IMG/VR virus record: IMGVR_UViG_3300021559_000316
Strand: one strand, 5' to 3'
DNA from: an uncultured virus (IMG/VR IMGVR_UViG_3300021559_000316)
Lineage: Duplodnaviria; Heunggongvirae; Uroviricota; Caudoviricetes
Length of the DNA stretch: 64,000 bases
Part shown: positions 1 to 64,000 of the stretch, piece after piece
How positions within the stretch are numbered: the first letter of the stretch is position 1
Layout: the number at the start of each line of letters is the position of its first letter
Notes under the pieces: model-generated
Told to the model about the DNA's origin: nothing
What the model saw: the letters and a program-made list of their open reading frames with translations, nothing else
Databases searched by the model: none
Made by a program: the position numbers and the translations under genes

Positions 1-135
1 ATCGCGGCCGATCAACACGAACGTCATCTCGTTTGGATGCGCGCTCTGCATGCATGTGTGTTTCTTGGATAGCTCGTCCTTCTTGCGCATTACGTCACTC
101 CTTGGGTGTTAACCGGACAAGCACGGGTGATCCGT

Positions 136-432
136 TCATGGCGCCGGCTTCCTCTGCTTGGGTTGCAGCGCGGTCTGCGCAGCTTGAAGCTTCGCTGCAG
201 CGACGTTCTCGGCGGCGACGTTCGCCTCCTGAGCCATCTGATCGAGCACGTTGGCCTTCTGCTGAACCATCTGCTCTTGCAGCCTGGTGGCGACCTCGCG
301 AAACCCGCGCTCGCGCTCGTCGCCGGGTGACTCGACAGGGCTCGCCGCGTACACACGCAGCGCCTTGGACACGACGATCCACTCGTCGCGGTTCAGCTCC
401 AGCGTGTACTTGATGTTGAGCTTGATGTCCAT
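136..432 (-). CDS. hypothetical coiled-coil protein
   Basis: MDIKLNIK...; SD-like GGAAGGGAG upstream; tightly packed with neighbours. Confidence 0.6.
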   Translation of the reverse strand: MDIKLNIKYTLELNRDEWIVVSKALRVYAASPVESPGDERERGFREVATRLQEQMVQQKANVLDQMAQEANVAAENVAAAKLQAAQTALQPKQRKPAP

Positions 433-434
433 CG

Positions 435-653
435 CTAGCTCCCTTCCTTGCCGCGGTGCTCGGCGATCCACCGGTCGAGCGCGTTGTACAGCGCGACGAC
501 GTCGTTGAACCCGAGTGACGTGAACGTGTTGCCGATCGGTCCGATCGGTGTCGTCTCGAACTGCAACCGCACACGTGTGCGTTCGAGCGTGTTCGCTGGC
601 CCGGTGTACGACGTCACGACGAGGCGGCTGTGTTCGAAGATCGGGCTAGCCAT
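435..653 (-). CDS. hypothetical protein
   Basis: MASPIFEH...; AGGAAAGGA upstream; typical codon usage. Confidence 0.6.
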   Translation of the reverse strand: MASPIFEHSRLVVTSYTGPANTLERTRVRLQFETTPIGPIGNTFTSLGFNDVVALYNALDRWIAEHRGKEGS

Positions 654-655
654 CG

Positions 656-1390
656 CTAGGTTCCTTTCCTGCAGAGATGCGCCGACAACGATTCGCCGCA
701 GATCGAGCAGCAGTCGTCGAGCACGTGGCGCACGGCGCGCCGGAACGCGTTCGGATCTCGACGAGCACGAGCCCACGCCTCGGACGTGTCAAGCGTCTCG
801 AAGACCGCGCGTAGGATGCGATCTTCGATCGTGTGTTCGTCGACGCCGCTGTCGCATCGCGGGCATGCGTAGCCGCCCGCGAGATCGGAACCGACCCACG
901 GCATCGCACCACCGCAGCGCGAGCACGTGATCGTTGTCCGCTTGATGTCGGTCACACCAGAATGTGAGTGCATCCTCGCCAGCAGCTCGCGCTCCTTGTC
1001 GGTGAGCGAGTCGACGAGCCGCTGCGTCTGCTTTCGAAGGCTCGTGCCGCCCGACATCTCGACGACGGCATCGATGTCGGAGATCCAGTCTTCTTCGTGC
1101 GACGCGACGGCCTGCGCCGCGTTGTTGCCCATCTCCTGCAAGATGTCGTTCGACGGCTCCTGGCCGTTGTAGAGCGGGCTCCACTCGAATCCGCCGGTCT
1201 GGTAGTTCGTCGTCGAGCGTGCGAACACGATCGGCTTCTCCTTCATCACGGCGCGGAGGCTTTCGCGGATCCAGCCCGGCAGCTCGGAGATCTTCACGAG
1301 CACGTAGCCGTCGGGGATCTTCGGCTTCCGCTTGGGCGCGTTGCGCATGACGGCTTCGAGGAGGTCTTCCTTGTCGTCTTCGTTGCTCAC
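656..1390 (-). CDS. hypothetical protein with C-terminal Zn-ribbon motifs
   Basis: CSRC/CPRC and CSIC..HLC motifs; GTG start overlaps upstream TGA. Confidence 0.6.
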   Translation of the reverse strand: MSNEDDKEDLLEAVMRNAPKRKPKIPDGYVLVKISELPGWIRESLRAVMKEKPIVFARSTTNYQTGGFEWSPLYNGQEPSNDILQEMGNNAAQAVASHEEDWISDIDAVVEMSGGTSLRKQTQRLVDSLTDKERELLARMHSHSGVTDIKRTTITCSRCGGAMPWVGSDLAGGYACPRCDSGVDEHTIEDRILRAVFETLDTSEAWARARRDPNAFRRAVRHVLDDCCSICGESLSAHLCRKGT

Positions 1391-1608
1391 GGTTTCACCT
1401 CGGGCTCTTCCTTCGGCATCGGGTCGAGTGTGAGCACGCCGTTCGCAACGTCGGTGCACTCGTCCTCGGTCACCCAACCTGTCTCGATGAGCGCTGTCTC
1501 GACCCTCTCGGCGACGTGCACGGATTCGACGCGTTGCTTGTGAAGCTCGGCAAGCGCGAGCTGCTCGGTCGGGAACGGCAGCCCAAAATGCGTTTTCTCA
1601 TTCGACAT
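1387..1608 (-). CDS. hypothetical protein
   Basis: MSNEKTHF...; coupled to both neighbours. Confidence 0.5.
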   Translation of the reverse strand: MSNEKTHFGLPFPTEQLALAELHKQRVESVHVAERVETALIETGWVTEDECTDVANGVLTLDPMPKEEPEVKP

Positions 1609-1879
1609 TGCGGCTCCCAAGCCGGGCAAGCAGTTTGCGCAACGCGGCCTGATCGTCCGATGGCATCAGGTGCGGATCGCTGCCGTTGCTCTCGAAGCCG
1701 GGACACGCACCCTGGTACGTCCACGACGACTCGTGATCCAGCGACTTGAGCCAACGCTGGATGCCGTTCGCGACGGCACCCTCGACGCCGCGGCTGCCGA
1801 TTCGACAGCCGACATCGATGCCCTTCGTGAAGTTGACGCATCTCGGACAGAGCGTCGGCGCGTTTCCGTTTTGAATCAT
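1598..1879 (-). CDS. small Cys-motif protein
   Basis: CPRCVNF..C..CPGF; ATGA overlap with upstream gene. Confidence 0.55.
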   Translation of the reverse strand: MIQNGNAPTLCPRCVNFTKGIDVGCRIGSRGVEGAVANGIQRWLKSLDHESSWTYQGACPGFESNGSDPHLMPSDDQAALRKLLARLGSRNVE

Positions 1880-2466
1880 GAGAGCTGCGCCAGAAGGAAA
1901 CGCTCAGCCGCGACTTTCGCCTGCGCTTTTGAATTCGCTGTGCCTACCTGTTTCCTAAAGTGGACCGTGCGCGTTATGCCCCCACGCGTCTCTTCGACGG
2001 GAGATGTAACTTCCCAACTCCACCGACCGAAATCGTCGGGATATACGAAGGCGCGATGTCCCGAGCGGGCAGCAACCTGACCACGACCACGAACAGCAGG
2101 ATCCCAGTGCAGCTCTTTCTGTCTGAATGGATTCTTGGTGCGCTTCGTCGCGTGTGAGCTTCCTCCATTACCAGAGGGCCGCCGCGAAGCCTTGGCAATA
2201 CGCGTGGCTACTGCGGGGGACACGCGGCCTTCGGCCACAGCCTTCTCGTAAAGTTTCGGCTCAAAGGCCGCTCTTGCTTCTGCTTCCTTTCGAGAGATCC
2301 AACGATCCCCGTGGAGCACAAAGGGCGTGGCAAGCGCCTCGTTGATCTCGCGTTGAAGCTGCGCAGGCGGTTTTTTCTTCGACATCGGTTTCTCCGTCGA
2401 GTCTATCGAAACCAGCTTCCGCACGCGGTCGATCGCCTTGTCGATGACGAGCCGGCTTCTGGTCAT
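1876..2466 (-). CDS. hypothetical basic protein
   Basis: 196 aa ORF, ATGA-coupled at both ends. Confidence 0.55.
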   Translation of the reverse strand: MTRSRLVIDKAIDRVRKLVSIDSTEKPMSKKKPPAQLQREINEALATPFVLHGDRWISRKEAEARAAFEPKLYEKAVAEGRVSPAVATRIAKASRRPSGNGGSSHATKRTKNPFRQKELHWDPAVRGRGQVAARSGHRAFVYPDDFGRWSWEVTSPVEETRGGITRTVHFRKQVGTANSKAQAKVAAERFLLAQLS

Positions 2467-2912
2467 GGCGTTCGATCCTCGTCTGGGTCGTAGTCGCGCT
2501 CGCTGGCTGCGTCGTATTCGGCACGCGCCTCGCTTCGCTGTTCGTTGAACCTTCGCGCAGCTTCGACGTCCTCGCTGTCGAAGAGCCGGCTGTACTTCTC
2601 GATCGACGCGTCGTCGATGTCGATGGCGTCGATGTGATCGTTACGCGTCATGAAGAAGTCGCCGCGGATGCTCAGCCCCTCCATTTCACCGGGGGCGCGG
2701 AACGTGCGGTTGACCGGCAGCGGTGGGTTGAACAAGATCGCCTCTTCGTTGCACCACACGTTGACGCCGTCGACGAGCGTGACGCACTCGACGTAGCCGC
2801 CGACGACGGCTTGCATCGCTTCCAGGTAGCAACCTTTTCCGTCGGGCATGAGCTGCTCGATGACGGGCAACCGACCAACGCGGCATACCAGCACGCGTAA
2901 TGGGCGCGTCAC
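2463..2912 (-). CDS. DUF3846-like phage protein
   Basis: LEAMQAVVGGYVECV...CNEE...LPVNR...IRGDF pattern. Confidence 0.6.
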   Translation of the reverse strand: MTRPLRVLVCRVGRLPVIEQLMPDGKGCYLEAMQAVVGGYVECVTLVDGVNVWCNEEAILFNPPLPVNRTFRAPGEMEGLSIRGDFFMTRNDHIDAIDIDDASIEKYSRLFDSEDVEAARRFNEQRSEARAEYDAASERDYDPDEDRTP

Positions 2913-3091
2913 AGAACACCGACCGTGTTGTCGTTGGCGACCTTGCGAAGCGCGGCGACGCACTCCAGCACGGCGACGAGGATGGGGCGGCTCGCTTTCT
3001 TCTGGCGGCGCGCCTTGATGAGGGCCGCGATCGCGACGTCGCGCTGGTAGCGGATGCGCGCAGCGGTGCGCTTGGGATTCTGGATCGTCAT
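2909..3091 (-). CDS. small basic hypothetical protein (60 aa)
   Basis: MTIQNPKR..., preceded by AAAGGA SD within a conserved leader. Confidence 0.55.
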   Translation of the reverse strand: MTIQNPKRTAARIRYQRDVAIAALIKARRQKKASRPILVAVLECVAALRKVANDNTVGVL

Positions 3092-3132
3092 GGGGGTGGT
3101 CCTTTCGGGTTGGTTGCCGGCGCTATGCCGAC
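3089..3132 (-). promoter_or_regulatory. conserved leader copy 1 (hairpin + SD)
   Basis: GTCGGC-ATAGC-GCCGGC..AACCCG-AAAGGAC-CACCCCCATG; near copy at 6041-6087. Confidence 0.6.
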
Positions 3133-3225
3133 GGTGATTCTGGCTCGTCAGGATGGGGAGAATCAGATCCGCCACCGACCACAGCGCGCGATGTACGCGC
3201 TGGGTTTCGCCTATCGACGGGCGGA

Positions 3226-3846
3226 CTACACCCCTGCAGCTCCCATCGCGTAAGCGAAAGCGAAATCGTTGTCCTCGACGCTGTCGTCGATCCACGGCGG
3301 CGCGAGCTTGTCGTCGAGCTGTCGCCGCTCGTGCGCGTCGAGTGGCTCCAGCGCTGGCCACGTCGTCGGCGGATCGGTGATGACCTCGCGCTGCGTGCTC
3401 AGCGACCACGCGATCTGGCGCGCGCCTTCGGTCCCCATCATCGGGTGCTGTAGCGCGAGACGTGGCCAGTTTTGGAGCCACGCCCACGAATGGTGGAAGA
3501 GCACGAGCGGCTGATCGGCAGCAGCGGCGGTCAAGACGTAGCCGATGCTCTTGGGCCTCGCGATGCGCAGATACTTGTTCATCATCGAGCGCGGATCCGC
3601 GAACCACTGCGCGACCTGATGGTTCTCCGACCACGACACGAACTCGCGACCGGTCGGATCGAACGCGCTGTCGAGCGCTATGCCACGGTGGATCGGGCTC
3701 GGGTCGAACGGGTAGCGAGCGCGCAGCGCGGCGGCGACGCGGCGGACAGCACCGCCGTAGTCGCGCAGGATGCTGTCGGCGTGGCCGAGGTGCCCGAGCA
3801 CCGCGTTCAAGACGAAGTTGATGTAGAGGCTGATGTCAGTCATCAC
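3226..3846 (-). CDS. hypothetical protein, possible ADP-ribosyltransferase-like fold
   Basis: IHRG...FVSWS...VAQWFA...QREV pattern resembles the ART R-S-E motifs; weak. Confidence 0.45.
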   Translation of the reverse strand: MMTDISLYINFVLNAVLGHLGHADSILRDYGGAVRRVAAALRARYPFDPSPIHRGIALDSAFDPTGREFVSWSENHQVAQWFADPRSMMNKYLRIARPKSIGYVLTAAAADQPLVLFHHSWAWLQNWPRLALQHPMMGTEGARQIAWSLSTQREVITDPPTTWPALEPLDAHERRQLDDKLAPPWIDDSVEDNDFAFAYAMGAAGV

Positions 3847-4088
3847 GGCACGCAGTAGCAGAGGAAGTTGGCGTCACCGGTGTACGCGATCGTCATGCTC
3901 GCCGGGCAGGTGTCGACGCCCGCGATGGTCTCGCACTGCCGGTAGCACGTGCCGCCGAGGCACGAGCCGGGGAACTTGGTGTCGTAGACGCAGAAGTCGA
4001 GATCCGACTGCGGGCCGCACGCCTTGGGAGCGGGCGAGACGCACGCCACGAGCACGAGCGAGACGATCAATCTGAAGGCCGGCATCAC
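3843..4088 (-). CDS. small Cys-rich lipoprotein/secreted protein
   Basis: hydrophobic N-terminus ending LVAC; multiple Cys. Confidence 0.55.
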   Translation of the reverse strand: MMPAFRLIVSLVLVACVSPAPKACGPQSDLDFCVYDTKFPGSCLGGTCYRQCETIAGVDTCPASMTIAYTGDANFLCYCVP

Positions 4089-6043
4089 TTCAGCTCCAGC
4101 ATCGCAGCGCGGAGCGCGGTGCCGTCGGCGGCCTCGTCGACAGCGGCGATGATCGACGCACGGAGCGCGGCGACGCGAGCACGGAGCGGGGCGAGCGCGC
4201 TGTCGCCCAGGATGCGCAGGCCGTCGATGCGCGCCGACAGGCCGTCGGCCGGGCGCTCGCCGTCGTGGCGGGTGAGCGCGTTCGCTGCAGCGCGAGCGCC
4301 AACTTTCTCGCCCTTCTTGGCGGCGGCGTCAACCGTCGCCTGCCAGAGCTGCTCTGCAGCGGCGATCTCGTCGCTGGCGGCGACGAGCAAGGCCCCGAGG
4401 ATCGACGCGACGTCGGTCACGAACTTGCCAACCTCGGCCGTGCCGTCGGCGTTCATCCGACCGTAGACCCACGAGCCGCGAGCCCACACACTCGACAGCT
4501 TCGTGCACAGCTCGCGCGCTTCGTCGCGGCGAGCGGGCGGCACGAGGAAGTTGTGCGCCGACCGACGCGCGCCGTACTGGTAGCGAAGGATCTGGCCAAG
4601 CCAGCTCGTGACGTCGCCGGGGCGGAGCACTTCGTCGGCGGTCAGGCGCTCGTACTCGGCGCGGACCTCGGCCGAAATCCCCGCGTCACCCTCCCAGCGG
4701 AGCGTGCCGTCGGGCAGGAGGTCGACGATCGCCAGCACCCGACCATACTCGCTGCCGACGAACGCGGTGTGCTGCGCGCCTCGGCCGATCTGCCACCGGC
4801 GGCGGATGCCGGCCGGGGGCTGGACGAGCGCGCAATCGTGCGTGCGGCGGAGCGAGTCCATCGTGCGACCGAGCTGCGTCTCGGGGACCTTCGGCTCCGG
4901 GGCGCGACCGACGGCGGCGAGCAGCTCGCCACGCGTGATCGAACCGTGACCGTCCCAGCCGATCTCCCACCACGCGTCGACATCGGCGGCCGTCGTGGTG
5001 AACGTCTGCGCGAACGCGACCGCGGCGGCGTCCCGCGTCTTGCGCAGCGCTTGTGCGGCCTCGTGGCGCTTCGCACGCGCCTCGTCGAACACGCTCGGGC
5101 CTTCGAACGTGTGAGCGATCCCATCGCCGACGGGGAGCACGGTCTCCGGGATGATCGTCACCGTGAGCGCCGCGAGCTGCGCGGTCGTGTACTGGTAGCG
5201 CGTCGCCAGCGTCGCGAGGTAGCTGTCGGCGGTCGCGCGCTTCACGCCGTGCGCGAGCGCATCGACGTAGCCCTGCGCCGTCGTGAAGCCGACGCCCGCG
5301 AGCTGGCCGCCAGCCATCGAACCGAGCGCCGCGACGGCCGCGTTGCTCGTGCTCTCGCCCGAGATCGCACTGAGCGCGTCGGCGAGCGAGCCGGTGCTCG
5401 ACGTCGTCGGCTCCTGCGCACTCTCGGCAGCCGGCGTGCTCTCGGCGACCGGCGTGCTCTCGACGACCGCGACCGCGGGCAGCTCGTCGGTAAACTCGGC
5501 GAGCGTGCCGCCGAAGTAGCTGGTGTTGATCAGGCGCCCGACGTACGCCGACGTCAGCCGGCTGCCGTCCTTGCGGCCGAGGAGGACGCGGTCACCGGGG
5601 CGAATCGCGCGCCCGGTGTGCGGGATGAACGCGCGCCACTCACCGGCGTACTTGCGGTAGTTCGCGCGGTGCGGCTCCGTCGTCGGCAGCGTCTCGCGCG
5701 TCGGGGCGATCTGCACGAGCGCCGGGCGCTCGCGGACGGCACGCGACAGCGACCCCCACAGGCGGATCCACAGGAACGTGACGACGAGCGCGCGGTAGAG
5801 CGGGCGCAGCTCGACGCGAAGCGGGTGATCAGCGGCGGGGAACTTGGTGGCGATCGTGTGCGCCACGCTGTCGAGCGCGGTCAGCGACGGCGCCGCGAGG
5901 AGCGCCGTTCGGCCCTCCTGCAGCGGGCTCACCGTCGGTGTGGGCTTACTCGCGACCGGCGCGGCTTTCGCCGCGGGGGTCGTCGTCGAGGGAAGATCCA
6001 TTTCGAGCAGCGAGAAGCGCTCGTCAGCGTCGGTGGCGGCCAT
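4085..6043 (-). CDS. large hypothetical protein (652 aa)
   Basis: long ORF; start MAATDAD follows AAAGGA SD in the conserved leader. Confidence 0.75.
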   Translation of the reverse strand: MAATDADERFSLLEMDLPSTTTPAAKAAPVASKPTPTVSPLQEGRTALLAAPSLTALDSVAHTIATKFPAADHPLRVELRPLYRALVVTFLWIRLWGSLSRAVRERPALVQIAPTRETLPTTEPHRANYRKYAGEWRAFIPHTGRAIRPGDRVLLGRKDGSRLTSAYVGRLINTSYFGGTLAEFTDELPAVAVVESTPVAESTPAAESAQEPTTSSTGSLADALSAISGESTSNAAVAALGSMAGGQLAGVGFTTAQGYVDALAHGVKRATADSYLATLATRYQYTTAQLAALTVTIIPETVLPVGDGIAHTFEGPSVFDEARAKRHEAAQALRKTRDAAAVAFAQTFTTTAADVDAWWEIGWDGHGSITRGELLAAVGRAPEPKVPETQLGRTMDSLRRTHDCALVQPPAGIRRRWQIGRGAQHTAFVGSEYGRVLAIVDLLPDGTLRWEGDAGISAEVRAEYERLTADEVLRPGDVTSWLGQILRYQYGARRSAHNFLVPPARRDEARELCTKLSSVWARGSWVYGRMNADGTAEVGKFVTDVASILGALLVAASDEIAAAEQLWQATVDAAAKKGEKVGARAAANALTRHDGERPADGLSARIDGLRILGDSALAPLRARVAALRASIIAAVDEAADGTALRAAMLELK

Positions 6044-6087
6044 GGGGTGCGTCCTTTGCGGGTTTTTCGAGCCGGCTCTTTGCCGAC
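6041..6087 (-). promoter_or_regulatory. conserved leader copy 2 (hairpin + SD)
   Basis: GTCGGC-AAAGA-GCCGGC..AACCCG-CAAAGGAC-GCACCCCATG. Confidence 0.6.
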
Positions 6088-6285
6088 CCAAGACCAGCGT
6101 AATACAGGTCAAGGCGACGCCCAACAACTATCGTGTAACTAGTTGATTTTACAAGCGAAAAAAGTGGTGTTCTGGAAAACACGGGGGGTATACAGTGCCC
6201 GAAATCGGCTCGATCCGGCGCTCGGATCGCCCGGGATCTGACCTAGTGTTTTCCGATAGTTATCCGATTCTCTTCTGATCCGAGC

Positions 6286-6334
6286 CCGATCTCGCCCGAT
6301 CTCGCCTCCGATCTCGGCGCAAGCCGAGATCGGA
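6286..6334. repeat. 3x CCGATCTCG direct repeat ending in a 12-bp GCAA-tetraloop hairpin
   Basis: copies at 6286, 6296, 6308; TCCGATCTCGGC-GCAA-GCCGAGATCGGA at 6307-6334. Confidence 0.8.
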
Positions 6335-6366
6335 TAAAGCTCCAAGAGCTTTTCAAGGAACAAAGA

Positions 6367-6636
6367 ATGTCGAACCCGATGTGCCTGCGGCTACCCGACG
6401 ATCTCCAGGCCGCGGTCGCGCAGATGGCGACCGAGGCCGGTGTGACGACGTCGGAGTGGATCCGAGATCTGCTCTTCCGCACGGTGTACGGCGAGCCGCT
6501 CGGTGTGAACGAAGGCTACCTTCACGGCCGATCGGTCGGCTACCGCGTCGCGATGCTGGCCTGCGCCGAGGCGTGGAAGCACATGCCGGCGACGATCGAA
6601 GACGGGCTCAAGGCCATGCAGAAGAAGCATCGCTGA
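6367..6636 (+). CDS. ribbon-helix-helix (CopG/Arc-like) DNA-binding protein
   Basis: CLRLPDDLQAAVAQMATEAGVTTSEWIRDLL; AAGGA SD. Confidence 0.7.
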   Translation: MSNPMCLRLPDDLQAAVAQMATEAGVTTSEWIRDLLFRTVYGEPLGVNEGYLHGRSVGYRVAMLACAEAWKHMPATIEDGLKAMQKKHR

Positions 6637-7107
6637 TCAGCTCGCGTCGAACGCGATCGTGATGCGAGGCGCGTCTTCTAGGTGCGGCTCGGTGCAGTGC
6701 CATATCTCCGACGAGAAAACCGCCAAGAGGCCCATCACCGGCTTGATCCTCGATTCACCGTCGGAGCTTTCGAAGATCGTCCGCGCTCCTCCCGTCGTCA
6801 CGTAGTAGACCGCGGACCAGCGCGCCGTGTGTCGATGACGCCCGTGATAGCTGCCGCGCCGGTTGACGATCGCCCACGCGTTGAAGATGTTCGGCGGGTT
6901 GTCGAGAACCGCGGCGATGCCTGCGTGCACGAAATCGACGAGCTTGGTCGTCTTGACCAACGGCCAGTGGAGGACGTCGTCAGCAGAGCGCCAGCCGCCT
7001 CGATTGTGGCTTGGGTTGGTCGGCTCTCGCTCCGATCGACGAAGAATCTCGGCGGCGAGCGCTTCGTTGATCTCGATTGCGGTCGGCAACTGCCGCTGGA
7101 AGATCAA
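6637..7107 (-). CDS. putative 2OG-Fe(II) oxygenase (TIGR02466-like)
   Basis: WAIVN..GSYHGRHRH..WSAVYYV..GLLAVFSS..WH..RITIAF; TTG start overlaps upstream TGA. Confidence 0.75.
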   Translation of the reverse strand: MIFQRQLPTAIEINEALAAEILRRSEREPTNPSHNRGGWRSADDVLHWPLVKTTKLVDFVHAGIAAVLDNPPNIFNAWAIVNRRGSYHGRHRHTARWSAVYYVTTGGARTIFESSDGESRIKPVMGLLAVFSSEIWHCTEPHLEDAPRITIAFDAS

Positions 7108-7502
7108 CCCTGGCCGCTGTTGTACGTCTGCGCTTGGCCGGGGCCCGCCACCGTGTGTGGATCCCAGAACAGGACGTTGATCGCGATCACCGTCTCGCCG
7201 TTGTTGTGGAACTGCACCTTGACCGTCCCCGATGTGGTGTCGAAGTACGGCTCGCCGTGCGTGATCGATGACCACGCGGACAGCGGCGAGAGCGGGATCA
7301 CCTGGACGCGTGAGGCCGGCGTCGTGCCGTCCGGTGGTGGCGCAGCAGCCGAGACACCGAGCGGCGGCTCGTTCACCGAGCTGGCACCGAACGCTTGCTG
7401 CGGTTGTACGAGCAGCGTGTCGATGAGGTTCGCTGCACCGCCGCCCTGCACCAGCGTGATGTGCCGACGGTTCCAGAGAAGCGTACCAGCGTTGTTGCTC
7501 AT
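7104..7502 (-). CDS. putative structural protein, paralog of 7552-7953
   Basis: near-identical SSVNEPPLGVSAA, TTPASR, HGEP, INVLFWDPH blocks; AGGAG SD. Confidence 0.75.
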   Translation of the reverse strand: MSNNAGTLLWNRRHITLVQGGGAANLIDTLLVQPQQAFGASSVNEPPLGVSAAAPPPDGTTPASRVQVIPLSPLSAWSSITHGEPYFDTTSGTVKVQFHNNGETVIAINVLFWDPHTVAGPGQAQTYNSGQG

Positions 7503-7551
7503 CGAAAGCTCCTTACTAGAAGTCTATCTCGTAACGAGCCCCCTTGATCGA

Positions 7552-7953
7552 CTAGAGACCCGTCGGGCCGGTCGGTCCGTACGTGTTCGCCTGGCCGGGG
7601 CCGACCTTCGTGTGCGGGTCCCAGAACAGGACGTTGATCGTGAGCGGCCCGCCCGAGAAGTTCGAGAACGTCACCTTGACGGTTCCCGTCGCGGGATCGA
7701 CGAAAGGCTCGCCGTGGGTGAGCGACGTCCACGCCGGGATCGGCGATAGCGGGATCACCTGGATGCGCGAGGCCGGCGTCGTGCCGGCGCCCGGTCCCGG
7801 CGGCGCCGCCGAGACGCCGAGGGGCGGCTCGTTCACCGAGCTGTTGCCGAACGCCTGATTCGGCTCCTGCAGCAGCGTGTCGACGGTGGTGAAGCCGCCC
7901 GGCAGGATGATGTGCTGGCGGTTCCAGAGAAGCTGCCCTTGGTTGATGCTCAT
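7552..7953 (-). CDS. putative structural protein, paralog of 7104-7502
   Basis: same shared blocks; upstream TTGACC-N18-TATCTT and GAGGA SD. Confidence 0.75.
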   Translation of the reverse strand: MSINQGQLLWNRQHIILPGGFTTVDTLLQEPNQAFGNSSVNEPPLGVSAAPPGPGAGTTPASRIQVIPLSPIPAWTSLTHGEPFVDPATGTVKVTFSNFSGGPLTINVLFWDPHTKVGPGQANTYGPTGPTGL

Positions 7954-8014
7954 GGTCCTCTCCGTGAAGATACGAGAGGATCGGGCGCTAGGTCAAATAC
8001 CTGTGGTGGAAGCT

Positions 8015-8734
8015 TTACAACTGCGCCTGCAATGCCTCCAACCCGCCGGGCAGCGTTAGAACGGTGAGATCGACAGCGCCGCACCCGGGCGCCGCGTCAG
8101 GATACGTGATCCCTTCACGCGTCTTGAGCAGCGCGTGGAACGTGTCGGCACGGTACTGCCACCCGAACAACTTTTCGAGCGGCCAGCCGATGCGCTGGTA
8201 GACGTTCGCGGGCAAGGTCGCCGTGTAGCGCGCGATCCACAAGTAGTCGCAGCCCATCTGTGACGTGATGCCGTGATCATAGAGGAAGCTGCCGCCGTAG
8301 AGCATGACCTTGCGGCCGGTCTCGATCTTGATCGTCTCGGCGTACTCCGTCGTGCAGTCAACGATCTGCTGCTCGCTCGGATCGCCGTTGTTCGCGGTCT
8401 CGACGTCGACGACGGGCCATAGATCGTCGGCTTCGATCCCGCCCGCAGCCGCCACGAGCGCGAGGAAATACTCGGCCTGCGCTTTGCCCGATTGCGCGAT
8501 CTCTATGTAGTGATACGCGCCGCGATAGAAGTCGGTGCGCCCCGACGCGAGCTTGGCCTGACGGAGTGCGGCCCAGTTTCTGGGGAACCACGGCCCGCTG
8601 TTGTAGTTGAGGCCCTGGCTCACCTTCAGGAGCGCGCCGTGCCACGGCGGGCCCGCCATCGCGAGCTTGTTCCAGTCGGCTTGACGATCGAGCGCGTACT
8701 CATCAACGAAGATGGGATCAAACGGCGTCGTCAT
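8015..8734 (-). CDS. GH25 lysozyme (endolysin)
   Basis: DW..LKVSQG..GAYHY..QAEYF..PVVDVE..YGG..LWIARY..WQY. Confidence 0.85.
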   Translation of the reverse strand: MTTPFDPIFVDEYALDRQADWNKLAMAGPPWHGALLKVSQGLNYNSGPWFPRNWAALRQAKLASGRTDFYRGAYHYIEIAQSGKAQAEYFLALVAAAGGIEADDLWPVVDVETANNGDPSEQQIVDCTTEYAETIKIETGRKVMLYGGSFLYDHGITSQMGCDYLWIARYTATLPANVYQRIGWPLEKLFGWQYRADTFHALLKTREGITYPDAAPGCGAVDLTVLTLPGGLEALQAQL

Positions 8735-8783
8735 TGCTCGTCGAGGATAGCCGAATGTCGGACCCATCGTGTAGAAAGCTTGG

Positions 8784-9002
8784 GTGGACGATACTTCGAT
8801 CGTCGCGACCGCCTCACCCAACAGCGACCCGACGCCTCCGGTTCTTCGTACAGCGGTGCTCTGGTGTGCTGGGGCTTGCAGCCTTCCTGCGATGCACAAG
8901 TTCGTGATGAACCGCAGGGCGGGCGAGATGGGCGCCTACGAGCAGGTCTTCGCGTGCCTCACCTGCCACACCGAACGGCGCTACGGACTCCTCGGCCAGT
9001 GA
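8784..9002 (+). CDS. small Zn-finger-like protein
   Basis: CAGAC..H..CLTC..RRYG. Confidence 0.45.
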   Translation: MDDTSIVATASPNSDPTPPVLRTAVLWCAGACSLPAMHKFVMNRRAGEMGAYEQVFACLTCHTERRYGLLGQ

Positions 9003-9120
9003 AGTGCATCCTCTGCCGGGTCCTGAACGAAGGCATCGCTGATCCGGCGAACGGCATCCCATTCCCGCCGAGCCCACACCTAGTGGTCGACGGCGGCGAT
9101 CACGATCGAGTCGATCACGA

Positions 9121-9822
9121 TCACTTGCGAGCGCGGCGAGCGCTGCGCGACAGCCCAAGGCGGTGAAGCTCAGCGCGGTACGCGCTCATGCCGCCCGAGA
9201 TCTGGACCCAGCCGTTCGCGCCATCCAGAACCTGCGCGTAGCCGCCCGAGAGCACCTGAAACGGCGAGGTCTGCGAACCGCAGAAGTCGTACTTCTCGCC
9301 GGGCTGTCCCGTCGGCGCGAAGTTCGCCCGCGTGTTGAAGTCAGAGACCGCGACCGGCTGGCCGTTGACGATCTTGTTGTACGAGATCGCCTCGACCTGA
9401 TCGCAGATCTCCTTGGCGGCGATGCGGCCGTCGGGCAGCTGCACGCACTCGGTGAGATCGGGATCGACGCGCGCTTCGAGCGCCTCGTGCGAGAGGCAGC
9501 TCGATAGCGACACGCCGTTGCCGAGCGCGAGCTTCACGAACACGTGGAGGATCGGCGTGCCGTCGGGCTTGCGACCGTGGATCGCCAGCGCGCCTTGCTC
9601 GTCGGCCGGCGCGTCGTTGTGGAATTGGCACTCCACTTCGCCTGGTAGCGCCGTGGCGCCGTCCGCACGGAACGTGTCGCCCTCGCCCGCGCCCCACTCG
9701 GGCGCGAAGTCATCGCGCATCTGCGCTTGCAACGCAGCGGCGATCAACTCGGCGCCCGCCTGATCGAGATCGGTGACGTCCGGATCGATCACGAGCGTGT
9801 GGCTGACGGTCCCCGGCGTCAC
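9121..9822 (-). CDS. putative zinc metallopeptidase-like protein
   Basis: GALAIH...SHEALEARVDP...KEICDQVE; GTGA overlap start. Confidence 0.55.
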   Translation of the reverse strand: MTPGTVSHTLVIDPDVTDLDQAGAELIAAALQAQMRDDFAPEWGAGEGDTFRADGATALPGEVECQFHNDAPADEQGALAIHGRKPDGTPILHVFVKLALGNGVSLSSCLSHEALEARVDPDLTECVQLPDGRIAAKEICDQVEAISYNKIVNGQPVAVSDFNTRANFAPTGQPGEKYDFCGSQTSPFQVLSGGYAQVLDGANGWVQISGGMSAYRAELHRLGLSRSARRARK

Positions 9823-10136
9823 TTGCTGGCTCCGTGCTTCGCGAGCATCTCGCGCGCACGTAGAACGACGACCGGCGCCTCGCCGGTGGCCGCCGAGCCC
9901 GAGCCCGTGCTCGCTGGCGCTGTCGCCGCGATCGCCTGCAGCGCGCACGTCACGACGGTCGGCCCGAGCTTGGTGACCGCGTCGGAGACGAGCTGCGCGT
10001 AGTTCGCTTGCGCGAGGTCAGCGAGCAAGATCGCCTCGACCCCGGTGTCGAGCACGCACTGGCCGGTCTTGAGCGTCACCTGGCCCGCCCGCGTGTTGCA
10101 GCTGATGAGGATCACGACGAGGACGAGACGCTTCAC
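9819..10136 (-). CDS. putative lipoprotein (spanin-like position)
   Basis: MKRLVLVVILISC signal/lipobox; follows the holin-like gene. Confidence 0.55.
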   Translation of the reverse strand: MKRLVLVVILISCNTRAGQVTLKTGQCVLDTGVEAILLADLAQANYAQLVSDAVTKLGPTVVTCALQAIAATAPASTGSGSAATGEAPVVVLRAREMLAKHGASK

Positions 10137-10390
10137 TTGACCACCTCCGGTCCCGTCGGAGCCTTCGGCGGCGCGGCGGCGGCGGTGTTGCCCTTGCCGC
10201 CGGTGCCGAACGAGGACAGCCCACCGTGGATCGCCGACGCACCGGCGTAGATGCCGAACGCCCACGTGGCGAAGCTCGTCCACTGGTCGACCGTCATCTT
10301 GCCGAGCGCGGTGAGCACCGTCGCCGCGATGATGAGGCCCACGAACACGAGGCCCTTTTCGTCTCCGAGCAGATTCTTGAAAACGTCCAT
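10133..10390 (-). CDS. holin-like two-TM protein
   Basis: two hydrophobic helices; leaderless promoter GTGATAGCGT-N7-ATG. Confidence 0.6.
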   Translation of the reverse strand: MDVFKNLLGDEKGLVFVGLIIAATVLTALGKMTVDQWTSFATWAFGIYAGASAIHGGLSSFGTGGKGNTAAAAPPKAPTGPEVVK

Positions 10391-10403
10391 GCCGGGAACG
10401 CTA

Positions 10404-11384
10404 TCACGAAGATCGCGAACGCACCGTGTCTTCAATGATCGTCGCCAGATCACTGCGTGTCGGCTTCCAGCTCAGATGTGCGAAAGCTCGATCGGCGCTG
10501 GCGAACAAGGTTGGTGGATCACCGGCGCGCCGCTGACCGAACGCGTGTGGGACGTTGAGCCCGAGCTTGTGCATCGCTCCGAGCACCTCACACACGGTGT
10601 AGCCGCGGCCGGTACCTAAGTTCATCGCACCGAGCGAACGCCCGGCGTCGAGCGCATCGAGCGCCAGGATATGCGCGTCGACGAGGTCGCACACGTGGAT
10701 GTAGTCGCGAACGGCGGTGCCGTCCCGCGTTGGGTAGTCCGAACCGAAGATCGTCAGCGGCGGCCTGCGGCCGAGCGCCGCGTCGACGGCCAGCGGGATG
10801 AGGTGCGTCTCGGGCTCGTGGTCCTCGCACAGCGAACCGTCGGGATGCGCGCCCGCCGCGTTGAAGTAGCGAAGCGCGCCCCACATGATCCCGTACGCAT
10901 TACCGTAGCTCACGAGCGCGTGCTCGATCGCGAGCTTGGTCGCGCCGTACGGATTGATCGGCCGCTGTGGTGCGGTCTCTCGGATCGGTATGATGTCAGG
11001 GACGCCGTAGACGGCGGCCGTTGACGAGAACAAGAATCGCTTGATCCCGCACTCGCGCGCGCTGTCGAGCAGCGCCAACGTGCACATCACGTTGCTCTCG
11101 TAGTAGAGCGCCGGGTTCTCGACCGATTCGCCGACGCAGATCTTGCCAGCGAAGTGCACGATCGACGTGACGCCGCGTGCTTTGATGACGTCGATGACGA
11201 ACATGCGCTCAGCGACGTCACCGCGGACGCGTGCGATCTCTTTCGGCAGCTGAGGCCAGCCGGGAGCACCCGATAGATCATCGAGCACGATCACTTCGCT
11301 GCCGGCCTCGTGAGCCGCACGCGCGAAGTGAGAGCCGATGAAGCCGGCCCCTCCGGTCACGAGGATGACGTCGCGAGCGTTCAT
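10404..11384 (-). CDS. galE: UDP-glucose 4-epimerase
   Basis: VTGGAGFIGSH, VGESV, FSSTAAVYG, YGATK, LRYFNAAGA, ETHLIP, DGTAVRDYIHV. Confidence 0.92.
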   Translation of the reverse strand: MNARDVILVTGGAGFIGSHFARAAHEAGSEVIVLDDLSGAPGWPQLPKEIARVRGDVAERMFVIDVIKARGVTSIVHFAGKICVGESVENPALYYESNVMCTLALLDSARECGIKRFLFSSTAAVYGVPDIIPIRETAPQRPINPYGATKLAIEHALVSYGNAYGIMWGALRYFNAAGAHPDGSLCEDHEPETHLIPLAVDAALGRRPPLTIFGSDYPTRDGTAVRDYIHVCDLVDAHILALDALDAGRSLGAMNLGTGRGYTVCEVLGAMHKLGLNVPHAFGQRRAGDPPTLFASADRAFAHLSWKPTRSDLATIIEDTVRSRSS

Positions 11385-11989
11385 CAGGGCGGGATGTTCG
11401 TGTCGAACTGACTGACGATGCGTGGCACGACGGCGTAGCTCTTCACGAGCGGGAACACCTCACGCGCGAGCTGGATGTCGATCGGCGCCCAGCATTTGCG
11501 CAGCGTCTTGAGCACGAGCGGCACCGTGCCGCGCCGGATCACGTACGCGTGCGTGCACATCTGCTCTTTCGTCTCCCACACGTCGCCCACGACGTGCTGG
11601 CGTGCGCGGCCAGCCAAACAGCAATGCCCGAGGTGCAAGAACGAGTAGTCCGACGGCACGTCGTGCATCGCCTGGGCCCACTTGTCCATGAAGCCTTCTT
11701 CGAGCTGCGCATCGTCTTCGAGCACGAGGTACGCGTCGTCGGTCATCCGCGTCATCGCGTTCCACAGCATGTAGTGCGACAGCCAACAGCCGGTCGGCTT
11801 GGCGCCCATGCGGAAGCCCGAGCCCGGGTGATCGACTTCGTATGGATGCCACGTAGCAAGCCCGGCGACCGGCGCGTTGATTCCCCAGAAGAACGAGACG
11901 TCGGTCAGGCCGCGCTCTGCGAAATGCGCCTTGGCCTTCTCGATCTTGTCGGGGTACTCGGGCAAGCAGATGCAGATCGCATGCATCAC
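11384..11989 (-). CDS. glycosyltransferase family 25
   Basis: GCWLSHYMLW...LVLEDD...THAYVI...PID. Confidence 0.8.
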   Translation of the reverse strand: MMHAICICLPEYPDKIEKAKAHFAERGLTDVSFFWGINAPVAGLATWHPYEVDHPGSGFRMGAKPTGCWLSHYMLWNAMTRMTDDAYLVLEDDAQLEEGFMDKWAQAMHDVPSDYSFLHLGHCCLAGRARQHVVGDVWETKEQMCTHAYVIRRGTVPLVLKTLRKCWAPIDIQLAREVFPLVKSYAVVPRIVSQFDTNIPP

Positions 11990-12681
11990 ATCACCGTCTG
12001 ACTGCCTTCGGGCTTGTAGGCCGCCACCGCCGCGTCGGCGAGCTGTCGAGCGACGCCGATCACGCCATCGATGAACTCGCGATCGACGCGCGTGGTCGGC
12101 GAGCCGGGCGCGGCGATCGGCTTGCGCGCGATCCCGCAGTGGCCCTTCATCGAGTAGGTCATGCCGTGCCGCGAGCAGAACACCTCCCACGCGCGGTGCG
12201 GCGGCGTGCCCCACGTGATGTCGTCGGACATGATGAGCCCGCCGCCGCGCACGAAGTTCCACGCGACCTCGTACTCGAACGTCTGGCACCACACCTCGTG
12301 GTCACTGTCGTGGAGGAACACGTCCCACGGGCCGGTGTGCTCGTAGACGAACGGCAGGGCCGTGATCGAGAGCTGCTTGAGCTTGCTCCATCTGGGATGG
12401 CTGGTCTCGAACACGCCGTAGGCGGGGCCGGGATCGATCGAGTAGAGAAGCCCGTGGCCGGGGATGCCGATCTCGTCGAGCGTCGCGAGGATGCGATCGC
12501 TGGAGATGCCCCACGATACGCCGGTCTCGACGATGATCCGCGGCGAGCCGCCGTCGCGGCATTCGCCGAGCAGGATCTCGCGAAGATGATCCTGGTAGTG
12601 GTTGGGCGCGTTGTAGTAGTGCGCGACGCGCGTCGCGTGTTCGGGGATCTGTTCGTGCATCGCTGCGAGTAGACCGGCCAT
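11986..12681 (-). CDS. class I SAM methyltransferase (Methyltransf_24-like)
   Basis: IVETGVSWGISS...LYSID...FLHDSDH...GGLIMSDD. Confidence 0.85.
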   Translation of the reverse strand: MAGLLAAMHEQIPEHATRVAHYYNAPNHYQDHLREILLGECRDGGSPRIIVETGVSWGISSDRILATLDEIGIPGHGLLYSIDPGPAYGVFETSHPRWSKLKQLSITALPFVYEHTGPWDVFLHDSDHEVWCQTFEYEVAWNFVRGGGLIMSDDITWGTPPHRAWEVFCSRHGMTYSMKGHCGIARKPIAAPGSPTTRVDREFIDGVIGVARQLADAAVAAYKPEGSQTVM

Positions 12682-12684
12682 GAT

Positions 12685-13443
12685 TCATTCCTCTCGTCGT
12701 CCGTTGAACGGTTCGGTGTAGATCTCGAAGTTGGGCATCCCGCCCCACTTCATCACGTAGCGTCTCCGGTTGGCTTCGAGGCGCTCGTAGAACCACGCGA
12801 GCTTCTCGTCCGACCAGCCCTGGTAGCCGCGACCGTCTTCGTGCCTCCAGCCGTGGCGGATCCCCGTCGAGTAGATCGCGCGCCCGAACGACGGACGAGC
12901 CACCTCGTGGAACTCCCAGTCGGCACGCGGCACCCCGGCGAGCTTCATCCGATAGCGGTAGTCGGCGTCCTCGAAGTAGGCTGGGTGGAACTTGTCATCG
13001 AACAGGCCCACCTTCTGCCGGATCTCGGGGTCCCAGCGGAAGCAGCCGAACGCGTGCGCACAGACCATCGACGGCGCCGGATCGGCGAACATCTTCTCGA
13101 ACGTGACGGGCGAGACCGCGCAGTCAGCGTTGAGCAGCACGACGTGATCGATCCCGTCGTTCTGCGCAATCTCGACAGCGCGATTCCACCCACCGGCGCA
13201 ACCGAGGTTCGCTTGCGGGCGAACAAGTTCAATGTCGATATTACCGAGTCCCGGCGGGATGTCGTCTAGAACATCGAACGCGATCTCGCCGTTGTCGACG
13301 ATGACGATGAGCGCTGGCTTGAGCGTGCTGCGAGCGATCGATTCGATCGTCTCGTCGACGATCTCACGCGGCTCGTTGCAGCGCGGGAAGCCGACGGCAA
13401 AGATCGCTCCATCACGACCGACCGGTAAGGGGCCAACCTTCAT
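12685..13443 (-). CDS. glycosyltransferase family 2
   Basis: IVIVDNG, NLGCAGGWN, LLNAD, VGLFDDKF..YFEDADY..R. Confidence 0.85.
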   Translation of the reverse strand: MKVGPLPVGRDGAIFAVGFPRCNEPREIVDETIESIARSTLKPALIVIVDNGEIAFDVLDDIPPGLGNIDIELVRPQANLGCAGGWNRAVEIAQNDGIDHVVLLNADCAVSPVTFEKMFADPAPSMVCAHAFGCFRWDPEIRQKVGLFDDKFHPAYFEDADYRYRMKLAGVPRADWEFHEVARPSFGRAIYSTGIRHGWRHEDGRGYQGWSDEKLAWFYERLEANRRRYVMKWGGMPNFEIYTEPFNGRREE

Positions 13444-14312
13444 CCGATTGGCTTCCAGCGGTAGTAGTCACGACGATCGCGAGCGTAGCTCTCGATCATC
13501 TTGTTCCACGTCGGTGGTGGAAGGACGCACGAGTACGACCGGAACTTGGTTCCGTTGAGGCTGCGGTCGCATTTGAAGTCGTAGTCGGGAAGGATCTGCG
13601 CCTTGAGCCCGAGCGCATCGCGCACCCTGCAAAGCAGCTCGTACTTGGAGATCTTGTCGCTCGCGACGTGCCACAAGCCTCCGGTGATGTTGTTCTCGAT
13701 GGACCGCAAGATCGCCCACGAGAGCGCTTCGGTCGTGAGCCCGGTGAAGATCGCTTGCGTGTAGCCGCGGACCGTATCGTTCCCGTGCGCGATGAACCAA
13801 TCGAGCAGGGACACGTCGGAGAACAGTGACGTACCGACGATCGACGTTCGCAACGTGATCGCGCCGAGCTGATATGGCTCGCCGAGAGCCTTCGTACGAC
13901 CGTAGAGATCCGTCGCATCGGGTGTGTCGCCTTCGGTGTAGTTGCCGGCCTCGCCGTCGAACACGCAATCGGTGCTGATGTGAATCAGCTTGGCGCCGAC
14001 CTCGTTGCACAGCCTCGCGAGCCGGTGCGGGAACCGGCTGTTCACGCTGAGCATCGCCTCTGGGTCCTTTGCCAGCTGCTTGATGATGCCGATGCAGTTG
14101 ACGACCCACGTCGGCTTGATGACGTGCAGTGCGTTCCTGACCGAATCGAAGTTCAACGCGTCGACCTGGAAGCAGCTCCTCTCGTCGCCGAACAGATCGT
14201 CGATGACGCGCGAGCGCGATCGAAACGTCACGTACGTCTCGACCGCGGGCGCCAGCGTCCTGTAGAGCTGGTGCCCGAGCATCCCACTGCCGCCGAGGAT
14301 CAGAACCTTCAT
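13440..14312 (-). CDS. rmlD: dTDP-4-dehydrorhamnose reductase-like SDR
   Basis: ILGGSGMLGH, VVNCIG, HISTDCVFDG, YGRTK, LRTSI. Confidence 0.85.
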   Translation of the reverse strand: MKVLILGGSGMLGHQLYRTLAPAVETYVTFRSRSRVIDDLFGDERSCFQVDALNFDSVRNALHVIKPTWVVNCIGIIKQLAKDPEAMLSVNSRFPHRLARLCNEVGAKLIHISTDCVFDGEAGNYTEGDTPDATDLYGRTKALGEPYQLGAITLRTSIVGTSLFSDVSLLDWFIAHGNDTVRGYTQAIFTGLTTEALSWAILRSIENNITGGLWHVASDKISKYELLCRVRDALGLKAQILPDYDFKCDRSLNGTKFRSYSCVLPPPTWNKMIESYARDRRDYYRWKPIG

Positions 14313-15076
14313 CGCTTGTCGAGAAACCAGGTCGACTGCAGGTTCCAGCCCATCGTGTCGCGCCACGAAGGGTTGATCTCGCGCTGCATCTGGAAGAGGT
14401 ACATGAGGTCCCAGCGAATGGTGAGATTCTTCGACTGGAAGAACCGCTCCCAGTAGCGCCAGCCGCGCACGTTGACGTGGCCGGCGATCGCGGTGGTCTC
14501 GAACTCCTTGGGGACCTCGGCGCCCTTCTTCAGCACGAACTCGTGCGTGTCGTCGGGAAACGCCGTCGCGACGCAGAAGAACAGCGACTTGCGCGCCTTG
14601 CCGACCATCCAGTCGAACGTGGAGCTGAGATCCTCTTCGTAGAGGTGCTCCAGAAGATCAGTCGCGATCACGTTGCTGAACGTCGCGGGGAAGACCTTGC
14701 CGCCGTGGCGAGCGGCGAGCTGCTTCGGCGCCGCCGAGATGTCGGTGAGTGCAACACGGCTGCGAACGTCTTGCACGCAGTTGTCGACCGCGTGCTCCGA
14801 GATGTCGACGCCATACGCATCGAAGCCGCGGCGCAGAAGCCTCGCGGTGAGCCCGCCGCCACCACAACCGATGTCGAGCAGCGATCCGGCCGGCAGGATC
14901 TTGGCGAGCGTCGCCGAGATCATCTCCCAGCCTTCCCAGTCGAGCGACGGCCCGTAGTACGTCTTCAGCTCGCCGCTTCCGTCGTGATACTGCTTCTGGT
15001 GCTGCCAGTACCGCGAGTCGTAGTGATCGGCGTAGTCGATTCGCACGAACCGGACGCTAGCACGCCGGTACGGCAT
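14309..15076 (-). CDS. class I SAM methyltransferase
   Basis: LLDIGCGGG...AYGVDIS...LLEH; start uncertain. Confidence 0.85.
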   Translation of the reverse strand: MPYRRASVRFVRIDYADHYDSRYWQHQKQYHDGSGELKTYYGPSLDWEGWEMISATLAKILPAGSLLDIGCGGGGLTARLLRRGFDAYGVDISEHAVDNCVQDVRSRVALTDISAAPKQLAARHGGKVFPATFSNVIATDLLEHLYEEDLSSTFDWMVGKARKSLFFCVATAFPDDTHEFVLKKGAEVPKEFETTAIAGHVNVRGWRYWERFFQSKNLTIRWDLMYLFQMQREINPSWRDTMGWNLQSTWFLDKR

Positions 15077-15225
15077 TCGATTTCGTTGGGATGCTCAGCG
15101 ACCCAGATCGCGTCCATCAGCTCGCACAGCGCGCGATCGATCTTCTCCTCCTGTGTGATCGGCATGAGCCGCGTCCTATCGCACGAGTTGCGGCAGCCGT
15201 TCAAGCGGAGCTAGAGTCGATCATC

Positions 15226-15594
15226 GTGAGCGCTTACATTCCGGATCTTCGGCGCACGAACGTCGTGCTCGTCGTCTGGGCCATGCACGGCTGCGGGCCG
15301 TGCAACACGTACCTGCCGCAGTTCATGGAGCGCGTCGAGGCGCACGCTGCCGCGGGCGCGCCGTTTCGTGTGTGGTCGCCCGGCCAGCCGATCAAGCCCG
15401 GAGAGATCCCGGTCCTGTTCTACGACGCAGCCTCCAAGGACGACGGGCTGCAAGACTTCGCCGATCGGCTCGGCGTCGCGGCGACGCCGACGACGTACAT
15501 GCTCACGCGCACGGACACGGTCAAGCTCGAAGGCGCCAAGTCACCCGACGAGATCGATCGCTTGCTGGAATCCGCGCAGCGCGCGAACCGCTAG
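15226..15594 (+). CDS. thioredoxin-fold protein
   Basis: WAMHGCGPC...LGVAATPT (cis-Pro)...LEGA. Confidence 0.75.
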   Translation: MSAYIPDLRRTNVVLVVWAMHGCGPCNTYLPQFMERVEAHAAAGAPFRVWSPGQPIKPGEIPVLFYDAASKDDGLQDFADRLGVAATPTTYMLTRTDTVKLEGAKSPDEIDRLLESAQRANR

Positions 15595-16142
15595 CAGCGA
15601 CCGGCGGCGATCGCCGTCGCGACGGCCGTGCCGACCGCGCCGAGGACCGCGAGCGCCTTGGTCACCCACTGGTGGCGCGCGACGCTCTTCTTGATCTCAC
15701 CGGTCTTGTACTCTTTCTGGACCTCGATCTCGGCTTCGGCCTGCGCACGATGGACCGAGACCTTGGCGTCGAAGGTGACGTCGTCTCGAACGGCGTCGCG
15801 CCTGGCGAGATCGACGAGGATCTGAACGTTGCCGTCGAGCCCGTCGAGCTTGCCTTCGATCCGGCCAAGCTTGCCTTCGTGGTCGCTGAGCTTGGAGATC
15901 ACGACGTCGTGCTTGTCTTCGAGCCGCGTCAGCCGCTCCTCGGGCGGGCGCGTGCTACGGAGCGACTTCAGCTCATCGCCCGCGTGCCTCCCGGTGATCT
16001 CGTCGACGTCGAACTCCCCGCTGGGGACGGCGTCGCGCTTCATCTTGGCCTTGGCTCCTTCGAGGTCGCGATCGGTTTGCGTCTGGAACCGTCTCCTACG
16101 CGGGCGATGCTCGGAAGGCGTGTCGTCGTCATCGCTCGACAT
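15591..16142 (-). CDS. coiled-coil protein with C-terminal TM helix
   Basis: heptad RLTRLE/RIEGKLD; hydrophobic tail; leaderless TAGGAT-N6-ATG. Confidence 0.7.
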   Translation of the reverse strand: MSSDDDDTPSEHRPRRRRFQTQTDRDLEGAKAKMKRDAVPSGEFDVDEITGRHAGDELKSLRSTRPPEERLTRLEDKHDVVISKLSDHEGKLGRIEGKLDGLDGNVQILVDLARRDAVRDDVTFDAKVSVHRAQAEAEIEVQKEYKTGEIKKSVARHQWVTKALAVLGAVGTAVATAIAAGRC

Positions 16143-16208
16143 CCACAGATCCTAACGCGCCTGCCGACTTCGTCGACAGGCGCAGATCTACGGGAACCTG
16201 CGACGAGA

Positions 16209-16361
16209 CTACAGGTTCGACTTCATGCAGCGGCCGAACTCCTTACCGGAGGTCGGCCCTTCGCGGAAGCACGCGCGAGCGACCGCACCGAAGTGCGACT
16301 GCCAGGCGCTCTTGCCCTTGCCGGTACGACGACGAGCTTTCCTCTTGCGACGACGCGCCAT
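16209..16361 (-). CDS. 50-aa highly basic protein (candidate DNA-condensing core protein); not in ORF track
   Basis: MARRRKRKARRRTGKGKSAWQSHF...; GAGGAG SD. Confidence 0.65.
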   Translation of the reverse strand: MARRRKRKARRRTGKGKSAWQSHFGAVARACFREGPTSGKEFGRCMKSNL

Positions 16362-16377
16362 GACGATCTTCTCCTCG

Positions 16378-16470
16378 TTAGCGCTTGATCGGCTTGACCG
16401 GCTTGACCGGTCGAACGGGCCGCGTGCAGCAGCCCGATGCGACCGGATTGGTCTGGACGTTCGCGCTCAC
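16378..16470 (-). CDS. 30-aa basic peptide with PV(R/K) repeats; not in ORF track
   Basis: MSANVQTNPVASGCCTRPVRPVKPVKPIKR; TGGTACTGT-N7-GTG leaderless promoter. Confidence 0.45.
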   Translation of the reverse strand: MSANVQTNPVASGCCTRPVRPVKPVKPIKR

Positions 16471-16505
16471 GCCCACGACAGTACCACAAGAAAAGCTTGC
16501 CTGGA

Positions 16506-17192
16506 TCAAGCAGGCTGGGCCGCGAACAGCCACCGTCCGAAGTACATCGCGCCCACCAGACCACCGATCGCGGCGAGCCCGACGAGCACGATCTCGGTGG
16601 GGGTCAGCGCGTAGCCGCTGAGGAACGAAGGCAGGCTCACGAATCCAGCGCCGTACGCGCCGTTCGCCGCTGCAACATCTATCCAGTGGTTGCCGGCTGC
16701 ACCGCTCGACGAGACGAACTCGTCCCAGTTAGCGGGCCCACGGCCGAGCGAACTCGTCGCCGCGGTGAGCCAGCTATCGAAAGCACCGAGGCCAGCGGAG
16801 AATTGCACACGCACGGCCGCCCAGAAATCGGCGGTGCCCTCGTCCCAATCGACGCCGACGGCTTGCAGCTGTGCGTGCGTGCGGGACTTGAGCGCCTTGA
16901 TGTAGTCGACGCCGCTCGACACCGCGAGCAAGCGATCGTCGGCGGATCCGCTGACGTCGCGACCGTTCTGGCAGCCGACGAGCAGCTGATCTTGCGTGAC
17001 GCCGGCCATGTTCGCGTTACCGGGATCGAGCTGGAACAGCCCGACCTCGGGGAAGCCAGCGCTCGTCGTGACGTTGCAGCGGTTGCCGCCGGACTCGCTG
17101 CGCATCCAGTCGAGCGCGTAATCGGTGGGGACCTCCCCCGAAAACTGATCTTGGATCGCGCGCCACTGCTCGACGGAATCGCTGAACGCCAT
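16506..17192 (-). CDS. membrane-anchored lytic transglycosylase/lysozyme-like protein
   Basis: ESGGN catalytic motif and GLFQ; C-terminal TM helix. Confidence 0.7.
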   Translation of the reverse strand: MAFSDSVEQWRAIQDQFSGEVPTDYALDWMRSESGGNRCNVTTSAGFPEVGLFQLDPGNANMAGVTQDQLLVGCQNGRDVSGSADDRLLAVSSGVDYIKALKSRTHAQLQAVGVDWDEGTADFWAAVRVQFSAGLGAFDSWLTAATSSLGRGPANWDEFVSSSGAAGNHWIDVAAANGAYGAGFVSLPSFLSGYALTPTEIVLVGLAAIGGLVGAMYFGRWLFAAQPA

Positions 17193-17239
17193 CGAGCAGA
17201 GCGTACCGCAAGCTCGAAGGCTTATGATAGTTTCAAGCC

Positions 17240-17746
17240 ATGGCCTGCGCGAACCAAGACGTCGCTACGATGCAGACAGCCGCCAATCGCTTCGGCACCC
17301 ACATGTTCTCCGATGCTAAGGCGATCGCCGTCGACTGCAGCGTGGGCCCCAACACGTGGGACTTGGCCATGTCGTCCCTCGTGGAGATCACGCCCGGCAC
17401 GACGGATCAGGTCGACGACGCCACCCAGGCCGCAGCGCAGATTCTCTACGACAGCATCAACTCGTACAGCGATCTGACTAACGCCGCGTCCGACGTCGCG
17501 AACCTCTTGAACAACGCCTCCGATCAGCTCGGCTTCGGCGCCGCGCCTCAGCCGCCGGTCATCCAGCCGCCACGCAGCGGCCTCAAGACAAACAGGCCAG
17601 GCGGCCTACCGCCAGGCTTTCGAGCGAAGACGGCGGCAACGAGCCTGTTTGGCTTGGGGTTGCCGGCGCCCGTGGTGTACATCGCCGGGGCCGCGCTCGG
17701 CATCGGAATCACCGCCCTGGTCGTCGCACGTCTGAAGAAGCGCTAG
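17240..17746 (+). CDS. membrane protein with degenerate peptidoglycan-binding-like motif
   Basis: IAVDCSVGPNTW resembles the PG-binding VDG.VGP.T motif; C-terminal TM + RLKKR. Confidence 0.6.
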   Translation: MACANQDVATMQTAANRFGTHMFSDAKAIAVDCSVGPNTWDLAMSSLVEITPGTTDQVDDATQAAAQILYDSINSYSDLTNAASDVANLLNNASDQLGFGAAPQPPVIQPPRSGLKTNRPGGLPPGFRAKTAATSLFGLGLPAPVVYIAGAALGIGITALVVARLKKR

Positions 17747-17752
17747 CTCACC

Positions 17753-17902
17753 GTGACCACCGTTCTCAAGAACGTCGTCAGCTTCTCGAACCTCGTCGTC
17801 GGGGTTCCGAGCAGCTTGCCGCACCTTCTGAACGTGAGTGGCATCGCCGTACAGCCCGATCTCATCGCGAAGAGCTTGGCTGGCGTGCTGAGTCGATCAT
17901 GA
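17753..17902 (+). pseudogene. 49-aa truncated duplicate of the N-terminus of 17899-19263
   Basis: MTTVLKNVVSFSNLVVGVPSSLPHLLNVSGIAVQPDLIAKS vs MTTVLKNVLAFHGLAVGVPASQPHLLNVIGVAVIPDIVAKS. Confidence 0.65.
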
Positions 17903-19263
17903 CCACCGTTCTCAAGAACGTTCTCGCTTTCCACGGGCTCGCAGTCGGAGTCCCGGCGAGCCAGCCGCATCTTTTGAACGTCATCGGGGTTGCGGTGATC
18001 CCCGACATCGTCGCCAAGAGCGTCGACGGCTTCAACATCACCGCGGACACGATCAACGTCACCGTCACGCGGCAAGCGAGTGGACCCGCCGACGTCAACA
18101 TCTACGTCGAGCACTGGCACACGATCGAAGACTCCGAGCCGCCTGGCGGGATCGGCGCTCCGCCGCTTCCGTTCGTGATCGACAACGGAGGTGGTGGCGG
18201 TGCTGCCGGACCGACCGGCCCCGCCGGTCCTGCCGGTCCGCCGGGATCAGCGGGACCGACCGGTGCGACAGGGAGCGGAGGGCCCGGCCCCCAAGGGCCC
18301 ACCGGCGCGATGGGCCCTGGTGGATCCGGCGGCCCCACTGGACCAACGGGACCGGCGGGCTCGGGTGGTGGCGCGGTAGCGCAAACGACGGATCCGATCT
18401 TCCAGACCGGCGTCCAGGGTGACGTCGTGTTCGACGGCGTCGCGACCGTGCTCGGGATGGCGCCCAACGCGAACGTGTACACGCTCACGAAGGAGTTGAT
18501 GGTCCGCAACATGACCGTGAACGCCGGTGTGCGCGTGTTCGCCGCAGGCTTCGCGATCTTCGTCTCGGGCACGCTCACCGGCGGGGGCTCGATCGACAAC
18601 GATGGCCTCGACGCGATCACGTTCAACGGCGGTCTGTCGACGCCTACGACGCCGCGTTTTTTCCGCAACGCGGCCGGCGGCGGATCAGGCAATCCCGGCG
18701 AGAGCCCCGGCGCGTCACCCTATCCGTGGTTCTCGAATGCAGCCGGTGGCGCTGGCGGCGTCGCGCCGAACGGCAACGGCCAACCGGGCACGGCGCCCGG
18801 CGGTGGTGGCGGTGGTGGCGCGACCGCGGGCGGCAACGGCGCCGCCGGTGGATCGGTCACTGCAACGGGCGCGACCGAGGCCGCCGACTACGTGCAGCTG
18901 ATCATCGGCCGGTACATCGCGACGGGATCGACATTCACGCAGGGGGCCGGTGGCGGCGCCGGCAGCACGAACGTCGGCCAAGGCGGCGGCGGTGGCGCGA
19001 GCGGTGGGTTCCTGCTCCTCGCCGCGAATCAGATCACCGGTACGCTGGCCATCCACGCGCGTGGCGGTCGCGGAGCAAACGGCGGCGTTGCGGGCGCGCC
19101 CGGTGGCGGTGGCGGCGGCGGTGGCATGACGATCGTGTTCTCCGAGTCGATCGGGCCTGGCGTCACGATCGACGCGAACGGCGGCGCTCCCGGAAACGGC
19201 AACGCCGGTGGAGGCAACGGCGGCGTGGGCGCGGCCGGCGTGGTCGCGACGTACCTGCTCTAG
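17899..19263 (+). CDS. fibre/spike-like protein: short collagen + glycine-rich C-terminal domain
   Basis: GPT/GPA triplets, then GDVVFDG..YTLT.. and GGGGG runs. Confidence 0.75.
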   Translation: MTTVLKNVLAFHGLAVGVPASQPHLLNVIGVAVIPDIVAKSVDGFNITADTINVTVTRQASGPADVNIYVEHWHTIEDSEPPGGIGAPPLPFVIDNGGGGGAAGPTGPAGPAGPPGSAGPTGATGSGGPGPQGPTGAMGPGGSGGPTGPTGPAGSGGGAVAQTTDPIFQTGVQGDVVFDGVATVLGMAPNANVYTLTKELMVRNMTVNAGVRVFAAGFAIFVSGTLTGGGSIDNDGLDAITFNGGLSTPTTPRFFRNAAGGGSGNPGESPGASPYPWFSNAAGGAGGVAPNGNGQPGTAPGGGGGGGATAGGNGAAGGSVTATGATEAADYVQLIIGRYIATGSTFTQGAGGGAGSTNVGQGGGGGASGGFLLLAANQITGTLAIHARGGRGANGGVAGAPGGGGGGGGMTIVFSESIGPGVTIDANGGAPGNGNAGGGNGGVGAAGVVATYLL

Positions 19264-19264
19264 G

Positions 19265-21394
19265 TCACACCGCGAAGTCTTCGCGCAGCGCCTTCATCAC
19301 TTTGTCGACGTCGAAGAACGCCAGGTTCGCGGTGGAATCGCTCACGCTGTAGCTCGCGACGAGCCGATTCTTGGCGTGATCGTACGCTAGCCCGGCGGCG
19401 TACTCGATGCCGCGATGCTGGAAGTAGAAGAAGTCGGACATCTTCTTGACGACGAACTCCGCGTCGAGCCACACGAAGCGATGCAAGTACGTTCGGTACT
19501 GGCCCGAGAACGTGACGTCGTGGATGAGGCAGATGTAGCCATCATCGAACGGCACGAGCTGCGAGCCGCCGCGCAGGTGCGGGTTGGCGCCTAATCGAGC
19601 CGCTTCCGAAGCGACGGCCTGACGGCTCACGACATCGAGATCTAGCACCGTCGTGGGGCACAGCGAGTAGATGATCTTCGTCGACTTGCCGGATGCAGTC
19701 TCGATGGGCATCCAGTTCTTCTGGTTGAGCAACGACCACTGGCCACGGAGCGGCGTCGCGCGAATGATCGCGTAGTCGCCACCTAGCTCTAGGAGCACGA
19801 TCTCGCGAAGCCCGAATATCGCGTACGAGAAATCGCAGACGGTCGCCGTGCAGTAGAGCTTGCCGCCCACCGTGAACAGCCGGCAGTCTTCGAAGCCGTG
19901 GACCGGGAAACTCGTTCGCGACGTGCTATCGAGATCCTTCATCGGCACGGTGCGCACGATCTCGTCGAGATCGCTCGTCAGCTCCAGCATCACGTTGTGA
20001 GTCTGGATCACGCCGTCAGGCGGTTCGTACGAGCAACCATCGATGATGCGGTAGTTGAGCGTACGCACGAGGCAGCGCCACTTCTCGCCATCGAAGTGCA
20101 CGCTCGGGTTCGCCGCAACGAACGGCTCTGCTGGCGCATACGGAAGACGGAACGTGGTGGCCCCGAACGTCTCGCTCGCGCTGCGCGCGTAGAACGAGCG
20201 GTTGTTGCGCAAGAGATCATCACCAGGCCGCGCCTTGACGGCTTTCGCAGCGAACGCTGCGCCGATCTCCCGCTCGTCGAGATAGAAAGCCGCGATCGCC
20301 GTCAGGTGTGCCGCCTTCCAGTCGTAGATGTCACGATCGACGAAGAGCAGCGCGTTCGGGGCCGGCAGCTCGGCGGCTCTCCGCGCGAACAGGAACGTCA
20401 TCGGGAGGTTGTCGGGCGCGTGATAGTAGTAGTAGTCCGCGATCGCGTAGAGCGGCTCGGCGCGCCGCTTGTCGAACGTGTGCGCGTCGAGGTACGCCTG
20501 CTGCACCTCTGGCCACGGGCGACCGAGGCGCTTCATCATGTGGCCTCGGCGAAGTCGTGCCTCGAAGGTCTCCTCGATCCAACCGCCCAACTCGATCCGT
20601 TTCTCGTACATCGCGAGCGCTTCTTCGGTGCGGCCCAAGCAATCGAGCGTCTGCGCGAGGTAGAACGCCGTGCGCGGCTCGGGCCTCGCGGCGAAGTCAG
20701 CTTCGAGAAGATCTAGATCACGCACCCAGCGAGCGCGCGTCGCTTCGAGGCTGCGTGGCGTGCGATCTTGCGACAGCACGACACCGGGCGCCTTGACCGA
20801 TGCGGTTTGCCCACCAGGGCGGCCCGAGCATTCATGGACGCGCCCGCTGTAGCGCCAGCGCGCGCTCGTGCGCATCACGAGCGGCAAGAAGTACGACAGC
20901 TCGCCGCGACGAATGTTGACGAGGTACGCCTCGTGCTCGACCTCGCCGTTCTTCAGGCGTTCGAGAAGGTGCGCACGCAGCGCATCGCCGCCGACGAGGC
21001 GATCGTCGCTATCGGGCATGATCGTGAAGATCGTGCGCTCGCCGTGTATCTCCAGCGCGCGATTGCGGCTCGTCGAGAAATCGACGAATGGATCTTCGAT
21101 GATCCGACCCGGTACGCCATCCATCGTCTGGCGGATGATCTCCTGCGTGCCGTCGGTCGATCCCGTGTCGAGGATCGTCCACTCCTCGATGAAGGGGCGA
21201 AGCGTCTGAAGCGTCGCGGCGATCCCGTGCGCCTCGTTCTTGACGATCATCACCAGGCCCAAGAGCGGCTGGCGCCCGGAGGCCGAGAGCGGTGGGGGCT
21301 CGACGGGCTTTTCGACGACTGGCAGCTCAGGAGCTTGCGCGGGCGCTACCGAAGCCGTCTTGGTTCGCGACTTCGTTCGATGCTTGGCCGACAT
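19265..21394 (-). CDS. GT2 (SunS/SPbeta-like) glycosyltransferase with TPR and C-terminal beta-propeller
   Basis: MIVKNE..DTGSTDGT..DFSTSRN..VHE; FYLAQT TPR; NPS, GFEDCRL, QKNWMP, RGGSQ, IEYAAGL, SYSV. Confidence 0.85.
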   Translation of the reverse strand: MSAKHRTKSRTKTASVAPAQAPELPVVEKPVEPPPLSASGRQPLLGLVMIVKNEAHGIAATLQTLRPFIEEWTILDTGSTDGTQEIIRQTMDGVPGRIIEDPFVDFSTSRNRALEIHGERTIFTIMPDSDDRLVGGDALRAHLLERLKNGEVEHEAYLVNIRRGELSYFLPLVMRTSARWRYSGRVHECSGRPGGQTASVKAPGVVLSQDRTPRSLEATRARWVRDLDLLEADFAARPEPRTAFYLAQTLDCLGRTEEALAMYEKRIELGGWIEETFEARLRRGHMMKRLGRPWPEVQQAYLDAHTFDKRRAEPLYAIADYYYYHAPDNLPMTFLFARRAAELPAPNALLFVDRDIYDWKAAHLTAIAAFYLDEREIGAAFAAKAVKARPGDDLLRNNRSFYARSASETFGATTFRLPYAPAEPFVAANPSVHFDGEKWRCLVRTLNYRIIDGCSYEPPDGVIQTHNVMLELTSDLDEIVRTVPMKDLDSTSRTSFPVHGFEDCRLFTVGGKLYCTATVCDFSYAIFGLREIVLLELGGDYAIIRATPLRGQWSLLNQKNWMPIETASGKSTKIIYSLCPTTVLDLDVVSRQAVASEAARLGANPHLRGGSQLVPFDDGYICLIHDVTFSGQYRTYLHRFVWLDAEFVVKKMSDFFYFQHRGIEYAAGLAYDHAKNRLVASYSVSDSTANLAFFDVDKVMKALREDFAV

Positions 21395-21424
21395 CGAACA
21401 CGTACGTATCACAGCGGTACGGCA

Positions 21425-21655
21425 TCAAGACGTCTTGGTGACGATCGCACGTACGACGCTCGCGGTCGCCGCATCCGGCCCACCGGCGGCGATGGTCGCG
21501 TTGAGCTGCGTGATCGCGCGCGTCATGAGGTCAGCCGAGTCAGGCGACGGTGACGCCGGCTGCGCGTGGCATACGGACGGAGCGCGACCACTGCCGCACA
21601 AGCACGTCGTGATCGCGTGGCTCGTCCGCTTCCTACGGTCCTCGACCGAACGCAC
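21425..21655 (-). CDS. small SEC-C-like Zn-motif protein
   Basis: CLCGSGRAPSVCH; GTGATATACT-N6-GTG promoter. Confidence 0.55.
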   Translation of the reverse strand: MRSVEDRRKRTSHAITTCLCGSGRAPSVCHAQPASPSPDSADLMTRAITQLNATIAAGGPDAATASVVRAIVTKTS

Positions 21656-21674
21656 GAACCCAGTATATCACGGC

Positions 21675-22499
21675 TCAGCTGGCCGGCGCTCCCTGCGTCG
21701 GCACCGCGAGCGACGGCTCGGGAAGGTCGAGCATGTCGGGCTTGATCGCCTTGAGCCGCACGACCCAGTCGACGATCGTGTTCCAGCTCTCGTTGAACAT
21801 GCGCTGCTGGACGTCGGCGGACCGCGCGTTCATGTCCGTCATGACCGTGTGATCGATCTTGCCGTCGAAGTCGCACTTCACGTTGTAGTGATCGAGGTGG
21901 TTGACCTCGCGGAACTTCTTGAACAGGTAGAAGAAGGCTTCCGCTGGATAGAAGCGCCGATGCGTCGGATCTTGGAACGCGCGGTTGTTGCGCAAGCACG
22001 GCACGACGACCGTCATCCAAGCCCCGGGCGCGAGGATCCGATGACACTCGTCGAAGAAGGCGAAGAACAGATCCCTTGCGCCGGGCGTGCCGACCGGGAC
22101 CGCGTTGCCGTGCTCGTCGACCTCGATCGCCGACAGGTGTTCGACGAAATGGCTGCAGTGCAGCTCGACGACGCTCCCATCGGCCCACGGCCACGGGAAC
22201 CTCATCAGGTTGACCTCGTGCTTGACCGACTTCCGCGCCTTCTCGTACTCGGTCAGGCGCTTCTGCTCTTCTTCCGTGCGATCGGGCTTGTCGCGAAGCT
22301 GTGCGATCTGCGCGTCGAGGTACACCCCGATCCCAGGTCGGTCGACGCCATCGAAGCCGACCTTGCAGTTCTGCCCACACGCGAGATCGAGCTTGAGCGT
22401 CGGCGTAGGCCGAGCCAGCTCGGGCTTCTTGCCGTCGATCGGCTTGCGCGTGGTCTTGGCCGCCAGCTTGCGTCGCTTCTTCGACTGCTTTCCGCTCAT
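21675..22499 (-). CDS. class I SAM methyltransferase
   Basis: KLDLACG..GFDGVD..PWPWADGSV..SHFVEH..ECHRILAPG..DPTH. Confidence 0.8.
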   Translation of the reverse strand: MSGKQSKKRRKLAAKTTRKPIDGKKPELARPTPTLKLDLACGQNCKVGFDGVDRPGIGVYLDAQIAQLRDKPDRTEEEQKRLTEYEKARKSVKHEVNLMRFPWPWADGSVVELHCSHFVEHLSAIEVDEHGNAVPVGTPGARDLFFAFFDECHRILAPGAWMTVVVPCLRNNRAFQDPTHRRFYPAEAFFYLFKKFREVNHLDHYNVKCDFDGKIDHTVMTDMNARSADVQQRMFNESWNTIVDWVVRLKAIKPDMLDLPEPSLAVPTQGAPAS

Positions 22500-23092
22500 G
22501 TTGCTATTGCCTTCTGGGTGAAGCCCGGTAGCGAGACGATCCGCTCTTGTGTTGCAACCATCTCTGGCAATGGAAATCCTCCGAGATCCTTGTAATGAAG
22601 CGCGTACAGCGCAGCATTCATCAGACGCTGCGGATCATCGTGGAACAGCCCGAGCCCGATGTTGCAGTCGTCGCAGAGAAGCCCTCGCAGCTGTCCTGTC
22701 GCATGATCGTGGTCGATCGCTAGATCCTTGCTCCTACCCGCTAACGCGCGCCCATGCGGCAGGCGACAGATCGCGCACAAGCCGTCCTGCGCGGCGAGCT
22801 TCGCGTCGTACTGCTCCTGCGTCATGCCCTGACGCTTCAGATCCTTACGACGTGTGCGTTCGACGTACTTCTGGTAACGAGCGGGGTCAGCGATCAGGTT
22901 GGCCCACCATCTCTCGCGGTACGCCTTCTTTCTCTCCGGGTTCTCGTCCAACCACCTCTTGGTGATGTCTCTGGCCACGTGCCACGAACACGTGCCTCTA
23001 ACCTTCTGCTTCCCGCAATACTTTTGCCCGCGCGCCGTCGGTATGTACTCAACGCCGCAACGCAAGCACGAGCGTGGAGGTAGCGCGTTCAT
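22496..23092 (-). CDS. endonuclease VII-family (His-Me) homing endonuclease
   Basis: QDGLCAIC..LAIDHDHATGQLRGLLCDDCNIGLG. Confidence 0.85.
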   Translation of the reverse strand: MNALPPRSCLRCGVEYIPTARGQKYCGKQKVRGTCSWHVARDITKRWLDENPERKKAYRERWWANLIADPARYQKYVERTRRKDLKRQGMTQEQYDAKLAAQDGLCAICRLPHGRALAGRSKDLAIDHDHATGQLRGLLCDDCNIGLGLFHDDPQRLMNAALYALHYKDLGGFPLPEMVATQERIVSLPGFTQKAIAT

Positions 23093-24075
23093 AACCACTC
23101 GGGATGCTCTAGCGCCCAACGCACGATCTCATCGAGCGCGGCATCTAGCGCAGTCGGCGGCCTCCAACCGAGCGCAGCCATCTTCGAGCCGTCAAGGCTG
23201 TAGCGCCTATCGTGGCCAGGCCGCCCCAGGTGGAAATCTTGGAAGCGAATCTTCGCGTCGACGTTGCGGCCAGCTCGGCGTAACGTCTGCTCGATGCGAT
23301 GTACGACGTCGAGGTTGGATATCTCCTCCGCGCCGACAACGTTGTAACGCTCGCCGCGCTTGCCCGCAGTCAGCAAAAAATCGAGCGCGTCCGCGTGATC
23401 TCTGGCGTGGAGGTACTTGCGGCTGCCGATGTTGTCAGGGGTGCCGTGTACGGTGATCACATCTCCGCGAAGCAGTGAACGGACCACCTTCGGTACGAAC
23501 TTCTCGACCGCCTGCTTGGGGCCGATATTGTTCATTGTGTTAGTCACGATGATCGGCACGCCCATCGAATGCTCGTACGCGTACGCGAGATCTTCGGCCG
23601 CCGCTTTCGTTGCTGAGTAGACGTTAGACGGTCGATGCGGAAACTCCTCGGTGTGGTCGATGCCGATCGGCGCTGGACCGAAAACTTCGTCGGTAGAGAT
23701 CAGGAACATCGTCTGAAGGCGCGGCTGATGCAGCCGACAGAATTCAAGCAGATGGAACGTGCCGAGGATGTTCGACTCGACGAACGGCGTTGGATCAACA
23801 CAACTCCGATCGACATGTGTCTCGGCCGCTAGGTGGAAGATCAGATCAAGTTCGCCGAGTTGCCCACGCACGTGATCTGGGATCGGTGCTCGCAGGTCGT
23901 GGTACACGACACGCAGCCGATCGCGAATCGGCTCTACGCGTTCGAGAGCGCTCGCGTAATTCAGTCGATCAATCGTACTGATCTTCCAGCCTGGATATTT
24001 TTTCGCTAAGTAGCATGCAACGTGGCTCCCGATGAAGCCGGCCGCGCCGGTAATGAGCACGTTCTTCGCCGTCAC
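23089..24075 (-). CDS. rmlB: dTDP-glucose 4,6-dehydratase
   Basis: ITGAAGFIGSH, HLAAETHVDRS, ISTDEVFG, YSATKA, RPGHDRRY. Confidence 0.9.
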   Translation of the reverse strand: MTAKNVLITGAAGFIGSHVACYLAKKYPGWKISTIDRLNYASALERVEPIRDRLRVVYHDLRAPIPDHVRGQLGELDLIFHLAAETHVDRSCVDPTPFVESNILGTFHLLEFCRLHQPRLQTMFLISTDEVFGPAPIGIDHTEEFPHRPSNVYSATKAAAEDLAYAYEHSMGVPIIVTNTMNNIGPKQAVEKFVPKVVRSLLRGDVITVHGTPDNIGSRKYLHARDHADALDFLLTAGKRGERYNVVGAEEISNLDVVHRIEQTLRRAGRNVDAKIRFQDFHLGRPGHDRRYSLDGSKMAALGWRPPTALDAALDEIVRWALEHPEWL

Positions 24076-24410
24076 GTGATCACTTCCCACAGCTGGCGAT
24101 CACGCTCGTGGATGTTGACGATGCGCTTGCCGTTCACGAGGTGTCCGTAGTCGCCGGGCATCGGATCGAACTCGATCGTGCTGCAGCCGTCGATCGTGCC
24201 GTGCTCGATCTCCGCCGGGCCGTAGCCGTCATCGATCGGGTTAGCCACCATCCCGCCTGGGAAACCATCTTGTGCGTGCACAACGACGTGCTCGCTCCCC
24301 GTGGCGACGACGCGCTTCTCGCCGAAGACGCCAACCTTGAACGGCGGTCCCAGGTAGCGAAGCTTGGTGCCGACGGGAAACGGCGCTGGGATTGGCTCGC
24401 GCATCGACAT
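24072..24410 (-). CDS. hypothetical protein
   Basis: 112 aa, coupled to both neighbours. Confidence 0.55.
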   Translation of the reverse strand: MSMREPIPAPFPVGTKLRYLGPPFKVGVFGEKRVVATGSEHVVVHAQDGFPGGMVANPIDDGYGPAEIEHGTIDGCSTIEFDPMPGDYGHLVNGKRIVNIHERDRQLWEVIT

Positions 24411-25216
24411 CAGTAGACGACTCCGCTGGCTTCATCGAGGTGGCCAACGCGCACGCGCAGGTCGACGCCGAAGCGCTTGCCCGCGCGCTTGGCCTTCTCG
24501 CAGAAGAACAGATCCTGCGTGAAGCCCTGCACGCCCTTGCCCTCGACGATGTCGTTGACGGTCACGAACCACGGCGGCTCGATCTGACGGAACAGATCAA
24601 GGCGATAGAGCGAGCAGCCCATCGCGATGCCATTGCACTCGACGACGCGGTTGCTCGCAGTAAGCGCGGCGCGGATGTCGCGCGGCGCGAATTCGAGCAC
24701 GCCGGTCTGGCGATACGCTTCGGGGTCGCCGTAGCACATCGGCATGTTGACGTCGCCTTTGGTGAAGTAGATCCCGGAGACGCCGTCGAAGCCGAACTCC
24801 TCGATCGATTCGAGCAAGCGGATGTGTGCGTCGGGCGGCTGGATGTTGTCTGATTCGAGCGTCATGACGTACTTCCACGTCGACAGCTGCGGATCCTTCA
24901 AGATGTTCTGGATCGTCGTCGTGTACGCCTTACCGACCTCGTCGTTGATCACATAGATGAACGCGCGCTTCTGGTTCATCGGCGCGATCAAGTTCTGCCA
25001 GCTGTTGACGATCCTGAAGTGGAACTTCTCGCTGCGCGACGGAACGATGATGATCGTCGAGCTATCGCGATACGTCGAGCTGGAGTGCTTCTGCACGCGC
25101 TCGAAGCCGAGGCCGTCGAGTGATCGCTTGAGCGCGTCCGGGCCTTCGATCCATTGTGGCTGCGGCGGTAGCTGACGCGCCGACGTAGACGGTGTGATGC
25201 CGCGCCTCTTCGTCAT
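24410..25216 (-). CDS. GT-A fold glycosyltransferase-like protein
   Basis: TLESD..VSGIYF..MGCSL..PPWF..QDLFFC..AG..VD..VGH. Confidence 0.7.
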   Translation of the reverse strand: MTKRRGITPSTSARQLPPQPQWIEGPDALKRSLDGLGFERVQKHSSSTYRDSSTIIIVPSRSEKFHFRIVNSWQNLIAPMNQKRAFIYVINDEVGKAYTTTIQNILKDPQLSTWKYVMTLESDNIQPPDAHIRLLESIEEFGFDGVSGIYFTKGDVNMPMCYGDPEAYRQTGVLEFAPRDIRAALTASNRVVECNGIAMGCSLYRLDLFRQIEPPWFVTVNDIVEGKGVQGFTQDLFFCEKAKRAGKRFGVDLRVRVGHLDEASGVVY

Positions 25217-25251
25217 CGTGCTCGCTAGGTTCTACTCGTTGGGTCCGACAT

Positions 25252-26094
25252 TTAGAACGTCCCCATCATCTGGAAGTACGGGACGCCCATGCCGAGGCCG
25301 TTGTTCGTGTCGATCTGCGTCTGATTGATCTCGGAGAGCTGCACTGCCTGCGGTGCCACGTTGACCGAGACGGCGGTGTACGCGCCAACCGCGAAGTAGT
25401 TCGTGTAGTCGCCCCCGCCGGGCGCTAGGTCAGGGCCGAGGACTGGCGTGAGCACGCCGACCACTCGTGGCCCCATGCGAGAGTCGCCCGTCGCCGAGCT
25501 GACAAGCGAGAGTGTCGAGTGACTCATCGTGTACACGGCGAAGAGGCCAGAGTTGACCGTCTGCGTTCCTGTCGATGACAAGATGCCAAGACCGACGACA
25601 TACTCACCCGGCGTAAAACTCATCGTGCCGAGGGCCATCGAGCGCTGCGTGAGTGCGCCGGCACCAGGCTCGTTCATCTGATCAAGGCGCGTCGCTTGAA
25701 TCCCGAGCAGGAAAGAGATCCGCTGGAAGAGGATCGCCGCCGTCGTTTGAATCTGCTGGGTTCCAGCTAACCCCCACCTTCGATTATCCCAGTACGAGAC
25801 CTGCGGCATCTTCGCGGTGATCGTTTGGCCAGACAGCCCGAACGAGATCCCGTTGGCGTTCGAGAACACGGCCGTGCCACTCGTTACCTGCGTCGTGCCC
25901 GCCGAGATCGACTGGATCCCAGCACCGAAGCCGGCCGACGCCGTCACGACGAGCGACGATCCACTCGTCAGCATGCCCCACACGAAGCCGCCGCTGTTCG
26001 AGAACACGACCGTGCCCGAGTTCGCGAGCACCGTGTTCGCGGCGATGTTCACGCCCAAGCGTTGGTGCGCGAGCTGAAACGGCTCGGACGCCAT
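25252..26094 (-). CDS. S/T/G-rich fibre-like protein, paralog 4 (internal blocks permuted)
   Basis: ISAGTTQVTSG.VFSN repeats; ends YFQMMGTF. Confidence 0.75.
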   Translation of the reverse strand: MASEPFQLAHQRLGVNIAANTVLANSGTVVFSNSGGFVWGMLTSGSSLVVTASAGFGAGIQSISAGTTQVTSGTAVFSNANGISFGLSGQTITAKMPQVSYWDNRRWGLAGTQQIQTTAAILFQRISFLLGIQATRLDQMNEPGAGALTQRSMALGTMSFTPGEYVVGLGILSSTGTQTVNSGLFAVYTMSHSTLSLVSSATGDSRMGPRVVGVLTPVLGPDLAPGGGDYTNYFAVGAYTAVSVNVAPQAVQLSEINQTQIDTNNGLGMGVPYFQMMGTF

Positions 26095-27027
26095 CTAGAA
26101 CGTCCCTGCGAGTTGCACGTAGGGCTGACCCCATTTTTCGAGGATCGTGACGTTGTTACTCATCACGAAGTCGGTGAGCTGCACCGACGACGGCAACGAC
26201 GGCGTGCCCGTCGAGTAGTAGCCGTTGCCGAAGTATTGCGCGACCTGGTTCGGCGCTTGGCTGAGAGACCACGAGTTCACGCATTCGCTCCCCGACACCT
26301 TGAATCCGAGCGTCACGCCAGCTGGTGCGGAGAGCGACGCCATGAACCCCAAGAGGTACTCGCCGGGCGTGATGCTCCACGTTCCAAGCGACACCGATCG
26401 GAACCGCGATCCGCTTTGCCCGCCGAAGATTGATACGGCCGATGTCGCTGTCCCGCTCGCCCACGACACCGAGATTGTCGCCGAGCTTGCCAGCGACGCG
26501 GTCGATCGCGAGAGCGTGTAGACGCCGAGGGAGATCGTATAGGTCCCCGTTGGAACGCTTAGCGACGCAACTGTCGTGTTCGCCGTGATGAGGGCGATGA
26601 GAAGATCGGCGCGCGTAGCGCTCATCGGGTAGCCGAATGAGATCCGCTGGAGCGATAGGTTCGGATTCGTCGACGACCACGGCGCCGAGATTCCCCAATA
26701 CGCGCCAGCGATTTGGTTCTCCCAATACTTGAGGATCGAGAGCTGCGCCGTCACCGTCTGTCCGTTCGCGCCGAACGAGAAGCCCCCCGAGTTGGAAAAC
26801 ACGACCTGGCCGCTCGTCACCTGCGTCGTGCCCGCCGAGATCGATTGGATCGCCGCGGTAGCTCCCGTCTGGCTCGCGGTGATGACCGAGTAGACCGACG
26901 TGAGCCAGCTCGACTGCATCCCGAACGTGACCGAGTTCGAATTGGAGAATGCGACCGTGCCGCTCTGTCCCAAGATCGTTCCGGCGGAGATGTTCACGCC
27001 GATGCGAAGCGTGTCGAGGAAGGCCAC
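26095..27027 (-). CDS. S/T/G-rich fibre-like protein, paralog 3
   Basis: GTG start overlapping upstream TAG; GVNISAGT repeats; ends YVQLAGTF. Confidence 0.75.
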   Translation of the reverse strand: MAFLDTLRIGVNISAGTILGQSGTVAFSNSNSVTFGMQSSWLTSVYSVITASQTGATAAIQSISAGTTQVTSGQVVFSNSGGFSFGANGQTVTAQLSILKYWENQIAGAYWGISAPWSSTNPNLSLQRISFGYPMSATRADLLIALITANTTVASLSVPTGTYTISLGVYTLSRSTASLASSATISVSWASGTATSAVSIFGGQSGSRFRSVSLGTWSITPGEYLLGFMASLSAPAGVTLGFKVSGSECVNSWSLSQAPNQVAQYFGNGYYSTGTPSLPSSVQLTDFVMSNNVTILEKWGQPYVQLAGTF

Positions 27028-27911
27028 TAGAACGTCCCCGCCATCTGAAAGTTGGGCTGCGCCATGTTGGCGGTGTGCGTCTGCGCGATCTCCGAGAGCT
27101 GCACGCTCGACGGAAACGCGCCCGTGCCGGTCGAGTAGAAACCGTCGCAGAAGTACGCCGAGTAGTTGCCGCCACCGGGCGCGAGCAAGGACACTTGTTG
27201 CGTCTGCCCGAAGATCGTAAGGCCTGGCGTCGATCCCGCGGGTCCGTTGATCGAGATGTTCAAGGCGAACAGGTAGTCGCCGGGCGTGACGCTCCAGGTA
27301 CCGATCGCGACCGACCGCCACCGCATGTCGCTCTGACCAGCGTAGATCGACGCGGCGCCCGTGTTCGTTCCCGAGTTCCACGTGACCACCGCGCTCGCCG
27401 AGCTGGCCAAGCTCGCCGTCGATCCGCCCATCGTGTACGCCGCGATCGAGATCGTGAAGCTGCCAGCCGTCGATCCGCCGTTCGTCATGCTGATCATGAG
27501 ATCGACGCGCGTCGCGGAGATCGGCGCTTGCACGAACGTTCGCCGGAAGCTCAAGTTGATCGTCGAGCTAGCGCCGGGGCAGGTGGCGCCCGCCCAGTCA
27601 ACGTCTTGGATCGTGATCGCCGATAGCTGCGTGATGCCTGCGGTCACCGTCTGGCCGTTGGCGCCCCACGAGATTCCGTTCGCGTTCGAGAAGACGACCC
27701 GGCCGCTCGTCACCTGCGTCGTGCCCGCCGAGATCGCCGCGATAGCCGCCCCAAGACCACCCGATGTCGACAGCGTCACCACCGTCGAGCTAGCGCTCGC
27801 CTGCGCGCCGAAGGTGACGTTGTTCGAATTTGAGAAGATGACGATGCCCGTGTACGCAACGCCGGTGCCGGCGGAGATCGCGATCCCCTGGCGGACGTTC
27901 GCGAAGCCCAC
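27027..27911 (-). CDS. S/T/G-rich fibre-like protein, paralog 2
   Basis: ISAGT..FSNSN repeats; ends FQMAGTF. Confidence 0.75.
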   Translation of the reverse strand: MGFANVRQGIAISAGTGVAYTGIVIFSNSNNVTFGAQASASSTVVTLSTSGGLGAAIAAISAGTTQVTSGRVVFSNANGISWGANGQTVTAGITQLSAITIQDVDWAGATCPGASSTINLSFRRTFVQAPISATRVDLMISMTNGGSTAGSFTISIAAYTMGGSTASLASSASAVVTWNSGTNTGAASIYAGQSDMRWRSVAIGTWSVTPGDYLFALNISINGPAGSTPGLTIFGQTQQVSLLAPGGGNYSAYFCDGFYSTGTGAFPSSVQLSEIAQTHTANMAQPNFQMAGTF

Positions 27912-27914
27912 GAG

Positions 27915-28793
27915 CTACGGCCCCGTGCCGACGAGCCGGAACTGCGGTTGACCGAGAATCTGCGATCCGGTCTGAACGATCGCAGATAGATGGATCGATG
28001 ACGGGAAGGCGCCCGTTCCCGACGCGAAGAGACCATCGACGAAATACTGCGAGTAGTTGCCCGTGCCGCCCGGTGGGCCAACGATCGACACGGCCGAGTT
28101 GCCGAACATCGTCATACCGCCGGTCGTTCCGGCCGGGCCGTTGATCGAACCCATGATCGCCATCAGGTACTCGCCGGGCGTAAGATTCCACGTTCCGAGT
28201 GACATCGTGCGCCAGCGCGTGCCGCTCTGTCCCGGATAGTTCGACGCACTAGATGCCGTCGTCGTCGCGTTCCACGAGACCGACACCGAGCCCGAGCTGA
28301 CCGACGACGCCGTCGATCCAGCAAACGTGTAGATCGCGGCCGACAACGAGAACGTGCCGGCCGTCGATGCGGCGACCGTCAAGTTCGCGAGCATGTCTAG
28401 CTCGGTCGCACTGATCTGGAACGGCACCGAGAACCGCCGGATCGACATGTTCACCGAGCCCGACGACGGCACCAGCGAGAACGATCCGGCGATCTCGGCG
28501 TCGGGCCGAAACAACGAGACCGACGGCAGCTGCGCCGTGATCGTACCGTTCGACAACCCGAACGAGATGCCGTTGGAGTTGGAGAACACGATCGTCCCAG
28601 CCGTTCCGGTAGACGTTCCGGCCGCGATCCCACCAAAGGCGCCGCTCGCTGTGATGATGCTCGAACTCGCCGACGCCGACATCCCGAACGAGATGTTGTT
28701 GGAGTTGGAGAATACGACGGTGCCCGTCTGAGCCAGACCCGTGCCGGCGGAGATGTTGACGCCGAGGCGCTGAGAAGGAAATCCTTGGCCCAT
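27915..28793 (-). CDS. S/T/G-rich fibre-like protein, paralog 1
   Basis: same repeats; GGAG SD; ends FRLVGTGP. Confidence 0.75.
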   Translation of the reverse strand: MGQGFPSQRLGVNISAGTGLAQTGTVVFSNSNNISFGMSASASSSIITASGAFGGIAAGTSTGTAGTIVFSNSNGISFGLSNGTITAQLPSVSLFRPDAEIAGSFSLVPSSGSVNMSIRRFSVPFQISATELDMLANLTVAASTAGTFSLSAAIYTFAGSTASSVSSGSVSVSWNATTTASSASNYPGQSGTRWRTMSLGTWNLTPGEYLMAIMGSINGPAGTTGGMTMFGNSAVSIVGPPGGTGNYSQYFVDGLFASGTGAFPSSIHLSAIVQTGSQILGQPQFRLVGTGP

Positions 28794-28807
28794 CTAGATC
28801 TCCATCA

Positions 28808-29509
28808 TCATGATAACATTCCACCCGATCCGTTGAAGGCGATGTTGCCGTTCGTCGACTGCACGACGATCGAGTCGCCAGCATTGAGCACGATCGGCGT
28901 GTTCAAGAGATATGGATCGAATTCGTCGACGGTCATGTCGCAGATGATCAAGAACTGATCGATCGGGGCGACCACCGATTGCCCGCTGGGCACGACCCAC
29001 ACGCGGATCGTGTCATCGGATCCAGATCCCGCCTTGGTCGTGTTGCACGCGGTGATCCACGCGGACATCGTCGGAACGGCACCAGCAGCCGTGTAGAGGA
29101 CCGTAGGCGTCGCCGCCGCCGGCTTGATGCCGCCGAAGGAGACGTACGTTCCAAGAAAAGTTTCTCCAACGGACAGCTTCAGGCCGGTTCCGTTGAACGC
29201 AACATTGCCGTTCTGCGAGTAGACCTGGATGAAGTCGCCAGCATTGAGGATGACTGGCGTGTTCATCACGTAGGGATCGAACTCGTCGACGACCATGTCG
29301 CAGATGAGGAGATACCGATCGGCAGCAACTTGGCCGGACGGGATCACGTAGACGCGAATCGAATCGTCTTGCCCAGCACCGAGCTTGGTCGTGTTACACG
29401 CGGAGAGCCACCCAAGCAGCGTCATCGTCGCGGCCGGCGACGTGAATAGCGTCGTATTCGTCGCCGCCGCCGGCTTGATGCCACCAAATGGTGAGTAGGT
29501 CTGGGTCAT
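28808..29509 (-). CDS. structural protein made of two tandem beta-rich domains
   Basis: FGGIKPAAAT..ACNTTK..DEFDPY..LNAGD..NGN.AFNG occurs twice. Confidence 0.8.
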   Translation of the reverse strand: MTQTYSPFGGIKPAAATNTTLFTSPAATMTLLGWLSACNTTKLGAGQDDSIRVYVIPSGQVAADRYLLICDMVVDEFDPYVMNTPVILNAGDFIQVYSQNGNVAFNGTGLKLSVGETFLGTYVSFGGIKPAAATPTVLYTAAGAVPTMSAWITACNTTKAGSGSDDTIRVWVVPSGQSVVAPIDQFLIICDMTVDEFDPYLLNTPIVLNAGDSIVVQSTNGNIAFNGSGGMLS

Positions 29510-32472
<2,963 letters not shown>

Positions 32473-32489
32473 CGGATCTCATCGTACCG

Positions 32490-33020
32490 CTAGCGCGTGT
32501 TCGACGGCGGTGCGACCTGCAAGAGGAAGCCCTGGAACACGACCTCGACGCGCAAGTTCGCGAGCGCGTTGTTCGGCGGCGACGCCGGGATCTGCCCACC
32601 GTCCCACGTCGGCAGGACGAGCGAGTCGACGATGACCTGCAAGCCCTCCGATCGCACGAGGTAATACGGGTCGGCCCACTCCCACGTGCGCTCCGAGCTG
32701 CCCTTGGTGATCACGTTCATCAGCGTCGGGTTCTTCGTCATGATGACGTTCTTCCCGAAGTCGTTGATGCGCAGACGGATCAGCTCGGAGAGCGTGTCCT
32801 CAGCCATCTGGTTGGGCTGGACGTTCTTCGAGCTGTCGAGACCAGTGACCCGCGGGATCATCCGGTGACACTCGAGCGGCATGTCGACGTTGTTCGTGAA
32901 CGTCGCATCGGGGAACTGCACGCCCGACTGGCTGCCGGCGATGATCAGCTCGCCCTCCATCGTGTAGGGGATGCGCATCGTGATGACGCGCCCAGCCCAC
33001 TTGTCCGGTAGACGACCCAT
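32490..33020 (-). CDS. candidate small single-jelly-roll capsid protein
   Basis: 176 aa, beta-rich; PY.. start, PYYL..SEGLQV, terminal VVFQGFLL strand; GAGGAG SD. Confidence 0.5.
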   Translation of the reverse strand: MGRLPDKWAGRVITMRIPYTMEGELIIAGSQSGVQFPDATFTNNVDMPLECHRMIPRVTGLDSSKNVQPNQMAEDTLSELIRLRINDFGKNVIMTKNPTLMNVITKGSSERTWEWADPYYLVRSEGLQVIVDSLVLPTWDGGQIPASPPNNALANLRVEVVFQGFLLQVAPPSNTR

Positions 33021-33096
33021 GAAAGCTCCTCGTCGCCGTTTGAATTTGATGGCGACACCGCGAGCCTATCACGGATCTGCGAAGACTCGTGATCCG

Positions 33097-34059
33097 TCAG
33101 TCGTACGCTTGGACATAGAACGAGCAGAACGACGCCGCGCCGAGCGTCGAGTTCGAGTTGAGCGTCAGGTAGTCGATGTTGGCGTTGTCGAGTTCGAAGC
33201 GCGCCGTTTGGCCGGCGGCGACGCCCGTCGCGGTGGCCTCGGTGGTCTCGCGGTTGGGGAAGTGATCCGTCAGGCTGATGATCGGACCCAGCGCACGAAG
33301 CGCGCCGATGCGGAAGTTCGCAATGTCGTCCATCACCATCTCGATGATGATGTGCTTGCGCCCGTAGACTGGGATCTGCGCCGTAACCGCTTCGGCCATG
33401 CTACCGAAGTTCGCCGTCGTGGTGGCCTTCACGATCTGCGGGAACCGCTTGGTCGGCGGCAGCGTGGTGGGCTGCTTCAAGTAGAGCAACAAGTGAAGCA
33501 TCGGCCCAATGAACACGCCGGCCGCTGCGCCGACACCGAGAACGCGCGTGTGCGAGTTGTCGGCGTTTCGATAGGTCGCCGGCAGAACGGTGGAGTCTGC
33601 CGTGCTCGGCCCTCCACCGGGCACGGTGACGAGTGAGCTGGCGAACACGTAGAGGTTGCCCTGCGTGAGCGCGAGCAACGGATCACCTGTCGTACCGATC
33701 GTTCCGGGATTGGCCGGAAGTGCGGTCAGAAGTGGATTGTCGAGCGAGACACGCTTGAGGGCTATCGACTTCGAAAAGTTCGCCGAGTCCACTGGCTTCT
33801 CTGAGAACCATGACAGCCACGCGCGATCGACCGTCGATAGAGGACCAATCGCAACACCAGCGAGCGACGGAAGCCCAGCTTGACCTTTGATCGGAAACTG
33901 CAAGTTGCCGTTGACGGCATCGTCGTTCGAGCCCCAACCGGCAGGAAAAATCGGGGCTGAATCACCCAACCCACCGAGGGGCCCGACGAGCGCGTCGTAG
34001 ACGTCTAGGTGACCGTTGATCGCATCGGTGATCGTGAAGTTTGGCGTTTGCCAGGTCAT
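33097..34059 (-). CDS. putative virion structural protein (penton/spike candidate)
   Basis: beta-rich, 320 aa, in capsid operon; LGGLGD motif near N-terminus. Confidence 0.55.
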   Translation of the reverse strand: MTWQTPNFTITDAINGHLDVYDALVGPLGGLGDSAPIFPAGWGSNDDAVNGNLQFPIKGQAGLPSLAGVAIGPLSTVDRAWLSWFSEKPVDSANFSKSIALKRVSLDNPLLTALPANPGTIGTTGDPLLALTQGNLYVFASSLVTVPGGGPSTADSTVLPATYRNADNSHTRVLGVGAAAGVFIGPMLHLLLYLKQPTTLPPTKRFPQIVKATTTANFGSMAEAVTAQIPVYGRKHIIIEMVMDDIANFRIGALRALGPIISLTDHFPNRETTEATATGVAAGQTARFELDNANIDYLTLNSNSTLGAASFCSFYVQAYD

Positions 34060-34373
34060 GCGCCGAAGCTCCCGCTGATCGCTTCCGAGATCGCGATCGA
34101 GATCATGCCGCCACCACCCACGCCGGCCGCGAAGATGCCTTGCTTGGGAGCAAGCACGAAAACCTCCGACGCACCGGTCGGCAGAAGGAACGTGTTGGCG
34201 ACCGCGGGCGCGTTTTCGAGTGTTCCCGCATCGTGCGCGAGCACGACCGGCACCGCTCCGACGTTGCGGACGACCACGCGAAACGGTTTGTCGGTTGCGT
34301 AGGCGAGCGTCGCTGGGTTGTTACTGCCGATTGGCGGCAGCGTGACCGTGTTGAGCTGCGAGCCCGTGCTCAT
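34056..34373 (-). CDS. small beta-sandwich structural protein
   Basis: 105 aa of alternating hydrophobic strands; GGGGAG SD. Confidence 0.6.
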   Translation of the reverse strand: MSTGSQLNTVTLPPIGSNNPATLAYATDKPFRVVVRNVGAVPVVLAHDAGTLENAPAVANTFLLPTGASEVFVLAPKQGIFAAGVGGGGMISIAISEAISGSFGA

Positions 34374-34397
34374 TGTCGGACTCCCCGAGTAGAACCG

Positions 34398-34772
34398 ATG
34401 TCACTCCGTCCCGACATGCTCATGACGACTCGAAAACCCTATCACGGGCAGGACGGGCCCGTCACCTTTGGCAGACCCGTGATCGGTCCACGCGTCTATC
34501 TCGTGCAGGGCCCGTCGGGCTGGTCGGAGACGTACCAACGCAAGATCGCCGACAAGGCGCTCGCCGACTTCATTGCGCCGCTCGATCTCGACGAGATCAT
34601 CACGTCGTTTTGGACGTCGATGGATCTCTCGGCCCGGAAAGAAAACTGGGAGGACGTCGTCAGCTACTTGGGCGGGCTCACGCAACGCGATCCGAAGACG
34701 ATCCCCGAGATCGTTGGCGTCGCGTTCTGGGGACAAGCGCTACTCCACGAAGACAAGGAAGAGGTGAACTAG
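34398..34772 (+). CDS. hypothetical protein
   Basis: typical codon usage; TAGTG-coupled to the next gene; start uncertain. Confidence 0.55.
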   Translation: MSLRPDMLMTTRKPYHGQDGPVTFGRPVIGPRVYLVQGPSGWSETYQRKIADKALADFIAPLDLDEIITSFWTSMDLSARKENWEDVVSYLGGLTQRDPKTIPEIVGVAFWGQALLHEDKEEVN

Positions 34773-35155
34773 TGCGTCAGAATTCGATGCCCGGGATGCG
34801 CCGTGTGATCATCGAAAGCCCATACGCGGGCGACCGCGAGAAGAACTTGCGCTACCTGCAAGCGTGCATCGCCGACTGTCTCAAGCGCGGCGACGCACCG
34901 TTCGCGTCGCACGGGCTCTACCCGGGCGCGCTCGACGACAACATCCCCGAAGAGCGCCAGCTCGGGATCGAAGCCGGCTTCACGTGGCGCGACGCCGCAC
35001 ACGCCACGATCGTGTACAAAGATCTCGGCGTCACACGCGGCATGCTCCTCGGCATCGAGCACGCCGAGAAGCTGAAGCACGTGATCGAATACAGAACGCT
35101 CGGCGGCGAGTGGTCGCGCTCGGAAACTAGCTCTTCGTCGGCGGAATCCACTTGA
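34772..35155 (+). CDS. nucleoside deoxyribosyltransferase-like phage protein (DUF4406/DUF7768-type)
   Basis: VIIESPYAGD..YL..C..D..RG.APFASH.LY..VY.DLGVT.GM. Confidence 0.65.
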   Translation: MRQNSMPGMRRVIIESPYAGDREKNLRYLQACIADCLKRGDAPFASHGLYPGALDDNIPEERQLGIEAGFTWRDAAHATIVYKDLGVTRGMLLGIEHAEKLKHVIEYRTLGGEWSRSETSSSSAEST

Positions 35156-35906
35156 CGCGATCTTCGAGCGGACAACGACCGAAACCTTGAGGCGTTCCTA
35201 GCGCTTCGTCGAGCGGCCAGCCGTAACGTAGGACACGACTGGAGACTAGCTCACGACGAACACCAGCAAGATCAGCCCATTCACCGAGCGTGCGTGATTC
35301 GCCGTTCAGCTCGTAGAGGCGCGTCTTGCGCGTGTTGCGGTTCTGCTCTTCAGGTGTCGCCCAACGCAAATTTCCTGGCACGTAGCCTTTGTCGTTGTCT
35401 ACGCGATCGAGCGAGAACATACGGGACGGCTTCTCTCCGATCGCGGCGATGACATCACGTCGAAACGCCGCGTACGACTGCGCCCACACCGGATCCATCG
35501 TGATGCCCCTACCACCGTAGCTCGGATAGGAAACGTGCTCTGGGTTCAAGCAACGCTGCTTGATCTGCGTCCAGGTTCGATACAGCACAGTGAACTTCGT
35601 CCCAGCTTCGCGTGTGCCACGAGCATCTCCGTGCTTCGCTGTTTCGGCATTGCGCTCAGCTAGCTCCTCGCTGTGCGCGCAGCCGCACGACGTCGTGTTG
35701 CCGCTCTTCAGATGGTTGACCATCACATCTACGTAGAGCCCGCACGCGCATCGACACGTGATCATGCGTTGCTGGTGCTTGGTCTTGGCGCCAGTGAATG
35801 CCACCACGGTGAGCCGCCCGAAGGTCAAGCCGATCAGCTCGGTCCACGCGGGTGGGATGGGCTGTGGAGTGCCGAGGTCGGAGCGAGCATTACGAGATCT
35901 CGTCAT
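35127..35906 (-). CDS. HNH homing endonuclease
   Basis: FGRLTV..CRCACG..SCGC..QRCLNP..YGGRGI..SLDRVDNDKGY.PGNLRWAT..QNRN; TATGGT-N6-ATG. Confidence 0.85.
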   Translation of the reverse strand: MTRSRNARSDLGTPQPIPPAWTELIGLTFGRLTVVAFTGAKTKHQQRMITCRCACGLYVDVMVNHLKSGNTTSCGCAHSEELAERNAETAKHGDARGTREAGTKFTVLYRTWTQIKQRCLNPEHVSYPSYGGRGITMDPVWAQSYAAFRRDVIAAIGEKPSRMFSLDRVDNDKGYVPGNLRWATPEEQNRNTRKTRLYELNGESRTLGEWADLAGVRRELVSSRVLRYGWPLDEALGTPQGFGRCPLEDRVKWIPPTKS

Positions 35907-35948
35907 GCTCGGACCATACCTTAACGGTACGACAACAAGACCATGCCT

Positions 35949-35984
35949 AAAAAACAAAAAGGCCCGTTCCGAAGAACGAGCCTT
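35949..35984 (-). terminator. rho-independent terminator after the candidate major capsid gene
   Basis: AAGGCTCGTTC-TTCG-GAACGGGCCTT followed by TTTGTTTTT. Confidence 0.85.
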
Positions 35985-36015
35985 GACGACGTTCGCGTAA
36001 GTACGCGAAACTACC

Positions 36016-36732
36016 TCACACCACGGACCGTTTGAGCAGGCCGTACAGGTACACCTTGACGTCGGCGAACGTCAGCGGCGACGCGATCAGGCCGTCCGAC
36101 GCCGGCTGGTTGATCACGATCGGCGCCTCGGGCTGGAACGACATCTTGAACCCGAGGTTCTCACGGAGGTCGATCGGCAGCACCATCGCGTTGCGATCGC
36201 GCGGCGACGGCACGCCGTTCTGCGCCAGCTCGAACGCCGAGTTGGTCGAGAACACCCAGTAGCCGTGGCCCTGCGGGTAGTCCTGGGTCACGCCGTACGT
36301 GTAGACCTTGCCGTTGTACGTGAACTCCAGGTACGTCACGCGGTCGAAGTTGAACAGCGTGCGCAAGGTCGGCGGATCCGACAGCGCGCCCGCGCCGTCG
36401 GCGAGCGTCGGCGACGTCTGGCCCGTCGGCGGGCGCATCGCGCGCACCATCTGCACGCCGATGCCGTAGACGTACATCTCCCACGACTGCGGGAGACCCG
36501 AGTCACCGTTGCGCGGCACGTTCGTGTCGACGCGGGTCGACGCGCGCGTTCCGCCGGGGATCGGCTGGCTGCGGCCGGCGGTGAACGCCTCGACCGGCGA
36601 GGTCTGGCCGTTCACGATCTGAACGGTCGAGTAGAGCTTGTCGTCGATCCAGTCGCTGATCGCGACCGTCTGCCCGTTGGGCAGCGTGATCGTCGTGGTT
36701 CCTGGGGCAACACCAACGGTTCCGTTCGCCAT
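36016..36732 (-). CDS. candidate major capsid protein, single vertical jelly-roll type
   Basis: LYST..F..T..DTN..G.LP..M.V.GI..LEF..K.Y..YP.G.G..NG.P..I.L.E..F..V.LYG pattern recalled from SJR MCPs; strongly biased codons, strong SD, own terminator. Confidence 0.6.
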   Translation of the reverse strand: MANGTVGVAPGTTTITLPNGQTVAISDWIDDKLYSTVQIVNGQTSPVEAFTAGRSQPIPGGTRASTRVDTNVPRNGDSGLPQSWEMYVYGIGVQMVRAMRPPTGQTSPTLADGAGALSDPPTLRTLFNFDRVTYLEFTYNGKVYTYGVTQDYPQGHGYWVFSTNSAFELAQNGVPSPRDRNAMVLPIDLRENLGFKMSFQPEAPIVINQPASDGLIASPLTFADVKVYLYGLLKRSVV

Positions 36733-36818
36733 CTTCCTTCTCCTGAAAAGAGTTTCGTTGCAGCTCGACCGTGGGCATCGTTTCCCGGCGATCGAATCGG
36801 TCGCGCAACACGCGACCT

Positions 36819-36890
36819 TGGTGAGCAGCCCGGAATCGAACCGTTCCTCTCGTCGGCTACAGACGAGTGCCCTGCCAAGGGCCTCTGCTC
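36819..36890 (-). ncRNA. degenerate tRNA-like cloverleaf in the capsid-gene leader
   Basis: GAGCAG/CTGCTC-ACCA acceptor, GCCC-TTGGCA-GGGC D arm, CTCGT/ACGAG arm, CGG-TTCGATT-CCG T arm. Confidence 0.65.
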
Positions 36891-36929
36891 ACGACGAGAT
36901 CATTGATCTCGTCGACTAGTTGTCAGGGA

Positions 36930-37679
36930 TCAGCCGCGACCGCCGCCGAGCAGCGTCGCGCCGTACGCCGCCGACAGACCGTGGATCTGCGGGCCGCCGA
37001 GCAGCGAGACCTGCTGCGACTGCGCCGTCGGGTTGCCGAGCAGGTTCACCGGCGACCGCGCGTTGCCGAGCTGCGTGCCGGCGAACGCCGGACCGTGAAC
37101 GCCCGGGATCGTGCCGACCGACTGCGGCTGCGGCTGCATCGTGTGCAGCCCGAGGCCGTTCAGGTAGTGGCCGCTCGCCTGGCGCCGCATGCCGAGCCCG
37201 CCGTTGAGCGCAGAGATCTTCGGGATCCCCAGGCCGTTGAGCGCGTGGATCTTCGCGATGCCGACGCCCGACGTGCCCGGAGCGGGCAGCGTGCCGCTGG
37301 CCGCCGCGACCGTCTGCGCCGCCGCAGCCGCAGTCGCGACCGGCAGCTGCACCGTGCCGAGGAGCTTCTTCTCCAGCCACGGCAAGCCCTCGGCGAGGAA
37401 CGCGCCGACGAGCGCGCCGTACGACGCGTGGCGGGCACGCGACGGACCGCTGAACCACATGATCCCTGCCGCGCCGAGACCTGCGAGCAGGCCCCAGAAC
37501 TCGCGGTTGACCACCTGGCCGGTGAACGCGTTGACGTGGCCGATCAGGATCGACGTCCCGCCCGCGACGCCACCGCCGATGAGCGCGCCCGTGATCGGCG
37601 ACATGCCCGGGTTCTGACCGAACTCGTCGAGTCCGAGCAGCGTGGGCTGGCCCAACAGAGAATGACGCTTGCGACCCAT
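36930..37679 (-). CDS. virion membrane protein with repeated LNGLG motifs
   Basis: three N-terminal hydrophobic helices; LNGLGI, LNGGLG, LNGLGL; AGGAG SD. Confidence 0.7.
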   Translation of the reverse strand: MGRKRHSLLGQPTLLGLDEFGQNPGMSPITGALIGGGVAGGTSILIGHVNAFTGQVVNREFWGLLAGLGAAGIMWFSGPSRARHASYGALVGAFLAEGLPWLEKKLLGTVQLPVATAAAAAQTVAAASGTLPAPGTSGVGIAKIHALNGLGIPKISALNGGLGMRRQASGHYLNGLGLHTMQPQPQSVGTIPGVHGPAFAGTQLGNARSPVNLLGNPTAQSQQVSLLGGPQIHGLSAAYGATLLGGGRG

Positions 37680-37690
37680 GACGTGTCTCC

Positions 37691-37861
37691 TTACTTGGTC
37701 TTGATCGGGTTAGAACACTTGCCTCGGAACTTGATGCCGCTGCGACTTTCGCTTCGAGAGACCTTGCAGACCGAGACGCCCCTGCCGGTCCTCTTGTTGA
37801 GAATGCACACGCACTCGCCGAGCTTCAGATCGGCAGTCGGACCCCTCTTTACCCGTTCCAC
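37691..37861 (-). CDS. small basic Cys-containing protein
   Basis: ..GECVCILNKRTGRGVSVCK..SGIKFRGKC..; fills the gap between two genes; start uncertain. Confidence 0.4.
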   Translation of the reverse strand: MERVKRGPTADLKLGECVCILNKRTGRGVSVCKVSRSESRSGIKFRGKCSNPIKTK

Positions 37862-38340
37862 CGCATGTTCCAGAACTGGTTCCACGACTGGCCCGCGTGC
37901 GCGCGGGCGTAGCCCTGCTCCATGCCTCCCGACATGAGCAGCGACGCCATCGCCGCCTTGTTGACCTGCACCGGCTCGATCTGGAGACCGATCTGCGGGT
38001 AGGCCACACCGATCATGTGTGCGTCGCCGAGGCCACCAAAGCCCTCGTGGAAGTTGTAGCCGGCGCCGGCCATGCCCTTGCGAGCACGCCACGCCTTGAA
38101 GCGCAGCCACCACTTCTGGAGCAGGCCCATGTTGTTCGCGCCGAACGCGGCGCCCAGGCCCGACATGCCGACAGACGGCGGCACCGACATGTCGATCGGG
38201 TACTGCGTGAACGCCGCAGCGACGTCCTCTACGTCCTGGTTCGGATCGTAGTTCATCGTCGACGTCAGAACGCCCGTGCGATACACGCGATCGGGCCGCA
38301 CGTAGTGAGAACCTCCGCCGTGCCTCGTGATCGTCTGCAT
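37849..38340 (-). CDS. putative virion protein with MSGLG/FGGLG motifs
   Basis: TTGACA-N18-TACCAC-N6-ATG promoter; biased codons. Confidence 0.7.
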   Translation of the reverse strand: MQTITRHGGGSHYVRPDRVYRTGVLTSTMNYDPNQDVEDVAAAFTQYPIDMSVPPSVGMSGLGAAFGANNMGLLQKWWLRFKAWRARKGMAGAGYNFHEGFGGLGDAHMIGVAYPQIGLQIEPVQVNKAAMASLLMSGGMEQGYARAHAGQSWNQFWNMRWNG

Positions 38341-38465
38341 ACTCTTGTGGTACCTCGGCTAGTCGTAACTTGTCAATATCACTACAAATTTTGTCACTAG
38401 TGGCCAAGTGATCGAGGCTAACGTATCGACGGATCAAAGCTCTCGAACATGTACTGTCCAGACTT

Positions 38466-39050
38466 TTGATCCCAAAAGGTGAGAGAAAGAAGAGAGTGAA
38501 GCCGTCGGTCTACTTCGTCGCCAGCTTCGATTTGACGAGGGTCAAGATCGGCAAGACCACAGATCTTCGAATTCGCACCAGAGATCTACAGTGCATGTCA
38601 CCTGATCCGGTTCTTCTCGTCGCCGAGATCGATGGATACACGCACGTTGAGCGCTGGCTCCACGAGCGCTTCGAAGCCGAACGGCTGCACGGCGAGTGGT
38701 TCTTCGTCAGCGATGCGATCGCGTCGTTGATCCTCGCGATTCAATCGTCGGGAAGAAGTTTCGTTTCAGAGCTGTGCCCAGATGCGCTCGCAAAGGACGA
38801 GATCACTGTCGCAGTCGACTACGCCCACCTCACGCTGGACATGGTGCAAGAGGCTCGTGGGAGGTTCGAGCACGGTGAAGCGTTCGCGTCGATCATCAAA
38901 CGCTTCCCGACCGTCAGGCAGCTGGATCTTGGTCGAGCGATCTACGGAGTCACCTGGAAGCAGCTACCGCTTCTCGAAGGCCTACCCAAGCGAACGCAAC
39001 GCAGATTTACGTCCATCCTTCGCCCGAAACGCCTACGAAAAGTCGCTTGA
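38466..39050 (+). CDS. T5orf172/GIY-YIG-like nuclease-domain protein
   Basis: VYF..VKIGKT..R..LQC.SP..ERWLH.RF..RLHGEWF. Confidence 0.8.
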   Translation: MIPKGERKKRVKPSVYFVASFDLTRVKIGKTTDLRIRTRDLQCMSPDPVLLVAEIDGYTHVERWLHERFEAERLHGEWFFVSDAIASLILAIQSSGRSFVSELCPDALAKDEITVAVDYAHLTLDMVQEARGRFEHGEAFASIIKRFPTVRQLDLGRAIYGVTWKQLPLLEGLPKRTQRRFTSILRPKRLRKVA

Positions 39051-39590
39051 GTGCTCCTGATCTCACCCTCGACCGCTGCTGCGCTCGCCCCTCACGCCAC
39101 AGAGGGCTCTTGGATCATGTTCGTCCAGGTAGTCGTTCCTAGCCTGCCCTACGGCCCGATCAAGATCGAGGGTGTTGTAGGTCAGCAGCTCGCACCACGC
39201 CTCACGAAGCTCACCGAAGAAAACGCCTTCGAGCTGCTACTGATCGGTTTGATACCGTCCGACGATACGGAGAACGATCTCAACATGCTCACCGAGATGT
39301 TCGCGAACTCGCGAATGCATCATTCTTGGTTCGAGCCGGATCCTGAGCTGATCTCGTTGATCGCGAATCGCGCGCAGGACGCGATCACGGCGTTGCTCGC
39401 CCAAACGCACCCGGGCGCGATGGTCGACGCTCCCGTCGACATCGATGAGATCTCGGAGATCCTCGGCGTCTCGACCAAGACGGTTCGACGCATGGTCAAA
39501 GCGGAACAGATCCCGTACTTGCGTTGGGGTCGAACGCTTCGATTCATTCCTGCGGACGTGCTCGCGACCCTACGACGACAAGAGCGCTAG
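39051..39590 (+). CDS. degenerate T5orf172-like domain fused to an excisionase-type HTH
   Basis: PIKI..RMHHSWF; EISEILGVSTKTVRRMV..IP..RWGR.LRF. Confidence 0.7.
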   Translation: MLLISPSTAAALAPHATEGSWIMFVQVVVPSLPYGPIKIEGVVGQQLAPRLTKLTEENAFELLLIGLIPSDDTENDLNMLTEMFANSRMHHSWFEPDPELISLIANRAQDAITALLAQTHPGAMVDAPVDIDEISEILGVSTKTVRRMVKAEQIPYLRWGRTLRFIPADVLATLRRQER

Positions 39591-39868
39591 CGACGCTTGC
39601 GACGACGAGCGAACCAGACCCCAGCACCGAGCGCGAGGATCGCCACGATCGGAATCACGAGCCCGCTCGACGACGCGCCGTGAAGCGCGCGTGCTCTAAC
39701 GACGGATCGCGGCGACGCCGTGTGTACGGGCCCGACGTTCTCCGCGTAGTAGAGCCCGGCGGAGCTACCGCACGAGGTACTACCGTCGCTGTAGTAGGCG
39801 CAGCATTCGGGCCCCGCCTTCGTCGGATGACACTCGATCGAGGTGCCGAGCTGCGACTGGATTTGCAC
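39587..39868 (-). CDS. small Cys-rich membrane protein
   Basis: QLG motif, 4 Cys, C-terminal TM + RRRKRR; GTGATACCCT-N6-GTG. Confidence 0.7.
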   Translation of the reverse strand: MQIQSQLGTSIECHPTKAGPECCAYYSDGSTSCGSSAGLYYAENVGPVHTASPRSVVRARALHGASSSGLVIPIVAILALGAGVWFARRRKRR

Positions 39869-39880
39869 GCTGCGAGGGTA

Positions 39881-40903
39881 TCACGGAGCGGCGGCGCTAC
39901 CGGAGCGCTTGAAGAACGGCAAGCCCTCCGAGCGCAGTCGCTTGATCCGCGGCCACAAGATGATCCCACCGACGACCACCGCGAGCCCGAGGCCGATCCA
40001 TAGCCCGTACCTCGTGATGAACAAGCCGAACCCGAGCGCGCCCTCGATGATCTGCTCGCCGGCCTTGATGACGTTGCCGCCGATCTGGATCGTCTTCTTG
40101 ACGACGTCCTCGGCGACGCCGAGAACCGTCTTGGCCACACCGATCACCGCGTTGAACAGCTCGGAGATCGGCGCCCACATCGACGGGATGTTCTGGATGA
40201 GGCACGCGGCGTCGCTCGCCGCGTTCATCGCGCTGGAGACATCCTGCAGCGACTTGATCACCCAGTCCTTGAGCAGCGGCGCCTGCACGAGCGACGCGGC
40301 TTGCTGCGATTGTGCAATCGCGGTGACGGCGGCTTCGGAGTAGAGCGCGCCTTGGAGTGAATTGCGGGCGATGTCGTCGAGGCCCTGGTTCAGGTTCTCG
40401 GGGATTCCCGACTGCGCGATGAACGCCGCGAGCCCGAGGCAGCTGGAGTCCGTCACGCCGCAGTTGGCCAGCAGCTCGTCGGAGCTGATGCTCGGCGAAC
40501 GACGCTGGAGGAGCGACACGTCCGGCAGATTCAAGCTCGAAGCGATCGCCTGCTGTTGCTGGTTGATGAGATCGAGCGCCTTCTGGTTCACCGCCGTCAC
40601 GACGCTGACGAGCTTGTTCACGTCGTCGGTCGTGTAGGTTCCCGTCGGCTTCCAGGTCTTGTTCAGATCGTCGATCGCGCCGTCGAACGGCGCCGTCTGC
40701 GCTTGCGCCGACGCGAGGCAGTCGCCCGCGGCGTCACCGAAGCCGCTCAGCGGTACACCGCCGCGCATCACGCCGAACGGCTGCAGCGTCGACTGATCGG
40801 TGCCCGGAGAGAAGTGCAGATCGAACGGCGTCAACGCCGGGTTCTGTGCGGGATCGGAGTTGAACTGCCAGTTTGGAACGATCCCGAGCGACATCGTCGG
40901 CAT
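39881..40903 (-). CDS. helical virion membrane protein with LSGFG motif
   Basis: LSGFGD after a ~55-aa pro-like segment; C-terminal TM + basic tail. Confidence 0.75.
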   Translation of the reverse strand: MPTMSLGIVPNWQFNSDPAQNPALTPFDLHFSPGTDQSTLQPFGVMRGGVPLSGFGDAAGDCLASAQAQTAPFDGAIDDLNKTWKPTGTYTTDDVNKLVSVVTAVNQKALDLINQQQQAIASSLNLPDVSLLQRRSPSISSDELLANCGVTDSSCLGLAAFIAQSGIPENLNQGLDDIARNSLQGALYSEAAVTAIAQSQQAASLVQAPLLKDWVIKSLQDVSSAMNAASDAACLIQNIPSMWAPISELFNAVIGVAKTVLGVAEDVVKKTIQIGGNVIKAGEQIIEGALGFGLFITRYGLWIGLGLAVVVGGIILWPRIKRLRSEGLPFFKRSGSAAAP

Positions 40904-40906
40904 GAA

Positions 40907-41359
40907 TCAACCTGCTTTCGGGCGACCGAAGCCCTGACCGAGCGCGAGCACCGGAACGAGGATCGGGAACATCCCGCCCGCGAAGGACCACCACAGGCCC
41001 CAGCCGATCGATCCGTTGTTGCGCCGGACGCCGTGGTAGCCGCACGCGAGCGCCGAGACCAGCGACGCGATCTTGAAGATACGACTCGACGCGAATCCAC
41101 ATGCATCGAGGAACCGGCACGCCGCGGACACGGCGCTCGGATCGACGCCGCGCGAGAGCAGCTCCTGCGCGGCGGCGACGCGATCGTCACCCGCACCGTA
41201 GAGCTTGAGGAATCCGGCGACGTCGGCGGCCGTCGGCGTCGGCGTCGACGCCAAGAAACCATCGACCTCGGAGGAGAGCGTCGACGAGGTCGCGTCAGGC
41301 GCTATGGCAATCGCGTCGGGCGCGGCGGCCGAAGCATCCTGACCAAGACCATTGAACAT
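40907..41359 (-). CDS. membrane protein starting MFNGLG
   Basis: C-terminal hydrophobic hairpin GYHG.RRN.GS.GW.LWW. Confidence 0.7.
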   Translation of the reverse strand: MFNGLGQDASAAAPDAIAIAPDATSSTLSSEVDGFLASTPTPTAADVAGFLKLYGAGDDRVAAAQELLSRGVDPSAVSAACRFLDACGFASSRIFKIASLVSALACGYHGVRRNNGSIGWGLWWSFAGGMFPILVPVLALGQGFGRPKAG

Positions 41360-41383
41360 GGCTGCATGGTGCCACAAGTAGCA

Positions 41384-41398
41384 CTACGCGGGGAAGTC
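41384..41398 (-). repeat. orphan copy of the DFPA-stop 3' end of the transglutaminase-like gene
   Basis: GAC TTC CCC GCG TAG vs GAC TTC CCG GCG TGA at 41935-41949. Confidence 0.7.
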
Positions 41399-41422
41399 GG
41401 ACCCTCCGAGTACGCTTCGTCT

Positions 41423-41965
41423 GTGGAACCTGAGCCCGTCAAGAAGTGCATCGCCTGCGGTCAGCTCAAGACGTTTCATCGAACGCGAGCGAGCTACTGC
41501 AAGGACTGCTGCAAAGAACATGATCGTGCCTGGCGCGCTCGGAATCCCGACAAGGTCAAAGCGCGGACGAAGAAACGTACGCACAGCCCAGCGCACAAGC
41601 GCCAGACATCGATCTACCGTGCGGTCAGGCGCCGAACGGATCCGACTTTTCGCGAGCGCGAGATCATTCAGAGCCGGCGCAACAAACTAAAGAACGCCTA
41701 CGGACTGACGCTCGAAGACTTCGAGGCCATGAAGTCGACGCAGAACAACTTGTGCGCCATCTGCGGCAAGCCGAATAGCGTGATCAGGTTAGGCCGCGTA
41801 CGCGACCTGAGCGTGGACCACGATCACAAAACCGAGAAGGTTCGCGCGCTGCTCTGCTACCACTGCAACAGCGGGCTAGGCCACTTTCGCGACGACGTTG
41901 AAGTGATGGCGAAGGCGATCACGTACCTCAACCATCACGCCGGGAAGTCGAGCGCCTCAGCGTAG
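41423..41965 (+). CDS. endonuclease VII-family homing endonuclease
   Basis: YGLT..QNNLCAICG..LSVDHDH.T.KVRALLC..CNSGLG.F.DD; TACGCT-N6-GTG. Confidence 0.85.
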   Translation: MEPEPVKKCIACGQLKTFHRTRASYCKDCCKEHDRAWRARNPDKVKARTKKRTHSPAHKRQTSIYRAVRRRTDPTFREREIIQSRRNKLKNAYGLTLEDFEAMKSTQNNLCAICGKPNSVIRLGRVRDLSVDHDHKTEKVRALLCYHCNSGLGHFRDDVEVMAKAITYLNHHAGKSSASA

Positions 41966-42624
41966 GGGACTTCAACTCCGAACTTGTTTCTGCCCGGAAG
42001 AGTTGTGTCGAGCGCCGTCCAGGTCGTCGGATTGTTCTTCGGGAGGCCAGCTAAAGGAAATATATGGGAAAAATCCTCTGCGCTCGATTCTTTCATCACG
42101 CGAAGCCGCGGCGTGATGCCGTTCAAGGCGAGTAGCGTTGCGATCAGAATGCTCTGGTCGTCACAATCGCCCCCGGCGAATTCTACCGTTCTTCTTGCAC
42201 TTTGGTAGAGATCGATGCCCTCGACGTCGCCGTTTGGAAACTGGATCGGCGCGACGTCGCCGGTGTATCGGACGTTCTTCTTGACGAAGTCGTAGATCGC
42301 CTTGGCCTCGCACTCGCCGTCGCGCTCGGCGCACTTCGATGTGATCTGGAGCGCGAGCTTGCGCATCTCGGGATCCTGCACCGACTTGTGCACGAGGTCT
42401 TGGATCGACGCGAGCCGCTCCTCGATCGGCATGTCGGACGAGGCGCGGACGGTAGTCTTCATGTTGCCGTCGGAGTAGCCGTCGATCGCGGGAGCCTGCG
42501 GGAACCGACCCGGCACGTAGCGCGTACGACCAAGCCCGCCACCTTTCCGGCTTCGGTAGTAGAAGTAGCCCGCGATCGCGGCGACTCCGATACCGAGGAG
42601 GATCCACTTCTGGCGCGGCGTCAT
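41935..42624 (-). CDS. membrane-anchored transglutaminase-like (papain-fold Cys-His-Asp) enzyme, candidate maturation protease
   Basis: N-terminal TM + GGGLG; VRYTGD, GDCDD (Cys), FSHIF (His), ALDTT (Asp). Confidence 0.8.
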   Translation of the reverse strand: MTPRQKWILLGIGVAAIAGYFYYRSRKGGGLGRTRYVPGRFPQAPAIDGYSDGNMKTTVRASSDMPIEERLASIQDLVHKSVQDPEMRKLALQITSKCAERDGECEAKAIYDFVKKNVRYTGDVAPIQFPNGDVEGIDLYQSARRTVEFAGGDCDDQSILIATLLALNGITPRLRVMKESSAEDFSHIFPLAGLPKNNPTTWTALDTTLPGRNKFGVEVPYAEALDFPA

Positions 42625-42673
42625 CGGGCTAACGTTATCACGGGTCTCAGCAGCATCGTGATAGGCTCCCACC

Positions 42674-43129
42674 ATGCTTGCCGTCTACGGGCTCGGTCAG
42701 GTGGCTCCCGATTCGTGTAACACCGACAACGATTGCCCGAGCGGCTCGACGTGCAACGCGGTCACGGCGTTCTGCGAACCGATGGGGCCCACGAACGTCG
42801 CGTCATCACCGCAGCCAACGTCGCCGCAGATCACGCCCGCGCCGGGCGTGACGTGCGGGACCGGAGCGATCTGGCAGCCAGCGACGCAATCGTGCGTCTG
42901 CCCGGTGAGTGCACCGATCTGGGATCCGAACGCGCAAGCGTGCACGTCCGGCGGAGCATCACCCGGGATGCAGCTCTCGCCGGTACCGCAGCCGGCCGGC
43001 GTGATCACGACACCGGCGATCGCGGCTGGTCTTCCGCTCGGCGGCAACACGCTGCTCTGGCTGCTCGCGATCGCAGCGGCGGCGGGCGGCGGCTACTACG
43101 TGTACCGACGCGTGAAACGAAACCGGTAA
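42674..43129 (+). CDS. Cys-rich membrane protein, YGLG motif
   Basis: CNTDNDCPSGSTC module; C-terminal TM + RRVKRNR. Confidence 0.75.
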   Translation: MLAVYGLGQVAPDSCNTDNDCPSGSTCNAVTAFCEPMGPTNVASSPQPTSPQITPAPGVTCGTGAIWQPATQSCVCPVSAPIWDPNAQACTSGGASPGMQLSPVPQPAGVITTPAIAAGLPLGGNTLLWLLAIAAAAGGGYYVYRRVKRNR

Positions 43130-43146
43130 GGTGATAGCGTAGGCCC

Positions 43147-43650
43147 ATGCTCTTCTACGGCATCCAAGGCGATCCGGGTCTCGGTCAGCCAGTAGGCTTC
43201 GTTGGCCTCGGCGCGACGGACTGCAGTAGCTACGACAACGACAACGACTGCAACTCCGATCCCAACTGCACGATGGGCGCGAGCGGTTGCATCCCGTACT
43301 CGGGCGGCTCGTCGAGCAACTGCGGCAACTACGACAACGATTCGGATTGCAACGCGCAGTCGGCGTGCGTCTGGAATCCGTCGGGCAGCGGCTCGTGTCG
43401 GCCGTACTCGGGCGGCTTCTCGACGACCGGATCGCCGTCGTCGACGGGCGCGCCCGCACCGAAGGGATCGCAGAGCCAGGGCAGCGGCACGCCGTGGTGG
43501 GCAACGTTGACGACCGCGTTCACGCAAGGTGCAGCGGCCGGGCTCATCAACAAGCCGAAGACGACGACGCAGTCGTTTTTTACCACCCCGCTGGGGCTCG
43601 GCGTGATCGCGGCCGGGATCATCGGACTCGTCGTACTGCTGAGGAAGTAA
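43147..43650 (+). CDS. Cys-rich membrane protein, two GLG motifs
   Basis: C..YDND.DCN...C repeated twice; C-terminal TM. Confidence 0.75.
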   Translation: MLFYGIQGDPGLGQPVGFVGLGATDCSSYDNDNDCNSDPNCTMGASGCIPYSGGSSSNCGNYDNDSDCNAQSACVWNPSGSGSCRPYSGGFSTTGSPSSTGAPAPKGSQSQGSGTPWWATLTTAFTQGAAAGLINKPKTTTQSFFTTPLGLGVIAAGIIGLVVLLRK

Positions 43651-43651
43651 C

Positions 43652-43999
43652 ATGCAGCAGGTCAACGGATCGCTCGGTGACTTCATCAGCGATCTGGAAG
43701 CGATCACGACAACCGGAGCCGAGGTCGCCACCGATCCGTGCTTGTCGCAGGCCATCGATCTGACCAAGCAGTTCCTCGCGAGCTTCCCGCCGGCTCCTCC
43801 CGGTCCTCCTGGTGGAGCGCCTCCGGGATTCCAATTCGGCGGCGTCGGACTCTGCGGCGCGGTCACGCCGCTGAAGTTCGCGATCTTCGTCAACCAGAAC
43901 CGGTGGGTGATCCCGGTCGGGCTCTTCGCGATCATCGCGGGCCTGATCGGCATCGGCTACCGGATCGGCAAGCACTCACACGCCACGGCGGCACCATGA
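43652..43999 (+). CDS. membrane protein, SLGD motif
   Basis: C-terminal TM; coupled to neighbours. Confidence 0.7.
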   Translation: MQQVNGSLGDFISDLEAITTTGAEVATDPCLSQAIDLTKQFLASFPPAPPGPPGGAPPGFQFGGVGLCGAVTPLKFAIFVNQNRWVIPVGLFAIIAGLIGIGYRIGKHSHATAAP

Positions 44000-44319
44000 T
44001 CCAATTCACTCCCAGCGTCGGCGTCGCTCCGGGGACCACCACGATGTCGCTCGGCGACTGCCCGCCCGACGAGCTGTGGCGCTACACGGTGCCGCCGCAA
44101 GTGATCACCGGCCTGCCGTCGGGCGTCGTCGCGCCAGGCAGCGCCGCGGACGTGATCACGCCGGGAGCCGTCGCGGCGACCAATCCCTACGGCACCGAAT
44201 CGCAGCTGCGCGGGCTCGGCGAGCTGACGCCACGCTGGGGCATCGTGCTGTTCGCCGGGATCGCGACCTTCGCGATCGTGCTCGGTGTCGGCTGGCTCAG
44301 GCACCGACGGAAGAAGTAG
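43996..44319 (+). CDS. membrane protein sharing VGVAPGTTT with the candidate MCP
   Basis: ATGA overlap; MSLGD and LRGLGE motifs; C-terminal TM + RHRRKK. Confidence 0.7.
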   Translation: MIQFTPSVGVAPGTTTMSLGDCPPDELWRYTVPPQVITGLPSGVVAPGSAADVITPGAVAATNPYGTESQLRGLGELTPRWGIVLFAGIATFAIVLGVGWLRHRRKK

Positions 44320-44322
44320 CGC

Positions 44323-45171
44323 ATGACGTCCCGTTGGGCGTTCGTGCTCGGTTCCGTGCTGATCGCGATCCCCGTTGCGATCGCGGTGGGGACACGACGC
44401 AAACGATCCCTCGGTGATGACAGCTTCGAAGACGACGACGAAGACGACGACGACGAGCCCTACGGCGGCAAGCTGCGCAAGGATGACGGCGATTGCTTGC
44501 TGCTCGGCAAGGACCACCCGCTCTATAAGTTCGGCGCGTATCGCGTGTGCTTGACCGCGAGCCAGAAGAAGACGCTCTTCCAGAACAAGTCACGCAAGAA
44601 ACTCGGCTGCGGCGTCTTCGCGTGCGCGTACGAAACGTCGGACCCAGGCAAGGTCGTGAAGTTCACGCGTGATGCTGAAGACGTCGCCGCGCTCCTCGAA
44701 GCGCAGAAGCTCGGTGTCGTACCCAAGGTGTACAAGACGTACGAGCTATTCAACCAAGGCGAGTCGGTGGAGACCGGCGAGACCAAGCCCGTCTACGCGC
44801 TCGTCGTCGAGAAGCTGAGACCGTTCTCCCCAGCCGAACGAGAAGTGCTCGACGAGCAGATGTTCAGCGTCAACGACATCCTCAGCGAGCTGAAGCGCGA
44901 TCCAGAGATGAGCGTGGCCGAGGCGTGCGTCGGCATGACGGGCAACGAGTGCGACATGATCACGCGGCAGACGATCGAGGCCGCTCAGAAGCTGCGGGCC
45001 AACGGCATCAACTGGGACGACATCCACTCGGGCAACATCGGGCTCGACAAGAAGGGTGACGTCAAGGTGCTCGACCTCGGCATCACCGGCACGCAGCTGA
45101 AGAAGGCGCCGCAGATCCTGGCCGGCGCGCTCAAGCGGTTGGCAAAGAAGCGCGACGTCCAGCCAATGTGA
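44323..45171 (+). CDS. membrane-anchored protein kinase-like enzyme
   Basis: N-terminal TM, SLGD, acidic run; LGCGVFACAY, VVKFT, DIHSGN, LDLG. Confidence 0.75.
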   Translation: MTSRWAFVLGSVLIAIPVAIAVGTRRKRSLGDDSFEDDDEDDDDEPYGGKLRKDDGDCLLLGKDHPLYKFGAYRVCLTASQKKTLFQNKSRKKLGCGVFACAYETSDPGKVVKFTRDAEDVAALLEAQKLGVVPKVYKTYELFNQGESVETGETKPVYALVVEKLRPFSPAEREVLDEQMFSVNDILSELKRDPEMSVAEACVGMTGNECDMITRQTIEAAQKLRANGINWDDIHSGNIGLDKKGDVKVLDLGITGTQLKKAPQILAGALKRLAKKRDVQPM

Positions 45172-45187
45172 TACCGTAGTCGGCGAG

Positions 45188-45832
45188 ATGCTCGGATTTG
45201 TCGTTGCACCGCTCGGGCAGAAGGTCGACGGCCAGTTCCCCTACGGGATTCAGTACGCGTACGGCGGCGAGGGCAACTATCTGTGCCCGTACGATCCACA
45301 GTGGAACCAGAACGGCGAGGCCGGCTTCTACACCGACACGCGGCTCGGCGGCGGTCTGGCTGGCGGCGTCCCGACGGACGCGGAGCTGGGTCCCGTGTAC
45401 GGCTACACGCCCGACGTCGGCGGCTGGGTGAACGCGGCCGAAGGGTTCTTCCCGGCGCCGTGGCGCGTTCCCGGTGGGTGGAACTCGGCGGGCCGCTACG
45501 GGCCACAGATGAGCCTGTCTGGTTACGGGCTCGGTGTGGCTTCGTGCAACATCGATAGCGACTGCCCCGGCGGACAAACCTGCAACGCTGTCACCGGGCT
45601 CTGCGAGCCGCTGCCGGGCTTGCCAAGATGCTCGGACGTGCCGGCCGGCGATCCATCGCGCAAGCCGCCGAACCAGTGCCTTGCCAATGACGGCACAACG
45701 GTGATGGCGTACCAAACCGACGGTTCGGTCAAACCGGTGGTGATGCTGTCTTTAATGAAACTCGCGATCGGAGCTGGGATCGGGGTGGGTGCCACCGCCA
45801 TCTTGTACTTCTTACTGCGAAGGAAGAAGTAG
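45188..45832 (+). CDS. membrane protein with Cys-rich module after LSGYGLG
   Basis: CNIDSDCPGGQTCNAVTGLCEP; C-terminal TM + RRKK. Confidence 0.75.
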   Translation: MLGFVVAPLGQKVDGQFPYGIQYAYGGEGNYLCPYDPQWNQNGEAGFYTDTRLGGGLAGGVPTDAELGPVYGYTPDVGGWVNAAEGFFPAPWRVPGGWNSAGRYGPQMSLSGYGLGVASCNIDSDCPGGQTCNAVTGLCEPLPGLPRCSDVPAGDPSRKPPNQCLANDGTTVMAYQTDGSVKPVVMLSLMKLAIGAGIGVGATAILYFLLRRKK

Positions 45833-45834
45833 CC

Positions 45835-46077
45835 ATGCTGCAGGCGCGCGTTCTCGGGGACGCGACGACTTCGAACACCGTCACGCTCCCGCCCAACACG
45901 TCGCAGACCGACGCGCAGGCGGTCGTCGACGCGCTCAACGCGCAGAACAATCGAATCTTCAAGGTGACGATCATCTCGACGGTGATCGTCGGGTTCGCGG
46001 CGCTCCTCAACTCGTACCGCATGATCAAACAGCTGCGCCGCGACGAGGCGCTGCTTCGCAAGTCGCTCAAGAAATGA
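45835..46077 (+). CDS. small membrane protein, VLGD motif
   Basis: single TM helix, basic tail. Confidence 0.7.
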   Translation: MLQARVLGDATTSNTVTLPPNTSQTDAQAVVDALNAQNNRIFKVTIISTVIVGFAALLNSYRMIKQLRRDEALLRKSLKK

Positions 46078-46587
46078 TCACTTGACGTGCTTCCAACGCT
46101 TGCCGTTGACGACACCACGCACTAGCGCACGCGACACGTCGCCAAGACGGCGCGCTATGTCTGCGTGCGTCCAACCGTCATTAGCTAGACGACGAATTAG
46201 GCGGACCTTGTCCTCGTTAAGCTTCGCGGTACCGGTGGCTTGTCGGCCGCGCGATATGCAGTCCGCGACGTTCTGAGCGTGGCTTCCTGGCTCTAGATGC
46301 TGAAGCGCCACGCATGCCGGTGTATCGCACGTGTGGCGCAGAATTCGATCTCCTAGAGGACCGTGCACGCGCTCGTACAACCAGCGATGCGCGAACGGCA
46401 TGGTCCAAGCCCCATCGGCAGAACGCACACGGAAGACGCCATAACCTTGATGAAGACCGGCTGCCCAAACGACACACGCGCCGACGACCTTTGTCTTCTG
46501 CCAAAAACGCTCCATCACGGTGCGCCTCGGCCATCGTCCGGTTTGCTTCATACCATCTTTTTTTGGTAGCTTTGACACGTGGTTCAC
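46078..46587 (-). CDS. HNH homing endonuclease
   Basis: RFW.K..C.VW..GYG.F..AHR..Y..RHTCDTPACV...HL..G...NV.D; C-terminal HTH. Confidence 0.85.
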   Translation of the reverse strand: MNHVSKLPKKDGMKQTGRWPRRTVMERFWQKTKVVGACVVWAAGLHQGYGVFRVRSADGAWTMPFAHRWLYERVHGPLGDRILRHTCDTPACVALQHLEPGSHAQNVADCISRGRQATGTAKLNEDKVRLIRRLANDGWTHADIARRLGDVSRALVRGVVNGKRWKHVK

Positions 46588-46986
46588 GAGGCCGCTCTTC
46601 CTACTTACAGAACCGCAGCCGCTGTTCTCGAAGGTAAAACAGGATCTGGGTTTGGCCTTGCTGGATGGACAATAGCTCGAATTATTCTAATCGCGCCGCC
46701 CTTCATGGCCGTCGGCGTTCCCGCGAAGCAGGCATTCTTCGGCGCTGCGCTCGCGTCCGCGCTCATCAGCTCACTCGCGCTCCTGCGGATCGCGAAGGCC
46801 GGGCCGATGACGCCACTCGGCGGCAAGCGCGGGCTCGGTGAGCGCTTCCGAGTCCACGCCAAGCATCCGCGGCTTCGCGGCTCGCAGAGCATCTGCATCG
46901 ACGCGCCTTCGAAGAAGATCGCTCGCGAGCGCGTCGAGGCGACCGCTCGCGGCGTTCGCGTTACTCGGATTGGCCGCGGCTGCTAG
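46579..46986 (+). CDS. membrane protein with RGLGE motif and basic C-terminal domain
   Basis: hydrophobic core; TGGTAGCTT-N6-GTG promoter. Confidence 0.7.
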   Translation: MVHEAALPTYRTAAAVLEGKTGSGFGLAGWTIARIILIAPPFMAVGVPAKQAFFGAALASALISSLALLRIAKAGPMTPLGGKRGLGERFRVHAKHPRLRGSQSICIDAPSKKIARERVEATARGVRVTRIGRGC

Positions 46987-47287
46987 CGGGCTCGTCCTTG
47001 GCCCGGTGCCGCCACGCGCTCCAGCCGAGGATCGGCGGTAGCGACGGCCAGATCGTGCCGAACACTAGCGAGGTCGCGACGATGCTGATGACGAGCGTGA
47101 ACGCGTTGATCGGCTGATCGACGAGCATCTTACTCACCGCGCGCGCCCGTTCGAACAGAAGGATCGTGCAGATGACGAACACGAACAGCGCGACGGCTAG
47201 ATACACGTTGGGACCCAACCAGAGCGCGACCGAGCCCGAGAACCCCAGCGCGATCAGCACCTGACCAAGTTCGGCGAGGATCTTCAC
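46961..47287 (-). CDS. multi-pass membrane protein
   Basis: three hydrophobic helices. Confidence 0.65.
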   Translation of the reverse strand: MKILAELGQVLIALGFSGSVALWLGPNVYLAVALFVFVICTILLFERARAVSKMLVDQPINAFTLVISIVATSLVFGTIWPSLPPILGWSAWRHRAKDEPASSRGQSE

Positions 47288-47320
47288 GCGCTCGTTCTAC
47301 ACGATGGGTACGACAGCTGG

Positions 47321-49426
47321 TCAAGCCCTCGCGCGCGGCGGCGGCTTGGCGACCGCGACCGCGGCGGCCGGCGCCGGCTGTTCGGTCTCCTCATCCTCCT
47401 CGCCCTCTTCGCCCTCTTCCTCTTCGTCGTCCTCCTCTTCGTCGTCTTCGCTGGTGAGCACCTTCATGACCATCTGAGCGACCTCGTCACGATACGCCTG
47501 CGGCGCGTCGGGCAAGAGCGTGTCCATGAAGTCGGCGATGCGGCCTTGTCCGAGCAGATCGACCATCACCGGGATCGGGATCTGCTGTCGCATCACTTCG
47601 GTCGCCGCCTGCAAGATCATATCGGCGGCCTGGCCGGGCTCGACGCCGTCGACGAGGTTGTCCTTGGTGAGCCGCGGTGGGATCTGCTTGAGCGAGTCGA
47701 TGAAGCGATCGACGCCAGCACGAAGCTCCTTGACCTGTGGCAGAATCGGACCGAACCATTCTTCGTCGGTACGACCCAGATGCTTGCGCACCTTGATCTC
47801 GGGAACGATCGCCAGCGGCGGAACAGGCGTCGTCGACCACACGTCCTGCGCGGGAGCGGCCGGCTTGACGTTCGGGCCGACAGCCGCGACCGGCGTGGGC
47901 GCTGCCGGTTTGCCGACATTCGAGTTCGCCCCGTTGATCCCTGCTCCTGGCGCGACCGGCGCTTGGGCAGCTGACGCCTGCTGCTGTTGCTGCTCGCGCG
48001 CACGCTGCGCTTGCATCGCGGCCTGCGCCGCCATCGCCTGCGCTTGAGCCTGCATCGCCGCCGCGTTCGCCTGCGCGATCTGCGCCTGCGTCTGCTGCGC
48101 GACCGTCGCCTCCTTCGTCTTGCCGCCGATGAAGCGCTCGGCGAACGACGACGCGCGCTCCAGACCTTCCTTCACGAGCGCGATCGTCTCGGAGCCGCCG
48201 CCGCTGCTGTTCAGCTGCAGGATCTGCTCGACGGCAGCGCGCTGCATCTGAAGGATGTCTTGGTACGTGTTCGTGATCGAACGCGTCGCTTGATCGAGCC
48301 CGTTCGATGACTCCTTGGCCATCGCCATGATGTCGCGCGGGTTCAACATGAACGACGAGAGCTGCGTCATCTGCGCGGCGCTCTGGCGCGCCTGCTCCTT
48401 CACCGCGTCGATCTGCTGCCGCGCGTTCTCCTGCAGCATCATGATGATCGGATCGGGGCCCTTGTTCTGGGCCGCGGCGGCGAGCTGCGTCTGCATCGTC
48501 TCGACCAGCCTCCGCGTGTCATCGGCTTGACGCTGGATCATCTCGCGCGTCTCGCGATCGCGGCGCTCGGCCTCGCGCTCGCGGCGCTGCTCTTCGGCCT
48601 GCGCGGCGAGCCGGCGGTTCTCCTCCTTCAGCTGCTCGATCGCGGGATCGGTCGTCGGCCGCGCCGTCGCCATCGCCGCGATCATCTGCTCCAGCTTCGA
48701 GAAGCGATCGTTCTGTGCCTGCTGCTCGGCGCGCATCCGCTCTTGCGACTCGGCGCGCATCCGCTCCAGCTCCTGGCGGTGCTGTGCGGCGAGCTGCTCC
48801 TCACGCGCACGTGCGACCTGCGCCTGCGCCTCCTTGAGCTGGTCTTCGAGTCGACGGCGATCGACGTCGGCTTGCTGCGCCGCCTGTGCGGCGAAGAACG
48901 ACCCGCCGTAGTCACCGGTGCGCGTGGACACGCTGTAACCCTGCTGCGGCTGCTGCGGCTGCTGGTGCTGCGGGTAGTTCGGCTGTAGGCCCGCCGGGAA
49001 GCCGTTGGGGAACACGGAGGGGTAGGACGGGGCCATGCGCACCTGCTGCGGTTGCTGAGGTTGAGGAGACGTCGGGCGCTCGACGACGGCTGCCGCGAGC
49101 GTCGGGGGGATCTTCTCGGGATACTCACTCGGCTGATAGTAAATTTCCCAATCGATTTTCTGGGGTGATGGCGCCGTCGAGTCGGTCACGGTGATCACGT
49201 AGTAGCCACCGCCTGACCACTCGTTTACCAGCCATTGCTCGATGCCGCGGACGTCTTCCTTCGACCAGTTGGATCCCTGCGGCGTTCCATCCTCGCCGGC
49301 CGGCAACGGAATCGGAGTCCGTGTGCCACCCTTCTTCTTCTCGACGCGGACGAACAGCGGTTCGATCATCGCTTCGAGCTTCGTCGGATCGAAGATCTTC
49401 GCGCCTGCAACAATGGCCTTGGTCAC
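47321..49426 (-). CDS. large Q/E-rich coiled-coil protein (scaffold/internal protein candidate)
   Basis: long coiled coil, Pro/Gln linkers, acidic tail; TAGTGT-N7-GTG start. Confidence 0.75.
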   Translation of the reverse strand: MTKAIVAGAKIFDPTKLEAMIEPLFVRVEKKKGGTRTPIPLPAGEDGTPQGSNWSKEDVRGIEQWLVNEWSGGGYYVITVTDSTAPSPQKIDWEIYYQPSEYPEKIPPTLAAAVVERPTSPQPQQPQQVRMAPSYPSVFPNGFPAGLQPNYPQHQQPQQPQQGYSVSTRTGDYGGSFFAAQAAQQADVDRRRLEDQLKEAQAQVARAREEQLAAQHRQELERMRAESQERMRAEQQAQNDRFSKLEQMIAAMATARPTTDPAIEQLKEENRRLAAQAEEQRREREAERRDRETREMIQRQADDTRRLVETMQTQLAAAAQNKGPDPIIMMLQENARQQIDAVKEQARQSAAQMTQLSSFMLNPRDIMAMAKESSNGLDQATRSITNTYQDILQMQRAAVEQILQLNSSGGGSETIALVKEGLERASSFAERFIGGKTKEATVAQQTQAQIAQANAAAMQAQAQAMAAQAAMQAQRAREQQQQQASAAQAPVAPGAGINGANSNVGKPAAPTPVAAVGPNVKPAAPAQDVWSTTPVPPLAIVPEIKVRKHLGRTDEEWFGPILPQVKELRAGVDRFIDSLKQIPPRLTKDNLVDGVEPGQAADMILQAATEVMRQQIPIPVMVDLLGQGRIADFMDTLLPDAPQAYRDEVAQMVMKVLTSEDDEEEDDEEEEGEEGEEDEETEQPAPAAAVAVAKPPPRARA

Positions 49427-49514
49427 GGGAGCCACACTAAGCCCTATGATCATGTCTTGCAAATTGTCTGCAGGACTATTTGCAACCGACGATTCAAAGA
49501 TCTAGGGTTGGCTC

Positions 49515-50969
49515 GTGGGTGACGACAAGCCGAAGCTCCGATCGCAATTGAACCAAGTACTCGTTCCAAAGGAACGCGTGATCAGCCGAGGACAAGGCTG
49601 CTGGAACTGCTTGACCGGCGACAGCCTGATCTTGGCTCAACGCGGTTGCATCAGGCTCGACGAGGCCGAAAGGCCGACGCTGGTCCTCGGCCGTGACGGC
49701 TGGGAACCGTCGGATGCATGGCGATCAGTCAGCGCGATGGAAATTGTCGAAGTCATAACAACTTACGGCGCTAGGCTGCGCATGACACTAGATCACCGCG
49801 TGTTCACCGATCGTGGTTGGATCGCCGCGTGTGACCTTCGTCCGAGCGCGGGAAGCGGGCGCACCAGCAACTATCTGGCCGGCGACGAAGTCGTCACCAT
49901 GCCAGAGGTCGTTCACTATTCGAACGAGATCGAGCATGCAGAAGCCGAGCTTCTTGGGGCGATCACGGGTGATGGGTGGGTAATGCCGAACAAAGGCGTC
50001 GGTTTCGGCTTCTCGGCCAATCGCCTCGACGCATGGCGCGATCTACTCGTCTACGCAGGCGAGCGCTTCAACTCTCGCGAGCAGCCGCACATCAAGAACA
50101 GGAAACTGAACAATTTTTTCCAGCTGGAATGGCGAACAGCTGCAGCACGAGAGTGGGCGGCCCAACTCGACAAGCAGCACATCCCACCAAGCATCTGGCG
50201 CTCTACACCATCGGTGATCGGGGCGTATCTTCGTGGGCTATTCACTACCGACGGAACTTTGGGAGACTGTGGGGTCGTGCTCTACCAGGTAACCAGATCG
50301 CTGATCGATGAAGTTCAGTTGATCATGCGCACACTTGGCATCCAAAGCCATCGCAGGGTCGAGCTGAGGCAGCTTCCCCACCATGATCTTTACAGTCTCG
50401 CGATCAATCGCGTCGATTCTCTTCGACGCTTCGCTGAGCTAGCGGGATTCAAGGATCAACGCCGAAACCAGAAACTAGCTACCTTCCTTTCAAGGCGAGC
50501 CGTCGACACACCGGAGCGCATCCGTTCGGTGACGCCGGCCGGCGTCGCCGATGTGTATGACATCAGCGTCCCTACGACCGAGAGCTTCTTCGCCAACGGC
50601 ATGCTGGTCCACAACTGCAAGCACTGGGATCGCGAGAAAGCCAAGCCGTTGTGGACGAATAACCGCCAGAACGACCTCAAGACGGCGCTGGAGATCTCCC
50701 TGAAGTCGCCGAACGGCGAGGACGACGTGCGCGTCCACAACATCCGCAAGATGGTCAACGATCTCGATCATCTGGTGGCGTCCGGGCACATGGGTGTGTG
50801 CCTCGGCGGCGGGCGCACGGCAGACGGCAAGCCGGTCGGCGATCTCGTCGCCCACGCGTTCCTGTGCGATCGCTGGAGCGGCGTCCAGGGCGCCTCGCTC
50901 GCGACCGGCGGCAAGACGGACCCACTCCCCGAGGAACTGCACGAAAAGCTAGACAAGAAGCCTAACTAA
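49515..50969 (+). CDS. small 4-Cys (HiPIP-like) protein interrupted by a LAGLIDADG intein
   Basis: spliced product 148 aa with CWN|CKHW...GVC...LCDRW. Confidence 0.75.
   Translation: MGDDKPKLRSQLNQVLVPKERVISRGQGCWNCLTGDSLILAQRGCIRLDEAERPTLVLGRDGWEPSDAWRSVSAMEIVEVITTYGARLRMTLDHRVFTDRGWIAACDLRPSAGSGRTSNYLAGDEVVTMPEVVHYSNEIEHAEAELLGAITGDGWVMPNKGVGFGFSANRLDAWRDLLVYAGERFNSREQPHIKNRKLNNFFQLEWRTAAAREWAAQLDKQHIPPSIWRSTPSVIGAYLRGLFTTDGTLGDCGVVLYQVTRSLIDEVQLIMRTLGIQSHRRVELRQLPHHDLYSLAINRVDSLRRFAELAGFKDQRRNQKLATFLSRRAVDTPERIRSVTPAGVADVYDISVPTTESFFANGMLVHNCKHWDREKAKPLWTNNRQNDLKTALEISLKSPNGEDDVRVHNIRKMVNDLDHLVASGHMGVCLGGGRTADGKPVGDLVAHAFLCDRWSGVQGASLATGGKTDPLPEELHEKLDKKPN
49608..50615 (+). mobile_element. 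intein with LAGLIDADG endonuclease (336 aa)
   Basis: starts CLTGDS; TLDHRV block B; LLGAITGDG and YLRGLFTTDG; ends VYDISV..FFANGMLVHN followed by C. Confidence 0.92.
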
Positions 50970-50973
50970 ACCA

Positions 50974-51318
50974 ATGGAATCGTTGGTTCTATACTCGCTT
51001 CTGACCTCGGCAGCCTTCTACCTCGGCAGTCGAGCCAAGATCACACAACCACTGTGGAGCCGCTATCCCAAAGGTTTCGCACGGTTTGCCGACTGTGCCT
51101 CCTGCACTGGTTTCTGGTACGGGCTGTTCTTCGGGATGGCGCTGTCGTGGCGACCGATCTCGCTCCCCGTCGCCGGGATCCCACCGGGCTCCTGGTACGC
51201 ACCGCTGATCATCGCGATGTGCTCGATCGTCACCACGCCGATAGTCGCCGGCCTCATGCAGGCCGGTTTCGAGCGCCTCGGCACCGCAGTCCCCGACGAG
51301 CCTGAAGGTGGCTCGTGA
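50974..51318 (+). CDS. DUF1360-like membrane protein
   Basis: ITQPL..CASCTGFWYG between TM helices. Confidence 0.6.
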   Translation: MESLVLYSLLTSAAFYLGSRAKITQPLWSRYPKGFARFADCASCTGFWYGLFFGMALSWRPISLPVAGIPPGSWYAPLIIAMCSIVTTPIVAGLMQAGFERLGTAVPDEPEGGS

Positions 51319-51602
51319 CTACCAGTCGGCGCAACAACCCGATGGCGCCGTACTTCGTGCAGATGCGCGAGTTCGAGCGGAAGCTGATTCGCGCGGCGAT
51401 CGCTGAGGCCGAAGGCAAGATGAAGCTCGCAGCGCAGATGCTCGGTGTGACCCGACACTACCTGCACGCACGTGCCCGGCTCCTCGGCGGCGTCGTCGGG
51501 GACGAGCCCAAGCACGAGCCGCCCGGCAGCTCCGCCAAGGCGTGGAGCGACACGAACAACGTCGAACGCAAGCCGCGCGCGTCGGAGGCCAACGGTGCGT
51601 AA
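51315..51602 (+). CDS. Fis-family HTH protein
   Basis: FERKLIRAAI..AEG.MKLAAQMLGVTRHYL. Confidence 0.75.
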   Translation: MTTSRRNNPMAPYFVQMREFERKLIRAAIAEAEGKMKLAAQMLGVTRHYLHARARLLGGVVGDEPKHEPPGSSAKAWSDTNNVERKPRASEANGA

Positions 51603-51864
51603 CCAGATCGCCCAAGTGCTCTCCCCGAACACGACGCTCGTGCTCAAGATCGATCCGCCGATCGACGACGGAGAGAAGCCCTACGTGCTCACGCTCCGCG
51701 GCCAGGAGTCGATCGTCATCGAGATCGTCGATCCGTCTCGCGTCGAGATCTCGAACCCGACGAAAGAGATCTCGCCATTTTTCTTCTGCATCGCGAAGAG
51801 GCCGATCGCGATGCTTCGTGACTCTATTCCACCCGAGTGGCTACAGCTACTAAGGAACCTCTGA
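51595..51864 (+). CDS. hypothetical protein
   Basis: overlap-coupled; typical codons. Confidence 0.55.
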   Translation: MRNQIAQVLSPNTTLVLKIDPPIDDGEKPYVLTLRGQESIVIEIVDPSRVEISNPTKEISPFFFCIAKRPIAMLRDSIPPEWLQLLRNL

Positions 51865-52250
51865 TGCCAAATCCGATCACACTGACGCTCTCAATGGAAG
51901 ACTACAATGCTCTGCTCGCAGCGAAGCAGCAGGCCAACGAGGAGACCGCCGAGGTTCGCCGGCAGCTCGAAGCGGCGAAGTTCGTCGACGGTGATGCTCG
52001 CGTCGTGAGCGTGACGAAGTTCGCCCGCGACTGCCTCACGATCGCACGGTTCGCGGTCGCGAACCTGCCGCCCGAGATGATCAAGAGCTGGCCGTACGAG
52101 GCGCTCCGCCGCGTCGCCGAGACGATGGAGACGCTTCCCGACTTCGGGATCAGCGATCGCGACATGGCGATCGATCTGCTTGCGTTCGCGCGCGACTGCG
52201 AGGCCCACGAGCTACGTCGTCGCGGTATCGGTCTTCAGCCGATCCCGTGA
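51864..52250 (+). CDS. hypothetical protein
   Basis: TGATG coupling; AAGGA SD. Confidence 0.65.
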   Translation: MPNPITLTLSMEDYNALLAAKQQANEETAEVRRQLEAAKFVDGDARVVSVTKFARDCLTIARFAVANLPPEMIKSWPYEALRRVAETMETLPDFGISDRDMAIDLLAFARDCEAHELRRRGIGLQPIP

Positions 52251-52262
52251 CATGATCGCCGG

Positions 52263-52622
52263 GTGACGGACAAGCCCAAGCCCGAAGTGATCCACATCGT
52301 CATCGGCGGTGGGATCGTGCTCGCGGCCTATCGCGACTCCGCGGCCGACAGCGCCGAGATGCACAAGCGGTGCATGACCGGCGTGTCCGTGCAGTCCGTT
52401 CGTCTCGACGACGCACCACCGGAGATGATCCCGCTCGGTGCTACCGTGCACGAAGTCGAGCTGCTCGATCACATCCCTCCCGAGATCGAGAAGGACATCT
52501 ACGTCGAGTGGGACACCGACGGCGAAGACGTCACCCCGGTGACGCCGAAGAAGTCGACCAAGGACGACGTCAAGCCGCTCACGATCGAGGATCTCGATGA
52601 CCGAGGTGATCCCGAGCGCTGA
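52263..52622 (+). CDS. hypothetical acidic protein
   Basis: 119 aa, typical codons. Confidence 0.6.
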   Translation: MTDKPKPEVIHIVIGGGIVLAAYRDSAADSAEMHKRCMTGVSVQSVRLDDAPPEMIPLGATVHEVELLDHIPPEIEKDIYVEWDTDGEDVTPVTPKKSTKDDVKPLTIEDLDDRGDPER

Positions 52623-52764
52623 CGTTTAGTTGCAAACGATCTTCGGTTGATGATAGGTAGAGAACCAGATCGACCGCGCTGACTCGACCAGCCACCGATC
52701 TAGGTGCCCTCGTGCTAGCCCCCTAGTGGCGAGGGCACCCACCGCTTTCTGATACGATGCGAGC

Positions 52765-52935
52765 ATGATGACGCTCGGGAATCTCGGCTGCGCCGACTGC
52801 AATCGCTCGTACGGTGTCAACGGCCTCGGCCAGTCCGACGGCATCCAGCAGGGCCTCACCATCCTCGGCGTGCTCGCTGCGCTCGCCGTCGGAATCACCG
52901 CCTACAGCTTCGTGCAGGGCCGCCGGAAGCGTTAG
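52765..52935 (+). CDS. 56-aa membrane protein with VNGLG motif; not in ORF track
   Basis: MMTLGNLGCADCNRSYGVNGLGQ..TM..RRKR; TGATACGAT-N6-ATG. Confidence 0.7.
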   Translation: MMTLGNLGCADCNRSYGVNGLGQSDGIQQGLTILGVLAALAVGITAYSFVQGRRKR

Positions 52936-52949
52936 TACGAGTTAGCCCG

Positions 52950-53129
52950 TTGACTAAATACGTCGAAGGAATTCATCGCGTCACGGGCGGCGGTAACGGC
53001 TATCGCTGCTCGTGCGGCCTCGCGTTCACGAGCTGGGCCGCGGTTCTCGCGCACGTGCCGATCCAGACGGGCATCGGCACATTCCCGTTGCCGACGAGGC
53101 GTGGTACGTTCGAGCCCAGTCGCGGGTAA
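52950..53129 (+). CDS. 59-aa possible Zn-finger peptide; not in ORF track
   Basis: H..YRCSCG..F......H, TTG start. Confidence 0.35.
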   Translation: MTKYVEGIHRVTGGGNGYRCSCGLAFTSWAAVLAHVPIQTGIGTFPLPTRRGTFEPSRG

Positions 53130-53256
53130 CCACCGCGATGAGTCGGGCCTGATCAGCGCGGCGCGTTCGGTCTCCTCCTCGAACGTTGGGCGTCACGCAA
53201 GCAAGCTGTTCGAGTGGCGTGCGAACAAGAACCGAAGCTCTTGCGATGGAGGAGGC

Positions 53257-53904
53257 TTATCGACCGCCGCGCACGCCGCTGATCGGCTCGACGTTCTCCA
53301 TGTCGCGCTCTTCCTCGGTGAGGCCCTCGAACGGCTGATGCATCATGTGCTTCGCCTCCCAGATCGCGAGGTGCTTGATCTTGGTCTCGTTGCCGCCGCT
53401 CCAGCGAACGACCTCGTCCTGTAGCTTCATCTTCTCGATGGTGTCTTCGAGCCGGCCGTACGGCAGGCCGTGCCGCTTGTAGTGGGTGAAGCGCGCGAGC
53501 GCGGCGCCCTCGGCGGTCGGGAACGTGCCGAGCGTGATGAGGCCCTTCGATCCCGGATCGCGGCCCTCGGCTCGGAACCCCTTGCCGTTGGAGTAGACGC
53601 CGACGAAGCCGCTTTTGGCCTTGTCGCTGCGATGGAGCTTGGTCAGGTCGATGTCCGACGGGACCTCGTCGAACATGCGGCCACGGCCATTGAGACGCTT
53701 CAGGGCCTGCGCGAACTCGAAGCCGAGCGAATCGACCTCTCCGAGCACCGCCATGTTCTCGATGCGTCGCAGCAGGGTTTGGAACACCCACCGCGGGCTG
53801 GCGTCCATCACGACGGCGACCTCTCGTAGAAGTTCGACTAGTTTGGGCGGTAATTCGACCTTGATCGTACCGTCTAGCTCCTCTTCTTTCGACTTTCGCG
53901 CCAT
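53257..53904 (-). CDS. DNA-binding protein with AP2-like domain
   Basis: SGFVGVY..KGFRA..LGTFPTAEGAALA; N-terminal RHH-like segment. Confidence 0.7.
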   Translation of the reverse strand: MARKSKEEELDGTIKVELPPKLVELLREVAVVMDASPRWVFQTLLRRIENMAVLGEVDSLGFEFAQALKRLNGRGRMFDEVPSDIDLTKLHRSDKAKSGFVGVYSNGKGFRAEGRDPGSKGLITLGTFPTAEGAALARFTHYKRHGLPYGRLEDTIEKMKLQDEVVRWSGGNETKIKHLAIWEAKHMMHQPFEGLTEEERDMENVEPISGVRGGR

Positions 53905-54105
53905 TCGAGTACCGAAATAGCACGAATAAGCGCGATTAATCGACGCCCGTTATCAGAGATTTTTAGTGGTCGGCAGACCACACCACGAACTTTAAGCTTT
54001 TCCTGCGTACGGTAGATCACCAAACACGTCATTTTTCCTGTACTGAGTTTCAGTGAGGCGTAAAGGCATCCAGTCAAATGAGTCGATCCGGAACTTCCTT
54101 TAGGG

Positions 54106-54147
54106 GGTGGATCTGTACTTTCATTTAAATGGAAGTACAGATCGACC
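54106..54147. repeat. 42-bp near-perfect palindrome in an AT-rich intergenic region
   Basis: GGTGGATCTGTACTTTCATTT|AAATGGAAGTACAGATCGACC, 2 mismatched pairs. Confidence 0.85.
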
Positions 54148-54323
54148 TTCATTGAGGTCTCCGAAAACGGCCTTTTTGACTGGAGAACTGCACGTCTCAC
54201 TGAACGAACGATCTGTTCGAACAGAGCGCGAGCGCGGGAGCGCGGCGCGCGCAGCGCCGGTCCCGGCGTCGATCGCAGCGCGCGCACAGCGCGTCACCGC
54301 GATCCCAAGCCGTCGAACGTGAT

Positions 54324-54566
54324 CTAGTTCGGGAGCTGTGCCCTGCAGCGCGGGCACGAGCACGGGGCCTCGTCCGCGGCCAGGCCGAGCATCGTTTCGA
54401 GCGTCGCGATCCGATCCTGCTGATCGTCGACCACCTCGCGGAGTTCGTCGATAGCTACGAGGAGGAGGCCGATCTGGTCGCCGAGCTGCGCGACGATGCG
54501 ATCGCCGACGGCCTCGATGACGGCTTCCTCGGAGCGCTTGAGGTGCTTCACGGTGCGACGAGTCAC
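54324..54566 (-). CDS. small coiled-coil protein with CSCPRC tail
   Basis: heptad pattern, terminal Cys motif. Confidence 0.55.
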   Translation of the reverse strand: MTRRTVKHLKRSEEAVIEAVGDRIVAQLGDQIGLLLVAIDELREVVDDQQDRIATLETMLGLAADEAPCSCPRCRAQLPN

Positions 54567-54601
54567 GACGCGCTTCGTACTCTACACGTAGGGTCCGGCA
54601 T

Positions 54602-54913
54602 TCAGTGTATCGCCTGGCAGCCGATGGTGATGCCGTCGTTCGGGTCCTTGATCGGGATGCGCCCGCCGGTGCAGTAGATCCGACCTCCCACGACGCCCGT
54701 GTAACCTATGACGCGTTCCTCGGGCTCGTGGCCGCGCGGTTCGTGCTTGGAGGGTGGTACCGCCTCGCGGCATTCAAACGCGCCTGGCGCTCGGTCTCCG
54801 CGAAGCTGGATGTACCAGTGCTTGTCGTCGGGGCAGGAAGCTTTCGTTGGTCTGACGATCGTGCTGAAGAGCAAGACCAGCGTCGTGATGATCGACCAGG
54901 GCATTATGCTCAT
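54602..54913 (-). CDS. secreted Cys-containing protein
   Basis: signal-like N-terminus, 4 Cys. Confidence 0.55.
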   Translation of the reverse strand: MSIMPWSIITTLVLLFSTIVRPTKASCPDDKHWYIQLRGDRAPGAFECREAVPPSKHEPRGHEPEERVIGYTGVVGGRIYCTGGRIPIKDPNDGITIGCQAIH

Positions 54914-54926
54914 CGAGCGTAGCGTG

Positions 54927-55181
54927 TCAACGCGGTGGTTCGATCAACATTCGCACGGCTGCCGAGCACGCCTGGCACACCTTCCATTCGGTCTTGGTGA
55001 CGGGACCGACGAAGCTGGATCGGATTGACGTGAACACCCAGTCGGGCACCTGGAACGTGCCGTCGGCGGCGCTGCTCGTCGCACCGCAGTAGCCGTAGGC
55101 TTTGACCTTGAAACCTTCGCGCACGATCTCGTGCACGACGTGGAGCGTGGGGCCGGTCGGGAACGCCGCGATCATGTTCAA
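54927..55181 (-). CDS. small hypothetical protein (possible Zn finger)
   Basis: H..CG..CQAC. Confidence 0.5.
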   Translation of the reverse strand: MNMIAAFPTGPTLHVVHEIVREGFKVKAYGYCGATSSAADGTFQVPDWVFTSIRSSFVGPVTKTEWKVCQACSAAVRMLIEPPR

Positions 55182-55459
55182 CCTCGCTTGGTGTAGATGT
55201 GCGCGAAGATCTCGGCCGTCGTCTTGCCGGCGATCTTCTTGAAGTCGTCGTCGGAAACGTCGAGCGCTACGAACGGCCGCTCGTCGCGAAAGCCCCTGCG
55301 GATGGCGCCCTCGCGAACGGTCTCCGTCGACGTCATCTCCGTCGGCTGGAGATCGGAAACGGCGCTGCCGATCGCTGCGAGCAGCTGAGCACGTGCCGCT
55401 TCGGCGCTCTCGGCGACGATGTACACGTCGTAGATCGCGATCGTATTATATAGCCGCAC
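55178..55459 (-). CDS. hypothetical protein
   Basis: 93 aa, coupled to neighbours. Confidence 0.55.
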   Translation of the reverse strand: MRLYNTIAIYDVYIVAESAEAARAQLLAAIGSAVSDLQPTEMTSTETVREGAIRRGFRDERPFVALDVSDDDFKKIAGKTTAEIFAHIYTKRG

Positions 55460-55904
55460 GTTTGGCGTCCTCTATCTTCTTATTTCTGTTGTATCGGCAG
55501 ATCTTACACTGTCGTTGTGGCCCGCGTTTGGCCGTATGAAAGTACGTATTATCCGCTGAGAATGGATGACCGCGCTTGCAGTGCGTTTGGCGCGCGTGCC
55601 GCGCACATGGGCTTTCACCACGCATGACGTTCTCGACGAGAGACACGGCTTCCATGTGCGACGGATTTACGCAACGCGTGAGTTTGCATAGATGATCTAT
55701 CTGCAGACCATCAGGAATTTTACTAACAAGCGTTTCGAACGCTAGTCTATGTGACAGCACCTGCTTGCCATTAATCCTGAATACTCCATAGCCACCAGCG
55801 CTAGCATCAATGGCCGCAGCTAGCCATAACCAGCACCCGGAGAATGGGATTGGGATGACTTGGTCCCAGAATTTGACCGGGAGCCGATCGTCGAACAGGT
55901 TCAT
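55446..55904 (-). CDS. HNH homing endonuclease
   Basis: GCWLW..GYG.F..HRLAF..IDHLC...CVNPSH.EAV...N..RG..THCKRGH..CKIC; AT-richer than flanks. Confidence 0.88.
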   Translation of the reverse strand: MNLFDDRLPVKFWDQVIPIPFSGCWLWLAAAIDASAGGYGVFRINGKQVLSHRLAFETLVSKIPDGLQIDHLCKLTRCVNPSHMEAVSLVENVMRGESPCARHARQTHCKRGHPFSADNTYFHTAKRGPQRQCKICRYNRNKKIEDAKRAAI

Positions 55905-56560
55905 CGCTTTGGTTCCATCGCGATCGCATTGGTCATACGATCACGAAGCTCGCGCCAGAGGTCGGCGTCGTTGGCGAGCACCTCGCGACCAGCGGTGATC
56001 ACACTCTCTGGTCGGTTGCACCATCGTCTGACGAGATTGAACACCGGTTGCATCCGCATGATCTCTCGTCGGTCGTCGCACGCAGCTCGACGTAGCTCTG
56101 TGACGATCAGCGAGCACGAGCACTTCCCGTTCACGTCTCGGCGATCGTGGATGTCGCACAGCTCGTTGGGCGCTACAGCTTGGCGCACACCCTCTCGACG
56201 GTACGATTCATCGAGCAGCTTCTCGATCATCGGTGGCTCCCAGCCTGGTGGTTTGAGTGTCTTGCCATCGGCCCTCGTCGCGCCACCGACCTTGGTCATG
56301 TTGGCTCGGTGGACCTCTTCGAAGAAGACGTCGAGATCGATCCCGAACTCGACGGCGGTGCCGAAGACGACGTAGAGCAGATCGCACATCCCGTCGATGG
56401 CCTCGATCATGTTCCTGGCACGGATCGCGTCGACGGTTTCCTTGGCTTCTTCCTCGATCAGCTTCGCGCGCAGCTCGGGCCGTGACCAGACCGGCTTGTC
56501 ATTGACCGGGTGGCCGAACTTACGGTGGAAGTCTTCGACGAGCGATTGCATCTTGTTCAC
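55901..56560 (-). CDS. MazG/PRA-PH-like NTP pyrophosphohydrolase
   Basis: V.DFH..LIEEE.KE..D..CDLLYV..FEEVHRANMTK..DGK.LKP. Confidence 0.8.
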   Translation of the reverse strand: MNKMQSLVEDFHRKFGHPVNDKPVWSRPELRAKLIEEEAKETVDAIRARNMIEAIDGMCDLLYVVFGTAVEFGIDLDVFFEEVHRANMTKVGGATRADGKTLKPPGWEPPMIEKLLDESYRREGVRQAVAPNELCDIHDRRDVNGKCSCSLIVTELRRAACDDRREIMRMQPVFNLVRRWCNRPESVITAGREVLANDADLWRELRDRMTNAIAMEPKR

Positions 56561-56910
56561 TTGGCCTCCGCCTTCCGGATCGGCCGTATGCCCATGTTCA
56601 TCAGCGTGGTGATGAGGCCGACCCGATCGAATTGCAGCTCGTGGTACATGCGCGCATGCGTCTCGCCGTCGATCTTCGGTAGCGCATCGACGAATTCGTT
56701 CCACTGCCGCTCGTAGTCGTCGGGGGCGAGGTCGGTGTACACCACGTCCCACGTGAACACGCGCTCGCCGTTGCGAACGATCGCGACCACCAAGCGATCT
56801 GGCGGGACGACGGCGGTGTACAGCTCCTCCGCCTGGAACCCGAGCCTGCGTAGTGCTTGGTGCGCCGCGTACGACGCTCGAACCGTCGGATGGATGTCGT
56901 CGAACTTCAT
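56557..56910 (-). CDS. hypothetical protein
   Basis: MKFDDIHP...; ATGA coupling, GAGGT SD. Confidence 0.6.
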   Translation of the reverse strand: MKFDDIHPTVRASYAAHQALRRLGFQAEELYTAVVPPDRLVVAIVRNGERVFTWDVVYTDLAPDDYERQWNEFVDALPKIDGETHARMYHELQFDRVGLITTLMNMGIRPIRKAEAK

Positions 56911-58613
56911 GTGACCTCGAAGAGCGTCTCGCTGGCCTTGACCAATCCACGGCTGGGCTCGGTCACCAGCTCCTTGGCGGCGAGGCGCGATAGGTACGCG
57001 TCTCGCGTCGAGCGCTTGAAGCCCGTCTGCTCGTCGATCGCGGATCGATCGACGGCTTGCGGGTATGCGTCCACGAGCACCGCGAGCACGTGCCATTCGC
57101 CAGGTGGCAGCTCGTTACGCCAGAACTCGCGGAGCGCCTCGCCGGTCGGTAGCGGTTGCGCGTCCGGCATCGAATCTCGCCCGGTGAAGGTCACGAGAAC
57201 GCGATCACCAGCCTCCTGAACGAGACCCTTCTCGCGCAGCCGTGCGATGTACGCGTCGCGTGTCGAGCGCTTGTAGCCAGTGAGCACCGTGAGCTGGCGC
57301 TTCTGCAACCCGCCTTCGTACTGGATCAGCGCACGAAGCACCGCGGCCTCACCAACGGGCAGGTTTCTACCGATGACGACGGGGACCGCGTGGCCGTTGG
57401 TGAACGCCCGGATCGGCTTCTTGGCCGGCGGCGTGCTCATCGTGTGGTAGGTCTTGTCGTTGGTCAGATCCTTGAGCGAGACCTGTAGCGGCTTGCGATC
57501 CTCGATCGCTGCGGCAGCGCGCGTGACCTCCGCGAACGATCGAACACCGATCGCCGCCGACGTGAACGAATCGACCGTGCTCGACAGCTTGTCGGCGAGC
57601 GTGCCAGCCTTGCCGGCGAGCATGTCGAGTTGCTTCATCTGCTGATCGCTGATGACGCGCTTCTCGATGGTCTTGATCTTCGGCTCGGGCTGCGTCTTCT
57701 TCGCGGTACGTAGCTCGCCTTCGAGCTGACGAACCTTGGTTCGCAGCTCGCCGACGGTCTTGGCCTCTTCCTCGGCCTCGTGTGGCAGGTCAGCGAGCTG
57801 CGCGAGGATCTTCTTCACGCGATCGCGCGGCGGCGTCGGCGCCATCGCACGCTGTCCGGCCTTGGGATGCGTCGTGTGAACGTCGCCGACCTTGATGTGG
57901 GTGACGACGTCGCACAGCGCCGGCCCGAACGCGTAGAACTCGCCGGGCTTGAGCGTGCGCAGCGACAGCAGGTGCTCGCGATCGGTGAAGCCCAGCTCCG
58001 CGGCGGCGCGCTTCATGTCGATGTCGAGCCCGCAGCGGCCGATCAGCTTGTTGTTCGCCTCGGCAGCGGCGTCCTTGTGCAGCTTCGCGATGCGCTGGGT
58101 CGCGAGCACGCCGCAGAAGCCGCGCTTGCGGCCTCGCGTCATGAGGTCGATCACCGCGGAGGCGCTCTCGTTCTGTCCGGCCTCCGGGCAGAACATGTGG
58201 GCCTCGTCGATGATGACGAGGAGCGGGTGCCACAGCTCGCGTGGCGCGTTGACGAGCGATTCGAGAAACAGTCGCACGAACCGCGTGCGCTGGATCCCCA
58301 GCTCGTAGATGTCGACGATCGCCGAGACGTTCAGCTCCAAGAGCCGCCGTGCGAGGAGCGTCGCGCTCTTGACGTCGGCCGGGCAATCGCCGCCCTTCTG
58401 GCCTGCGAGCACGTAGTCGTACTTCTCGCGCAGCGTGTGGAACTCGCCCTCGACGTCGATGACGATCTGCGGAACGCTCGCGTACGTCTGTTCGAGGAGC
58501 CGGCGGATCGCCCAGCTCTTGCCGGCACCGCTGTTGGCCTGCACGAGCAGCCGCGACTCGATCAGCTTGTCGACGTCGATCGGTTGGTTGGGTCCGAGCT
58601 TGGGCTGCATCAT
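56907..58613 (-). CDS. HerA/FtsK-superfamily ATPase with two C-terminal winged-helix repeats
   Basis: ANSGAGKS, IDVEGEF, IIDEAH, RGRKRG..ATQR; LP.GE..VL..TG.KRSTRDAY..RL twice. Confidence 0.85.
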   Translation of the reverse strand: MMQPKLGPNQPIDVDKLIESRLLVQANSGAGKSWAIRRLLEQTYASVPQIVIDVEGEFHTLREKYDYVLAGQKGGDCPADVKSATLLARRLLELNVSAIVDIYELGIQRTRFVRLFLESLVNAPRELWHPLLVIIDEAHMFCPEAGQNESASAVIDLMTRGRKRGFCGVLATQRIAKLHKDAAAEANNKLIGRCGLDIDMKRAAAELGFTDREHLLSLRTLKPGEFYAFGPALCDVVTHIKVGDVHTTHPKAGQRAMAPTPPRDRVKKILAQLADLPHEAEEEAKTVGELRTKVRQLEGELRTAKKTQPEPKIKTIEKRVISDQQMKQLDMLAGKAGTLADKLSSTVDSFTSAAIGVRSFAEVTRAAAAIEDRKPLQVSLKDLTNDKTYHTMSTPPAKKPIRAFTNGHAVPVVIGRNLPVGEAAVLRALIQYEGGLQKRQLTVLTGYKRSTRDAYIARLREKGLVQEAGDRVLVTFTGRDSMPDAQPLPTGEALREFWRNELPPGEWHVLAVLVDAYPQAVDRSAIDEQTGFKRSTRDAYLSRLAAKELVTEPSRGLVKASETLFEVT

Positions 58614-58996
58614 GGTCTTGTCTTGATCAGGAACCGTAGCCGCATGATCGACGATAATGTGACCGCGTAGATCTCCTCGATCGGACTGCGGCCGGGCCCG
58701 TGCTCTTCGAGCCAGTTGCGGAGGTAGACTGCAGCGTCGAGCAGCTCCTGGTACGCGTCGACGAGGTGATCGCGGCCGTTGAATGGCGCGAGCGGAGTGC
58801 CATAACGCTCGCGTCCAATACGATCTCGCGTTTCCATGTCAGCGACGATCGCGGCGCATAGCTCGGCATCACATCCAGCGTCGCGAAGATCCTTGGGTAT
58901 CGCGTCGAACGTGCTGCGAATGTTAGCGATCACGATTGGCCACGTCGGCGGGTGCCCCGTATTCTGTGCTGGTGGTGGTTGATCGTCGATCGTCAT
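58610..58996 (-). CDS. conserved phage protein (MazG-like helical)
   Basis: DQPPP..R..IG.ERYGTPL..NGRD.L.DAYQELLD.AVY. Confidence 0.65.
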   Translation of the reverse strand: MTIDDQPPPAQNTGHPPTWPIVIANIRSTFDAIPKDLRDAGCDAELCAAIVADMETRDRIGRERYGTPLAPFNGRDHLVDAYQELLDAAVYLRNWLEEHGPGRSPIEEIYAVTLSSIMRLRFLIKTRP

Positions 58997-59628
58997 GGTG
59001 ATTTCGCTCCCTTCACGATGGTCAGCTTGCCGACGTCGTGCTTGATCGCGGGCGGCAAGGCGTACGCGGCCTGGTAGAGCCCGCGCTTCCACGCGATGGT
59101 GAACGCTCGACGCTGGCGATCGTTGATGTCTCCCGCGAGCTGCGCCGTCGTGCCGATCGAATCGCGGCAGCGGTACTCCAGCACGAGATCGTAGACGGCT
59201 TCGGGAAGCATCCGCGAGACCGGCCCGACGAGGATCGCGTTGTAGACTTCGCCGCCGCCGGCGCTCTTGGCGATCAAGATCTGCAAGCACCGGAACGCTG
59301 CACGGAACATCGGCGATGGGCTCGTGGCCAACAGATCCTGTGCTCGCCAGTAGGTCTCGTGATCGTCGCTACGATGCGTGCACACGGTTCGCAGCCAGCC
59401 ACCGAAGGTGGGCTCGCACCGCTCGTCGCGATAGGCGATCGTCGACGCTAGCTCGACCGCGTTCCAGCCGTCGCGCCACGCCGGCCGGAACCAGCCACCT
59501 GCGTTGTTGTCGAGGCTGTACTCGGCGATCACCGACGCCAGCTCGTCTAGCTCGCCGTCGCGATCGGCGGCCTGCGGGCGACGTTGTGCGCGCTTGATGC
59601 CCTTCCGCGGTGACTTGCACTTCGCCAC
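58993..59628 (-). CDS. hypothetical protein
   Basis: 211 aa, coupled to the downstream gene. Confidence 0.6.
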   Translation of the reverse strand: MAKCKSPRKGIKRAQRRPQAADRDGELDELASVIAEYSLDNNAGGWFRPAWRDGWNAVELASTIAYRDERCEPTFGGWLRTVCTHRSDDHETYWRAQDLLATSPSPMFRAAFRCLQILIAKSAGGGEVYNAILVGPVSRMLPEAVYDLVLEYRCRDSIGTTAQLAGDINDRQRRAFTIAWKRGLYQAAYALPPAIKHDVGKLTIVKGAKSP

Positions 59629-59645
59629 CCCTCGCTTCTACATGA

Positions 59646-62081
59646 TCAGTCCGACATCGAGCTGAGCCCGCCGTCGATCGGCGTCAAGCGCGGGTCGTCC
59701 TTGCGCCAGAACTTGTAGGTCTTCTGACGATCGCGAATGTTGATCTCGACGTCGAACTCGCGAGCTACATGCGGTGATCGGATCTTCTGCGCGAGCATGC
59801 GCGCCGACTTGTAGAACGCGATGCCGTCGGAGTCGGCGACGAACTTGACCTCGTTGTACAGCTCGAACAGCGTCACCTCGCGGCCGATGCTGCAGTAGCC
59901 ACGGGCGCGGTGGACGATCCACTTGTGGAGCAGCTCGACGAGGGGATCTTCCTCGCAGATGAACGCGTCGCGCTCGCTGGCGAGCGCCGTCATGAGATCG
60001 GAGACGTCGTCGCGGCTCCAGTGGAGCACGGCGCCGACGGCGCGAGCGAACGCGGCGAAGTCAGCCATTCGCGTCGTCTCGTTCTCCTCGGCGTCGCCGT
60101 TGGTCGTGCGTAGGTACTCGACAATCTCGTTGACGTACCAGATGTACTCGCCGAGGAGCTGGGGCCGCATGTCCAGGATCTCGTGCCTCAGCGCTTCAAA
60201 CCGGCGGAAGTTGTCGCGGCGTTCGAGCCGGATGATGATCTGCCGATCGGCGACGTCCTCACGACGGAAGCTGGCTGGGTTCTTCGACGCGACGGCTACG
60301 AACGCGTGCGGCTTGATCGTGATCTCGTCGGCGTCGGTGTAGAGCTTGCGCTTGGCCCAGTAGCCCTGCGTCGTGTACGCGCAGATCGCGTCGGGGACCC
60401 ACTCGATGTAGCTGTCGGTGTTGTCGAACACCGCGATCGGAGAGCGCAGGAGCATCACGCCGAAGTCGTCTTCCTTGTTCTTCGAGAGGATCATCGGCCG
60501 GCTGACGCCGAGAAGTGCGAGCTGGAGCAACTGCACCGACGCTGACTTGCCAGAGTTGTGTACGACGAATTTGTTAGCGACGAAATTTCTAGGCTCGTTC
60601 TCGACGGTGATGTCGTACGTCTGCTTAACCCCGACACGTTCGATCTTGGTGACGATATCGATGGTCGCCACGAATGCTAGATTCTGGTTGTCGCGTGCGT
60701 GCTCTCGTGCGTGATCGGCGTGTGAAAGCAGCTCAAGGTTCGTCGGATCATCGTTGAGCGGATTTTCGTCTCGGTGGTGAACATCGACCTCTTTGGGAAG
60801 AAAACTGAGCCCATCAAGCGCGCCTTCGTTCAGACGATCGAGATACGCCCCTAATGAGAGCCCGTTCATTTTGGCTTCGTAGGCTGCACGTGCTCGACGA
60901 AGGCGCCGGTAACGATATGTTCCTGACGCCACTCGTACCGTCTTCCAGGGGGCAACAGGATGATGCTTGACGTAGACGTCTGGCCGCTCAACTCGTTTCG
61001 CGCCGCCAGCGCCGCCTTTACTCCGTTGAGTATTTTGGTGCACCAGGACCGAAGACCCAGCACGGAGCTGGTTTGCGGCGACATATCCCGTCGGTGTTGC
61101 GAACGGATGATCGGGGGTGCAGGTGATCGAGAGCCCGCTTTCGGTTGTGACGTGAACGCACTCCTGTTTGCCCGAATCGACGACATCGACGACGCGTTGT
61201 TGAATGATCCGGCCTGAATCGAGCATCGAAGATACAAAAAATTGCGCGTTCTTTCGTCTCTTCGAAGGCTGATCTCCCTTGAACGTGGACAGGTTGTGAA
61301 ACCGCTCGTACAGCTTCGCTAGGGTCCCACCCTTTGCGTTGCAACGTTTTCCGTCGGCGGTTCTAACCGAAAAGGAGATGAAGGCGTCGCCGGTGATGCA
61401 GCCCTGCGTACCTTCGAGCATGAGCAGGGGCTTGGTTGGCATGAGGTCAGGAAACGCGAGCGCGAAGATCCAAATCGTCAGCGCCATCCGCTGCTGCTCG
61501 GGCGTGATCCCGCCGAGGCCCGGCGTGTAGTTGAGATCCACGAGCTTGTCGAGGAGGATCCCGTGCGGGCCGATGTCGGGCTCGACGGTGACTCCCCCGT
61601 CGTCGTCGGCGAAGAACACGTCGTCGTCGCCGTTGGTGACGCACTCGGGCGTTCCCCCGTCGACGCGCCACATCCGGCCGTCGTACGACGACAGGTAGGC
61701 CGTGTGCGTCGTCGTGTTGTAGACCGCGAACCGTCTCAGCTCGGTCTTCGTTGCAGCATTGAGAGCATAGTTGTGAAGGTGGCTGTAGATGGCACGGCCC
61801 ATCGGATTCGATAGCGTGATTCCGTACATGCCATTGAGATAGGCTGTGATGTCTTCGCCTGGATGGCCGAACGGCACGTGGAAGATCCGGCGTAGGAACC
61901 CGACGAACATGTAGAGCCGGCCGTCGGACTTCATGAAGTAGCTGCCGGCGGCGGTCTCGATGCCGAGGATGTAGTTCCAGACCGCGACGTTCCTGCGATC
62001 GGCGTTCGGGTACACCAGGAGCATCGTCCGCATCGCGCGCATCCTGTGAAGCGCGGCAAGGTCGGGCGACAGAAGAGACAC
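59646..62081 (-). CDS. primase-associated P-loop helicase with an intein in Walker A
   Basis: spliced LLMLEGTQG|SGKS; AVFDN; RKLYTD.DE; D.ADR; RMADFA. Confidence 0.85.
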   Translation of the reverse strand: MSLLSPDLAALHRMRAMRTMLLVYPNADRRNVAVWNYILGIETAAGSYFMKSDGRLYMFVGFLRRIFHVPFGHPGEDITAYLNGMYGITLSNPMGRAIYSHLHNYALNAATKTELRRFAVYNTTTHTAYLSSYDGRMWRVDGGTPECVTNGDDDVFFADDDGGVTVEPDIGPHGILLDKLVDLNYTPGLGGITPEQQRMALTIWIFALAFPDLMPTKPLLMLEGTQGCITGDAFISFSVRTADGKRCNAKGGTLAKLYERFHNLSTFKGDQPSKRRKNAQFFVSSMLDSGRIIQQRVVDVVDSGKQECVHVTTESGLSITCTPDHPFATPTGYVAANQLRAGSSVLVHQNTQRSKGGAGGAKRVERPDVYVKHHPVAPWKTVRVASGTYRYRRLRRARAAYEAKMNGLSLGAYLDRLNEGALDGLSFLPKEVDVHHRDENPLNDDPTNLELLSHADHAREHARDNQNLAFVATIDIVTKIERVGVKQTYDITVENEPRNFVANKFVVHNSGKSASVQLLQLALLGVSRPMILSKNKEDDFGVMLLRSPIAVFDNTDSYIEWVPDAICAYTTQGYWAKRKLYTDADEITIKPHAFVAVASKNPASFRREDVADRQIIIRLERRDNFRRFEALRHEILDMRPQLLGEYIWYVNEIVEYLRTTNGDAEENETTRMADFAAFARAVGAVLHWSRDDVSDLMTALASERDAFICEEDPLVELLHKWIVHRARGYCSIGREVTLFELYNEVKFVADSDGIAFYKSARMLAQKIRSPHVAREFDVEINIRDRQKTYKFWRKDDPRLTPIDGGLSSMSD
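60555..61400 (-). mobile_element. intein with HNH endonuclease (282 aa)
   Basis: starts CITGDA; CTPDHPF block B; VHHRDENPLNDDPTNLELL...H...H; ends TYDITV..NFVAN.FVVHN followed by S. Confidence 0.92.
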
Positions 62082-62121
62082 GGGCCGAAGATGCTACGCC
62101 GCCGGTACGTCATCGGGCGCG

Positions 62122-63699
62122 TTGACGTACCCGTTTGCTAAGGTGTCCGCGGTGCTCAAGCCCTCGCGTCGCCCCGACTGGTTCACCACGGACCAGGAGA
62201 CCGCAGCCAAGCTCGGGAACGGCGTGCCGGGCATCAAGTTCGTAGAGCGTTCCAGGGGTTGGGAGATCCATCGCAGCCACCTGCCGCTGCTCGATGATCC
62301 GCAAGCACGCGAGATCATTATGTCTTCGCCGCAGCCCGATTGGGCGGCGCGCGATCTCGCGACCGCGGATCGCAAGTTCAAGCTGCGCAACGTGCAGCAC
62401 GCCGCGGTCGACTTCATCACGCGGCGCCGCGGCACGCTCCTCGGCGACGATCCGCGCGTCGGCAAGACGCTCGCCGCGATCATGAGCCACGATCCGAGCA
62501 CGGGGCCGCTCGTCGTGATCTGCCCGGCGATGGTGCGTCCGGTGTGGCTCGGCTGGCTCGGCAAGGTGTTCCCCGACGAGCCCGTCGGCGTGTTCGTCGG
62601 CCGCGAGTTCGACCACAAGGTCGTGCAGCACAAGCTCATCGTCGGGCACTACGACATCTTGGCGTGGTGGCAGTCGGCGCGGCCGATCGGGACGATCGTG
62701 TTCGACGAGGCGCACACGCTCACCAATCGTGCGTCGCGCCGATCGAAGGCGGCGATCTTCCTCGCGACCCGCGCCAGCCGCGTGATCTGCGCGACCGGCA
62801 CACCGATCTGGAACATGCCGACGGATCTGTGGAACGTGCTCGGGCTCGTTGCGCCGGACGCGTTCGGCGGCTTCCACGAGTTCGCGCAGCGCTACGGGCT
62901 GCCGATCCCGTCGGCGTACGGCACCAAGTACACCGGGATCTCTAACGAGCAGGAGCTACGAGCGCGGCTTTCGGAGGTGATGATCCGGCGCAGGTGGGTC
63001 GACGTCGCCGACGATCTGCCGCCGATCTCGCGCAATGTGTCGCTCGTCCAGCTCGACGATTCCGAGACGCGTCGGCTCGATCTCATGGCGGCCGAGATCG
63101 TGTCCGACAGGGCCCGTGCGACGACGATCGGGCTCCTATCGCGCTACCGCGCCAAGATCTCCCACATCAAGGGCCCCGTCGCCGTTCGCGAGGCGTGCGC
63201 GATGCTCGACCGCGGCGAGCCCGTCGTCATCTGGACGTGGCACCGCGAGCTGGCAGAGAGCATCGCGGCTGATCTCGGCGAGCGCGCGTTCCTCGTCACC
63301 GGCGACGTCGTGACGAGCAAGCGCGACGCGGCGATCGCAGCGTGGAACGCGCACCCGGCTGCTGCGCTCGTGTGCACGATGGCGGTCGCGCAGGTCGGCC
63401 TCGATTTCTCCCACGCGCACCTAGCGATCTTCGCCGAGATCGACTACACGCCCGCGATCTTGGCGCAGGCCGAGATGCGTACGTACGCGCCGACGCGGCC
63501 GATGAACATCACCTACGTCGTCGCGAACCACATGATCGATCAGCGCATCGTGGTCGCGCTCACCAAGAAGCTCGACGCGTCGAACCCGTTGGGCGTCGGC
63601 GCGGCCAGCGAGACGATCTTCGCGCTCGACGTCACCCTGAACGGCCCCGTCGAAGAACCCGACATGGATCGGCTGCTAGCTGATATCTTGTCGTCGTAG
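62122..63699 (+). CDS. SNF2-family (HARP-like) helicase
   Basis: GDDPRVGKT, VICPA, FDEAH, TGTP.WN, MIRR, DLPP, GLD, QAE.R. Confidence 0.9.
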   Translation: MTYPFAKVSAVLKPSRRPDWFTTDQETAAKLGNGVPGIKFVERSRGWEIHRSHLPLLDDPQAREIIMSSPQPDWAARDLATADRKFKLRNVQHAAVDFITRRRGTLLGDDPRVGKTLAAIMSHDPSTGPLVVICPAMVRPVWLGWLGKVFPDEPVGVFVGREFDHKVVQHKLIVGHYDILAWWQSARPIGTIVFDEAHTLTNRASRRSKAAIFLATRASRVICATGTPIWNMPTDLWNVLGLVAPDAFGGFHEFAQRYGLPIPSAYGTKYTGISNEQELRARLSEVMIRRRWVDVADDLPPISRNVSLVQLDDSETRRLDLMAAEIVSDRARATTIGLLSRYRAKISHIKGPVAVREACAMLDRGEPVVIWTWHRELAESIAADLGERAFLVTGDVVTSKRDAAIAAWNAHPAAALVCTMAVAQVGLDFSHAHLAIFAEIDYTPAILAQAEMRTYAPTRPMNITYVVANHMIDQRIVVALTKKLDASNPLGVGAASETIFALDVTLNGPVEEPDMDRLLADILSS

Positions 63700-63705
63700 G
63701 CAGCC

Positions 63706-63999
63706 ATGGAACACGAACGTACCAACGGCCACGATCTCGACGCGTTCTGGATCAAGCACAACGACTTCATCGAGCGGATCTACAAGAAGCACCCCGGGCT
63801 TCGGAAGCTACGACCACAAGGTTGGACGTACGACGAGAAGGTGACGTTCTTCATCCAGGAGCCGACGCGGATCCACGCCCACTGGCAGCTCGTCATCAAC
63901 GACATCGAGCTGCGCGAAGAGGCCAGGCCCCTGATCGCGCCGCTGCGGCCGAAGTACAACGGTATCGACGGTGTGCTCGTGCTGTCTCCGGTTCAGTAG
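63706..63999 (+). CDS. hypothetical protein
   Basis: 97 aa, follows the helicase. Confidence 0.55.
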   Translation: MEHERTNGHDLDAFWIKHNDFIERIYKKHPGLRKLRPQGWTYDEKVTFFIQEPTRIHAHWQLVINDIELREEARPLIAPLRPKYNGIDGVLVLSPVQ

Positions 64000-64000
64000 C

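Follow-up and report, generated by a model that had tools for sequence, protein, structure and literature searches.

The window, as the whole 64-kb stretch of DNA analysed is called here, carries on its minus strand two neighbouring genes, and a tRNA-like cloverleaf (36819-36891, minus strand) lies in the spacer between them. Regarding the upstream gene (36930-37679, minus strand, from the ORF list), its 249-aa product had no Pfam or PHROG match, and a syntenic homologue with 28-52% identity was found by tblastn in 14 of 16 IMG/VR loci; the conserved C-terminus stops 38 nt short of the cloverleaf. The downstream gene (36016-36732, minus strand) encodes a highly conserved virion-module protein of 238 aa, with relatives that are 48-92% identical, and its GC3 of 0.94 is joint second in the ORF list, after the 0.95 of 3843-4088. 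The earlier note had named it the major capsid gene, a label that found no backing: the protein matched no Pfam or PHROG family and no PDB sequence, and it is predicted to fold as a beta-sandwich (AF2 model, pLDDT 76) without an HK97-like match. Foldseek searches of this model against PDB and BFVD gave no match at E ≤ 0.001; the best VIA-align hits were single-jelly-roll capsid or cement proteins with a Z of 6.1, a value that the tool itself places within the range of chance arrangements, and atlas placement returned unnamed viral clusters only. The atlas search with a 340-aa protein encoded at 39881-40903, a possible capsid candidate, gave no usable result. Finally, among GenBank phages nothing matched 36000-38500 at the DNA level or the 238-aa product at the protein level.

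As for the cloverleaf, its limits vary slightly with the method. ARAGORN placed it at 36820-36891, as a tRNA-Leu with its anticodon tag at position 33, and made no other call in the 64-kb window; Infernal with RF00005 placed it at 36821-36891 (25.2 bits, E 0.0041 on 401 nt). Model R1 placed it at 36819-36890 with 27.9 bits, a score that proves nothing alone, R1 being unspecific (unrelated normal tRNAs score 19-32 bits), so that membership in the element family rests on synteny and flanks; covariation, described below, also marks the fold. The RF00005 value is below the gathering score of 29 bits, which nothing in the whole window passes, and far below the 39.9-73.5 bits of 46 ordinary phage tRNAs. 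The 126-nt region folded with a z of -4.0, and none of 200 shuffles folded as well. Given the sole ARAGORN call, the RF00005 score, the folding z and the syntenic homologues, this cloverleaf is beyond chance.

The individual features of the cloverleaf all lie, in the minus-strand reading, where the earlier note had put them. The acceptor stem GAGCAG/CTGCTC is followed by ACCA; its six pairs stand as described, and T36891 pairs in addition with A36822, so that ARAGORN and Infernal both draw a stem of 7 bp, all perfect, in place of the 6 bp first proposed; the fold also allows 8 bp in the acceptor and 3 bp in the T stem. The D arm, GCCC-TTGGCA-GGGC, has a 4-bp stem and GG in its loop, and the variable region measures 4-5 nt. 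In the T arm and loop, GGTTCGATTCC, the loop TTCGATT sits on a 3-bp stem, where a canonical tRNA has 5 bp, and the Infernal NC line reports three standard pairs and two A.G mismatches; the elbow nucleotides of a canonical tRNA (G18 G19 and T54-psi55-C56) have their equivalents in the D-loop GG and the T-arm GGTTCGA. At the anticodon position, the 5-bp stem CTCGT/ACGAG carries a 9-nt loop, CTGTAGCCG; C36862 and G36854 can close this loop to give an alternative stem of 6 bp with a loop of 7 nt, and this version has G33 and C37, not the canonical U33 and a purine at 37.

Two hairpins flank the element. Hairpin A (36892-36914, minus strand; 9-10 bp, 3-nt loop) ends 0-1 nt 5' of it; it had been described as a perfect 10-bp hairpin, and RNAfold keeps 9 of the 10 pairs, since G36892 is free to extend the acceptor stem instead. 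Hairpin B (36799-36817, minus strand; 7-8 bp, TGTT-type loop) lies 1 nt 3' of CCA-A and is present as described. A second leader hairpin, seen in RNAfold and in the leader alignment at about 36764-36796 (minus strand; approximate coordinates, from the fold string), is nearly identical in L018, the closest relative, and occupies the place of the GGGG-ACGW-CCCC hairpin of other relatives. The leader then continues to a ribosome-binding site, AGGAGAAGGA (36735-36744, minus-strand reading), with AGGAGAA conserved across the aligned leaders, and to the ATG at 36732, 86 nt after the 3' end of the element. Upstream, a sigma-70-like match (CTGACA, 16 nt, AATGAT; 36899-36926, minus strand) agrees with the consensus at 9 of 12 positions, a consensus that may not be the host's; there is one such site, where 50 shuffles averaged 0.0 (sd 0.2), and the start that it predicts would fall at about the 5' end of the element. 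Outside the window its first hexamer alone recurs, in L003, and the site is a candidate promoter, to be taken as a lead only.

Of 96 loci fetched, 8 from related viruses carry the element in the same position (L018, L020, L019, L003, L021, L022, L023 and L026): five are full-length, one of them found twice, one is cut by a contig end, and one consists of the acceptor and T arm. In the window and in these eight loci, 102-123 nt separate the T loop from the ATG downstream of it. Among the six distinct full-length copies, the window's own included, identity amounts to 56-81% in the element, 57-88% elsewhere in the spacer and 78-96% in the adjacent coding sequence. Pairing was counted in an alignment, A7, of 7 rows (6 distinct), 21 pairs and 120 cells; pairing holds in 90.0% of the cells, a level that none of 500 shuffles (75.8 ± 2.2%) attained, and the pairing counts are inflated by the fitting of A7 to the structure with a model built from two members. 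With the partners slid by 1-3 columns, 37-48% are paired. In A7 itself, both sides had changed at 10 of the 21 pairs, where 3.9 would be expected (0 of 500), including 5 of 7 pairs in the acceptor and 2 of 4 in the D stem. Conserved pairing in the homologous leaders, which the earlier note had anticipated, is thus observed, with acceptor, D and anticodon-stem pairs kept by compensatory change. The inner three T-stem pairs are invariant and the outer two often unpaired (88:102 is unpaired in 4 of 6), and mismatches also occur at acceptor positions 6-7. The D-loop GG and the T-arm GGTTCGA are found in all six distinct full-length members; an RCCA end closes 6 of the 8 distinct elements, L018 and L020 reading RCGA.

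With RF00005, L018 reaches 32.3 bits and passes the gathering score, and L003, L019, L020 and L021 give no report at E ≤ 10; the expectation that the window's element would not score as a normal tRNA agrees with its own 25.2 bits. ARAGORN also calls the syntenic element of L021/L022, as Met-CAT. The element is absent from L017 (91% protein identity), L083, L086 and the more distant relatives except L026; a different long hairpin followed by CGAAG occupies its spot in L083, L001, L086 and L009. There is no accompanying tRNA repertoire, given the lone ARAGORN call in 64 kb and the 77.5-kb L003 record with terminal repeats, which holds one copy of the element and 0 RF00005 matches at E ≤ 1. The exact 21-nt 3' half of the element had no match in IMG/VR. 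An IMG/VR pattern scan for the T arm plus CCAAG gave 60 matches, of which 49 are ARAGORN tRNAs (20 of them tRNA-Ala(tgc)); the remaining 11 are generic or partial to R1 except for L003's own contig, and none is a new member. The family is accordingly small: six distinct full-length copies, all related, from one clade of uncultured soil phages.

The anticodon arm is where these copies differ most. Its length is between 17 and about 40 nt where it has not been deleted, and no member of the family has a canonical loop or the pattern Y32-U33-NNN-R37. L018 has 7 bp and a 5-nt loop, L021 6 bp and 5 nt, and L023 8 bp and 5 nt; the stem of L020 is interrupted, with a 5-nt loop, the arm of L003 is irregular (23 nt), L019 carries an insertion of about 40 nt, and L026 lacks the arm and keeps the acceptor, T arm and ACCA. 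The view that the element derives from a tRNA without retaining a canonical anticodon is borne out, all six distinct full-length members having varied, non-canonical arms, and the element is very probably non-decoding. As for the isotype of the ancestor, the best full-length match of L018 was a phage tRNA-Ala (73.5% identity, E = 2, not significant), and the window's element gave partial matches, likewise not significant.

The flanking layout recurs in the family. Of the 7 copies having a 5' flank, 6 show a hairpin in the position of hairpin A, separated from the element by 0-4 nt; in L018, L020, L019, L003 and L021 it is unrelated in sequence and lies 2-4 nt 5' of the element, and in L026 it is weak. 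In each of the 8 copies, hairpin B begins 0-1 nt after a CCAAG/CGAAG motif. Of 81 distinct leaders, 26 have hairpins like it with covarying stems, whether or not the tRNA-like element is there, and C[CG]AA stood 5' of hairpin B in the 4 of 4 element-bearing leaders caught by the script and in 2 of 15 element-less leaders. By these counts, RCCA goes with the tRNA-like element and not with hairpin B.

Among known systems, plant-mitochondrial t-elements offer the nearest comparison; according to Forner et al. 2007 (PMC1920247), they contain the motif GGTTCRANYCC and mark mRNA ends. Both are non-canonical cloverleaves with this T-arm motif (GGTTCGATTCC here), both stand in mRNA leaders or trailers, and for both cuts by RNase P and RNase Z are proposed; t-elements differ in being organellar, in having no sequence homology to the window's element and in that their RNA ends were mapped experimentally, whereas the element is known from sequence. 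In the window the motif is placed 86 nt 5' of the ATG, between genes of the same strand, and the likeness is best taken as an analogy of mechanism, not as family membership. Ordinary phage tRNAs resemble the element in their cloverleaf, in the elbow of GG and T-psi-C and in having an encoded CCA; they have a 7-nt loop with a readable anticodon and lie mostly in tRNA arrays, whereas the element stands alone between two structural genes. In MALAT1 mascRNA and MEN-beta, RNase P and RNase Z act on a tRNA-like fold that forms part of a long transcript, and their cuts define the end of the long RNA and free a small tRNA-like RNA. These are eukaryotic and nuclear, with no homology to the window's element, on which RF01684 (mascRNA / MEN-beta) gave no match at E ≤ 10.

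Regarding bacterial RNase P, the phage and operon substrates named next are, to our knowledge, not full cloverleaves with a D-loop/T-loop elbow. The review PMC11143913 reports that the enzyme cuts phage non-tRNA substrates and operon mRNAs: phi80 M3 RNA, the P1/P7 C4 antisense precursor and T4 gene 32 mRNA, as well as intergenic regions of polycistronic mRNAs. The resemblance to the window's element consists in a host enzyme acting at acceptor-stem-like helices with an RCCA end. YrlA-type Y RNAs are, according to PMC4201824, tRNA mimics bound by Ro60/Rsr and also present in phages, and that of M. smegmatis is cut by RNase P and receives CCA; they share with the element a tRNA origin, the D and T arms and a non-decoding nature, and differ in adjoining the Ro60 gene and in being joined to a Ro60-binding module. 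The YrlA model RF02553 had no match on 36650-37050 at E ≤ 10, and no Ro60-like protein was found among 48 proteins compared with PHROGs and 10 with Pfam. For tmRNA, ARAGORN made no call in the window and RF00023 had no match at E ≤ 10 on the region. The allo-tRNAs and tRNA-Sec-like RNAs, with a 12-bp acceptor domain (8/4 or 9/3) and a long variable arm (PMC7609411), were rejected because of the 4-5-nt variable region, and RF01852 did not match the region. An integration site (attP) was likewise rejected, since the element is a complete cloverleaf, and no mere 3' piece of a tRNA, and sits inside a block of structural genes. Candidate phage tRNA-like RNAs are mentioned, in general terms only, in PMC10690425, and in the literature searched (subscription journals lay outside it) no conserved non-decoding tRNA-like element between phage structural genes was found.

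The reading that we favour, tentatively and at a strength just short of probable, is that of a domesticated tRNA serving as a processing signal of the RNase P / RNase Z type, like a t-element. A phage-borne class I tRNA gene would have lost its decoding function and retained the parts that processing enzymes use, namely the acceptor stem, the D-loop/T-loop elbow and, mostly, the RCCA end. The element would be co-transcribed with the structural genes of the minus strand and punctuate their transcript: RNase P may cut at its 5' end, leaving the mRNA of the 249-aa gene to end in hairpin A, which would block 3' exonucleases, and a second cut, of the RNase Z or RNase E type and placed at the discriminator/CCA or immediately behind it, would let the mRNA of the 238-aa gene begin almost directly with hairpin B, which would slow decay that depends on the 5' end. 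The two neighbouring mRNAs could then differ in lifetime, and a tRNA-like RNA of about 72-76 nt would be released. The fuller statement, that a tailed phage turned a tRNA gene into operon punctuation, a non-decoding cloverleaf at which the host's RNase P and 3' tRNA-processing nuclease would cut a late structural transcript and give both neighbouring mRNAs a protective hairpin at the new end, is put forward a shade more tentatively still.

As for RNA data, contigs of three soil RNA libraries matched parts of both genes at 100% identity, with possible DNA carry-over, and they cover the leader to 36806 in X8 and to 36773 in X10; 36807-36923 occurs in none of them, and such short contigs show neither ends, strand nor level. 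Some observations count against a processing signal: the element is dispensable, being missing in close relatives, L018 and L020 end in RCGA, and the outer T-stem pairs are mismatched. In addition, the RNase P protein contacts leader positions -8 to -3, according to PMC11143913, and cleavage could be hindered because hairpin A leaves just 0-4 unpaired leader nucleotides. If the sigma-70-like site were used in the window, transcription would start at the element's 5' end, which would make 5' cleavage unnecessary there and leave the two genes uncoupled.

The main rival to a processing signal is a tRNA gene in neutral decay, lodged between two genes, stripped of its function and eroding, which is on balance unlikely but deserves to be taken seriously. 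Such decay would fit the absence of the element from L017 and L083, the stub in L026, a rate of change about that of the rest of the spacer, the mismatches in the T stem and at acceptor positions 6-7, and RF00005 scores that are low or absent across the family when set beside those of ordinary phage tRNAs; the long hairpin with CGAAG in L083, L001, L086 and L009 could even be a late remnant. However, at 19-44% divergence the stems of a decaying gene should break, and 90% of the cells in the fitted alignment pair, with both-sides changes at 10 of 21 pairs; the GG and T-loop elbow is unchanged in 6 of 6 copies, the anticodon hairpin remains a hairpin despite its changes in length, and what the L026 stub retains is exactly the acceptor/T minihelix with ACCA. 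A tRNA that still works, with an expanded or shifted loop reading UAG (Leu, codon CUA, as called by ARAGORN) or GUA (Tyr), is very improbable. ARAGORN does call the window's element and that of L021/L022, L018 is above the Rfam cut-off, and CTA is rare yet used (61 of 14,326 codons in 50 ORFs), phages often carrying tRNAs for rare codons; but the loop has 9 nt, or 7 nt with G33, only three T-stem pairs are good, the 25.2 bits are far under the range of ordinary phage tRNAs, the downstream 238-aa gene contains no CTA codon, and close relatives with the same body have wholly different non-canonical loops, some of 5 nt. Bacterial tRNA-Leu and tRNA-Tyr are class II, with long variable arms, and the 4-5-nt variable region does not agree with either reading; together with the different loops of the relatives, it also speaks against the decaying tRNA-Tyr that the earlier note had offered.

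A released tRNA-shaped RNA acting in trans, a sponge or decoy that would occupy host factors with an affinity for the acceptor/elbow half of tRNAs, is improbable too, though less so than a working tRNA. Its targets might be defence toxins acting on tRNA 3' ends, or CCA-adding or modification enzymes, and it might have its own promoter. The conserved half of the element is the half that such factors recognise, each genome has a single copy, situated in a region that is late and highly expressed, and the promoter-like site is placed to start at the 5' end of the element; moreover, phage tRNAs are reported, in PMC10264068, to counter tRNA-targeting defences. Yet the promoter match is not conserved, its first hexamer recurring in L003 alone, and no partner gene is evident, since the flanking genes are without family assignment. 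The version proposed in the earlier note, a decoy for anticodon nucleases, is unlikely, since no part of the element is less conserved than the anticodon loop, which these enzymes usually target.

In conclusion, annotation treats phage elements of this kind as odd tRNAs or as noise, and differential mRNA stability within phage late operons is poorly understood. The claim made here has a modest scope, since the family has few members and is confined to one clade of uncultured soil phages. The succession of hairpin, tRNA-like fold and hairpin forms a compact natural cassette, of the kind used in synthetic biology as a transcript separator. If the element is a processing signal, phages would reuse the tRNA-maturation enzymes of their host to set the ratios of neighbouring structural proteins, and this would give a reason why "pseudo-tRNAs" persist in phage genomes; it would also parallel, in a bacterial virus, the tRNA punctuation of mitochondria and the t-elements of plants.

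The element lies on the minus strand within the 197-nt spacer between an upstream gene for a 249-aa protein (37679-36930, -) and a downstream gene for a 238-aa protein (36732-36016, -); inspection of the window sequence bore out the cloverleaf described in the earlier note, the exact fold being present at 36891-36819 (-). ARAGORN made one call in the whole 64-kb window, and it was this element (36820-36891), read as a tRNA-Leu with the anticodon 'tag' at position 33. The Rfam tRNA covariance model, RF00005, aligned it end to end with 25.2 bits (E 0.0041, 401 nt searched), with two non-standard T-stem pairs and an over-long anticodon loop; the gathering score of the model is 29 bits, and no match in the whole window passed it. 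On the same scale, 46 full-length ordinary tRNAs from three phage tRNA arrays had 39.9-73.5 bits, in keeping with the departure from a normal tRNA that the earlier note had reported. The 126-nt region that includes both flanking hairpins, A (36892-36914) and B (36799-36817), had a folding energy of -60.1 kcal/mol (z = -4.0), and none of 200 shuffled sequences was as stable. The element is tRNA-shaped and tRNA-derived, yet it is no normal tRNA.

As for its distribution, the 238-aa protein retrieved 96 homologous loci (16 from IMG/VR, 77 from metagenomes and 3 from MAGs), and 14 of the 16 IMG/VR loci also had a syntenic homologue of the upstream 249-aa gene. By direct inspection, the T-loop motif was found 102-123 nt upstream of the ATG in the window and in eight loci; full-length copies of the element occur in L018, L020, L019, L003, L021 and L022, the copy of L023 misses its 5' end, where the contig ends, and that of L026 has only the acceptor stem, the T arm and ACCA left. 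L026 excepted, the carriers belong to a subclade whose proteins share 84% identity or more with that of the window; L017 (91% identity), L083 and L086 lack the element, and so do the more distant relatives save L026. With RF00005, L018 reached 32.3 bits, above the cut-off, and L003, L019, L020 and L021 had no match at E ≤ 10; ARAGORN, run over all 96 loci, made a syntenic tRNA call in L021 and L022 only, Met-CAT in both, the two being identical there. The L003 record (77.5 kb with terminal repeats, CheckV completeness estimate 73%) holds exactly one copy of the element and no RF00005 match at E ≤ 1; therefore, these are phages without a tRNA repertoire, carrying the element alone. In unrelated IMG/VR contigs from a pattern scan, ARAGORN called two adjacent tRNAs with the anticodon cta, labelled Pyl (amber-suppressor type), and two further tRNAs, whose anticodons have 4 bases (tcga) and 2 bases; these calls are located at L111 1159-1302 (+), L110 575-665 (-) and L148 764-851 (+).

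Regarding the conservation of the pairing, a covariance model, R1, was seeded on L021 and L003; at the syntenic place it scored 56 bits in L018, 27.9 in the window, 26.0 in L019 and 25.5 in L020, while the next-best match in the window had 13.1 bits (E 1.6). R1 is generic, and unrelated ordinary tRNAs reach 19-32 bits with it; for this reason, family membership was taken from synteny and shared flanks and not from the R1 score. Pairing was evaluated on an alignment of 7 rows (6 distinct, and related), 21 pairs and 120 cells, fitted to the structure by R1, which itself derives from two of the rows: standard pairs filled 90.0% of the cells versus 75.8 ± 2.2% in shuffles (0 of 500 reached 90.0%), and pairing fell to 37-48% when the partners were shifted by 1-3 columns. 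Ten of the 21 pairs had changed on both sides, versus 3.9 ± 1.4 in shuffles (0 of 500), with 5 of 7 in the acceptor stem, 2 of 4 in the D stem, where 100% of the cells were paired, and 3 of 5 in the anticodon stem; the T stem, whose outer two pairs are often unpaired, had none of 5, the three inner pairs being invariant. Identity between members was 56-81% in the element, 57-88% in the rest of the spacer and 78-96% in the adjacent coding sequence. The pairing is thus retained despite sequence drift, and covariation in homologous leaders, a check that the earlier note had proposed, favours a conserved structure. A weak R1 match (17.6 bits, E 0.089) occurs in L007 at 4422-4498 (+), with the same sequence in L042 at 2922-2998; in L007 it lies ∼700 nt downstream of the homologous gene, and the leader of this locus is without the element.

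The flanks of the element have recurrent traits. A 5' hairpin, of unrelated sequence among copies, ends 0-4 nt upstream of it in 6 of the 7 copies having a 5' flank; RCCA lies 3' of the acceptor in 6 of the 8 distinct elements, and RCGA in L018 and L020. Hairpin B, with a TGTT-type loop, starts 0-1 nt after a CCAAG/CGAAG motif in 8 of 8; C[CG]AA stands ahead of it in the four element-bearing leaders caught by the script (4/4) and is rare in element-free ones (2/15), so that the CCA is part of the element, not of hairpin B. By the script definitions, hairpin B was present in 26 of 81 distinct leaders and a GGGG-ACGW-CCCC hairpin in 35 of 81, both far commoner than the element; therefore, the element and hairpin A constitute an accessory module on an already structured leader.

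Hairpin B is a conserved structured motif by itself, independent of the tRNA-like element. Located ∼60-90 nt upstream of the ATG, it has a conserved loop, GTGTT or TGTTN, on a stem of 6-9 bp, with many stem sequences that differ but are complementary (e.g., GGTCGCG, GCCACG, GGCACC, GGTGCG, GGGTGC, GGCTCG); it was seen in the window (36799-36817, -), L017, L094, L001, L024/25, L091, L038, L032, L036, L058, L087, L048 and others. The GGGG(G)-ACGW-CCCC(C) hairpin, with its tetraloop, is ∼36-62 nt upstream of the ATG in L003, L017, L019-L023, L026, L001, L004, L009, L012 and others, and may act as an operator or as a site for a nuclease; the window and L018 have instead another hairpin, nearly identical between the two (∼36764-36796). 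In L083, L001, L086 and L009, a long hairpin (8-9 bp, 12-14-nt loop) occupies the spot of the element; a G-rich stretch comes next, and L083 and L001 then have CGAAG ahead of hairpin B. The long hairpin is a separate module or else a late vestige of the element. Finally, a sigma-70-like site (CTGACA, 16 nt, AATGAT; 9 of 12 positions) would, if the host recognises it, start transcription at the 5' end of the element; as a whole it is not conserved.

The window is a segment of a tailed-phage genome with 64% GC and nearly all genes on the minus strand, including those for a helicase, an endolysin and a collagen-like tail fibre. Terminase large-subunit similarity is spread across two ORFs, 59646-62081 (-) and 56907-58613 (-), the first of which (811 aa) has an HNH domain at residues 424-468; this arrangement may reflect a split terminase or the insertion of an intein or endonuclease. 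A block at 10404-22499 (-) encodes nucleotide-sugar epimerases, glycosyltransferases and methyltransferases, and might have a role in DNA or cell-surface modification. Three soil metatranscriptome libraries, each from a different study, contain contigs with 100% identity to parts of both flanking genes (36164-36806 and 37456-37618); these contigs cover the leader as far as 36806, and cannot define ends. RNA libraries thus contain this phage, or one nearly identical to it, DNA carry-over being possible.

As for the downstream gene, neither the 238-aa nor the 249-aa protein could be matched to a family of Pfam or PHROG at a cut-off as loose as E ≤ 1. The structure of the 238-aa protein, predicted from a 64-sequence alignment, is nearly all beta-strand (pLDDT 76, pTM 0.71). 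A PDB sequence search with the profile of its alignment gave no match, and Foldseek found nothing at E ≤ 0.001 in PDB and BFVD; a wide structural search placed single-jelly-roll capsid and cement proteins at the top with Z 6.1, within the tool's own range for common arrangements, and no HK97-type capsid protein was among the best 50 structural matches listed. On these grounds, the name of major capsid gene used in the earlier note is unsupported. The gene is strongly conserved (relatives 48-92% identical), its GC3 of 0.94 is the joint second-highest in the ORF list (top 0.95), and its ribosome-binding site, AGGAGAA, is strong, all of which fits an abundant virion protein. Directly downstream is a free-standing HNH endonuclease gene (35127-35957, -; phrog_374, E 4.7e-57), whose position beside a highly conserved gene is typical of homing endonucleases.

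Regarding decoding, the anticodon arm is different in each family member. In the window, it can be drawn as 6 bp closing a 7-nt loop or as 5 bp closing one of 9 nt; L018, L021 and L023 have 7, 6 and 8 bp, respectively, each with a 5-nt loop, and L020 has a loop of this length on an interrupted stem. L003 has an irregular arm of 23 nt, L019 an insertion of ∼40 nt and L026 no arm. The decoder loop Y32-U33-NNN-R37 occurs in no family member, and this, with the diversity of the arms, supports the non-decoding mimic of the earlier note and speaks against its decoy for anticodon nucleases. The possible readings in the window are UAG (Leu) and GUA (Tyr); bacterial tRNA-Leu and tRNA-Tyr are class II, with a long variable arm, and the variable region of the element has 4-5 nt, so the derivation from tRNA-Tyr also lacks support. 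CTA accounts for 61 of 14,326 codons and for none in the 238-aa gene, a count that is not decisive on decoding. Judged with these data and with the ARAGORN calls, an odd tRNA that still works is very improbable.

The decoding part is free to vary or vanish; conservation falls on the acceptor helix, the elbow and RCCA, which RNase P, RNase Z and the CCA-adding enzyme recognise. RCCA pairs with RNase P RNA, and bacterial precedents include phage and operon RNase P substrates (PMC11143913); the plant-mitochondrial t-element (PMC1920247) comes closest in function. One survey mentions phage candidate tRNA-like RNAs in general terms (PMC10690425), and the literature searched gave no account of an element of this type located between structural genes of a phage. 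The element is none of YrlA Y RNA, the tmRNA domain, mascRNA and allo-tRNA: their models had no match on the region, and their defining features were absent. A tRNA gene in neutral decay is rather unlikely, and a tRNA mimic acting in trans is less likely still. The simplest reading is that the element is, quite possibly, a processing signal, although close relatives do without it, the family is small, and hairpin A crowds the leader contacted by the RNase P protein. For such a signal we infer two cleavage steps: a cut at the 5' end would let the upstream mRNA terminate in hairpin A, and a cut at the 3' end would let the downstream mRNA begin with hairpin B.
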